Origin: Macrostomum lignano
Lineage: Eukaryota
DNA: 49,239 nt
Direction of reading: 5' to 3'
NCBI GenBank assembly: GCA_002269645.1
Contig: NIVC01001198.1
Span: 1 to 49,239 of the forward strand
Program-made: the position numbers and the translations under genes
The notes under the pieces: model-generated
Told to the model about the DNA's origin: nothing
Seen by the model: the letters and a program-made list of their open reading frames with translations, nothing else
Database searches by the model: none
In this document: piece by piece, positions 1 to 49,239 of the stretch
Layout: the number at the start of each line of letters is the position of its first letter
Position numbering within the stretch: position 1 is the first letter of the stretch

Positions 1-60
1 AGTACTGGCTCCCCTGCCTTGGTCCAGTCAACTGATGGCACTTCATCTCGCTTGGAAATG

Positions 61-169
61 AGAGAGAGAGAGAGAGAGAGAGAAGAGCAGACTGCCAGAC
101 AGACGGAGAGAAAGCAATTTGCTAGTTCAAACTTGAAAGGCCAGTCCAAGGAGTACCAAGAGAGAGAAG

Positions 170-252
<83 letters not shown>

Positions 253-274
253 GAGAGAGAGAGAAGGAGAGAGA

Positions 275-306
<32 letters not shown>
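61..306. repeat. (GA)n microsatellite, interrupted
   Basis: Visible GAGAGA runs at about 61-82 and 161-306; they generate the RE/SL artefact ORFs. Confidence 0.95.
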
Positions 307-308
<2 letters not shown>

Positions 309-1039
309 CAGAATCTGAAAATGGAACTTTGCCTATTTGCACACAAAATCCCTTGGCAATGTTCTCAATAAATTCATGGCTAAACAGTTCTCTAAAGTCC
401 AGATTTCTAGTCTGCAGTGTCCATGGCCAGACAGAGACTATAGCGGGGCTGATGACTGTACTGGATAATACTGACTGCCTGGCTGCTAAATCGAGCGCGA
501 CTCGTTGAGGCGTAACGACTGAACTGCACTGCACTCTTCGTAATTACGTATCGACCGAATCGCCCAATAATATAAGCTAGTACAAATGCTGTGTAGTGTA
601 TATTTACAGTCTGAATAATCTGAAATTACCGCACCAGAGGTCCCTACTGGCGCCAGAAAATTGTCTGTGACTACTAAAATCCAAAGCAGTGGACAGGGCA
701 GCTCAGCGTCTTGACTCTCGCGTCACGACCCCCCCGTTCGGCCGCATTCATTTATGGCTTGTGTGCAGGGGGTTGGCGATTCACAGCAATGAATCGCCAA
801 CCCCCAAGGCACAGAGTGTACATGCCTGATGATTAGAAAGCCAGGGCCGTTGTACCTCTTGTGACGCAATTCACGGCACGTCTTAACTTTCCTGATAGGC
901 TGCCTGAGCAAGACCGCTGACTGAGTACGCAACGCAAATTACGTACGCAAGCGCACACTCACGAGCACTTCTTCATCGTCAAAAATAAATAATTAATTGA
1001 TTGCAGCTGCATCAACTGGGCTAGATGTGCAACCTTCGA

Positions 1040-1266
1040 GCTATTGCGCGGCGCATTTGAAGGCTGCGTACGACTGTTCAGTCTAAGGATTTGGGGACAC
1101 CCTTAATTATCCCAGCTAATGCTGGCACCCATTTTACAGCTGGGTGAACTGAAGCAATGCAGAGTTAAGTGTCTTGCTCAAGGACACAAACTGTTCCGAG
1201 TGGGTCGAGAATCGAACCCCCGACCTTTCAGTCGTGAGTCCGACGCTCTAGCCACTAGGCTACAAC
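1040..1266 (-). mobile_element. tRNA-derived SINE with CORE/V/Meta-like central domain
   Basis: The minus strand reads GTAGCCTAGTGG (A box, 1252-1263), then GGTTCGATTC (B box, 1209-1218), then TGTGTCCTTGAGCAAGACACTTAAC...CCCAGCTGTAAAATGGGT, which resembles the conserved CORE-type SINE domain. The 3' boundary is approximate. Confidence 0.8.
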
Positions 1267-2400
1267 CCCCTCATCGTCAGGCAATGTCCACAGAGTTGGC
1301 CCTAACAAGCATGAGTATAGCATAGCAGAAGCTTTCAGCGTGAAACCCAGCATTCATGAGGTGACACCGCGGACTCGAAGCTATGATGCCTGTTACGAGG
1401 ATCTCACGCGTTACAGCTCCACCGCTTGTCATTCCCTGGATCAATCATTCATCTACCGTCGTCTTCGCTTGGGTGCCAACCAATAGGGATAATATAGCTT
1501 TGTCAACATGCGTTAAGTAAGGAAAAACTCCCCGAGTCTTGACACTCCCCCCCCCCTAGATCGTACACTCAGCTTTCCTCAACCTATCCTATCAACATGC
1601 TTCGCTGCCTCTCCAGCCCCCCGTGACCCCGCTCTGATCAATAAATAGCTCAGAAGTTCATGGGTTTGAGAGCGCATAAAAAAAGAGAAAGCCACACTGC
1701 AAAGGCGTCTCTCCCCCCCCCCTAAGCCTTTGCCATTTCATTCTCACTGGCTTCGCCGTCTTCCGCTTTGGCAATCGGCGGCAGCGTCATTGACAGAGAG
1801 TTTGTGCGCCATCGAATGCGGCAGGGTGTGCCCTGGCTACTCTGCTCCCCGCTACCCCGCTCTCCCCATCCCTCCTGCCTCACCATCGCTGTTAAAAGTA
1901 CACAGGACACAGGGGGGGGGATAAAGTGGTTTGACCATTCACCTTACGAAAAGAGCATGATTGAGATAGAAGTGATGACGAATGACGACGGGAATAAACT
2001 TACTGCATCGCTTGCTCCCAAAAAGCCTAAAAGTTAGCCCCCCCCCCCTCAAAATTGGAGCCATATTGCAGATTCCAATTTTCTATTTATCTCTACCGAA
2101 AATGCTTCCAAGCTGCATCTAGCAGCCTAATCCCACAGGCTGATTGCTCGCATTTAGTGGATCAGATGAAGAAGCGCAGGCAGCTGCGAAGGGATGTGCG
2201 CGCGACAGCTATCAGCTCAAGATGCCACTTCTTGCCATCCTATGGGGAGCTGCCAGTGCATCCCTGTTCCTTCCTGTCATCGGCTTCTTGCTCGCGCCTC
2301 GCCCCAGCCTCGCCCTCGGCCAGAAAGAAGGGCTATGAGAGATGGCCACTAGGAGAGGGGGAGGGGCATGGCTGCTCCAGACCGCCCAGGCCTCTGTCAC

Positions 2401-2407
2401 TATAAAA
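2401..2407 (+). promoter_or_regulatory. possible TATA box upstream of the large N-terminal unc-13 exon
   Basis: TATAAAA about 585 nt upstream of ATG 2986; motif match only. Confidence 0.25.
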
Positions 2408-2985
2408 CCACGCCAGCACACGGCACTGGTGGCAGCAGTTATCATCTCTCTCTCCCTGTCTCTTTCGCCAGCCTCAAGACAAACCGTCCCTCTGAATTAT
2501 CGGCAACTGCTGAGAGTAAAACTGCTTCAGCACTAAGCTGTGGACTATAGTTTCCTTTGTCCTCTACCGCCTGCTGGTTGAGACGACTTTGGAAGACTCA
2601 CCGCTAAAAACTGAGACAGAGAAAAGCCAAGGAAGGAGGCTGAGGGACAGAGTGGAGGAACACCGGTTGAAGACCTTTCTCCCTGTCTCTTTCTCAAGGC
2701 CGGCCTAAAAGTTTTCTTCCCAAGTCATCCGACCTCGCTGAGCTTCCTATACTTTTCTATTCCGCCTCCCTATACTCCCCAAGGCTCTCCTTCTGTCTCC
2801 GTTTTCTCGCCAACCAGCGCTCTCGCACACTCGGGAGGGAATTAGTGCGGCACCCTCCCCCCAGCCCCGTGCCTCGTCCTCACACACACACGCGCGCGCC
2901 CTACTGGTGGAGAGGGACTTTTTCTCGCGCGCCAAACAAAGAGAGAGAGAGGCAGAGATAGCAGCAGCGGCAGCCAGAAGGCCGC

Positions 2986-5820
2986 ATGGGAATCGGCCCC
3001 AGCTCACTGTGCCCACCGTTGCATCCGTCAGCGCCGCCCCAATCGAGCTTAACCTTCGCCCTGAGGCCAGGCCGCCCAGGCAGCAGCAGCAGCAGCAGCA
3101 GCAGCAGCTCAAACTGCTCAGCCAATAGTGATCCAGCTGCCGACTTCTCGGCCGCCACCCCAGCAGTCGGCCGCCCCAACGCCGCCGGCGATTCTCAAAC
3201 CTATACAAGCAGCCGAGCCCGGATGACCGCAGCCAGCAACAGTGCCAGGCTGAGGCCGCTAAATCGACAACGCGCGGTGCAACATCAGAATGAAGCGGAC
3301 AGCCTCCGCTGGTGGCAGCCGCCGCCACCGCCGTCGCCGCCGCAGCTGTTATCAAACGAAATCGTCCAGCAACCAAAACTATCAGCTAGGCTAATTATCA
3401 GCAACTGCTGCGCTGATAGTCAAATGTCGTCCATTCACCTGCGCAATCACCCGCTCAGCCCGCGGCCGTCGCGCTCCCCCAGCCCGGACCTCATGCCCGG
3501 CTACACACCGCCGCTGCCTGCGCCTGCCGCCGGTCTCTCCTGGACAGCCAGCTCGAATCCCGGCGGCAGCAGCACCAACCCCTACCTGGCCAGGTCTCGC
3601 TACCTGACCGCCGCTGCCAACTCCGACCTGCACGGCCCGCTGACTGTCGACACGCGGCACCAGCCGCCTCATCCGCTGTTCCACCAGCCCGAGGCCTCCG
3701 TCAAGCGGGACAAATTCGCCAATGCCGGCTACTCTTCTGGCTACTATTCGAACTCGAATGCCGCCATCGACAATAATAGCAGCTTTCAGCTGATGCCGAT
3801 GGAGTCGGCCACCTCCTTCGAGTCCGGAGACGATGCCGAATCTATCGAGGCTGAGTTGCTTCAGCATCACCGCGGAGCTCAGCAGAGGCAACACTGCCCC
3901 CGGCACGGCGGCCCCACCGATCCCATGGACCCCTTCGGCCAGTTCGCCGACTGCGTATGCCCGCACCCGCGCTACGCCGGTCCAGCAGCCGCCCGCATCA
4001 ACAGCGACTTTGACGAATCGGACGGCAACGCCGGCGAGGAGGACGCAATGGCGATGGCGGCCGCGCTTCGGCCCCCGACTGTTCGGGTCTTCTTCGACCC
4101 GAACTGGGAGTCCGCCAGGGAGACCGACATCCTCGGCGGCGTCGGCTGCAGCGGCGCCGGTATCGACTTACCGGACGCCGATTCTAGTAGCAACTTGGCG
4201 GCCCTGGCCGATTTCCAGCGTCGCTATCCGGTTCACCTGGACGACAAGGACGAGCGCAACACCTGGTCGTCTTCGTCGACAGCGACTTCGTCGGCTTCGT
4301 CCTCACCGACAACTCTGCTGGGCAGGAGCAGCTCCGCCTACTTGCGCGTCGGCGCCCCGTTTACCATGCGCGGCGCCTCCGATCGGGATAGAAGCGTCGA
4401 GGACGTCACTAAACTGGACGACATCGACGTGCGCTCGATCAAATCCTCGCATTCGCAGGACTGCATCACCTGCGAGATCCTGGCATCTGCTGTGCCACAT
4501 GACGTCGACTCGACGACTGCTAAACTGAGCGAAGCGCCAAACGGAAGCGGCGCGCCGCCAGGGACCTACGGCGCCGGGGCCGAGGAGCGGCGCAGCCAAG
4601 GTCTGGAAGTGTCTGTTACCGAATGCCCAAACGATCGACTTTCACCGTACGACAATCTGGATAATATCATCCGCGAGGAGGATGAGGAACTGGTGTCCTC
4701 TCCAGACTCCGTGCCCAGCGTGATCAACAGTCAACAGGCTGCGGCGGCGGATTCTCGTCACGGAGAACTCGCCAAATTCAGCAGCAAGTCGAGGCTGCCG
4801 CCGACCGGAGCGATCTCCGTGGCCGCCACCGTGCATCGTCGGCCGCCGGACGCTACGACCCAGCCTGCGGTTTCGACATCGGCAACGGCAGGTTTTTCAG
4901 CGGCGTTGCCAGTTTCATCTTCGATGGCAACACAGCCAGCACCGTCTCCAATGGCAACACAGCCAGCGGCGTCTTCAATGGCAACACAGCCAGCGGCGTC
5001 TCCGATGGCAACACAGCCAGCACCATCTCCAACGGCAACACAGCCAGCACCGTCTCCGATGGCATTACAGCCAGCGGCGTCTCCAATGGCAACACAGCCA
5101 GCGGCGTCTCCAATGGCAACACAGCCAGCACCGTCTCCGATGGCAACACAGCCAGCGGAAACAGTGCCACCAGCGCAGCCCCCAACACCATCGAAGCCTC
5201 CACCGCCGCGTCCACCTCCACCACAGCGGGCGACTCCAAACAGGCAGCAAGCGCAGCCGCAGCCGCAGCCTCTACTAACTCCGTCATCAGCCGCTGAATC
5301 TAACCAGCCAATGCAGCCGCCGCGGTCTCAGGGACGAGCGCCGCATCTGTCGAACTCGCAGCAAACCGACGCCTCGCCGGTCGGTCCGGCAAGCGGCGAG
5401 CCGGCTACTGCAGCCGGCAAGAAGGACAGCCTCGAGTGCGGCGCATCGTCGGGCTACGCGTCCTACGAGAGCCGCTCCAGCGAGCGCCTGGTGGACCGAA
5501 TGGACCATCAGCAGCAGCAGCGCCGACCGTCAGAGGGTCCCGAGGCCTCGACGGAGCTCGCGGAGGACGCGGACAGTCAAGCAGCCGCCGCAGCCGCAAA
5601 CGCCGCCGGCCAGAGTGGCAACAAATTCGCCGGCTTCGTTCGCTCGCATTTCGTCAAATTGATGTCGTTCGAATCGGAGGACGGCGCGGGCGCGGCGCCA
5701 ACGGCGGCAGCGGCGGCCAATTCCGCGGCGTCGGACGCTCCCGGAGCCGCGCTAGGCGCAGGTGCGGGCTTTCGGCGCCAGCTGCTCAGGAACGCCGCCT
5801 CGTCTGAGTCCTCTGGACGC
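2986..5820 (+). CDS. unc-13: giant N-terminal exon of unc-13 (945 codons, intrinsically disordered S/P/A/Q-rich region)
   Basis: 983-codon ORF in GC-rich sequence. A strong donor C|GTAAGC at 5821 gives phase 0, matching the phase-0 acceptor at 15244. Linkage to unc-13 is inferred from phase and position, not homology. Confidence 0.55.
4924..5160 (+). repeat. coding 27-bp tandem repeat (MATQPA[P/A]SP, about 9 copies)
   Basis: In-frame 9-aa repeats within the large ORF. Confidence 0.9.
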
Positions 5821-6627
5821 GTAAGCCTCGCTAATTCTCCTCGCGCCGCCCCTTCTTCCCCCTCGATAAAGAAATTGCCTCAAGGCCCGCTGCTGGTCTA
5901 CCGTGGGGAGCTCCCGAGGCAGCGCAAACAGCCCTAGGGAGTTGGCCGGGACGGGACCGAGTCGCGGAGAGGGTCGGGGGAGAGAAGTGCGCTCGCTTGG
6001 CCAGTTAGGCCGAAACAGGGAGGCGAGGTTTTCAGTTTCCAGCTAGGGGGCTTCTAGTTAGCCTTCCCTGGTCAACCCCCACCGCCGAGCTTTGAACAGT
6101 CGATCGCCCACTCTGATGGCGCCTCGTCAATTTATCATCCAACACGCTGAGCTCACTCTCGCACTGTCTCGCCCACGCCTTCGTCAAGTGCCGCGTCCAG
6201 TTCGCACCAGCAGCAGCACCACTACCATTGAGCTGGCTCTTCTTCCTTTTTCGGCTTCTCTCCCCCGACCCCCGACTCGTCCTTCAATTCCCAATTTCAG
6301 CGATAATAGAAGCATAGCGCCAGACACAAACAGGGCTTATTTGAGCGTGTATAATGGCTAGATTAGGCCGGCTGAGACAGCGAAGGAATTGGAAAAGCCC
6401 CGATGGGGATAGGGGAGAGAACGGGAGTTGAGGAGTTGAGTGTCTCGTATGAATTTTAGGCTGGCTCCCAGCGTGTCCATCAGACTGAGAGTCCTGGGTG
6501 GCCTAGGCGTCGGCAAAGGGTGTGCTTCTTCACCCCGAATAACCCTTACTAGCTAAGAGTTGAATAGTGCAGAGAGAGCTTCAGAAAGACTGGGAGAAAA
6601 GTACCAGTATGTTTTTGTGTGGGGTCA

Positions 6628-8460
6628 TTGTTGGATAGACTCACTGCTGGGTAGTCTCATTGTTGAGTAGTCTCATTGTTGGGTAGGCTCATTGTTGGGT
6701 AGCCTCATTGTTGGATAGACTCATTGTTGGGTAGCCTCATTGTTGGATAGACTCATTGTTGGGTAGCCTCATTGTTGGATAGACTCATTGTTGGGTAGAC
6801 TCATTATTGGGTAGGCTCATTGTTGGATAGACTCATTGTTGGGTAGACTCATTATTGGTAGACTCAATATTGGTAGACTCAATATTGGTAGACTCATTAT
6901 TGGTAGACTCATTATTGGTAGACTCATTATTGGTAGACTCATTATTGGTAGACTCATTATTGGTAGACTCATTATTGGTAGACTCAATATTGGTAGACTC
7001 AATATTGGTAGACTCATTATTGGTAGACTCATTATTGGTAGACTCATTATTGGTAGACTCATTATTGGTAGACTCATTATTGGTAGACTCAATATTGGTA
7101 GACTCAATATTGGTAGACTCATTATTGGTAGACTCATTATTGGTAGACTCATTATTGGGTAGACTCATTGTTGGGTAGACTCATTGTTGGGTAGACTCAT
7201 TGTTGGGTAGACTCATTGTTGGGTAGACTCATTGTTGGGTAGACTCATATTGTTGGGTAGACTCATTGTTGGGTAGACTCATTTTTGAGTAGACTCAATG
7301 TCGGGTAGACTCAATGTTGGATAGATTCATAGTTGGGTAGTCTCATTGTTGGGTAGACTCATAGTTGGATAGACTCATAGTTGGATAGACTCATAGTTGG
7401 ATAGACTCATAGTTGGATAGACTCATAGTTGGATAGACTCATAGTTGGATAGACTCATAGTTGGATAGACTCATAGTTGGATAGACTCATAGTTGGATAG
7501 ACTCATAGTTGGATAGACTCATAGTTGGATAGACTCATAGTTGGATAGACTCATAGTTGGATAGACTCATAGTTGGATAGACTCATAGTTGGATAGACTC
7601 ATAGTTGGATAGACTCATAGTTGGATAGACTCATAGTTGGATAGACTCATAGTTGGATAGACTCATAGTTGGATAGACTCATAGTTGGATAGACTCATAG
7701 TTGGATAGACTCATAGTTGGATAGACTCATAGTTGGATAGACTCATAGTTGGATAGACTCATAGTTGGATAGACTCATAGTTGGATAGACTCATAGTTGG
7801 ATAGACTCATAGTTGGATAGACTCATAGTTGGATAGACTCATAGTTGGATAGACTCATAGTTGGATAGACTCATAGTTGGATAGACTCATAGTTGGATAG
7901 ACTCATAGTTGGATAGACTCATAGTTGGATAGACTCATAGTTGGATAGACTCATAGTTGGATAGACTCATAGTTGGATAGACTCATAGTTGGATAGACTC
8001 ATAGTTGGATAGACTCATAGTTGGATAGACTCATAGTTGGATAGACTCATAGTTGGATAGACTCATAGTTGGATAGACTCATAGTTGGATAGACTCATAG
8101 TTGGATAGACTCATAGTTGGATAGACTCATAGTTGGATAGACTCATTATTGGTAGACTCATTATTGGATAGACTCATAGTTGGATAGACTCATAGTTGGA
8201 TAGACTCATAGTTGGATAGACTCATAGTTGGATAGACTCATAGTTGGATAGACTCATAGTTGGATAGACTCATAGTTGGATAGACTCATAGTTGGATAGA
8301 CTCATAGTTGGATAGACTCATAGTTGGATAGACTCATAGTTGGATAGACTCTTAGTTGGATAGACTCATCATTGGTAGACTCATTATTGGATAGACTCAT
8401 TATTGGTAGACTCAAGTTGGATGGACTCAATTTCGGGTAGACTCAATGTTGGATAGACTG
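6628..8460. repeat. 15/16-bp minisatellite (TAGACTCATAGTTGGA and variants)
   Basis: More than 100 tandem units; homogeneous 16-mer core at about 7360-8360 and a 15-mer block at about 6850-7155. Confidence 0.95.
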
Positions 8461-9084
8461 ACTCGCTGTTGGATAGGTACAAGTCATATTGATTGTTGGC
8501 TTATGCTGACTGTTAAGTGTACTCAAATAACATTGAACAGACACACAGAAAATAAGTAAAACAGGCCTAAAAAAGCAGTTGGTATTAGTTAATATAGAAG
8601 CTGGGGGAGGAAATCTTTAATCTACAGTTACCAATATTGCAATCTTTTTCTCTTCTTGCACTCCTCTTGCCTCGTGCCCAGGTGAGTGGCAGTGCAGGAC
8701 AGAGATAACTCACTAAGATTTCGCTATATTAAGATCGGATTTATGGGAACTTTATCACAAATTCCTTCGCTTATGTCTGCTGTCACGTCTGCACACCTGA
8801 TTCTAAAGTTAGTGAGGCCCGATTTACAGTCAACTTGTCATAAAATAAGAATCTCGCTAATCCTCTCTGATGAAAGTTGCTTGCATATATGGTAAGGGAA
8901 AAAGGATTTTAGGGATTTAAACAAAATGCGTGGGAGGGAAAAACAGTATGCGACTTAGTTTTGGAAATTGACACAAAGACGATTTAAGTATCCTTTTATC
9001 GACTTTGTTCTTAAATTGGCATTGAGGGAAGTTCATGACTGCTAGGCCGACAATGTTGTCTGCCGGTGAGGGGCTGATAAATGA

Positions 9085-9386
9085 CTGGTAGGAGCTAATG
9101 AAGGACTAGTAGGAGCTAATGAAGGACTGGTTTGAGCTAATGATAATTAAGGACCGGTAGGAGCTAATTAAGGACCGGTAGGAGCTATTTGAGGCCCGGT
9201 AGGAACTAACTAAAGACCGGTAGGAGCTAATTAAAGACCGGTAGGAGCTAATGAAGGACCGGTAGGAGCTAATTAAGGACCGGTAGGAGCTAATGAAGGA
9301 CCGGTAGGAGCTAATTAAGGACCGGTAGGAGCTAATTAAGGACCGGTAGGAGCTAATTAAGGACCGGTAGGAGCTAATTAAGGCCC
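9085..9386. repeat. 21-bp minisatellite GGACCGGTAGGAGCTAATTAA
   Basis: About 14 tandem units; same family as 12312-13370. Confidence 0.9.
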
Positions 9387-9879
9387 GGTGTGTCTGTGAG
9401 GGTTTTTCGCCGATTTGGCCTACTACGCGCCAAAATCCATAAAAACAAAAACATCAAAGCCCGGTATATTTAGTTTTTTTATTACTCTAGATTTTTTCAG
9501 TCATCTTGGCTTTTTTGGTTGTTTCAGAAAAACTTGCAGCCAGCCTCGTGTTGCTTGTGCATTTGCAAATAATCTAAATGGCTTTCAGTGGGTTGTTATT
9601 CTGCTACATCAATATTGCAGCATCTCTCTTTGCAGTTGTGCCTCCCCTTCTCATGTTTCTGGGAGGGATTTTTCCCAGCCGTCCTTCCAGTTCATCCTCC
9701 ATTTGCCTTCAAGGAAGCTGTGGGTTGCAGCAAAAAAAGAAGAAAAAAGCTGAAGTTGTTGTTAGTCACAGAAACCGCCACCTCTCTATTGGTGGAGGAG
9801 CTTCCTAATGAAAATTTAAAGAAATTTCTATGAAAACTTCTTGCAAAGAACTGCTTGCAAAGAAGAAACGTGACAAAGA

Positions 9880-10570
9880 GAAGGAAAGGGAGAGAGGAAG
9901 AGGAGAGGGAGACAAGGCGAGAGGGAGAGGAGGAGAGGGAGAGTAGGTGAGAGGGAGAGGAGGAGAGGGAGAGAAGGTGAGAGGGAGAGGAGGAGAGGGA
10001 GAGAAGGAGAGGGAGAGAAGGTGAGAGGGAGAGGAGAGGGAGAGAAGGAGAGGGAGAGAAGGTGAGGGAGAGAAGGCGAGGGAGAGAAGGTGAGAGGGAG
10101 AGGAGAGGGAGAGGAGGGGGAGAAGAGAGGGAGAGAAGATGGAGAGGAGAGAGAGAGAAGGTGACGGAGAGGAGGAGAGGAGGAGACGGAGAGGAAGAGA
10201 GGGAGAGAAGGTGAGAGGGAGAGAATGTAAGAGGGACAGGAGGAGAGGGAGAGAAGGAGAGGTAGAGAAGGTGAGAGGAGAAGGAGAGAAGCGGAAGGAG
10301 AGAAGCTGAGGGAGACTTGAGGGAGAGTTGAGGAAGAGGAGGAGAGGGAGAGATGGAGAGGTAGGGAAGGAGAGGGAGAGGAGGAGAGGGAGAGAAGGTG
10401 CGGGAGAGAAGGTGCGGGAGAGAAGGTGAGGGAGAGGAGAGAGGGGAGGAGAGAGGGAGAGAGGAGAGGGAGAGGAAAAGGGAGGAAGAGAGGAGAGGGA
10501 TGGGAGGAACAGAAGCAGAAAGAAGGCAGTCAGGGGCAGAGGGAAGGGTACGGGTGAGAGGGAGTGAGAG
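9880..10570. repeat. polypurine (GA-rich) low-complexity tract
   Basis: About 690 bp made almost entirely of G/A on the + strand. Confidence 0.9.
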
Positions 10571-11204
10571 ACCGCTAAGATCTTTCAATATAAATCAGGC
10601 TGGATCAGAGGAACTCTCCAAGCGCTCTGCTCTTTTTAATCCCAATTTTCTCCGTCATTTTTTAATCCCAGGATTAGTGGGATCAGATGGCCCTTCGTTG
10701 TAGCTGCGGAAGCAGACTAAAAGCAGATTATTGTAGAGATGCGAAAGCGATGAGGCTAAACAGCAATGAGGAAAAAACCCTCATAATCCCTGGGAAAGAT
10801 TTGAGCCCTTATTATATTGAACCCATCTATTCCTATAAAATTGAAAACTCTTATTATAAATATAAATTGAATATTTTACGCATTCCAGTTGGAGTTGTCA
10901 GCATATCTGTCAATTACTGTGAATTCCGCGATGCAAGGCTTGGAGGCCTGACCCAATATCGGTGTGATTCACTGAGGCTGAAAGAAAAAGTTCTTTTGTA
11001 TTGTTGAAGAACCGCCTCATCGGTCGCATAAGAGCGACGACTTAAAAGTTGAGTGACTTTTTCAAAGGATTAGCCACAACTGCAATTCTTAATCCGCTAG
11101 TATGTGGGTGGGATGTGGGGTTATCCTGACTGACTGAAGTCATCAAGGCACTTAAAGGACTCTGTGTCCTTTTAGGACTTGTGCTTCCGTGTTACTGATG
11201 CAGA

Positions 11205-11822
11205 TGACTTTGATGGCAGCTGACACTGACACTAAAGCAGCTGACACTTTAGGATGCTGACACTTGAAGATGCTGAAACTTAAGCAGCAGACACTTGAGG
11301 ATGCTGTCACTTGAGGATGCTGACACTTGAGGATGCTGTCACTTGAGGATGCTGTCACTTGAGGATGCTGTCACTTGAGGATGCTGTCACTTGAGGATGC
11401 TGTCACTTAGGATGCTGACACTTTAGGATGCTGACACTTTAAGATGCTGACACTTAAGCAGCTGACACTTGAGGATGCTGAAACTTCAGGATGCTGACAC
11501 TTTAGGATGCTGACACTTAGGATGCTGACACTTTAGGATGCTGACACTTTAAGATGCTGAAACTTAAGCAGCAGACACTTGAGGATGCTGACACTTCAGG
11601 ATGCTGTCACTTGAGGATACTGTCACTTGAGCAGCTGACACTTGAGAATGCTGACACTTGAGGATGCTGACACTTAGGATTCTGACACTTTAGGATGCTG
11701 ACACTTAGGATTCTGACACTTTAGGATGCTGACACTTAGGATGCTGACACTTTAGGATGCTGACACTTTAAGATGCTGACACTTAAGCAGCTGAAACCTA
11801 AATTAAGATGCTGACACTTAGG
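11205..11822. repeat. 16-bp minisatellite GATGCTGACACTTGAG
   Basis: Tandem units with 15-16 bp variants. Confidence 0.9.
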
Positions 11823-12311
11823 GATTCAATTTCAGTTTTACTGTTGCATATTCAATGAAAAGTCACTGCCAATTTCGCATTTAACAGAAAAATATTTTAT
11901 CAGTCAGCAGGCAATTGCAAATTTGATTAATATTTTTCCATTGAATATTTTTTAGGAATTATTCAATGAATATTCAATAAGTCGGGGACAGACAGTGTAG
12001 GATAAGTGCGTGCTGCTTTCATTGATGCATTGAAAAGTTCATGTCACGCAAGGTTTTTGTTTTAAATAGCTCGTAAAATAGACACGTCTTCCGGATTTAA
12101 CTTAATCTAGCTCGTACGGCAAAGAAAGGAAACTTGCTAGAAAAGCTCATTAGCCTAATTAAGTCGCTACCTACTGCACTATTCGAGAAAATGTAACTTA
12201 AGAACTATGTGCTACTATTCGAAAGATCGATTATTTGATTTCAAAATCAACTGCATGTAAAGTAATAAAGCTAGGATGAGACAGGATAAGGGTTAGTAGA
12301 TACAGAGGTAA

Positions 12312-13370
12312 CGAAGGACTAGTAGGAGCTAATGGAGGACTGGGAGGAGCTAATGATGGACTAGTAGGAGCTAATGGTGGACTAGTAGGAGCTAATGGTG
12401 GACTAGTAGGAACTAATGAAGGACTAGTAGGAGTTAATGAAGGACTAGTAGGAGCTAATGAAGGACTAGTAGGAGCTAATGGAGGACTAGTAGGAGCTAA
12501 TGAAGGACTAGTAGGAGCTAATGAAGGACTAGTAGGAGCTAATGGAGGACTAGTAGGAGCTAATGAAGGACTAGTAGGAGCTAATGAAGGACTAGTAGGA
12601 GCTAATAAAGGACTAGTAGGAGCTAATGAAGGACTAGTAGGAGCTAATGAAGGACTAGTAGGAGCTAATGAAGGACCGGTAGGAGCTAAAGAAGGACTAG
12701 TGGGAGCTAATGGTGGACTAGTAGGAACTAATGATGGACTAGTAGGAGCTAATGATGGACTAGTAGGAGCTAATGAAGGACTAGTAGGAGCTAATGAAGG
12801 ACTAGTAGGAGCTAATGAAGGACTGGGAGGAGCTAATGAAGGACTAGTAGGAGCTAATGGAGGACTAGTAGGAGCTAATGAAGGACTAGTAGGAGCTAAT
12901 GAAGGACTAGTAGGAGCTAATGAAGGACTAGTAGGAGCTAATGAAGGACTAGTAGGAGCTAATGAAGGACTAGTAGGAGCTAATGAAGGACCGGTAGGAG
13001 CTAATGAAGGACTAGTGGGAGCTAATGGTGGACTAGTAGGAACTAATGATGGACTAGTAGGAGCTAATGATGGACTAGTAGGAGCTAATGATGGACTAGT
13101 AGGAGCTAATGAAGGACTGGGAGGAGCTAATGAAGGACTGGGAGGAGCTAATGAAGGACTGGGAGGAGCTAATGAAGGACTAGTAGGAGCTAATGAAGGA
13201 CTAGTAGGAGCTAATGAAGGACTAGTAGGAGCTAATGGAGGACTGGGAGGAGCTAATGATGGACTAGTAGGAGCTAATGAAGGACTAGTAGGAGCTAATG
13301 AAGGACTAGTAGGAGCTAATGGAGGACTAGTAGGAGCTAATGAAGGACCGGTAGGAGCTAATGAAGGACC
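12312..13370. repeat. 21-bp minisatellite GGACTAGTAGGAGCTAATGAA
   Basis: About 50 tandem units; source of the artefact GLVGANE ORF. Confidence 0.95.
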
Positions 13371-13834
13371 TAGGCTCTTGTTACGCCGGTTCTGGCAAGT
13401 CCATCAAGACTACATTAAAAACAGTAAATCTTGTTTTTCAGTCTACCATATTCTGTTGCACAGTCGGATGCGTACGCAAGAATCACCCAGAAAGTTTTTT
13501 ACTTACTAGTATTATACGTACTCGTAGTAAAATAAATGGCAAAATGCGAGCTCAAACATCTGGGACAAATCCTCAAAAACGTTTGAGCCGAAATATTGGA
13601 CACGGAAAAGACACCAATTTATTTGAGTGGGTGGGCGGCTTCGCGAGGGCTCTGATTGAATTATTCATTGCAGCTGCCCTGCCGCTGGTGCGTCTCACTT
13701 GCTCACATTGTTTCTGAGAGCTGAAGCCGCCGCTGCCGCCTCTGTCTCACCACAGTGCTGGCTGATGGCAAAGGAAAACTAACTAAACCAAAATCTATTT
13801 GCACTCGGAGGTCTCGTGCTGTATACTATTTTTA

Positions 13835-14643
<809 letters not shown>

Positions 14644-15243
14644 CTAGGTTCCTAGGGGATGTACATACTGTACTTTCAAAGAATAGCGAGTCGCACTTAT
14701 CTGTCTGAACTATTTTCGACATCTTGCAATCTCTTGTCTGAGCTGGTCTCTCACGTCCGGAATCTCAAATGTCTGAAATTGAAAAGAAAGCTGCAGACTC
14801 AGGAGCGAATGATGAAGAGTGAATACATAATTAATAATGCTAAACTCTCAGTGCAGGGTTAGGCTTGAATTCTTCTCTCGTTCTAAGAAGCACAATCAGC
14901 TAAGCAAAATGGACTCGGGTGAGAGAGAGGGGGGAGGGGGAAGGCCAGAGGGGGCCGCAGTGGGAGGAGTAGAGTGCAGCTGGTGGACCGTTTCCGTGCT
15001 TCAACTCAAAGCAGCTTAGCATTAGCTTACTAAGGTAGCGTGCGCAGCATTCTGGGCCTAAAATGTTTCTCTCCCCCCCCCCTAGCTACCTTGCATAATT
15101 AGCCTGCCTACCTACTTGTTCTTTTTTCCTTGTTTTTGCGAGAGCTCTCTGCCGTTCGCTGCAATTCTCTGATGGAGGCGCTGGGGGGAGATTTATGCAA
15201 TACTTCCCAGTGACAATGAAAATTTTCTGACCTGGCATTTCAG

Positions 15244-15305
15244 TCCGTGTCCTGCGCTGACGATGGCAGCAACTTTGACGCTGCCTGCACTACGGACTCA
15301 AGGCG
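15244..15305 (+). CDS. unc-13: unc-13 linker exon (SVSCADDGSNFDAACTTDSR)
   Basis: tttcag|...|gtaagc junctions; phase 0 to phase 2 joins in frame to exon 15841. There is no direct homology evidence. Confidence 0.55.
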
Positions 15306-15329
15306 GTAAGCTGCGATGAGGCTAGAAAT

Positions 15330-15660
15330 AGGATGAGATGAAGCTGAGTATGAAGCTAGGGATGAAGCTAGGAATGAAGCTGGGGATGAAGCTAGAGATG
15401 AAGCTGGGATGAAGCTAGAGATGAAGCTGGGGATGAAGCTGGGGATGAAGCTGGGGATGAAGCTGGGGATGAAGCTATCACGATGAAGCTAGAGATGAAG
15501 CTATCGAGATGAAGCTAGAGATGATGCTAGAGTTGAGGCTGGAACGTAGGGTGAGGATCACTAGGGATGAAGCTAGGGGTGAAGCTAGGGGTGAAGCTAG
15601 GGATGAAGCTGGGGATGAAGCTAGGGATGAAGCTGGGGATGAAGCTAGGGATGAAGCAAG
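15330..15660. repeat. 13-bp minisatellite GATGAAGCTAGGG
   Basis: Tandem degenerate units in a short intron. Confidence 0.85.
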
Positions 15661-15840
15661 GAATCATTATATCAATGAGGCTGGGGATATAAGCTAAGGA
15701 TGAGACTGTGGCAGGGGATGTGGCAGAGACGAAGCTAAGAATAAAATTTGACAAGTATTTAAATCTCAAGCTAGTACAAGGTACCACCTATTCAAAATCT
15801 AATGAATTGTTAAACCCTTCGATAATCCGAAACACTGCAG

Positions 15841-15930
15841 CAGCGATAAGAGCAGTTCGTTCTTCGACAGCATTGACATAATGCCGGAGTGCGCGCAAAG
15901 AGGCGAGCGATGCCATTGGTCAGCGATTTG
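15841..15930 (+). CDS. unc-13: unc-13 pre-C1 exon (SDKSSSFFDSIDIMP-x-VRAKRRAMPLVSDL), with a 1-nt frameshift
   Basis: Matches the conserved Munc13 IDSMPDxRxxxxIPLVSxL motif. Junctions are cag|...|gtgagt. One base is missing at about 15888. Confidence 0.8.
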
Positions 15931-16989
15931 GTGAGTCATTTTTGGCTGTATCCAATGATTTATAGCGAAAAAGTGACCTTGAGGGAATTCCGTTTCTATT
16001 TTTAGAAACTAGCGGGCAGAAAAGCCGTTAAGATTAAAGAATGAACAAATATTTTTATTTCAATGAATCTTGTGACCTTGTACAGTATCTAGGGCTCTGG
16101 AAATTCCGGAAGGAAAATGTTACTTTTTAAATAAGAGAATAGAAAAGCTTTTAAGAGTCACCTGCAGATATAGCACGTATAAAGTTTTGTAGTCTCAAAA
16201 GAGCTTTCCGCTTTCAGTTGCGGAATAATCTGTATCATCAGGCGAGGCTGTACCTAGGGAAAATGACCTTGAGGGAATTCCACTTCTATTTTTAGAAACT
16301 AGCGAGTTGAAAAGCTTTTTAGGCTTCTCCCTTAGATGAAATTTTTGAATCTTATAATGACCTTGAAGGAATTCCTGTTTCTATTTTAGTAGGAGTTAAA
16401 GAATTCAAAAAGTACACGTTTAAAGCCATGGTAAAGCGTCATAAAACGTTTAATTTATGTTAATTATATACTTTGTATTTTCCGGACCTCTGGCAATTCA
16501 TCATTGGCTTGATTGGCGAGCTGAAGTTGTGCGTAGTCGGCTTTGACTTTGATGGATGAATTCCGAATACTCAATACACAGGGGAGAGGGCCAGAAAGAG
16601 GAAGACAGAAAAGGGGGAATGTCTGGGGGGGGGGCACTCCCTCCTTTCTTCGCTTGACTCAAACAGCTCATTTTAGTGGCTCACACTCTGATCATCAAGG
16701 AGACCTGGCGCTGGAGACTGGAGTGCAGAAACTCTTTCATTAAACTCTGACTCTCCTGCACATGAAGGCTGAGTACGAGAAGAGAAAGATGAAGAACCTT
16801 GCTTTTGGTAGAGTCTAATCGAAGGGATCACAAAACCGAAATATCATATAGCATATGAGGTGCGCGCGATAAACTGAAAAGGAAGAGAAAATTTCACTAT
16901 CAAGTACTAGCAAATAGCTCTAGCTGGCTCTAGCAAGTACTAGTACAAGCGAAAGTGCTAGCAGTGCCCAACGCTATTCACGTTTTCGA

Positions 16990-17141
16990 GTTATGATATT
17001 TCGGGTTGTGATATTCCAGGTTTGTGATGTTTCGGGTTTGTGATATTTCGGGTTTGTGATATTCCAGGTTTGTGATATTTCGGGTTTGTGATATTTCGGG
17101 TTTGTGATATTTCGGGTTTGTGATATTTCGGGTTTGTGATA
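16990..17141. repeat. 16-bp minisatellite GATATTTCGGGTTTGT
   Basis: About 9 tandem units. Confidence 0.9.
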
Positions 17142-17747
17142 TAGCTGCATTCTCCAGATCTTGGTTAGAAAATCTCCATGACTCAGATGGAGCGAAAATA
17201 CCAATTTAACCGATGGTAGAAGATCCAGCACTGTATATATGTACATACTAGATGCTTATGGATTGTAGACTCAACCATCTGGCTATGCAGTTGCACTGTG
17301 GCCTCTCTCAGCCTCCCACAAAATTTGATGGATGCCCCCAAAAATTTTTATCCCAAGTTCGTTTAATCCATCTCGCCCTGAGCTGTTGCTCTCGAACATT
17401 CGCTCTAATAAAGCTTCGATAGCCAAAACTTAACTCCACAGGCCCGGAAGCCTGGCTTTTTGGATGAGCAGTGGGAGAAACTCCTAACCCGATTCTTCTC
17501 TACCCAGATCAGATCCCCTTTCCTAGCTTAGCAGCACTATGCAAAACTGGCCCGGGCAGACAGCAATTATGTATGCCCTTCTCCCTCTAGCGAATTTCCT
17601 GCAACTCCCCGTTGGGATTGGAATGGGATTAGGGAAGTTTGGTTCCGAGTTGTTCAGCTTGTAAAATTTAATCCCCACTGACTGCCCTACTGAATTCCCA
17701 GTTCTAATTACTTCAAGCTGCAACTTCAATTACAGAATCCCTTGGCT

Positions 17748-20010
17748 TTAACTACTGGGAATCCCTGGCTCTAACTACTGGGAATCCCTGGCTCTAACTA
17801 CTGGGAATCCCTGGCTCTAACTACTAGGAATCCCTGACTCTAAATATTGGGAATCCCTAGCTCTAACTACTGGTAATCCCTGGCTCTAACTACTGGGAAT
17901 CCCATGCTCTAACTACTGGGAATCCCTGGCTCTAACTACTAGGAATCCCTGACACTAAATATTGGGAATCCCTAGCTCTAACTACTGGTAATCCCTGGCT
18001 CTAACTACTGGGAATCCCATGCTCTAACTACTGGGAATCCCTGGCTCTAACTACTAGGAATCCCTGACTCTAAATACTGGGAATCCCTAGCTCTAACTAC
18101 TGGTAATCCCTGGCTCTAAATACTGGGAATCCCTGGCTCTAAATAATGGGAATCCTTGGCTCTAACTACTGGGAATCCCTGGCTCTAACTACTGGGAATC
18201 CCTGGCTCTAACTACTGGGAATCCCTGGCTCTAAACTACTGGGAATCCCTTGACTCTTAACTACTGGGAACCCCTGGCTCTAACTACTGGGAATCCCTGG
18301 CTCTAACTACTAGGAATCCCTGACTCTAAATACTGGGAATCCCTAGCTCTAACTACTGGTAATCCCTGGCTCTAAATACTGGGAATCCCTGGCTCTAAAT
18401 AATGGGAATCCTTGGCTCTAACTACTGGGAATCCCTGGCTCTAACTACTGGGAATCCCTGGCTCTAACTACTGGGAATCCCTGGCTCTAACTACTGGGAA
18501 TCCCTGGCTCTAAACTACTGGGAATCCCTTGACTCTTAACTACTGGGAACCCCTGGCTCTAACTACTGGGAATCCCTGGCTCTAACTACTAGGAATCCCT
18601 GACTCTAAATACTGGGAATCCCTAGCTCTAACTACTGGTAATCCCTGGCTCTAAATACTGGAATCCCTGGCTCTAAATAATGGGAATCCTTGGCTCTAAC
18701 TACTGGGAATCCCTGGCTCTAACTACTGGGAATCCCTGGCTCTAACTACTGGGAATCCCTGGCTCTAAACTACTGGGAATCCCTTGACTCTTAACTACTG
18801 GGAACCCTGGCTCTAACTACTGGGAATCCCTGGCTCTAACTACTAGGAATCCCTGACTCTAAATACTGGGAATCCCTAGCTCTAACTACTGGTAATCCCT
18901 GGCTTAAATACTGGAAATTCCTGGCTCTAAATACTGGGAATCCCTGGCTCTAAATAATGGGAATCCTTGGCTCTAACTACTGGGAATCCCTGGCTCTAAC
19001 TACTGGGAATCCCTGGCTCTAAACTACTGGGAATCCCTTGACTCTTAACTACTGGGAATCCCTGGCTCTAAATAATGGGAATCCCTGGCTCTAACTACTA
19101 GGAATCCCTGACTCTAAATACTGGGAATCCCTAGCTCTAACTACTGGTAATCCCTGGCTCTAAATACTGGGAATTCCTGGCTCTAAATACTGGGAATCCC
19201 TGGCTCTAAATAATGGGAATCCTTGGCTCTAACTACTGGGAATCCCTAGCTCTAACTACTGGGAATCCCTGGCTCTAACTACTAGGAATCCCTGACTCTA
19301 AATATTGGGAATCCCTAGCTCTAACTACTGGAATCCCTGGCTCTAACTACTGGGAATCCCTGCTCTAACTACTGGGAATCCCTGGCTCTAACTACTAGGA
19401 ATCCCTGACTCTAAATACTGGGAATCCCTAGCTCTAACTACTGGTAATCCCTGGCTCTAAATACTGGGAATCCCTGGCTCTAAATAATGGGAATCCTTGC
19501 TCTAACTACTGGGAATCCCTGGCTCTAACTACTGGGAATCCCTGGCTCTAACTACTGGGAATCCCTGGCTCTAAACTACTGGGAATCCCTTGACTCTTAA
19601 CTACTGGGAATCCCTGGCTCTAACTACTGGGAATCCCTGGCTCTAACTACTAGGAATCCCTGACTCTAAATACTGGGAATCCCTAGCTCTAACTACTGGT
19701 AATCCCTGGCTCTAAATCCTGGGAATCCCTAGCTCTAACTACTGGGAATCCCTGGCTCTAAATACTGGGAATCCCTGGCTCTAAATACTGGGAATCCCTG
19801 GCTCTAACTACTGGGAATCCCTGGCTCTAACTACTGGGAATCCCTGGCTCTAAATACTGGGAATCCCTGGCTCTAAATCCTGGGAATCCCTGGCTCTAAC
19901 TACTGGGAATCCCTGGCTCTAAACTACAGGGAATCCCTAACTCTAACTGCTGGGAATTCCTGGCTCTAAATACTGAAAATTCCTGGCTCTAAATACTGGG
20001 AATCTCTGAC
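17748..20010. repeat. 23-bp satellite CTCTAACTACTGGGAATCCCTGG with higher-order structure
   Basis: Roughly 95-100 units with recurring ordered variants. Confidence 0.95.
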
Positions 20011-20555
20011 TCGATGCTCATGAGAATGCTCGGTACTCATGAGATACCCATGATTTATTATATACTTCACGACCCAGCTAGGCTGATCACATCGCAAAAA
20101 AGGCTGAGCATAAAAAAAGTATGGGAGAAGTATTTGTCTACGAGATATATGCATGAATATCTAGAGCATACACGCCAATTTCATTGATTTGATGTGTTTG
20201 ATGAGAGTGTGTGTGTCGGAGGCAGGGAGGGGAGGTGATGAGGAAGCGAGAAAGATGGAATGGCTCTACCGGCCGAATCTGCCTCTATGCAGCCCCTGCC
20301 CTCTCCCTAACTATTTAGCATTGAATCGCCGCGCGAAGTTCTCACGCGATGGCTGATCAGCCTCGATAGCCTCTCAGGGCCGAGCACTAATCTATATAGC
20401 TAGCAGTATCCTGTGCCTTCTTTTATTCCCTCCTGATGCTGCTCAGGTGACCTGGTGCAGAGGAAATATTAGATGCATCTGATGGAATTGGAGTGCCACT
20501 CTGTACAATTAAATAATAGTACATTGAATACTGTTAAAATACATCACTCTCTCTC

Positions 20556-20930
20556 TTCCCTGTCTCCCTCTCCCTTCCCTGTAGCACTCTCCCTTCCCTG
20601 TAGCACTCTCCCTTCCCTGTAGCACTCTCCCTTCCCTGTAGCACTCTCCCTTCCCTGTAGCACTCTCCCTTCCATGTAGTACTCTCCCTTCCCTGTCTCC
20701 CTCTCCCTTCCCTGTAGCACTCTCCCTTCCCTGCCTCACTCTCCCTTCCCTGTAGCACTCTCCCTTCCCTGTAGCACTCTCCCTTCCCTGTAGCACTCTC
20801 CCTTCCCTGTAGCACTCTCCCTTCCCTGTAGCACTCTCCCTTCCCTGTAGCACTCTCCCTTCCCTGTAGCACTCTCCCTTCCCTGTAGCACTCTCCCTTC
20901 CCTGTAGCACTCTCCCTTCCCTGTAGCACT
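20556..20930. repeat. 19-bp minisatellite GCACTCTCCCTTCCCTGTA
   Basis: About 20 tandem units. Confidence 0.9.
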
Positions 20931-20983
20931 TTATCATACACCGTCTCCCAGCCACATACTCATTTTACCCTTTTTGTCTCCCG

Positions 20984-21110
<127 letters not shown>

Positions 21111-21824
21111 ATGACTGTTTGCACTCCTATAGAGGCCCATACAGTTCACTTGATCATACATGAACTTACGCCCCAGCACACATGAATGCGAAGTTTTGCA
21201 TCCGATATATATGACCTACCAGGGTAGCATAGCTCGGCTGCTTTTCCATGTATTCAAAGTCAACAAAAGAATTAGCAGTTTGAAAGTCTGGTCGCATACT
21301 GAATAGCTCTAAGTTCTGGTTGCATTGGTTTACCCTCGTACTATGGAAATTCACTCGCATTTTGTGTATATGATCGATGAGTAGTGCAGGATGGAGTTGG
21401 CCCAACCAGTGAGGATGTCAGTTGCTGTGAACTTTTCCAGGCTAAACAAATTTGTTGAGCCGATGCCAGGAGAGAATTCTAGCTTAATCCAATAGTTGCC
21501 TGACAAAGATTTTTGCTAATACTCGTAGATTGTTATCTGGTTTGGTCGGCAACTCATTTGATCCTCGATGTCATATCTGATGTCTACAATAAGCTGATTT
21601 AAACTCTTTGTTATTTCTTTAATTTTTAGGTGATGAAGGTAAACGATGGAAACTTTTCTATACTGAATCTTTTTTTGTAATTTTTCCTCAAATTTAGTCC
21701 TGCGATGCCTTGCGTATCGCATGCGCAGCGCTTTCCTATTTTAACGGTTTATTACTCCAGCCTTGCTGAAGCACTTGCAATTGTTAAATGGCACACATCA
21801 GGTCCCCAAAGTAGCACGCATCAG

Positions 21825-22623
21825 GCCCCAAAAATGACACTCATGAGATCCCCAAAATGGCACCCAACAGATCCCCAAAATGGCATCCAACAGATCCCCA
21901 AAATGGCACCTAACAGATCCCCAAAATGGCACCCAATAGATCCCCAAAATGGCACCCAACAGATCCCCAAAATGGCACCCATCAGATCTTCAAAATGGCA
22001 CTAATCAGATCCCCAAAATGGCACTAATCAGTTCCCCAAAATGGCACTCATGAGATCCCTAAAATGGCACTCATGAGATCCTTAGAATGGCACCCATCAG
22101 ATCCTCAAAATGGCACCCATCAGATCCTCAAAATGGCACCCATCAGATCTCCAAAATGGCACCCATCAGATCCACAAAATGGCATCTATCAGATCTCAAA
22201 AATGGCACCCAATAGATCCCCAAAATTGCACCCAACAGATCCCCAAAATGGCACCCATCAGATCTTCAAAATGGCACTAATCAGATCCCCAAAATGGCAC
22301 TAATCAGTTCCTCAAAATGGCACTCATGAGATCCCTAAAATGGCACTCATGAGATCCTTAGAATGGCACCATCAGATCCTCAAAATGGCACCCATCAGAT
22401 CCTCAAAATGGCACCCATCAGATCCTTAGAATGGCACCCATCAGATCCTCAAAATGGCACCCATCAGATCCTCAAAATGGCACCCATCAGATCCTTAGAA
22501 TGGCACCCATCAGATCCTCAAAATGGCACCCATCAGATCCTCAAAATGGCACCCATCAGATCCCCAAAATGGCACCCATCAGATCCACAAAATGGCATCT
22601 ATCAGATCTCAAAAATGGCACCA
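21825..22623. repeat. 23-bp minisatellite AAATGGCACCCATCAGATCCTCA
   Basis: Tandem units with block duplication of variants. Confidence 0.9.
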
Positions 22624-23061
22624 ACAATTCGATTCACTCAACACCGTAATTTTTTTTCAAATACGAGCTAAATATGATTTGTTAACGTTATGCATATGCA
22701 TCACATCCATAAATTTTCTGTTCTGCTTGGATTCGAAATAATAATAATAATATATTTGCACAAAGTCTACTAACACATTTTATTCCCACCTATCAAATCG
22801 CACCTGTGAGTCAATCAATTTGATTAATTTTATTCAGCTTAAAGCAATATTAAAAAGTTAAACTTTAACTTTCTACATACTATTCGCTGGATATTAAGAG
22901 TAATTCTTGTGCTTTAAATGAGTCCAATTTGCTATTATCACTTTCGCTTAAAACTTTTTTTATAATTTAATTTTGCGCACCTGACATACCAGTATATAGC
23001 TGCACTAAAATAACATATTGCACTTTCAAAAGTATAAAAATAAAACCGTCGCCGCACGCAG

Positions 23062-23142
23062 ACGATGGCCGCTCAGAAAAGAAATCAACTTGGCGCGTCT
23101 CTGGCCTTGGCCGCCAGGCAGAGTCTCAACGACGAAGAGCTG
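23062..23142 (+). CDS. unc-13: unc-13 exon TMAAQKRNQLGASLALAARQSLNDEEL
   Basis: Resembles the invertebrate Unc13 TMAAxKRN...LNDEEL segment just before C1; cag|...|gtgagt, phase 0/0. Confidence 0.88.
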
Positions 23143-23424
23143 GTGAGTCAGTGCTTAACTGGGAGAATTCCACCATGATTGGGGAATTCCCATTGATATG
23201 ATTTATTGTCAGAATTTATTGAATCCAATTCGATCATTATTATTAAGGAATCCCTATGTGGCCATCATTAGAGAATCCCATTTATGACCTTTGGAAAATC
23301 CCTATATCGTTTTGATAGGGAATTCCAACCTCCATGAAGAACGACCCCTTTGATAGGGAATCCCAAATGCCATTATTGAGAAATCTCTAGACTGCCTTGA
23401 TGGGAAGCCCCATCAACCAGAATC

Positions 23425-23890
23425 CTATCCGCTATGAGAGGGGAATCCTATCCCGTCTATCCTCTATGAGAGGGGAATCCTATCCCGTCTATCCTCTATG
23501 AGAGGGGAATCCTATCCCGTCTATCCTCTATGAGAGGGGAATCCTATCCCGTCTATCCTCTATGAGAGGGGAATCCTATCCCGTCTATCCTCTATGAGAG
23601 GGGAATCCTATCCGCTGTGAGAGGGAAATCCTATCCGCCATGAGGGGGGAATCCTATCCGCCATGAGGGGGGAATCCTATCCGCCATAAGAGGGGAATTC
23701 TATCCGCCATAAGAGGGGAATCCTATCCGCCATGAGAGGGGAATCCTATCCGCCATAAGAGAGGAATCCTATCCGCCATGAGAGGGGAATCCTATCCGCC
23801 ATGAGAGAGGAATCCTATCCGCCATGAGAGGGGAATCCTATCCGCCATGAGGGGGGAATCCTATACGTCATTAGGGGGAATCCTATCCGC
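23425..23890. repeat. compound 32-bp/23-bp minisatellite (ATGAGAGGGGAATCCTATCC core)
   Basis: 32-bp units switch to 23-bp units that share a core. Confidence 0.9.
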
Positions 23891-23985
23891 CATAAAAGAG
23901 GAAACCCCTCTGTTGTGAAAGAAAAACCCCATAAGTACGAGCGTACGAATAGACGTTAAGAAATATTCGCATTCTCACCCAACAG

Positions 23986-24273
23986 AAGTCGCACGTGTAC
24001 AAGAAAACTCTGCAGGCAGTCTGCTACCCAATCAGCTGTACAGTGCCGCACAGCTTTCAAGTTTGGTCGGCCACCAGTCCCACCTACTGTCACGAGTGCG
24101 AAGGCCTGCTGTGGGGCATCGCCCGTCAAGGCGTCCGCTGCAGCCAGTGCGGGGTTAAGACGCACGAGAAATGTAAAGACCTGCTGAATGCCGACTGTCT
24201 GCAACAGGCGGCTGAGAAATCCTCCAGACACGGAGCCGAAGACAAGTCGGCCGCGATTCGGCAAGCGATGCAG
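23986..24273 (+). CDS. unc-13: unc-13 C1 (DAG/phorbol ester-binding) domain exon
   Basis: [50 protein letters not shown] retains all Zn ligands of the Munc13 C1 domain. Confidence 0.97.
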
Positions 24274-24459
24274 GTGAGATGGTCATTCGTAATTTGATAA
24301 TATTGGAGGAATGCAGGCTTGAGGGCCTAATGGGGCGGAAGTAATGAAGCAGGACTGACTAAGAGTGGAATCTATCTGGTTCCTTTCTGATATCCGATAT
24401 TGGGAAGCTAATAAACAACTCTTTTTCTGCAGTGGGTACTGCCACTATCCACTGTCTTT

Positions 24460-25124
24460 AAGTAAATCTGGTCACTACCCACTGTCCTTCAGTAGGTCTG
24501 GTCACTACCCACTGTCCTTCAGTAGGTCTGGTCACTACCCACTGTCCTTCAGTAGGTCTGGTCACTACCCACTGTCCTTCAGTAGGTCTGGTCACTACCC
24601 ACTGTCCTTCAGTAGGTCTGGTCACTACCCACTGTCCTTCAGTAGGTCTGGTCACTACCCACTGTCCTTCAGTAGGTCTGGTCACTACCCACTGTCCTTC
24701 AGTAGGTCTGGTCACTACCCACTGTCCTTCAGTAGGTCTGGTCGCTACCCACTGTCCTTCAGTAGGTCTGGTCACTACCCACTGTCCTTCAGTAAGTCTG
24801 GTCACTACCCACTGTCCTTCAGTAGGTCTGGTCACTACCCACTGTCCTTCAGTAGGTCTGGTCACTACCCACTGTCCTTCAGTAGGTCTGGTCACTACCC
24901 ACTGTCCTTCAGTAGGTCTGGTCACTACCCACTGTCCTTCAGTAGGTCTGGTCACTACCCACTGTCCTTCAGTAGGTCTGGTCACTACCCACTGTCCTTC
25001 AGTAGGTCTGGTCACTACCCACTGTCCTTCAGTAGGTCTGGTCACTACCCACTGTCCTTCAGTAGGTCTGGTCACTACCCACTGTCCTTCAGTAGGTCTG
25101 GTCACTACCCACTGTCCTTCAGTA
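24460..25124. repeat. 30-bp minisatellite GGTCACTACCCACTGTCCTTCAGTAGGTCT
   Basis: About 22 nearly identical units. Confidence 0.97.
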
Positions 25125-25209
25125 TACACTAATAACCCTAGAATTTCATTTTAGAATCCTAAAAATTATCTGAAAAATGCGAAAAAATAACATATTTTGC
25201 ATCTTGCAG

Positions 25210-25511
25210 GAGAGAATGCAATCTAGAGAGCAAGCTCGACCAGAAGTATTCGAGCTCGTCCGTCGAGTATTCGGTGTCGACGAAGCGAGCCATCGGGAGC
25301 AGCTGCGCGCGGTACAACTCTCCATTCTAGAGGGCAGCAGCAACTGGAGCGCCAAGATTGCCATCACTGTGATTTGCGCGCAGGGTTTGATAGGCAAAGA
25401 TAAAACTGGCACCTCCGACCCCTACGTCACTGTGCAGGTGGGCAGGCTGAAGCGTCGAACAAAGACTGTTCCGCAAGAATTGAACCCAACCTGGAATGAG
25501 AAATTCTACTT
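25210..25511 (+). CDS. unc-13: unc-13 C1-C2B linker and first half of C2B
   Basis: [33 protein letters not shown]...LNPTWNEKF is Munc13 C2B; cag|...|gtgagt. Confidence 0.97.
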
Positions 25512-25591
25512 GTGAGTGAAAAGTACTTTTCGACTATATAGAATAGAAGAACGTACTAAATTAAGCTACTTTTTTCATCACTTGATTACAG

Positions 25592-25633
25592 CGAGTGTCA
25601 CAACTTTTCCGACCGAATCAAAGTTCGAGTTTG
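25592..25633 (+). CDS. unc-13: unc-13 C2B short exon (ECHNFSDRIKVRVW)
   Basis: Near-identical to Munc13 ECHNSSDRIKVRVW; phases fit. Confidence 0.95.
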
Positions 25634-25717
25634 GTAAGTCGATTCCATTTTATTAAATGTACGAGCTGACTAAATGTTGATTATCAGGAGCTTGGAGCAG
25701 AAAGCAGTGTGTTACAA

Positions 25718-26012
25718 GCTGAGATTTGTGTCTTTAACTGAGATTGGTGTGTCTGTAGCTGAGATTGGTGTGTCTGCAGGTGATATTGGTGTCTTTAGTT
25801 GAGATTGGTGTGTCTGCAGCTGATATTGGTGTGTCTGTAGCTGATATTGGTGTGTCTGCAGCTGAGATTGGTGTGTCTGTAGCTGATATTGGTGTGTCTG
25901 TAGCCGCAGAGATTGGTGTGTCTATAGCTGTGATAGGTGTGTCTGTAGCTGAGATTGATGTGTCTGTAGCTGAGATTGGCATGTCTGTAGCTGAAATTTG
26001 TGTCTGTAGCTG
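25718..26012. repeat. 21-bp minisatellite AGCTGAGATTGGTGTGTCTGT
   Basis: About 14 degenerate units. Confidence 0.9.
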
Positions 26013-26308
26013 AGTGTGTCTGTAAGATATTTGGTATTAAAAGTTGATGATGGATACTTTTTGTAGACTAATTTTTGTCTGCGCCTAATATTTTCCAGGA
26101 AGTTCAATTTTGATTTCATTAAATTTAAAGACACGCTTTGTTTGCTTAAAAGGAAAGTACAAGTAGTAATTCATTTTTGGCTTTCATTAGTTCGTATTCG
26201 CAATTGCGTACGATTACTATTTGAAAGACAAGTTACTGAGGTCTGTCAGATTAGCTCCTAAAAAGAAAAGTGCCCAATAACACCCAAAAAATTGCTATGA
26301 TAAAAAAG

Positions 26309-26436
26309 GGACGAAGACAACGATCTGAAGTCAAGAATTCGTCAACGACTCACCAGAGAGTCCGATGATTTTCTCGGTCAGACTCTGATCGAAGTTCGCA
26401 CTCTATCGGGCGAGATGGACGTCTGGTACAACCTGG
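26309..26436 (+). CDS. unc-13: unc-13 C2B loop-3 exon, variant A
   Basis: [42 protein letters not shown]; 128 nt; aag|...|gtaggt. Confidence 0.9.
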
Positions 26437-27702
26437 GTAGGTTGGCCACTCCCCTAACCCGATTGTCTCTCCACTAACTCACCCGGTTGCTAATAACTGT
26501 GTTAACTAACTCTACACGTGAGTTAAAACCCAGTTCTCGAAATCTCTTCTCGCTACTGCTAGTCTACCTGCCAAGTCAAACCGAAAAATGTCTGTCTTTA
26601 TGTGTACACTGTAGTTACGTCTTTGCACTTCTCTAATATCGTGTGTCTAATAAGACGGGCAACTTTGACACAGTGTTCGAGTGTTAATTGTCTGACGCAA
26701 GATATTACGTGTGGCCGAAGTGAAGTTCAATGATTTGGGGTTAATGGGGTGGAGGCTAACGGGCCGACCAGAAAATCGATAACGGTACACCATCAAGTTT
26801 ACAATTCGGGGGGTTGGCCCAGTCAAAAGCTACGCTGGTATAAAGTGGATTGGAAAGATCGGGGCTAAGTGGGGTGGGGGGTCAACGCGCCGACCAGAAA
26901 ATCGATAACTTAACACGCCCAGGCTAAATGAACAGCGGCAAAAACTATTGTAGCAAAGCGCGCCTGCCCATCGTGGATAAAAGGTTTGGGGTAAAGGGGT
27001 TTAACGGGACCGACAAAAAATCGATATGACATCCACCCAACTCACACGCCCAGGCTAAAGAATGCAAGTCAACTTGAGAAGACAGTGTCTAGTGTGTGAC
27101 AACACTGTTTGGGGTAGACCGCTGAAGGGTTCTTAATTCCATGCCCCGTCCTATAGTAAGTCCAGAAAAAGACTGAGGCTAGAAAAAGTAAAATAGGAAC
27201 TAATCTCCTTTCGCATCATTCATACCTTTTGAAAAATTAATCAGTTTAAATGCAATTTAAATTCGATGGTAAGAAAACCTTATTTACGGCTATTCTGGCT
27301 TATTCTCAGGACACACGGTACTCCTATGTTGTTTTAGATTTTTGAGGTTGCACCTTGCTTTTCGGGTTTTGCATCTGTAGCTGAAAAAACCGAATCCCGA
27401 AAGGCAAAGGAAATTGAAATGATAAACATATCGAATGATAGACTGCTGTAACCATTTTATTTTTCTAGCAATTTCAGTAGCCAATTTCAGTTGCTAATTT
27501 GTATTCAGTACGTTTTAGAAGAGTTTTTTATCGTGTTTCATACTTCCTGTGATACTCGTACCTATAGCGATAGCGTGGACTTAAAAACAACAATTAAAAA
27601 TATTTCTTTTTGATTCCAAATTAAGCTAGAAAGACTGACAGACCTTTAAAAAGGTAGCTACTCGTAGTCAAATACGCACTCTGTCGCCTATTCAATAATC
27701 AG

Positions 27703-27830
27703 GGATGAGGACAACGACCTGAGGGCTCGAATCCGTTCAAAGTTAACGTCCGAGTCGGACGACTTTCTCGGTCAGACAATGATCGATGTGAGCAAATTGT
27801 CCGGCGAAATGGACGTCTGGTACACTCTCG
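27703..27830 (+). CDS. unc-13: unc-13 C2B loop-3 exon, variant B (mutually exclusive with A)
   Basis: [42 protein letters not shown]; 128 nt; cag|...|gtaggt; same phases as A. Confidence 0.9.
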
Positions 27831-28324
27831 GTAGGTTGCAAGTGGACCCAGCTTGAATCGGCTGTGTTGCTAAGAACCAACTATCGAAGTTTAGGCATTA
27901 TGGTTAGGCAGAAGTTTTAGTTAACAATACAAACTATTAAACACTTTGATGCTTCCTTAAAGCCTATTTACTATATTTGTTCTGTCATTTAATGTTGTAA
28001 ATATTTCTTACATTTTTATACATTGTCAAATATGCATGTAGCTACGCTAGGCAGTTGTTTTGCAACAAGACGACTGGTAAGGATATGAATGACATCTATT
28101 TTATGGAAATTTGTGTCAGGCTAGTATTTTATCTCGAAAAGCCTGAGAAATACATGTACTACATTGGAGACTAATTAGCAAGCGTGATTTTATAAAAACT
28201 TACTTATAACTTTCTACACATCCTGTTACATTATAAATGTTATAAAATATTTTATTGCTTGATACAAAACTTCGGAACTTGCTTAGAATCAGTGCAATAT
28301 TATTTCGTTTTCTACCGGTTTTTT

Positions 28325-29280
28325 TTGTGCAGCAGGATCACGCCAGATTCCAGCAGACCAGGGCGCTTCTTTCGTATTGCTGGGCGCAGCTTCTCCTGCA
28401 GAATCCAGTTGTAGTAGTCCCCATTGACGGTGGTTCCTTGTGGGACTGCCCAGTTCAGCAGGATTCCTTGGGAATCAAAAAACATGACGTGCATGATCTT
28501 TATCGCGCCCTGCTTCCTGATGCCCTTCTGAGGTCTTGGAGAATGTGCTGGAAGCCATTCGGCAGACTGGGCCTTTGTCTCAGGATCCCAGCTGTAAACC
28601 CACGTCTCGTCTCCAGCAACAATTCTTGATAGAAAATCCTCCCCTTCTCGATGGAACCGACGCAGGTGGCTGCTTGAAGCCAGAGTTCGCTGCATCTTTT
28701 GCTCACCTGTCAGCAGGTGTGGCACCCACTTGCAGAACTTTTTCTGTAGGAGAAGACGCTCAGTCAGAATAGTGTGGACGCTTCCTACTGACACACCAAC
28801 GTCTTCTGCCAACTCTTCGCAAGTCCGTCGCCGATCATCATCCAAGAGCTCTTGCACTTTCTTCACAACAGTCTCTTTGGTTGCAGTCATCGGCCTTCCA
28901 GAGCGGCCATTGTCCTCAACGCTCTCTCTTCCCTCAGCGAACAGCCGGTACCATTTTCGAACTGTCTGCTCAGTTGGTGCACAGTTGCCAAGCACTTGCT
29001 GAAGCTCCCTAAACATATCCGGTGGCTTTTTTCCTTGCAGAAACTGAAACTTCATCAAGCTTCGAACGTCATGCTTTGAAAATGATTCAGCCATGGCCAA
29101 GAAATTGAGTGGCAGCTGATAGAAATGTTCGCTGCTCTAACATAGTTGCAAACTGAGACTTAAAACCCTAGGAACGTTTAGGCCATAGACATAACTTGGT
29201 AAAATCGCTAAAATTCAGTTTACAACGCTTTCTAAAAATAAATGCCAAAGGACCGAAAAGAACTTTTTGAATAAACCTCG
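28325..29280 (-). mobile_element. mariner (Tc1/mariner) transposon, 3'-truncated, irritans/Hsmar2-like TIR
   Basis: The ORF at 28312-29100 has HTH regions, WVPHLL and IVAGDETWV, and ends at ILLH just before the second catalytic Asp. The 5' TIR reads TA|CGAGGTTTATTCAAAAAGTT on the minus strand at 29282-29261. No second TIR was seen. Confidence 0.92.
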
Positions 29281-29503
29281 TAGTATTTTTCCCAATTGTA
29301 AAGTTGCTAAACTTGGGAATCAAACTCCGATCAAACGCATTACAACTGATGTTCGGACATGCCCCGTATTACCTGTGCATTTTGAAACGTAATTAAGCCT
29401 CTAGAAAATCTGAAAAACTTCTCTTTGCTCCCAATGGTCCATACCTGTACAGAAAACAGTTGCGTTTTATTTTTTGCAATACGCTCGTAACTATTCACTT
29501 CAG

Positions 29504-29619
29504 AGAAGCGAACGGACAAGTCGCTGGTGTCGGGCGCTGTGCGATTGCACATCAGCGTGGAAATCAAAGGCGAAGAGAAGGTCGCGCCGTATCATGTGCA
29601 GTACACCTGCTTGCATGAG
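29504..29619 (+). CDS. unc-13: unc-13 end of C2B exon
   Basis: [39 protein letters not shown], conserved in Munc13. Confidence 0.97.
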
Positions 29620-30025
29620 GTGAGGCTCGATATTTGCATATTTTACTCGTTCAAACAATTTCTTTTCACTCGTTTAAAAATGGATTAAAAGTTAAAATGA
29701 TACCATTAGCTAAGGGAGATCGACAAACTGAGTTCTTCAAATTTGTCTGGTATATTTTCTCAAAACGGATTGCCAGATAAATATCTCTCCCTATCGTCTC
29801 AAGAACAATTTAAGAACGTTCTTAAGTCGTTATTTTATTGCCTGTTGAAATAAGATCTCTTAAAAGTCCATTTCGTGATATGCAAAGTAAATGCCTGTTG
29901 CTAGATATGTCTAGCTCGTATTTATATTTAATTAAAATATAGATGTCTTAAAACCTTAAAACAAGAGTCTCCAGGCATGACACTACACACTACGAGCGTA
30001 CACTATTCACGAACCAAACTTACAG

Positions 30026-30207
30026 AACTTATTCCACTACATGTGCGAGACATCGAAACAGGATGGTAAACAGGAAGTCCGACTGCCCAGACAAGCCATC
30101 GGACGAGGCGAGAATGCGTGGAAAATCTACTTCGAAGCTGAGATGCAAGAAATCGTGGACGAGTTTGCGATTCGATACGGCATTGAGAGCATCTATAGAG
30201 CGATGAC
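30026..30207 (+). CDS. unc-13: unc-13 C2B-MUN linker exon
   Basis: NLFHY...AWKIYF...[21 protein letters not shown]; cag|...|gtgagt. Confidence 0.96.
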
Positions 30208-31794
30208 GTGAGTGAAAAATGCTCATTTGTTTATTTAATCGCAGTGATTTGCTAATTAAGTTGGTTGAATACACTGTCTGACCGTGATGCTCTACATGTA
30301 TGCTTTGTTAAAATGCTTCGTACAATTATTTCCCTGTTTTGCGAAGCTATTTCATCTTGTCTAAACTTTCGATAGTACGTTTGGTAGCCACGCCATTTGA
30401 CTGTTGACCACTTGAATGCCACCGATCAAGTACATCTATCTACCTTGCCTTCTTACTTGCACGCCAGATTTCCCGTGTACATGACATGTTGGGCTTGTAA
30501 GGGTGCATCTTAAAACGAATTTAGGCAGTGATCCTTTGGTGAAAAAAATTTCTTCCAATATCTTAGAAACAAAAGTGCATCGTTTTCAGGAGAAGCAATC
30601 AATTTAATAAGCTAAGGAAGTTCACAATCGTTATACGAAAAATATGCAAGATTGACATTGAGTACTACAGTGTAATCTGGATGTTCCTGCCCTCTCGTTA
30701 ATTCCTCTCTCCCTCTTTCTTATCCTTATCCTGCATGAGTTCTGAGAACACTTGCTGTGTATATGAATGCTTTGTATTCTGTACAAATATTTCTATCCGC
30801 TGCCACTTTCATTCTGGGCGATGCGTCTATTGATCGATCCGTTATTATAAGACAGAATCCAGGGAGAGGGAGGAGGAGAGAGAGAAGGGGGAGCCAAGGC
30901 GCGGAAAGAATTTCCTGGTCAAATTTCTCCTCTGCTCAACCGCGCCCATAACAGTTCCTGTTCTCTCCTGACCGCTACAGCATCCCCTTTTTTCTGTTCA
31001 TTCTTTCTCCTCTCACCGCGCTTCTCCCTCTGTGATGCCCCGCAAGCAGCTGCAGCCTCGTTTTATCATTTATTCTTGGCCTATCGTCAGGCCTCTCAGA
31101 AATCTCTTGCACTCTGTCTCTCTCCCCATCGGAGCCACTTCAGTACCTCTTCTATAGCCGATCCATTGGTTGATTCGGGTTTCGCACTAGAAATGCAATA
31201 CTGCAGAAAAAACCGAATGTCAAACACATTCAACGTGTTTTACGTTCAGTTCAATTCATCTATACTGAACCCACTGCCAGGCGCTAGACAAAGGCTGCAG
31301 AGAAATCGTTAACAAAGATGACGATTCTGTGTAGTTTTTGCAACCCAATTATCTTGTATGCATTGAACTTCAATCGGGTTGGAGTAAAATTTTCAGTAGA
31401 ACTACTAGCAATCTAGTGCCCCTTTTGGGGCGGCCAATGATCAAGGGACGAAAATTATTTACGTGAATCCTTTTAAGAGACAAAGACAAATTTTCTTAAA
31501 AGCATTCATTCTTCAGTTTCGTAAATCACATTGTTCGAGAAAATTTATCAGGGACAAAGATTTTGGAGAGCTAACAAAAAATGAAATACACTGGTGGACA
31601 TTGAAGAGATCCACTACTACTGTTCAGTAGTGTATTATTGCACACTATTATTCCTTCGATATAGTGCGCAATTAAATAATATCGTTACCCGCTCGGGATG
31701 CAAGTTGCGTAACTTGCAGTTGCGATCGGAGAGAAAAAGAGGATACTTTTCAAAGTCCAGCGTTTATTTTTAAATAAGCTACATGTAGCTTCTG

Positions 31795-32170
31795 ACTACT
31801 CAGCTTTGACATCTCAGCAATTCCCCCCGTAAGCCTTGACATCTCAGCAATTCCCCCTGTAATGACTCGGGAGTCAGTATTGATTTTGCAGTGCGAAAAC
31901 GCTTGGCCCTCCAAGAAGGGTGAGAGTGCCTATATATATTTGGGCCCTCAGGCCTCAGCCAATCATGTGTGGCAACGTTGGGATAAAAGGCATAAAAGAG
32001 GAGAGGTAAGCCGTGCAGAGTACAGTAAAAGAGTACAGTGAGTGAGCACTCCGCACTGCTAGGCACCCCGTTTAACAACAACAATTGAGTGCAGGGCTGC
32101 GGCATGACACCCCATAAGCTGTGACTTCTCAGCAATTCTCCCGTAAGCCTTGACATCTCAGCAACTCCCC
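31795..32170. repeat. 30-bp tandem repeat TGACATCTCAGCAATTCCCCCCGTAAGCCT, split by a solo LTR
   Basis: About 2 units on each side of the insertion. Confidence 0.8.
31858..32109. mobile_element. putative solo LTR (252 bp)
   Basis: TGTAAT...ATGACA termini, CCCC target-site duplication (31854-57 and 32110-13), internal TATATATA; it interrupts a tandem repeat. Confidence 0.7.
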
Positions 32171-33024
32171 CCGTAATACTCAATGTCAGCAATACTAAAT
32201 GTGTTATGTGTAACGGTGGCGTCACTGGAGCAAATAGCGCATGCTGATGTACACTCAGCAACATGTTAAAGTTTCCACCCCAAGATCTGTTGGTCAACAA
32301 GTAGCAGCTTTAATTCAACTTAGCCATAAAAGCTCATTCACACTGCCCATCTGACTGATGAGCAAGCAAATCACACGACCAATGCACAAAGAAATCAAAT
32401 TTGATGTTAAGTTGTGTGATCACACAAAAAGGGCCTTATATGATAGTGGTGTGAACGAGCATAAACTTTCTAGTCTCTCCTCACCAGCCTAAGCTAGGTC
32501 TTGTTACGCAAAGTTCATCACCCGCAGTCGAGACGAAAACCGCGCGCGTGTAGTGTGAATTGCGTCAACTTGGAGCTGAAATCTGAGAACAGTTGACCAC
32601 TGGTTTCGGGGTGGTCACAAACTTTAATATGTTGCCGGGTGTACATTCAATGTACGCTGCCGTCTAACTATTTCTACCCCCAGTTTTGTGTACCCTCTCT
32701 CCCAGCCTCAGCGCGGGCTCTAATTGGCTAAAGGTTGATTTATATTCGCTGACCAACAAGAGTCAGCCAATTGTTTGGCAGTCCAATTTGTTTACGAAAA
32801 ATGACCAATCTGAGCCTCACCGTGCCAGTCTGTCTTGGCGAGCGTAGGAGACTGTCTGCCTGCGAGCTGCAACATGCACAGCAGCAGCAGCAGCAGCAGT
32901 TGCAGATTAATCCAGTTGAACCTAGACGGCGCAGCATAGCTGTGCCTAGCGTCGCATCTTCCGAGACCGAATCACCGTCGCATTCAACCTCGTCCCCGTT
33001 GCCGTTCAACTCTCCATCTTTCAG

Positions 33025-33334
33025 GCATTTCTCCTGTCTGACAACAAAATCGTTGTGCACCGGCGTGCCAGCCGTGATGTCCAATCTGCTTGCTAACATC
33101 AACGCATTCTATGCGCACAGCGCCACCGGGAATTCCGTCAGCGCTAACGACCGTTTCGCGGCGTCCAACTTTGGCAAAGAGAAGTTTGTGAAACTATTGG
33201 ATCAGCTGCACAACTCGCTACGAATCAGTTTATCAGTGTACCGAAACTCTTTCCCCGCCTCTCAACCTGAGAAACTGTTGGATCTGAAATCAACAGTGGA
33301 TCTGCTCACCAGTATTACTTTCTTCCGGCTCAAG
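33025..33334 (+). CDS. unc-13: unc-13 MUN-region exon
   Basis: HFSCL...[19 protein letters not shown]...[26 protein letters not shown]...[18 protein letters not shown]. Confidence 0.97.
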
Positions 33335-33737
33335 GTGAGATGCGTTTTGATTTGATTTGATTTTTGATTTTTGTTTTATTTTCAAGTATTATCAAGGTTT
33401 TTAGCTATAGGGCCTCAAAGACGGGGAAACGTCCTTAAGTTTCTGATTTGACTTGTAATCAATGTATACATACTCGTAGAATTCAGATTGAGGTGTCTAG
33501 CGGCCACAAATGCAAAAAAATCGAAGTGTCCGTTAGGAAAAATAGAATTGCCTCAATTTTAGGCGTAAACAAGTTGATGTGAATTTCGAAACAGATCTTT
33601 TTGTAGTCATACTCGTATATAAAATAAGTCTCGACAGACTTTTGTTCTTCTCCGGTCACTACGATTAAATTGAAGGGGTCTTTTAATTAATTAACTAGAA
33701 ACGAGAAAATAGCAATTCACTTTCTCCCAATTCGCAG

Positions 33738-34157
33738 GTTCAAGACGTAGGCAGCGTGCCTCGAGCGGGCAGCGTACTGAAGGAGTGCGCACTCAACTGC
33801 TTGAAAACCACGTATCAGTTTCTGTTTGAAAACTGCAACGAATTGCACCAGCGGGAGTTCCCAGCAGCAGCTGCGGCCGCAGCAACAGAGGGGGCGTCGG
33901 AGTCGGCTAAGTCGGGCCCTTCGCCGGACTCTCTGGACTTTTGGCACCGACTGATCGAGCTGGTGGTGTCGGTGATCGAGGAGGATCGAAACAGCTACGC
34001 CCCGGTGCTAAACCAGTTCCCTCAGGAGGTCCACATTGGCCAGCTGAGCGCCTCCGCAATGTGGGATCACTTTAGTCAGGATTTGATGTACGCTCTGCAG
34101 GAACACGAAGAGAAGAGGCCGTGCAAAACGTCCGAGTACATGAACCTGCTGTTTAAG
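33738..34157 (+). CDS. unc-13: unc-13 MUN (MHD1) exon
   Basis: LDFWHRLIELVVSVIEEDRNSY...QFPQE...YMNLLFK. Confidence 0.96.
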
Positions 34158-34483
34158 GTGGGCTTCTGTGGATTTAGATTTTTCCTTAATGATTTCTGCG
34201 CACTGTAAGTGTGACCTTTGAGCACAGAACTAGATTTGTTACTATCCTATTTTCAATTTGGCGTCTGTTTTGGGTTCGCATAAATTTTTCATTGGTTCGG
34301 AGCTTCTGTCTATGGCCAAATATGACAGATCGGTGGTCTCGTCTCGAAACTGGACCATCTTTGATCCATAGTGAATCAAGCCGTTTTGTTGTGCCAGCCT
34401 GAGTTACGTATTTATTATTTTTATGAAATCTCGTTATGCTTTGTCATAAGGCCTTAAATGATAATGTAAAAATTTCACTACAG

Positions 34484-34635
34484 GTGAAGTGGCTCTACAA
34501 CAAATACGTGGCAGACGCTCCGCCGCACAAAGGCTCCGTACCTGGCTATCCACTCTGGTTCCAGCCGTTCGTACTGCAGTGGCTAAGCGAGAATGATGAA
34601 GTCTCCATGGAGTATCTGCACAGCGCCTATGCTAG
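34484..34635 (+). CDS. unc-13: unc-13 MUN exon
   Basis: VKWLYNKYV...WFQPFVLQWLSENDEVS. Confidence 0.96.
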
Positions 34636-35207
34636 GTAAGGTTTTGAACTATATAGTTTGCAAGTCAGTTTCAGTTATTTCAACTTCTCACTAGATCATT
34701 TGAGAGGTTGCAGCGCACAGAATGAACAGCAGCGGTATTACTCGTAGATAACCCACCAAGACGAATGTCGACCCTCGGCTCACAAGGTGCCAGTCACGCC
34801 GATTCTTGAGCTCGCCCACGCTGATATGCGTAGACAGGCCCTGACTTTCTCGTCGTCTCGCATGTACACTCTCCGAGCCTTGGGGTAGTCCTCAATCGCA
34901 CCAGCCCTGGTCAATATTCGTTGCACCTCCCCAAATCTATTTACGAGCTATGTACTTGCATGCAATCGAATCTGGGTACTACGAGTATATAGCTGTGCCA
35001 CTCTCCCCCCCCCTCCCCGATTATAGACTTATCTTTGATTTTACTATTGAAGCCTCAATTTGCACAAGTGTATCATTCAAAATGAACATTTGAAATAACG
35101 AAACTCATTGTTTGTAGCGACTCACTTCTAATAAGACCCAAAATGACAACTTTTAAGTAAAAGTCGCGAATTTGTTTATGTAATATTGTTTTTTTCGCAA
35201 TCAACAG

Positions 35208-35553
35208 AGACCGGAAAGACAGCTTTCAAAAGAGCTCAGACCACGCACTGTTCAGCACGTCTGTTGTTGACGTATTTACTCAGCTCAACCAGTGCCTAGA
35301 TGTAGTGAAGAAGCTGGAATGTCCAGATCCAGCAGTTGAAGCCGCTTTCATGAGTCGATTCAGCGGCACAGTTGTCAAAGTTCTATTCGCGTACGCCAAC
35401 ATCATCGCTAAAGACTATGGCAACTTTACTAGCCAGTCTGGCAAAGCCTGCGTGCTTATGAACAATGTGCAGCAGGTTCGAGTGCAACTGGAGAAACTCT
35501 ACGAAGCCATGGGCGGCCAGGCCATGGAAGCTGAGACCAAGGACAAGCTACAG
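35208..35553 (+). CDS. unc-13: unc-13 MUN exon
   Basis: HALFSTSVVDVFTQLNQ...KKLECPDP...LMNNVQQVRVQLEKLYEAMGG. Confidence 0.96.
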
Positions 35554-35916
35554 GTAATAAATTTTTCAATTGCAAATTTTGTGTTTGCTTAATTGTAGCT
35601 TCTTTCGTGATTACGTGATAATTAGGACATTTCAAATAATAAAAAGCTTTAATGCTAAAAGAAAAAAATGACTACAAGTACAACATACAACAAGAACTAG
35701 TAGATATCGGCACCAAAAATGGAGACCGGACGGGAGTAATACTTCAGATCAAACCGTCCATTTCTTAGTCAACTGGTCCGACAAGTTATCGATCGCAGTG
35801 GGTTTAACTCGAAGCTTTACTTCTCGGCTCCACTCCGGCGCTTAAGCCCTTTTTCATTAGAAGACAAAAAGCAAAGTCTTTAGTGAAAACCCTCGAGACC
35901 CCTACAACCTCTGCAG

Positions 35917-36264
35917 GAGCTGCAAGATCGACTGAATACCGTACTGGACGATCTGGCGGCGAGATTCGTTGCTACAAAATCTAGCGAAATTGTCGCTGCA
36001 GTCCGTGAGGTCGGCTGCCTGCTGCACAAACACGTGCGCGGTGGAGCCGGCAGCAGTGGCGGTGGGTCAGGAAGCACAGATCCGCAGGCGGAGGCTGATA
36101 TGATACTGCGGCCACTGATGGAGCTTTTGGACTCGTCTCTGGGCATGCTGGCTGTCGAATGCGAGAAGGCAATTCTCAGGCGACTCTTGAAGGAGATGTG
36201 GCGTGTCACCGTGGCGGCTCTGGAGAAGGAAGTTGTGCTGCCACCAATCAGCGATCCTAGACAG
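35917..36264 (+). CDS. unc-13: unc-13 MUN (MHD2) exon
   Basis: LRPLMELLDSSL...CEKAILRRLLKEMW...VVLPP. Confidence 0.95.
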
Positions 36265-36490
36265 GTGAGCAGTTTTTAGAAGCGCTTAGTTACCGAGCAA
36301 ACTTTATATAAACAAAGAGGCAATGTCCCCTTTTTTAATTTAAAGTTTTACACCAAGTTTACAGAGCAAACTAATTTTACTTGAGCAGCATAACGTTTGC
36401 CACTTGATTGAGTTTTCAGCCAATCATGATTTTATGTTTAGGACGCAGCCTCAGAGCCACGGCTACTAGTCTTCCATAATCAAATTTCAG

Positions 36491-36634
36491 CTATTCCTCA
36501 ATCTGAGCATCCCAGCTAAGGCCAAAGTGGCCGGCGTTAGCCAAGGCCTGCTAAGCAACATCTCCAGCATATCAACCCAGGTGTCCAATGTAACATCCGT
36601 GCCAAATATTAGCAACGTGTCTAACCTGTTGCAG
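36491..36634 (+). CDS. unc-13: unc-13 MUN variable-loop exon
   Basis: tttcag|LFLNLSIPAKAKVAGVSQGLLSNISS...NLLQ|gtaaag; phase 0/0; lies at the position of the variable loop after VLPP. Confidence 0.7.
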
Positions 36635-37200
36635 GTAAAGCTAAGAGGCGCGGGATTACAGAAAATAGCGTTGCCGAACGTCGCACCTAGTCTTGCTCAC
36701 TTGATCCATGTTGTTTTGCACTTATGGAGATCGCAAATTTCCATAGATCTCTGGCTATTTATTTACTAACAGTAGCATCGAGAGATATACACAAATCTTT
36801 GCCAATCGGCGATCTTATCTACATGAATGTTGTGTCTTTAGTCATTTGATTTGTCTGTCGCCTTTAATCTCCTATTGCTTTCAGTTAAACTTTCGTCCAG
36901 CAGCTTGTATTTCAAGCAAATCCCTTTGCTTGCTTATGCTGTCTAGCATCCAACCCAGACCCTTAATATGAGTATAGTGCCATTTCTATTTTTTCGTTGC
37001 CGCAAATGCGCAAAATGTGCCGTTATTTTTCTATTTACGGTGTCTTTCTCATGAGTTAATCTTTATTATTGCACTATATTTCACCGTTTGTAGGAGTTTC
37101 GTTTGACACTACAATATTCATCCATTCTTGCATTCCAGCTACATGTCAGCGACAATAGCTTGCACTTTTAACCTTTTTAAATATCCTCTCCAATCAACAG

Positions 37201-37685
37201 GACACTCTATCAAAGGATCTAGAGAAGACTATGTCTCCCAGGCAGTGCGCAGCGATCCAGGTAGCCCTAGAAACTGTCCGGCAATATTTCCACGCTGGCG
37301 GCAACGGTCTAAAGCTGGCTTACCTGGAGAAGAGCGCCGAGTTGCAGTCGTTGCGCTACGCCTTGTCGCTTTACTCTCAGACGACCGATTCGCTTGTGAA
37401 AACGTTTGTAGCAACACAGGCTGGCCAGGACCGGCCGGCGGTAGACGAACCTGTCGGCGAGGTGTCAATCCAGGCGGATCTTTTCAGGCATCCTGGCTCG
37501 GGCGAGGTCAAGGTCACTGTTAAAGTCGTTGCAGCTAATAAGCTTCAATGGGACACCAGCTCAATGTTTCGACCGTTTGTTGAGGTTAACTTGATTGGGC
37601 CGCATCTGAGCAATAAGAAGCGCAAGTTTACCACGAAGTCCAAGAATAATTCGACATCGCCAAAGTACAACGAATCGTTCAGTTT
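37201..37685 (+). CDS. unc-13: unc-13 MUN end and first part of C2C
   Basis: SPRQC...[11 protein letters not shown]...[11 protein letters not shown]...[26 protein letters not shown]. Confidence 0.97.
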
Positions 37686-37736
37686 GTAAGAAAAGTTTTT
37701 TCTGTGCAAATTTTTCTGTTTTGATAGTTTATAAAC

Positions 37737-37978
37737 GGACCTTTGGAAACGTAGGGACCTTCGGAAACGTAGGGACCTTTGGAAACGTAGGGACCTTTGG
37801 AAACGTAGGGACCTTCGGAAACGTAGGGACCTTCGGAAACGTAGGGACCTTCGGAAACGTAGGGACCTTCGGAAACTTAGGGACCTTCGGAAACGTAGGG
37901 ACCTTCGGAAACGTAGGGACCTTCGGAAACGTAGGGACCTTCGGAAACGTAGGGACCTTCGGAAACGTAGGGACCTTC
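37737..37978. repeat. 18-bp minisatellite GGGACCTTCGGAAACGTA
   Basis: About 13 units in the last intron. Confidence 0.92.
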
Positions 37979-38079
37979 GCGATGTTCAAGACCTCTAGAA
38001 ACCATCAGGACCTACTGGATCTTCGGGAGCTTTGCTATTCGCTATTGGAACCTTATTTCAATAGAATTCATTCCCTCAG

Positions 38080-38381
38080 CATTCTGGGCACTATTGAGGA
38101 TCCCGAAGCATTCGAGCTGCAGATTAGCTGCAAAGATTATTGCTTCGCTCGAGATGACCACCTGATCGGCGTCACAGTGCTACAGATCAAGGATATCATC
38201 GAGCAAGGCAGCTGCGCCTGCTGGTGCCCTGGGCCGAAAGCTGCAGCTCGATGAGACCGGCTGGACAATCCTTCGAATTCTGTCGCAACGGCCTAACGAC
38301 GAGATTGCGGCCGAATTTGTTCGGCTGAAATCGGAGCAACGGCAGGACAATCCGCACGGCCTTTGGCTGGGCAAAAGTTAG
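38080..38381 (+). CDS. unc-13: unc-13 terminal C2C exon, with a frameshift at about 38228
   Basis: [14 protein letters not shown]...GSCACWC, then in a shifted frame [36 protein letters not shown]...stop TAG at 38379-81. Confidence 0.92.
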
Positions 38382-40269
38382 CTGAAATAATTCCTCACAT
38401 TACACAGGGGTCCTGTCTAAATGCACAACTAAAGCACTCGAAAGCATATTTGTTCATGGGTGCTGGCTTTTTCGTCATCTATTATTTTATTTCCTGGATA
38501 TTTAGTAGAGGATGATTAAAACACAAAATGATGACGAATTAGCCATACATGAACATGCAATTAAGGTGCTTTTGTATCAGTCGAATCTTTGATTCATTTT
38601 TTATCCCCTAATTCGAATCTAGATTGAAACTTGCAAACAGAATTGTGCAAAACATGTTTAATACCTAATAGATTGAATCAATTTGTTGAACACTATATTT
38701 TTATTCATTTTTATATACTACTGTTTTAAGCATGCATCGAGATCGTGTTGTTATTCCTTTGCAAAACCATCTAATAAACACAATGCGCATATACTGTGGG
38801 TTCTACCAGTTCGTAATCCACTCGATTGCAGGTGGCTCTTTGAGTTGCTTTGTGTGTTCTGTAGCGTCAGGACAGAGTAGAGTATAGTTTGTCATATTGG
38901 TTACCATAAAGTTCTGATGATCTACTTGAGAAAATTGCAACGAACCCGTTTTTGTGCATGTGCTATACAGCTACTGCTAAAGGTTAATTGCTTTTTCAGA
39001 CGAAAGTAAATATATTTTCGTAAATTGTCACGAGGTGCCAAATAAGCAAGTCAGCAATACATAACAACAATAGCTCGCAAAAATATTTTCAATATAATTG
39101 TAGTTAATTTGATGAAAGCATGTATGCGTAATTAAAATCCGTCAATACTCGCATAATTATGATTTTTGCTTTTAAACTAGCGCAATTTGTCTATTTAACT
39201 TCTTTTGTAATGATTGCTTCGAAAAGGCAGATTTTTTATTCCTACTTGCAGCATCCACTTGTGTTTTTTTACAGACTACTATGTGTAGTAATATATTCAA
39301 TACAAAGCTGCTTATTCTCGCCTTTTGTTTTAACCAAACTCTTAAGCTAATAATCGGTTGCCCATTTACATGTAGCTTTTTGGTGTTATACTGAGCTACT
39401 TCGGCTCTTTTGGCTATGCACTATGCACTGTATATGGATGCATGTACGTATACTCGTAAACTACGTGTTCATTTCTAAAAATAGATCGCTGCACAAACTT
39501 CAGTAAGATCAAATTGCTTTATTATAACTGCCATACAAATAATCCATCAAAAATAAAATTGATTAAGAAATTTATTTATAAGCAATTAAATTGAAAATTA
39601 ATTTTACCATGTTTCAACGATTGCGTCAGCTTTTTGTCGATTTCTATTTCATGGTTGACTTCAACTTCGTCTCTCTCTCTCAGGGGCGTCTCCACTGGTG
39701 GGACAGGTACATGTCCCCCAGTAAAAGCTATAGGGGGGGGGGGAATGCCAATGCATTGTCCCCCCCCACCCCACCAAGGACCACCTAGCAGTATATCCTG
39801 CTAGTGGTCCTTGCACCCACCTTTGTGACCCGTTGTAAAATCGATAGTTTTGCTTCAGGGCGCCAAAATGTAGCGCATTTGGCTCCAAAATGAGTGCTAA
39901 CATGCAACACCGATTCTCAAAATAGTGTACATGTAAGAATTTAGTCAATGTAAATGTAGAATTCCTGGCTTGCCTCTTCTACAACCATAAAATCTATGGC
40001 GACGCGCGTTGATTTTTTAGTCTAAATACGAGACGATGTAACTCGAATGCTGAAATGGAGTGCATTTTCTTTAACGTTTACGACGTAGATGGCACTATAC
40101 AAAAAAATCAAATGCATACTACAGCAAGGAAAATATTTTTAAAATTAAACTAAAAGCATTTTTGCAACATAACATCTGAGTAGACCTTACACCAAATATC
40201 TTTTCAATTGAAAATTTGTGAGCTTCATAGCACACCCCGAATGCTCAAATGGAGAGATTTCTTCGTGCT

Positions 40270-40510
40270 TTTTTATCTGTTGTGGAGACGCATCGTTCGC
40301 CACAGCGGCAAAAAACACCTGGGCTTGTTTGGCAACTCTGGCGACCTCAGCCTCTTTTTCTCGTCTGTTGAAAGCACAGAAAGAGGTGGATTCGAGCGTT
40401 GTCAGCATATTGAAGACCGAGATGCTGACTGTGTCTGCTGACGTATCAGCGCGGACCTGACATGCCACGGCGTAGACGCGCGCTGCCAGCAGTGGTTCAT
40501 CACACCAGCA
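40270..40510 (+). mobile_element. degenerate LINE reverse-transcriptase fragment, copy 1
   Basis: Nucleotide similarity to 41290-41570 (GTTGTCA..TGAAGACCGAG.TGCTGACTG..CGGACCTGACATG). Confidence 0.5.
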
Positions 40511-41289
40511 GTCTGGTGCTCCATGTGGAGAGAGGAAAACCTTTCATATGAGGGGCCAGGCCCGAACCCATTGATCAATCCAAACTAGATGTACATGTAT
40601 AGCTGTTCTACGTGTTCTCTATACACTACATAGCTATCTGAACCATATGTCATCACAGCCTTAAAAGGATCCCCTGATAAAAATCCGTCAGTATGATCCC
40701 GAAGTTCCCGATTTGTGCCCAAGCAGATTCCTATTGGCTATTCGGCTGAATGCTGCTCCCCGCTAGCTCCAACCCTTGATACTCATCCCAGGCGGGGCTC
40801 CGGCCTCGCCAGGTCTGGTCATACCGTAGATCCAGGTTCGCCAGGTCACAGAGTGGTGGCAGCCAGTGGGTCATGCAATAACCCGATGATCAATATTTGC
40901 ACCTTAGCTATCGATGGGGCACATTTGGGGATCCTTTACCCCGTCTCTAATATAGCACTACCAAAAAGTTATCAATAATGCATGGGCGGGACAACCTGAA
41001 AGCGATCTGTCGGTCATAGTCTGGTCATAGACGGCTGGCAGCTATCCCTATTTTTTTGCATATTGTGTGCACTATCATATGAGGGGCTGCTGACGTCATC
41101 GTACGATCTGATCCTTCCCCCATGAGAAGACGGTTCACTAGTAGGGCGATTACATACATGTAAATCATCATCAGTTCGACACTTCATCAGGAGTTCTGCA
41201 GGGCGACACTTTGGCGCCGTTTCTCTTCGTGCTGCTGCCACTGGGTGCTTCGGACCGCAGTCTCCTCGACTAACGACGGCTTCCTGCAC

Positions 41290-41570
41290 TGCGCAGACGC
41301 ATCGGTCGACGCCACGGCGAAAAGTGCCTTATTATTATTTGCTTGGCTCGTCCGTTTAAGGCGCCCAGCGCCAGATCGACAGGTTGGTCAAGGTGGCATT
41401 GAGCGTCGGACTGGTTGTCAACACGCTGAAGACCGAGGTGCTGACTGAGCCGGCCGACTTCCCAGCGGACCTGACATGTCGCCTCGCAGACGGGCGGATG
41501 ACCACGCTCGCGCGAACGCTACCAGCGGTTCACCTACTCGGCGGTCTGGTGCCTCACGTGGACGAAGTGT
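41290..41570 (+). mobile_element. degenerate LINE (RTE/L2-like) reverse-transcriptase fragment, copy 2
   Basis: VGLVVNTLKTEVL resembles the RT GLxINxxKTxVM motif, followed by a frameshifted FTYLG-like motif. Confidence 0.6.
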
Positions 41571-43239
41571 GCAATTTTTTAAGAATGCTATACAGGCCTA
41601 TAGTTTTCACAAGGACTTCTAGACTAACAGGACGCAAAACTCAAAGATCGTGCAATTTTTTAGAGGCCACGATTTCCTGGAAAAAATACACTGCGGAGAT
41701 AGGAAAAATCAGTTTTTTGTCACAAAAGCAGGGATTGTATTTGATCTGGGGCAGTGAAGACTACCATTATTTTAATTTAACATGCACAACATGTTACTCT
41801 ATTATATTTTCATATAGCTGTGTATTGAAGTTTTCATTTTCATGTTGTTTTTACTTCATTTCATAAGCCCAAAGTCTAGAAGTCCTTGAGTTTTCAAGAG
41901 TGTTTTTTGCATTAAAAAAAAGTTATTATATTGTTAGCTTTTATTAATTCAAGCTTGGTTGTTGTTTGAATTTTTAAAGGCAATTTTAGCTTGAAAGAAA
42001 TATTAGGGAACTAAAAATAAAAACATTAAAACAGGTTGCTACATTAGCATTTCAGCCTATTCAGCTCGGACTTTAGGCCTCATTTAGGAGCTGTCTCGCT
42101 ACGAAGCTACCACAATGCTGCAGTAGACCTGACGCAGTCAGCTTGCCCCTTGCATATGACTACCAAGCTTCCTGCAATGCAGCTGCACGGCGCTGGCTGA
42201 GGATGGTCTATCGTTATGTTGGCAGCGGTGTAATAAAATCTAATAGATGTAAAGATATAATATTAAAAAATGTAAAAATATCACAAATGTTAAAACATTC
42301 AGAAATCATAGACATAGTTAAAACTTAATTTAATTCAAGTTAAAATTACACAGCATCATCTCTTCAAATTATTGCACCCGAGTGCCATCGATAAAAACCC
42401 GGACTAAAGGTACAAAAACGAGTGCATAAGATCGGGTAAATGCCATGTCATATATGCCACGGTGACATGTCTTCTACTCAATTAAAAGCGGGCTTATGTA
42501 TAAATCCAATGAACTACTTTCCGCGCATAATTAAAATCGTTATTTTGCTGTTTTTAATATAGATCGATGGATTAGTTCAAACAGTGGAAAGAAGTTTCAA
42601 TGTTACTGCAATATTACTAGTTGCATTGCAAAGTGTAGAATATTTAAATCAGAATGAGAACTGTTTATTGTTATCAGGGAACTGTCTATTTATAATACCT
42701 TTAAACATTTAATAAAAGAAGGCCTAACCATCTATACAGCTAATACAGGCCTATTATGTAGGGTATACTGTATATAGATCTTTTTAATTTATAAAGACCT
42801 ATCTTTGTTCATTTATTTTTAATCAATGCTAAGCCTCTACTATAATTATATGTTATTGAAATAGATCATTAGGCCTATAAAATAGTTGGGCCCTATACTA
42901 GCTAGGCTTATACTTATAGCTTGCAAATTTATATCAAATTTATATCCAACATTTTTCTAATCCTAATCTTTTTACAAATCTAGCTTTTCCTTAGCCTTAG
43001 TATTTTTAGAATAGATACAATTTTTTGGCCTTAATATTTTTTTTCAATTTAGTTTCTTTTCTAGCTATAATCCTTATTTGAATTTTTTAGTTTAAATTAA
43101 TCTTTAAAAGCTACTTTATCCTTAAGCCTAGCCTTAATTTGTCTAACAATGTAGCTTTCCCTTATCTTAATCATAATCCTTTAAAGAATCTAATAGCTCT
43201 ATAACCCTAATCCTTTAAGTAATCTATCCTCTCTCTTAT

Positions 43240-44672
43240 CTTAATCATCTAAGAAATTTAGCCACTTTCTTATCTCAATCCTCTAGGAATTTAGCTGCTT
43301 TCTTATCTAAATCTTCTAGGGGATCTAGCCACTCCCAATTCCCAATTCTCTAAATAATCTAGCTGCTTTCTTATCCAAATCCTTTAGGGAATCTAGCCAC
43401 TTCTTTTTCCCAATCCTCTGGAAAATCCAGCCACTCCACTTTCCCAATCCTCTAGGAAATTTAGCTGCTTTCTTATCCAAATCCTCTAGAGAATCTAGCC
43501 ACTCCCCTTTCCTAATCCTCTAGGGAATATAGTCCCTCCTCTTTACAAACCCTCTGCGGAATCTAGCCAATCCCCTTTCCTAATCCTTTGGAGAATCCAG
43601 CCACCCCCTTTCCTAATCCTCTAGGGAATCTAGCCACTCCCCTTTACAAATCCTCTAGGGAATCCAGCCACTCCCCATTCCCAATCCTCTATGGAATCTA
43701 GCCACTCCCCTTTCCCAATCCTCTGGGGAATCTAGCCATTCCCCTTTCCTAATCCTAGTGATAGATTGAAATTATTTTTCAAATCGAAATCAAAATCACA
43801 ATTTTCGGTTCCTTAGAATCAAAATTGAAATCAAAATCAAAATTGAAATTTTTTAGCTTAACAAATTTTTACTTTTTCGCTAATCATGCAAAAAGGTTAA
43901 CACCTTGCCTCTGCATGTATGAGCTTACATGTTTTATAAAAAGTAGCTTTGATATGTTTAAACTAGAATACTTAAGATTTAACTTACTTTAGAAATACAA
44001 AATAGAAAATGCTGGTGTATTATGTATTATACACTCATACATCGAAATATAGTAGAAGTTGTATTATACTTCACTGCTGTTTAAGCTGAAGATCTAGATA
44101 CAAGTAGCCTTTATCCATTTCATTAAGGCTTTAAGTCTTTAGCCAATTTAAATCCATGCCGATAAGTTCAGCCAGTGGGCTTGTGGAGGTTGAGGTGGGT
44201 GCAGCACAAGGCCTGGAACAGTGTGTGCCCCGCACAATCTTTCTTGTAGAAAAGGCAATTCTCATCTCCCCACTGAGTCTTTGAACCACACTTCTTTTCA
44301 CTTCCTATAGATTTTCTTTCTTGTGTAGCATGATCATTAATGTCTAAATTGTTAAAATATAGCCAAAATTTGGAAATGATTTTCAATAAATGGTGTCAAA
44401 ATTCGAAATCAAAATCAAAATTATTTTGATGCAAAATTAGTTTCGAAATTTGGAATATCGAAATCGAAATCAAATTTCGATCTATCACTACCTAATCCTC
44501 TGGGGAATCCAGTCAGTCCCCCTTCCTAATCTTCTGCGGAATTTAGCTGCTTCTTTTTCCCAATCCTCTGAGGAATCCAGTCATTCCCTTTTACAAATCC
44601 TCTAGGGAATCCAGCCACTCCCCTTTCCTAATCCTCTGGGGAATCTAGCCACTCTCCTTTCCCAATCCTTTA
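43240..44672. repeat. 34-bp minisatellite (AATCCTCTAGGGAATCTAGCCACTCCCCTTTCCT) split by a hAT insertion
   Basis: Units at 43240-43755 and 44491-44672, with divergence increasing leftwards. Confidence 0.88.
43756..44490 (-). mobile_element. non-autonomous hAT DNA transposon (735 bp)
   Basis: TIRs TAGTGATAGAT[T/C]GAAATT; 8-bp TSD CCTAATCC at 43748-55 and 44491-98; subterminal AAATC repeats; degenerate BED-finger-like SKFWLYF...HL..H on the minus strand. Confidence 0.88.
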
Positions 44673-45438
44673 GGAAGGTTTTTGGTTTTGACCACTGTGC
44701 CAGTCTAGTGGAAAGTAATTCAAATGTCTGCAATGGTAGAGAACAAATACTATTACATTACATTAGTCATTACATCTATTAAGCTTTAAGGCCTATTATC
44801 TCAAATATGTAATTGTATGTAATTGCATCAAAACAATTGCATGAAAAGAAACATTAGCTTACTTGAAGAACTCCAAGATTGTCATTTAAAATTCCTGCGA
44901 CTTCAGGAGAAGCACACATGCGAATATTGGAGCCGCTGCGACACTTCATGATAATAATGATATGATAGTCAGCAAACATTAGATGTGCCTGCAAGAATTT
45001 ATTCATTTACGCACAGGCGGTACTACCACACAGTCTGTTAGTCTGGACAAGTACAAAATTTAAAATTTAACTTTGGTGCATAGTATGCAATTCAATATAG
45101 TTACCAAATCCTCCAATGTATGCACCAAGGGAGTTTGCTGAACTTTTTCTTGTGCAGCACGTTTGTACACAGATTTTTCTTCAGCAGTTAGACTTTTAAA
45201 TTTGTCACTTAAAAAAGCCATGCGTTTCTTGGAAAAGTTATCTGAAATAATTGTAGATCATTACTCCATTTAAAACAAAAAAAGTAGAACTTACAAAAAA
45301 GAAACAACACTGAAGTTCAAAGCAAAAAAGCCAAACAAAATCTTACTTGTTCCCATAGTCTTCAAAAAACATGGACCAGGCACTGGTCTTTCTTGGGCAT
45401 GAATGCCAACTTCGACACTTTTTCATGCTTAAAAATAG
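44602..45438 (-). CDS. small multi-exon HMG-box-like gene (or decayed copy)
   Basis: Four GT-AG-bounded exons (45438-45347, 45241-45105, 44988-44863, 44727-44602) encode PRKTSAWSMFFEDY and MAFLSDKFKSLTAEEKSVYKRAAQEK, resembling HMG-box helices 1 and 2-3. There is one phase mismatch between exons 1 and 2. Confidence 0.5.
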
Positions 45439-45540
45439 CTGAAAATTGAATTGAAGACAAATAAACCAAACAATTATTATAAGACATGATTTCCTTAAAT
45501 GAAAAAAAGGAAAATGGAAATATAAAAGGATGGAGATAAG

Positions 45541-48500
45541 TGTTGTAGGGGTCTGTCTCTCAGTTTAAGAATCTCACCGCTGTTACCAAAACTGTTGTAG
45601 GGGGGTATTTATGGAACTCTTGGGATTTCTGAAAGATAGTATAATTTTATTACTAATAGGAGTAAGCCAAGGGTTGCTCCTGGTGGCGTGAGTGTCCGAG
45701 CGGCAAGACACTGTCTAAAGGTTAAACTGTCCGAGGGGGGGGCTACGCGGCGGATCAGAGTTGCCTGGGGAATTATCGCACGATGGGAATTTCTAATAGC
45801 TAATAAGGAATGATTTCATGGGGAAGAGTTCACTTAATGGAATCGTTAAGGGGGGGGGCTAAGATTTCTAATAGTTAAACTTCAAAGTAGGGGAACGAAA
45901 TACCAAGTCAGTTGGGAGTTAGAGTTGGGCCAGATAACTGGGCGACAGTAGGTCTGGGTAGGGAGTTGGCTGAACTCCAGGTCGAATTCTGGGGTCTGGG
46001 GGTTAGGGAAGGAAAGAGAGGTGAAGCTCTTGGTCACTAGGGGATAGGGGATGAGGTAATCACTGAGCGTGTCTGCAGGGTTGGAGGGGGGGAAAAGCTG
46101 TATGCTTATAGCTGGACAGATCCTTCGTGAGGAGAGGGGAGAGGCTGTACGCTTCGGCTAAACAGGCCTTGGGAAAGGGCTGAACACCTAAATAAAGAAC
46201 AGTGAGTCAGGCAGTGCCCAATTACAACCTTTGTATTAGCCAACCTCTTAAAGGAGAGTGGGCCACTCGAGGAGGAAGAAGAAGTCTCTCCTGATGTTAC
46301 AATCGCTCGCTTATATAGTATATTTTAACAAAATGTCAGACAATTTTAAACAAACATTTTACTAAATAACATTTTTTTACTAATATTCAAGTGCGCATTT
46401 ATATTTTTAAGAAAAAGAAAACATTATACAAGCTCACATATTTTATGATATTGAAGGCAGAAATTTAGTCGTGAAGGCAACGAAGAATAAGGTATTAAGA
46501 TGCATTGCTATAATAAACTGCCTGCCTCAACTGGCCTTCCTACAATAAATTTTTAAAACAAGATACGCGAGTGCGAAAATTTATTAAACAGGTAAATGTA
46601 TTATTGCAAACAGATAAATGTACTATTGCAGAAAAATAATTGTTCAGTTCACACAGTTCACTCAAATGAAGCGAAATTCTTCAGGTAGCCGGTCCGGGTA
46701 TGGCCATCGGCACTTATAACCAAGCCACTAAACTTCTTTGACGACGTTCTCAATGTTGTACTCACGATGTTCTCGATTTAAATCGCTCAACGCGTACACA
46801 GTGGTGCGTCGCCAGGCAGCAAAGGGCCTGATTCAGCGGCATTTGGCGCAACATGCGCAGAGCGGGCCGAATGTCCTCGCGCTGAGGGAAATCGCGCCCG
46901 TCAGGTCGAAAGCGAGCCACCCGAATTAGATACAATTTCAGCGTGGTGACGTGATGACGGAATTTGGCTCGTTGGTAGTCGGGCAAGTTGGCCACTACAT
47001 TGTTGTAATACTCGCCGAGGTTTTAAGGCGGCTGAGGCTGGGCTCGCTGAGCTGGTTCGGCCATCAGAGGCGGAATCTCAGCCTTAGACAATTCGCTCTT
47101 GACAATCGGGTCGGTCAAAGATCTGTACCGTGGCTGATGCTGCGACTGCATACTGTAATCTTCAGGCGGCTTTAGCGATCGGCGATCGGCTAGTGGGTGA
47201 CGGTGGGCCAGTTTGTGGGCCAAGACGACCGGACTTCACTATGTGCGGCGCCTCCTTCAGGGAAATCACTTTTGATCGATTGCTACCGGGGGGCTGACGT
47301 TGCACGGCCTTAGGGTCGAGGGGAACTGGGGCGTCAGCTTGCTTTTGCAAAAGCTGGGCACGCTTCTTGGGCGTAGCTGCAGGGGGCGGTTTAGTGACGA
47401 CTGAAGCTACTTTTGACTTGTGGCACGGTAAGTTGGGCCTAGTGGCTTGCCTAATTGGCGCTGGCAGTTCATTCTCATCGTTGAACTCACTATCGTCGCT
47501 ATCACTTAGGGATAATTCGTCTTGTAGACGTTTGAGTTCTTCGGGATTCATGACGGATTGCAAGGTATAATTCGGATTGATAGCGGGAAGATAAAAGTCG
47601 AGTTGACAGTTAGTGTTGTGCAACCAAAAGCTTTTGTATTTACTATCCTCTTAAGTCTGTTATTTGATACTTCTTTGTTTTCATGACCCACCTCAATTTC
47701 TGTGTTCTTTGTGCTCTCATTCTTCTCTGGATCGATAATTTGAGGGGTTCTTTGTGCATAGCTAGGGTCTGGGCGAGGGCTTCTTGTGTTCAAAATTTGG
47801 GGTTTGCCAGGCGAAGGGGGACGGCGAGAGAGGGGTAGAAAAGCGTAGACGGGCTTAATATTCTAGATTGCGCAAGAATCTTACTGCTAATAGTAGGCGG
47901 TCTAGATGACAGTTGCAACGGTGTTTATTTTGGGAGGGGTGTCTTAAATTGTAGGGATGACGGTGTGGGGGTTCGGGATCTCGCGGGGCAGAAGAGGGGG
48001 GTTGGAGCTGGGGGGCAGGAAAGGGGGGTTGGAGCTGAGGGGCAGAAGAGGGGGGTTGTGGCTGAGAAAGCTCTTCGTTCGGGGCCTCAATCTCTGAGTC
48101 ATTGGTCATTTCATTCTCTTCCTCTGTCTGGGCTTCACTCCATTCTTCTGGCTGGATTTCATTGTCTTCGTCTCCTAACTCTTTGTTCTCTGCTTCTCTA
48201 ATTTGGCATCTCCAATTAATTTCTTCCTCATCAGATTCTTCTTCAGATTCAACTGGTTCGGGCAGGATTAATTTTTGGGAATTTTGGCGGGGTTGGCCTT
48301 CCTTAATTACAGGTTGTCTCTTAGGTTTAGTAGAGGTGGGAATTGGAGCGGGAGTGGGAACGGGAGCGGGATTAGAGGCGGAATCAAGGGCATCTCGCTG
48401 GCCTTCCTTAGTGATTCGCTCTGCAGTAGAATTTGGGACTGGGGTTAGATTGTCTTGATGCACGAGCATTTCTTTTCCTACTAATTCTCCTTCTTCTTCT

Positions 48501-49239
48501 TTCTGGACTTTGAAAACCACTTCTGATAGTTGGGCTAAAACTCTAAAGGCGGATCTCTTCTTTCGGTGGAACTTGTGGGATTCTTCGCTATCTAGCTGGG
48601 GGTTATTAATCAGTGCAAGGCAACCTATAGGGATTCTAGGGGGTAGCTTGTTAGTTTCAGCAGCGACTTGTCTTTTCTCTACTACTTTTTCCAACTTCTT
48701 CTTGACTATCTTATGAGCTTCCTCTAATCTTTCGGCATGCTTAGTGATGTAGGCGGGATAATCAGCGTGTTCTGCTATACTTCTGATCTGAGTGTCTTGA
48801 GGTAAGGTGGCTTCTCTGCCAAATAATAGGAAGTGAGGGGAAAAACCTGTGGTTGAATTGGGGCTGGTGCGGACTGCTACTAAGGCTGCGGGAATTAATA
48901 AATCCCAATCACCGTGATCCTTATTGATCAAGCAGGTGATGATTGACTTGACTTGCTTATTGAAACGTTCAACTAGTCCATTAGATTGGGCATGGTAGGG
49001 GTAGTGAAGGTGTGGCAAATATTATAAAGTTCGCAAAAAGCTTTAAATTGTTTGCTGGCGAAAGTTTTTCCATTGTCTGTGTGGATCCAGGTGGGCTGTC
49101 CATATTCTGCTACTATTCGTTCAAGTAGTATCTTGATGACTGTGTCCGATTTTTGGTTTCTAATGGGAAAAGCGAAGGGGTATCTAGTTGTGCTATCAAC
49201 ACTGTTAAAACATATTTATGACCTCGTTTGCTTTCTTTT
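45541..49239 (-). mobile_element. Ty3/Gypsy LTR retrotransposon, 3' part (integrase, extra ORF, probable 3' LTR at about 45541-46300)
   Basis: Integrase motifs in the minus-strand ORFs. TGTTGTAGGGG at 45541 reads as an LTR end (...CTACAACA), and the region shares the strand composition bias of the internal part. The inner LTR boundary and PPT were not resolved. Confidence 0.8.
47855..49239 (-). pseudogene. Gypsy pol integrase with C-terminal extension, about 3 frameshifts, runs off the window
   Basis: SKRGHKYVLT.VDSTTRYPFAFP...IHTDNG...F...YHAQSNGLVERFN...WDLLIPAAL.AVR...TTGFSPHFLLFGRE are rve integrase motifs. Confidence 0.92.

Follow-up and report, generated by a model that had tools for sequence, protein, structure and literature searches.

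Munc13/UNC-13 proteins are essential priming factors for synaptic vesicles, and the unc-13 gene of the flatworm Macrostomum lignano carries two homologous exons, A and B, in tandem within the region encoding its C2B domain. This arrangement raises the question whether the animal produces two versions of the protein that differ in this segment, or whether the second exon is a non-functional copy, a part of one enlarged domain or a product of faulty assembly. The analysis covers a window of 49,239 nucleotides, the whole of the contig NIVC01001198.1. It points, with good confidence, to an ancient exon duplication in which each mature mRNA most likely contains one of the two exons, such that two UNC-13 isoforms would be made.

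The window contains a complete unc-13 gene with the domains C1-C2B-MUN-C2C. Specifically, the rat Munc13-1 C1C2BMUNC2C fragment (7t7c) yields nine collinear matches to the window at E = 0, and the Pfam domains C1_1, C2 and MUN are found in homologues of the window gene. The unc-13/Munc13 identity proposed in a previous sequence-only reading of this DNA is thereby confirmed as genuine orthology. At least one probable assembly indel lies in the window, at 38226, and Rfam gives no match in the window. The relevant features are listed below, with a slash marking exon-intron boundaries.

23062 to 38378, plus strand: conserved part of unc-13 (C1, C2B, MUN and C2C exons), from the exact mapping of UniProt model P0237; rat Munc13-1 7t7c/5ue8 match at E = 0
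25210 to 25511, plus strand: exon covering C2B's N-terminal half, with the region of Ca2+-binding loop 1; GT-AG junctions reproduce the P0237 protein; the exon aligns to Munc13-1 C2B
25592 to 25633, plus strand: constitutive 42-nt exon encoding (F)ECHNFSDRIKVRV(W), its last 2 nt belonging to the Trp codon; donor TTG/GTAAGT; from junction reconstruction
26289 to 26308, plus strand: 3' splice site of exon A, weak and purine-rich (..gctatgataaaaaag/), from comparison of the 13 acceptors of the gene
26309 to 26436, plus strand: exon A, 128 nt, 42 residues, canonical-type C2B loop 3, helix, beta6 and beta7; 1-2 residue differences among the three M. lignano paralogues
26437 to 26444, plus strand: exon A's donor GTAGGTTG, which contains another GT at +5/+6; the 'GR' linker in models P0237 and P0239 reflects use of this +4 GT by gene predictors
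26437 to 27702, plus strand: A-B intron, 1266 nt, holding a repeat of ~126 nt in three copies
27703 to 27830, plus strand: exon B, 128 nt, 42 residues, alternative C2B loop 3, helix, beta6 and beta7; B-type copies conserved in paralogues 2 and 3
27831 to 27838, plus strand: donor of exon B, GTAGGTTG, the same as that of exon A; the remaining intron sequence is unrelated; repeat D4 ends here
29504 to 29619, plus strand: constitutive downstream exon, (E) plus 38 residues, last C2B strand; starts /AG AAG CGA, read as EKR

The two exons adjoin, with no other exon between them, and are flanked by the exons ending at 25633 (..GTT TG/) and starting at 29504. In each, the opening base completes a Trp codon and the closing base begins a Glu codon, and in both copies an AG lies directly 5' and GTAGGTTG directly 3'. 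The coordinates, the length of 128 nt, the common phase and the identical donors given in the sequence-only reading are thus all borne out. A tblastn search of the whole window with exon A, which matched B at E = 9e-20, revealed no third copy.

At the protein level, either exon spans the equivalent of D757-L798 of rat Munc13-1 and encodes C2B loop 3, with the Ca2+ ligands D757/D759, an amphipathic helix bearing R769, and the next two strands. In Munc13-1, the C2B helix inserts into the membrane and mutation of R769 impairs priming; through their contact with the plasma membrane, the loop-3 helix and R769 influence priming, short-term plasticity and the probability of release (PMC8648301). Both exons contain the acidic Ca2+-ligand motifs DEDND and ESDDFLGQ, which had been said to be kept and lie in columns that are invariant in 119 unc-13 proteins, and all residues invariant across animals (DEDxD, E.DDFLGQ, L.G, W) are retained in B. 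The hydrophobic face of the helix is likewise kept in both (L6, I10, L14). The differences named before, in the basic segment between the acidic motifs and at EVRT vs DVSK, are exact: from A to B the helix changes by K7R, S8A, Q12S, R13K and R16S, such that position 13, equivalent to R769, stays basic (R in A, K in B) and the net charge of the helix goes from +4 to +3. In the beta6-beta7 region, E28D is accompanied by RT to SK in the turn. As judged from these substitutions, the chemical difference between A and B appears modest, and the two isoforms fit the Pfam C2 model equally well, with 91.4 bits for the B isoform and 89.0 bits for the A isoform. The two isoforms may differ in membrane/PIP2 binding and in release probability, as the putative priming-sensor chemistries suggested before.

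The age of the pair can be read from the divergence of the two copies. A and B share 32 of 42 residues (76% amino-acid identity, against 71% at the nucleotide level), and 16 of these 32 residues use different codons, both counts being exactly those reported before. Differences fall at the first, second and third codon positions 9, 6 and 21 times, a third-position bias. The comparison of synonymous and non-synonymous sites that had been suggested gives a saturated pS of 0.77 and a pN of 0.148. In neutral simulations, an identity of 32/42 without a stop codon arose in 0 of 200000 runs with a per-site difference of 50%, in 0 of 200000 with 77%, and in 2 of 200000 with 30%. Together, these results uphold the notion of an old duplication under purifying selection. 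A is closer to the vertebrate sequence, as had been noted, with 35/42 residues identical to rat Munc13-1 vs 26/42 for B.

Further evidence comes from within the species. M. lignano has three unc-13 paralogues, about 77-80% identical overall, each with A and B in tandem, and the copies sort by type, with bootstrap values of 60% for the A group and 78% for the B group. The B-specific residues R7, S12, S/T16 and K31 are common to the B copies of the paralogues. Absence of the second copy from close relatives, named before as a refutation, is thus not what is seen: all three diverged paralogues keep both types together with their type-specific residues. Saturated synonymous sites and the retention of both types in three paralogues mark the duplication as old and show purifying selection on B. 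The A copies differ among paralogues at 1-2/42 residues and the B copies, here taken from predicted proteins alone, at 4-8/42 (10-19%, near the whole-protein average); B is thus the faster-evolving of the two, which indicates a weaker constraint on it.

How, then, could the use of both exons in one transcript be prevented? The frame stays open (..RVRVW DEDND...WYNL/WYTL EKRTDKS..) when a single copy, whichever of the two, is spliced between the upstream and the downstream exon. Because 128 is not a multiple of 3, taking both exons or neither leads to an early stop: A followed by B via the canonical donors terminates after 'GMRTTT', and skipping of both terminates right after 'VRV'. The reading frame would therefore enforce exclusivity, with the aberrant mRNAs presumably removed by nonsense-mediated decay (NMD). 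The previous claim that inclusion of both or neither shifts the frame holds as such for the canonical donors, but fails for one particular case. The sequence GTAG/GT at 26437-26442 provides a second GT 4 nt past the donor of A, from which A (132 nt) and B (128 nt) are joined in-frame through a 'GR' linker, so the frame argument is not absolute.

Splice-site competition probably contributes. The acceptor of A is the weakest of the 13 mapped in the gene and the sole AAG acceptor, and its weak, purine-rich character, described before, is reflected in the lowest pyrimidine content of all 13 (0.35, or 35% at -20 to -4). The acceptor of B is stronger, and both exons have a common, sub-optimal donor containing UAGG. 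The choice between A and B may accordingly be a regulated one. Two other mechanisms of exclusion were considered and appear to play no part: steric hindrance, for which the A-B intron is too long at 1266 nt, and U2/U12 incompatibility, since both donors read GTAGGT and not [AG]TATCCTT. Inverted repeats in 25634-29503 include one of 19 nt, with a 79% match, between the acceptor region of A and 27456-27474. For docking/selector RNA pairing, however, duplex energies of either acceptor region with the introns were not above chance, with 10/60 to 37/60 shuffles equalling the best. Enforcement therefore seems to rest on the reading frame and on splice-site competition.

These observations have to be weighed against other ways of accounting for a second exon. 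B might be a duplicated pseudo-exon that is never or negligibly spliced in, functional UNC-13 being made from A alone; A is indeed far more conserved than B and nearly identical to the pan-bilaterian consensus, and the UniProt model of paralogue 2 (P0238) holds A only. Protein searches, whose matches were gene models and ORFs of about query length, gave no Macrostomum protein derived from a transcript across this exon. Yet B combines an open frame, the exact length, AG and GT sites and every animal-invariant residue with an acceptor stronger than that of A. Its saturated synonymous divergence from A comes with a pN of only 0.15, B-type copies persist without stops or indels in all three paralogues (~22% diverged), and the simulations indicate that a neutral copy would not survive in this form, all of which makes a pseudo-exon unlikely. 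The chance that the second copy is an assembly artefact, that is, a collapsed or misjoined paralogue or allele, is close to nil. M. lignano has a repeat-rich, partly polyploid genome, and the window has the probable assembly indel at 38226, but the two copies are 71% identical at the nucleotide level and have unrelated introns. The same two exons also occur in P0237, a gene model of an independent assembly, the arrangement is repeated in two further paralogues, and neither A nor B has an identical counterpart among the paralogues' copies of the opposite type. The sequence-only reading had likewise argued against an artefact, and these data bear it out.

The alternative donor described above permits yet another outcome, in which A and B are included together and C2B carries an in-frame internal duplication of 44 residues. 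This is what two public gene models propose: the UniProt models P0237 and P0239 join both copies in tandem via the 'GR' linker, for which GTAG/GT at 26437-26442 supplies the donor and keeps A (132) and B (128) in frame, and the same linker can be constructed in paralogue 3. In the AlphaFold prediction for P0239, however, the C2 fold takes up one composite copy, with the helix and beta6 from A and beta7 from B, while residues 244-288 (~45) are disordered at a pLDDT of 25-34. A helix is predicted at exon positions 6-14 in copy A and, with low confidence, at 5-14 in copy B. Judged by this model, the double-inclusion product looks unfoldable. Moreover, B has a GTAGGT donor as well, where the shift by 4 nt would destroy the frame, so double inclusion leaves this motif unexplained. 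A genuine tandem duplication at this place is seen in 0/114 non-Macrostomum unc-13 proteins examined, and the homologous exons of bivalves are used singly in RefSeq isoforms. Inclusion of both exons is thus very improbable, more so than a pseudo-exon. The NCBI model for the contig (P0262, BOX15_Mlig034388g1) begins downstream of C2B and omits these exons. Public M. lignano gene models appear to be wrong at this locus, UniProt fusing both copies and NCBI leaving the region out.

Either/or use of A and B, which is the preferred interpretation for M. lignano, has a counterpart in molluscs. The bivalve unc-13 gene ('unc-13 homolog A/B-like') contains the same exon of 128 nt and 42 codons with the same AG/G...G/GT boundaries. 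Specifically, in Mya arenaria the RefSeq isoforms X8/X10 are set apart from X3/X14 by the 42-residue block alone, such that use of one or the other version, as proposed for the flatworm, is annotated for the homologous exon in bivalve RefSeq isoforms, these being database annotations. In Mytilus coruscus, two tandem 128-nt copies lie 121 nt apart (L004 41073-41198 and 41322-41447), compared with an intron of 1266 nt in M. lignano; in its gene model P0242, both copies are truncated. RefSeq models of different Mytilus species carry one copy or the other, and alternative exon types also occur in Magallana, Mercenaria, Dreissena and Mactra. In the gastropod Lottia, only one copy is present. In Mytilus, as in M. 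lignano, the weaker acceptor is that of the upstream copy, which is the canonical one, and the alternative copies of bivalves change the same positions as in Macrostomum: the helix at 12-16, E28D, and RT at 30-31. Despite these parallels, the alternative exons of bivalves cluster among themselves (bootstrap 81% and 95%), joining Macrostomum B in 0.2%. A common origin of Macrostomum B and the bivalve exons is unsupported (bootstrap 0.2-3.6%), and by this phylogeny the duplications in the two lineages appear to be independent. No publication on the bivalve alternative exons was found.

Other flatworms add a further possibility. Two cestodes and Schistosoma mattheei have a single exon copy, which in the cestodes is B-like: it has R7, S12, S16 and D28 in common with Macrostomum B, and B and the cestode exons group with 57.5% bootstrap. 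It is conceivable, though rather doubtful, that the A/B pair dates to the base of the rhabditophoran flatworms, with cestodes later keeping only the B-type and schistosomes only the A-type exon. If true, this would, together with two independent bivalve duplications at the same positions, mark the exon of the C2B loop-3 helix as one that selection has repeatedly used to tune UNC-13. The recurrent tuning would act on membrane binding and release probability, with nature supplying several ready-made variants. The same exon has in any case been diversified in Macrostomum as well as two or more times in bivalves, at Q768, R772, E784 and R786/T787 (rat numbering), and these natural versions offer evolution-vetted variants for biophysical and rescue experiments.

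Mutually exclusive exons are well known from neuronal genes, for instance exons 5a/5b of SNAP-25 and the exon pairs of Nav/Cav channels, and in these classical pairs the exon taken often depends on the cell type and serves to tune release or excitability. The A/B pair resembles them in comprising adjacent homologous exons of equal length and phase, with, as the frame suggests for M. lignano, one exon per mRNA. In contrast to classical pairs, which may have a regulator (e.g. a CELF/UNC-75-type factor), enforcement in Macrostomum seems to depend on the frame and on splice-site competition. A neuronal pair of this kind in C. elegans unc-32 is cited in PMC12084633. Mutually exclusive exons also change the C2 domains of synaptotagmin-1, Syt34 and Esyt2, and these exons arose repeatedly in invertebrates (Craxton 2010, PMC2823689). 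There too, tandem exclusive exons re-specify part of a C2 domain in a presynaptic or membrane-contact protein that binds Ca2+ and lipids, but the gene family and the C2 elements are different, and unc-13/Munc13 is not among the genes in PMC2823689. Searches of the literature on unc-13/Munc13 mutually exclusive exons, C2B splice variants and Macrostomum found no description of the pair. As far as its sequence can tell, A/B would fit a known kind, the mutually exclusive exons of presynaptic C2 domains, as a new instance in unc-13. To our knowledge, the described UNC-13 isoforms all differ N-terminally, via alternative promoters or first exons. Isoforms such as UNC-13L/S, Munc13-1, ub/bMunc13-2 and Drosophila Unc13A/B differ in their release properties (PMC11991699). 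The A/B pair, by comparison, alters the core Ca2+/PIP2-binding loop of C2B itself, and an alternative-exon switch inside this loop would represent a different way of diversifying synapses.

The locus is unc-13: its concatenated conserved ORF segments align with rat Munc13-1 C1C2BMUNC2C (PDB 7t7c, 5ue8) in nine collinear stretches (E = 0), and the UniProt model P0237 can be placed exactly on the window, where the NCBI model is BOX15_Mlig034388g1 (P0262). The duplicated exon aligns to rat Munc13-1 D757-L798 (numbered with residue 1 of the 5ue8 chain taken as residue 529), a region comprising the loop-3 ligands D757/D759, the amphipathic helix, R769, the SDD motif and the next two strands. The pair and its neighbors lie as follows.

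Upstream exon: ends at 25633, two bases into a Trp codon
Exon A: 26309-26436, 128 nt, AG before and octamer GTAGGTTG after
Exon B: 27703-27830, 128 nt, AG before and the same octamer after
Downstream exon: starts at 29504

The sequence-only reading had described two 128-nt exons of identical phase and donor, and both are seen at these coordinates. Its tally of 32 shared residues among 42, with different codons at 16 of the 32, agrees with a recount, and nucleotide differences number 9, 6 and 21 at codon positions 1, 2 and 3. A tblastn search of the whole window with exon A matched exon B at E = 9e-20 and returned no third copy. Reconstruction of the frame indicates that splicing in exactly one copy yields ..RIKVRVW-DEDND...WY(N/T)L-EKRTDKS... 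The further claim that using both copies or neither breaks the frame holds with canonical donors, as A joined to B reaches a stop after 'GMRTTT' and skipping both gives a stop directly behind 'VRV', but it fails if A is spliced at an alternative donor 4 nt further on (GTAG/GT), which would restore an in-frame A+B product through a 'GR' linker.

Precisely this 4-nt-shifted donor was used to build the UniProt models P0237 and P0239 (the latter a paralogue), which join A to B. The AlphaFold model of P0239 (shallow alignment of 35 sequences, mean pLDDT 69) assembles a single C2 domain from the helix and beta6 of copy A and beta7 of copy B, with residues 244-288 at pLDDT 25-34. Single-copy isoforms have equal Pfam C2 scores (89.0 bits for A, 91.4 for B). 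The double inclusion in P0237 and P0239 is regarded as an annotation artefact typical of tandem exons.

The pair had also been proposed to be an old duplication under purifying selection, and the data bear this out. The synonymous difference proportion between A and B is saturated at 0.77, only slightly lower than the 0.92-1.12 separating the Macrostomum exons from those of other species, versus a non-synonymous proportion of 0.148. Neutral simulations from A reached 32/42 identity without a stop in 0 of 200000 runs at 50% and at 77% per-site difference, and in 2 of 200000 at 30%. The strongest evidence on age and selection comes from the paralogues. Against the refuting condition set by the sequence-only reading, absence of the second copy from close relatives, predicted proteins of all three M. 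lignano unc-13 paralogues (P0237; P0238/P0240; P0239; mutual identity 77-80%) each have one copy of type A and one of type B, arranged in tandem, so the duplication predates the paralogue split, with B maintained independently three times. Comparison between paralogues gives 1-2 differences in 42 positions for A copies and 4-8 for B copies; all B copies have R7, S12, S/T16 and K31 (positions within the 42-residue block) and carry a net charge of +3 on the helix, versus +4 for A. In a neighbor-joining phylogeny based on these 42 residues, the three B copies group with 78% bootstrap, the three A copies with 60% and all Macrostomum copies with 12%.

A survey of this block across 119 full-length unc-13 proteins showed a near-invariant consensus in most animals and alternative versions in bivalves. 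The following records bear on the comparison with bivalves and other flatworms.

Mya arenaria, unc-13 proteins with differing block: P0276/P0277 versus P0298/P0315
Cestodes, single C2B loop-3 exon: genomic loci L001 10703-10828, L006 4735-4860 and L003 717-842; protein P0357

In Mya arenaria, RefSeq isoforms X8/X10 carry the consensus and X3/X14 an alternative 42-residue block, the contig and the flanks being identical in the two sets; related versions of the form 'RKAFTPEPD..AQLCGEMT' occur in Mercenaria, Dreissena and Mactra models. The Mytilus coruscus genome holds two 128-nt copies with 121 nt between them and the same AG/G...G/GT boundaries (L004 41073-41447), which model P0242 wrongly joins; the first is used in M. 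californianus isoforms, the second in an M. trossulus isoform, and the second type in a Magallana gigas isoform. The gastropod Lottia has one copy. Alternative exons of bivalves cluster in groups of their own (bootstrap 81% and 95%; joining Macrostomum B, 0.2%) and appear to have arisen through independent duplications of this one exon. In all alternative copies the changes fall at helix positions 12-16, at E28D and in the RT dipeptide at 30-31.

Three genomic loci of other flatworms, from Dibothriocephalus latus (cestode), from a cestode-like contig (L006) and from Schistosoma mattheei (trematode), each have just one copy, bordered by the same exons as the Macrostomum pair. The Schistosoma exon is A-like and keeps the pan-bilaterian consensus; the cestode exon, also present in Rodentolepis nana and several further contigs, has the Macrostomum B-type helix signature in its place, with R7, S12, S16 and D28 common to both. 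Cestode sequences are the top matches of an exhaustive exon B search and group with Macrostomum B at 57.5% bootstrap. This likeness hints at an older A/B origin with differential loss in flatworms, only a lead given 42 residues and a small flatworm sample; convergence is the alternative reading.

How might exclusive use be enforced? The exon A acceptor, gctatgataaaaaag, suspected earlier of being weak, is indeed the weakest of the 13 mappable acceptors of the gene (35% pyrimidine, the sole AAG), and that of exon B is ordinary for unc-13. Both copies end in the same sub-optimal donor, GGUAGGUUG (GTAGGT; every other donor in the gene is GT[AG]A/G-type), and its preservation beside otherwise unrelated introns suggests constraint; the UAGG within it is a candidate hnRNP A1-type silencer core. 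Steric exclusion is ruled out by an A-B intron of 1266 nt and U2/U12-type incompatibility by two U2-type donors, and neither inverted repeats nor duplex energies point to acceptor-region pairing beyond shuffled expectation. As these mechanisms lack support, the supported enforcement would be the reading frame, presumably acting via nonsense-mediated decay, with splice-site competition adding to exclusivity.

Several further features accompany the gene. The A-B intron contains three copies of a unit of about 126 nt (26746-27059; ..CGGGCCGACCAGAAAATCGATAAC..), which may be a small repeat family, and the intron following exon B holds a 262-aa mariner/Mos1-type transposase ORF (28312-29100, minus strand; Pfam HTH_48, Transposase_1). 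Many minisatellites in the introns (25698-26024; 24365-25132; 37721-38000; 6817-7178; 12700-13509; 20509-20955; 21705-22671), among them a 21-nt unit present in at least 12 repeats close upstream of exon A, give rise to long spurious ORFs across several frames. P0262 starts at 32771-33055 by extending, in frame and upstream, the exon that begins at about 33026; this could reflect an internal promoter for a MUN-C2C-only isoform lacking both C1 and C2B, or else be an artefact of intron retention. A 144-nt exon (36491-36634; LFLNLSIPAKAKVAGVSQG...SNVSNLLQ), included in P0237 and skipped in P0262, is probably a cassette exon at a variable MUN-domain loop. In the last coding exon (38080-38378), the window has two bases fewer than P0237 at 38226-38227 (TGC GCC to TGCC), explained by an indel in the assembly or by a genuine truncating allele; its frame then ends early, P0262 follows this truncated frame, and the universally conserved C-terminus continues intact in the next frame. 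A 983-aa ORF (2986-5937, plus strand) in a 60-65% GC region, low-complexity and rich in Ala/Ser/Pro/Gln, with a repeated MATQPAxSP motif and no Pfam match, may belong to unc-13 as a long N-terminal exon or form a gene of its own. Downstream of unc-13, a 387-aa ORF (47855-49018, minus strand) with weak, below-cut-off Pfam matches to rve_3 and Integrase_p58_C is probably a retrotransposon remnant.

The Munc13 loop-3 helix inserts hydrophobic side chains into the membrane and binds head groups through basic residues, and R769E impairs both priming and the binding of membranes without Ca2+ (PMC8648301). Both copies keep L6, I10 and L14, and both are basic at the position of R769; exon B loses the R772-equivalent arginine, replaces Q768 with S and alters the beta6-beta7 turn. 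Hence A and B may plausibly differ in membrane or PIP2 affinity, though only modestly. No account of mutually exclusive or C2B-internal splicing in unc-13/Munc13 was found in the literature searched, the reports found on UNC-13 isoforms concerning N-terminal variants only, and the bivalve case is already implicit in RefSeq isoforms. Mutually exclusive exons altering C2 domains have evolved repeatedly, in Syt1, Syt34 and Esyt2 (Craxton 2010, PMC2823689); the type is thus already known, and the unc-13 pair would add a new instance to it.

Follow-up and report, generated by a model that had tools for sequence, protein, structure and literature searches.

Unc13A and Unc13B of Drosophila and ubMunc13-2 and bMunc13-2 of mammals are isoforms that arise from alternative promoters, and the fly and mammalian Unc13 isoforms keep the module C1-C2B-MUN-C2C. 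Munc13-4 and BAIAP3, which are MUN priming factors without a C1 domain, are encoded by separate genes and have a C2-MUN-C2 layout. To our knowledge, MUN-C2C on its own is known only as a laboratory construct. This construct, MUNC2C, is an engineered minimal UNC-13/Munc13 fragment, with which release was rescued only partially (PMC11991699). In C. elegans both UNC-13L and UNC-13S(MR) retain C1 and C2B; these two domains inhibit each other, an arrangement that sets release probability and short-term plasticity (PMC11991699).

The window analyzed here, a stretch of 49,239 nucleotides from the flatworm Macrostomum lignano that makes up the entire contig NIVC01001198.1 (assembly GCA_002269645.1, Mlig_3_7), contains an Unc13 gene, Mlig034388, for which the public annotation holds a short model. 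Like UNC-13L/S, Unc13A/B and ub/bMunc13-2, this would be a case of one gene with different starts, largely disordered isoform-specific N-termini and a common C-terminal priming module. Unlike UNC-13L/S of C. elegans, the short model begins beyond C2B, and a protein made from it would have neither sensor. In domain content it equals MUNC2C; it differs from that construct in carrying a 75-aa leader and in starting, once past the leader, at HFSCL, which precedes the Pfam MUN domain by about 115 aa. The short model shares the possession of MUN without C1 with Munc13-4 and BAIAP3, but the protein encoded in the window is an Unc13A/B/C-type orthologue, with 55-64% identity to Unc13 proteins from other animal phyla. 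As a natural isoform, MUN-C2C would be a new take on the known alternative-promoter theme.

The Unc13 locus and its public gene models

The gene lies on the plus strand, as do all of its features described below, and consists of N-terminal, C1, C2B, linker, MUN and C2C exons. The GC-rich N-terminal exon of 991 codons (2962-5934), in which tandem repeats are present, is followed by the C1 exon (23986-24270), by the C2B exons (25216-25506, 25593-25634 and 29494-29619) and by two alternative exons of the C2B region (26310-26435 and 27704-27829); C1 and C2B exons were placed by alignment to Munc13-1. All of these C1 and C2B-region exons are outside the short model and are 100% identical in the second copy of the locus, g2. 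The last exon of the C2B-MUN linker (30023-30207), located by alignment with rat Munc13-1, is also identical in g2 and ends in the AC of a Thr codon. Linker exon and first MUN exon are separated by the canonical intron (30208-33024), with the donor gtgagt from 30208 and the acceptor tttcag/G. Beyond it are the first MUN-side exon (33025-33334), which ends in FFRLK, and the remaining exons of the short CDS (33738-34157, 34484-34635, 35208-35553, 35917-36264, 37201-37685 and 38080-38254). The latter match the annotated protein at 100% identity, and 33738-38254 encodes the full Pfam MUN domain and C2C.

Splicing of AC/gtgagt (30207/30208) to tttcag/G (33024/33025) yields AMT/HFSCL, a junction that is collinear, by alignment, with that of rat Munc13-1 and many relatives, the M. 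lignano paralogues included. The order expected of an Unc13 protein, MUN followed by the C-terminal C2 domain (C2C), was found both by Pfam and by comparison with the rat Munc13-1 structures 7t7c and 5ue8; 'Protein unc-13 homolog D' (9la9) is a distant match in the same comparison. C1 and C2B upstream of MUN, with a direct linker-MUN junction, are present in the locus but not in the short model. The segment in dispute is the final 224-335 nt of the intron 30208-33024. Rfam and tRNA scans of this intron revealed no family and no tRNA, hence a gene of that kind does not explain the transcript coverage described below.

A spliced MUN-C2C query made from the window retrieved the gene model BOX15_Mlig034388g1 (PAA70914.1, P0227, 819 aa) at 100% identity, and the stored locus that holds this model is base-for-base equal to window positions 22801-48254. 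The CDS range of the model is 32801-38254; its protein starts with MTNLSL and reads through the acceptor. Pfam finds positions 2-473 of the 473 of the MUN model, together with C2 and no C1. The second copy, g2 (contig NIVC01001971.1, locus L003), encodes PAA62114.1 (P0346), a 5'-partial protein of 898 aa with the same unspliced read-through. It likewise has MUN and C2 only, so that neither P0227 nor P0346 retains the common C1-C2B-MUN-C2C module. The g2 CDS begins at the equivalent of 32692, and its transcript model therefore includes about 335 nt of sequence before the acceptor. Neither the g1 nor the g2 record carries a gene annotation over the C1 and C2B exons, no third homeologue of the locus was found among the annotated proteins, and exact look-ups of ORF-style products from both copies gave no match. 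In GenBank the model is titled 'hypothetical protein', and the searched literature, including supplementary files, contains no mention of Mlig034388 and no reading of it as an Unc13 isoform.

The annotation of M. lignano is that of Wudarski et al. 2017 (PMC5730564). RNA-seq mapping allowed up to 1,000 multi-mappings, and StringTie assemblies and a de novo transcriptome were merged by TACO with an isoform-frac of 0.75, isoforms being kept only if they reached at least 0.75 of the major one. The merged models were then divided with TBONE wherever SL or poly(A) peaks occurred, and TransDecoder supplied the ORFs; transcripts overlapping repeat annotations were taken out of the GenBank set (PMC5730564). 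TransDecoder picks the longest ORF.

These records show contigs derived from RNA running without a break from 32692 through 33024 into the exon that begins at 33025. The original prediction was to be given up if exonic coverage upstream of 33025 were lacking; exon-like RNA support is seen there, by way of the gene models. Since the model is spliced at every downstream intron, it does not represent pre-mRNA in general. As evidence for a transcription start or for translation, however, transcript-derived gene models are second-hand support and not independent proof. Nor are g1 and g2 independent of each other, since multi-mapping of reads was allowed and a single de novo transcript may be placed on both.

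The extension and its divergence between the two copies

In g1 the reading frame of the MUN exon is closed upstream by an in-frame TGA (32750-32752), which is bypassed in g2 by way of a 1-nt indel. From 32753 the frame is open through the acceptor AG (33023-33024) and on into the exon 33025-33334. Between ATG 32801 and the acceptor lies an extension of 75 codons (32801-33024), rich in Q, S and P, which contains (CAG)7 at about 32879-32899. It has two matches to the RRxS consensus, RRLS at aa 16 (32846) and RRRS at aa 42 (32924), and a synonymous AGA to CGA change between g1 and g2 falls in the second of these. The original prediction had described a frame open from 32753 within the supposed intron, a 75-aa peptide from ATG 32801 fused without splicing to HFSCL at 33025, and two RRxS motifs of the PKA type; as sequence, this was confirmed in every detail. 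The extension is not new as sequence, being already the start of the public CDS of BOX15_Mlig034388g1.

ATG 32801 is the sole ATG within 32684-32805 and is thus the first of the modelled transcript; its context is cgaaaaATGa, with A at -3. Upstream of it lies a putative 5' leader (32692-32800) that contains no ATG and no GT[AG]AG donor, and that begins at the position equivalent to the start of the partial g2 CDS. It is at this point, about 32692, that the RNA-derived models place the putative 5' end of a separate short isoform. Motifs of the leader, namely ATTGG (32723), a TATA-like one (32741) and two CCAAT (32767 and 32783), were considered as promoter elements, but they are downstream of the modelled 5' end and hence can be assigned no role. 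A MITE-like element of about 400 bp with inverted-repeat ends of about 28-55 nt (32247-32646), recognized by a repeat search and a blastn self-match, stops about 45 nt before the transcript model begins. No further copies of this element were present among the few loci compared.

The best explanation of these features is that an alternative mRNA of the Unc13 paralogue Mlig034388 has its start within the C2B-MUN intron, around 32690 or slightly upstream, adjoining the MITE-like element. Having no upstream donor, such a transcript would leave the acceptor at 33024 unused in cis, and the last 335 nt or so of the intron would become a 5' extension of the first MUN exon. The first AUG, at 32801, would then add a Q/S/P-rich leader of 75 aa, presumably disordered, to a complete MUN-C2C, and the product would be without C1 and C2B. 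The full-length C1-C2B-MUN-C2C isoform would still be produced from the same locus through the junction 30207-33025. The sequence features, the match to the public transcript-derived CDS in two copies and the kept frame are shown directly, whereas the transcription start, translation and any function are what we infer. That a lineage-specific intronic start, translated from ATG 32801, gives rise to a MUN-C2C isoform is accepted here tentatively, at a little under an even chance.

A comparison of the two copies bears directly on this proposal. In Mlig_3_7 there are mostly three homeologous copies per locus, and SNPs amount to 1.9-2.4% overall and 1.1% in CDS (PMC10733133). Two copies of the present locus were found, and positions 29281-41047 of the window were aligned to g2. 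The noncoding part of the alignment (8,879 nt) has 74 substitutions (8.3 per kb) and 28 indels (3.2 per kb). The confirmed MUN-C2C exons together with two upstream exons (2,664 nt) have eight substitutions (3.0 per kb), half of them synonymous and half not. There are no substitutions (0 per kb) in the 1,179 nt of the seven C1, C2B and linker exons, which indicates that the full-length gene is strongly constrained and has not been split. The 224 nt of the extension have four substitutions (17.9 per kb) and one 3-nt, in-frame CAG indel. Unlike every bona fide exon, the extension changes at least as fast as intron.

The nature of these changes gives a different impression from their rate. CTC to CTG, CTG to CTT, AGA to CGA and CCG to CCT are all synonymous in the frame of the ORF, and the same four changes include only zero to two synonymous ones in the other five frames. 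Conditional on four changes, the probability of a synonymous-only pattern is P = 0.0037, and it is 0.0015 for transversions only. Just before the ATG lie two indels, one of 1 nt (32771) and one of 3 nt (32698), and in this segment frame-breaking indels are confined to the sequence ahead of the ATG. This is the pattern that a coding first exon behind a noncoding leader would be expected to show. The Poisson likelihood ratio of a coding to a neutral model depends on the rate assumed: it is about 2.6-4 with synonymous sites at the intron rate, about 0.13-0.26 with synonymous sites as in true exons, and at least about 17 with a free local rate. As a test of coding constraint on four events, the comparison is suggestive, not decisive.

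Competing accounts of the extension

The main rival account, possible although we consider it doubtful, is that the model is a by-product of annotation. According to this account the locus makes only full-length Unc13, and a fragmentary transcript with a chance ORF has turned an ordinary piece of intron into an apparent first exon. The route would be that a contig took up unspliced intronic reads and broke at the upstream repeat, after which the longest ORF chosen by TransDecoder reached ATG 32801; we regard this sequence of events as no less doubtful. The modelled 5' end, so close to the MITE-like element, is where such a break would be placed, and the rapid divergence of the extension set against the much greater conservation of true exons points in the same direction. 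The same pipeline has produced an artefactual N-terminus elsewhere in the gene family. In the paralogue model P0349 (Mlig003781g1) the ORF takes its start from an ATG that lies out of frame within a C2B exon, and the following exon is likewise read out of frame; the transcript lacks both alternative C2B exons. Removal of transcripts that overlap repeats can account for the missing full-length model, which may be a consequence of the tandem repeats in the N-terminal exon.

The length of the open frame also fits an annotation by-product. Long open frames are common in the repeat-rich window, where 91 or more open codons precede 4-6% of randomly chosen positions, and stop-free frames of 60 codons or longer number 306 in the introns of the compared loci. 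The MUN-C2C part has eight acceptors, of which six are preceded by 7-19 open codons and one, at 38080, by 157, owing to an 18-nt tandem repeat. Even in vertebrate DNA, the genomic ORF calls P0199 and P0211 have 60-93 open codons upstream of the same exon. By itself, then, the open frame is not beyond chance.

Codon usage was scored by training on 1,526 codons of the full-length paralogue and was compared with that of intronic frames. The extension has a score of -0.04 bits per codon, or -0.17 when the CAG run is left out. Conserved exons have a mean of 0.17 (minimum -0.04), the N-terminal exon scores 0.36, and intronic open frames score -0.37, with 12% of them at or above the value of the extension. 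The codon usage of the extension is thus borderline, and as evidence it is ambiguous.

The lack of conservation is likewise in keeping with an ordinary intron. In the M. lignano paralogue (Mlig001537/Mlig003781) nothing similar to the extension is present, and a stop occurs nine codons upstream of the acceptor. In Opisthorchis viverrini homology sets in precisely at the acceptor, and a stop ends the frame after 27 codons. No homologue of the extension turned up when 1.84 billion representatives were searched exhaustively with HMMER, and Pfam scans of the extension, of an antisense ORF of 120 aa and of a minus-strand ORF of 166 aa found no domain. Word-index protein searches, in which the extension was used with or without its exon, missed the 100%-identical P0227, and their empty result carries no weight. 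Two apparent matches were rejected: P0011, at 89% coverage, proved to be a spurious alignment, and P0121, the top HMMER match with two stretches, has a duplicated segment of MUN and not the extension. At most, the extension would be a young feature specific to the paralogue Mlig034388.

An origin as annotation by-product is harder to reconcile with several other observations. All four substitutions are synonymous, and solely in the frame of the ORF; the indel in the extension is in frame, and those just upstream are not all so; and the start codon has a good context with no ATG before it. Partial retention affects this intron alone, the seven others being cleanly removed. In addition, 335 nt of contiguous intronic coverage with no assembled canonical junction would seem to exceed the noise expected from pre-mRNA. 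The evidence for a sensor-less Unc13 protein rather than an annotation by-product is no more than moderate.

The intronic start is thus favored by contiguous coverage at a single intron when the others are spliced, by differences between g1 and g2 that respect the frame, and by a clean leader. It is weakened by the second-hand character of the RNA evidence, by fast evolution and borderline codon usage, by the lack of deeper conservation, and by a nearby repeat of the sort at which assemblies tend to break. The original prediction had offered, as the first of two models, a MUN-C2C protein made from an internal start, and this found partial support. Its start agrees exactly with a transcript-derived CDS and recurs in two copies in which the frame is kept; the fast change of the segment, its codon usage and its absence from the M. 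lignano paralogue and from Opisthorchis tell against it.

A further account also has a real promoter in the intron but leaves the extension out of the protein, either as untranslated 5' UTR or as an outron removed by SL trans-splicing at 33024. The SL of M. lignano ends in ATG, and its trans-acceptor motif is [T/C]TNCAG (PMC8629364). The tttcag at 33019-33024 fits this motif as well as that of a cis acceptor. With no GT[AG]AG in the leader, the acceptor has no cis donor upstream, and in a species that uses SL an unpaired TTTCAG would be expected to be trans-spliced, by which the extension would be removed. About 30-39% of M. lignano genes are trans-spliced in this way, and the fast nucleotide change of the extension fits a noncoding segment. 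On the other hand, TBONE cuts models at SL peaks and left this one uncut at 33025, from which it appears that no strong SL signal was recorded there. Moreover, the ATG that ends the SL would not be in the Unc13 frame at acceptor 33024, and neither an untranslated leader nor an outron explains why the changes are synonymous only. We consider this account improbable, and equally so its consequence that the product starts at the first in-frame Met of exon 33025-33334 as a MUN-C2C without the 75-aa leader.

The second model of the original prediction was an insert in the full-length protein. An alternative 3' splice site would join the donor at 30207 to the extension, placing about 80-88 aa between C2B and MUN. 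The proposed acceptors, AAG/32761 and CAG/32767, are indeed phase-compatible with the AC/gtgagt donor in g1, as is CAG/32782. The proposal did not hold in the second copy, in which the 1-nt indel at 32771 (T missing in g2) puts 32761 and 32767 out of frame, and a stop is met after a few codons. Among the candidates, CAG/32782 alone keeps the frame in g1 as well as in g2. AAG makes a poor acceptor, and the sequences preceding 32767 and 32782 are rich in purines, whereas all confirmed acceptors here end in CAG. An insert of this kind is present in none of the annotated isoforms, and in the paralogues AMT is joined directly to HFSCL. A gene prediction from the cestode Hymenolepis weldensis (KAM3188267.1, P0153) does place a micro-exon of 35 aa at the AMT/HF junction, but this predicted exon stands apart and is unrelated in sequence, and it was set aside as a counterpart of the extension. 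An insert between C2B and MUN is therefore very improbable.

Fission of the locus into two genes was rejected, for the donor and the acceptor are intact and the C1 and C2B exons are identical in both copies.

Significance of a possible MUN-C2C isoform, and the C-terminus of g1

If the lineage-specific intronic start is real, a natural sensor-less isoform would show that evolution has made use of the 'minimal primer', and it could be tested in a flatworm with working transgenesis. Such a product might have a constitutively primed, MUNC2C-like activity, with loss of autoinhibition, phosphorylation at the RRxS motifs and control by PKA. It might be tuned by expression level or phosphorylation instead of by the missing sensors. 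The proposal in its fullest form is a natural MUN-C2C isoform, a counterpart in nature to the engineered MUNC2C, made from an intronic, possibly transposon-adjacent promoter, with a young RRxS leader, that escapes DAG, Ca2+/PIP2 and the autoinhibition of C1-C2B; taken as a whole, it is unlikely. Should the model prove to be an artefact, it would be a useful warning that public models of M. lignano genes, like UniProt entries based on these, can begin in introns as a result of longest-ORF calling on fragmentary transcripts.

The two copies also differ at the far end of the gene. Relative to g2, g1 has a 2-nt deletion within 38219-38230 (at 38225) that shifts the frame, and the annotated g1 protein ends in CPGPKAAAR. 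The conserved C-terminus runs on in the +1 frame to 38371, and in the g2 protein, P0346, it is intact.

Exon structure and alternative exons of the Unc13 gene

One C2B exon of the Unc13 gene in the window (Mlig034388) exists in two versions of 126 nt each, at 26310-26435 and 27704-27829. They look like mutually exclusive exons, the choice between which would alter part of the C2B domain. The same pair is also present in the paralogues, and some database predictions (P0228, P0230) contain both versions in tandem. An open cassette exon, LFLNLSIPAKAKVAGVSQGLLSNISSISTQVSNVTSVPNISNVSNLLQ, is found at 36491-36634; it is left out of both annotated Mlig034388 proteins and is included in paralogue proteins.

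Exon boundaries differ among flatworms. The single M. lignano exon at 33025-33334, the first MUN exon, corresponds to three exons in the Unc13 locus of Opisthorchis viverrini (L001, 27814-35327), whereas its counterpart in Schistosoma curassoni is undivided, which indicates gain or loss of introns inside the flatworms.

Open frames, annotation and search sensitivity

Intronic tandem repeats are numerous in the window (37721-37990, 12280-13506, 24462-25151, 6815-7175 and others). Either strand of these repeats can be read over great lengths without meeting a stop, as in (GTFGNV)n and (NEGLVGA)n, and this inflates ORF statistics in the M. lignano genome.

The annotated N-terminus of P0349, the protein of the paralogue Mlig003781g1 (L005, 6001-8307), is MRSSTLSATIFPIESKFEF, which consists of two C2B exons read out of frame. 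In this model the misread exons are joined straight to the EKRTDKS exon, and both alternative exons are skipped. This N-terminus is a longest-ORF artefact, and it has by now been carried into UniProt.

The word-index protein search missed P0227, the 819-aa protein of the window copy, with two queries although both match it at 100% identity, and found it with a longer query; its negatives for short or low-complexity queries are therefore unreliable.

The C-terminus of the window copy

At 38219-38230 two nucleotides (GC) of the second genomic copy, g2, are missing from the window copy, and as a result of the ensuing frame shift the annotated protein terminates early. The conserved C-terminus can still be read in the +1 frame as far as 38371. 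Either the assembly has an indel here, or one homeologue has acquired an early disabling mutation.

Transposon-like elements

A mariner/Mos1-type transposase remnant (Pfam Transposase_1, HTH_48) lies on the minus strand at 28306-29280, in the C2B intron. It is confined to the window copy, the site being empty in copy g2. A 400-bp MITE-like element with inverted-repeat ends occupies 32247-32646, ending about 45 nt upstream of the 5′ end modelled for the short transcript, the annotated MUN-C2C model. This element may have donated a promoter, or it may mark the point at which a transcript assembly broke. Finally, a 387-aa ORF on the minus strand at 47855-49018, which has weak integrase-like Pfam matches (Integrase_p58_C, rve_3) under the curated cut-offs, probably represents what is left of a retroelement at the end of the contig.
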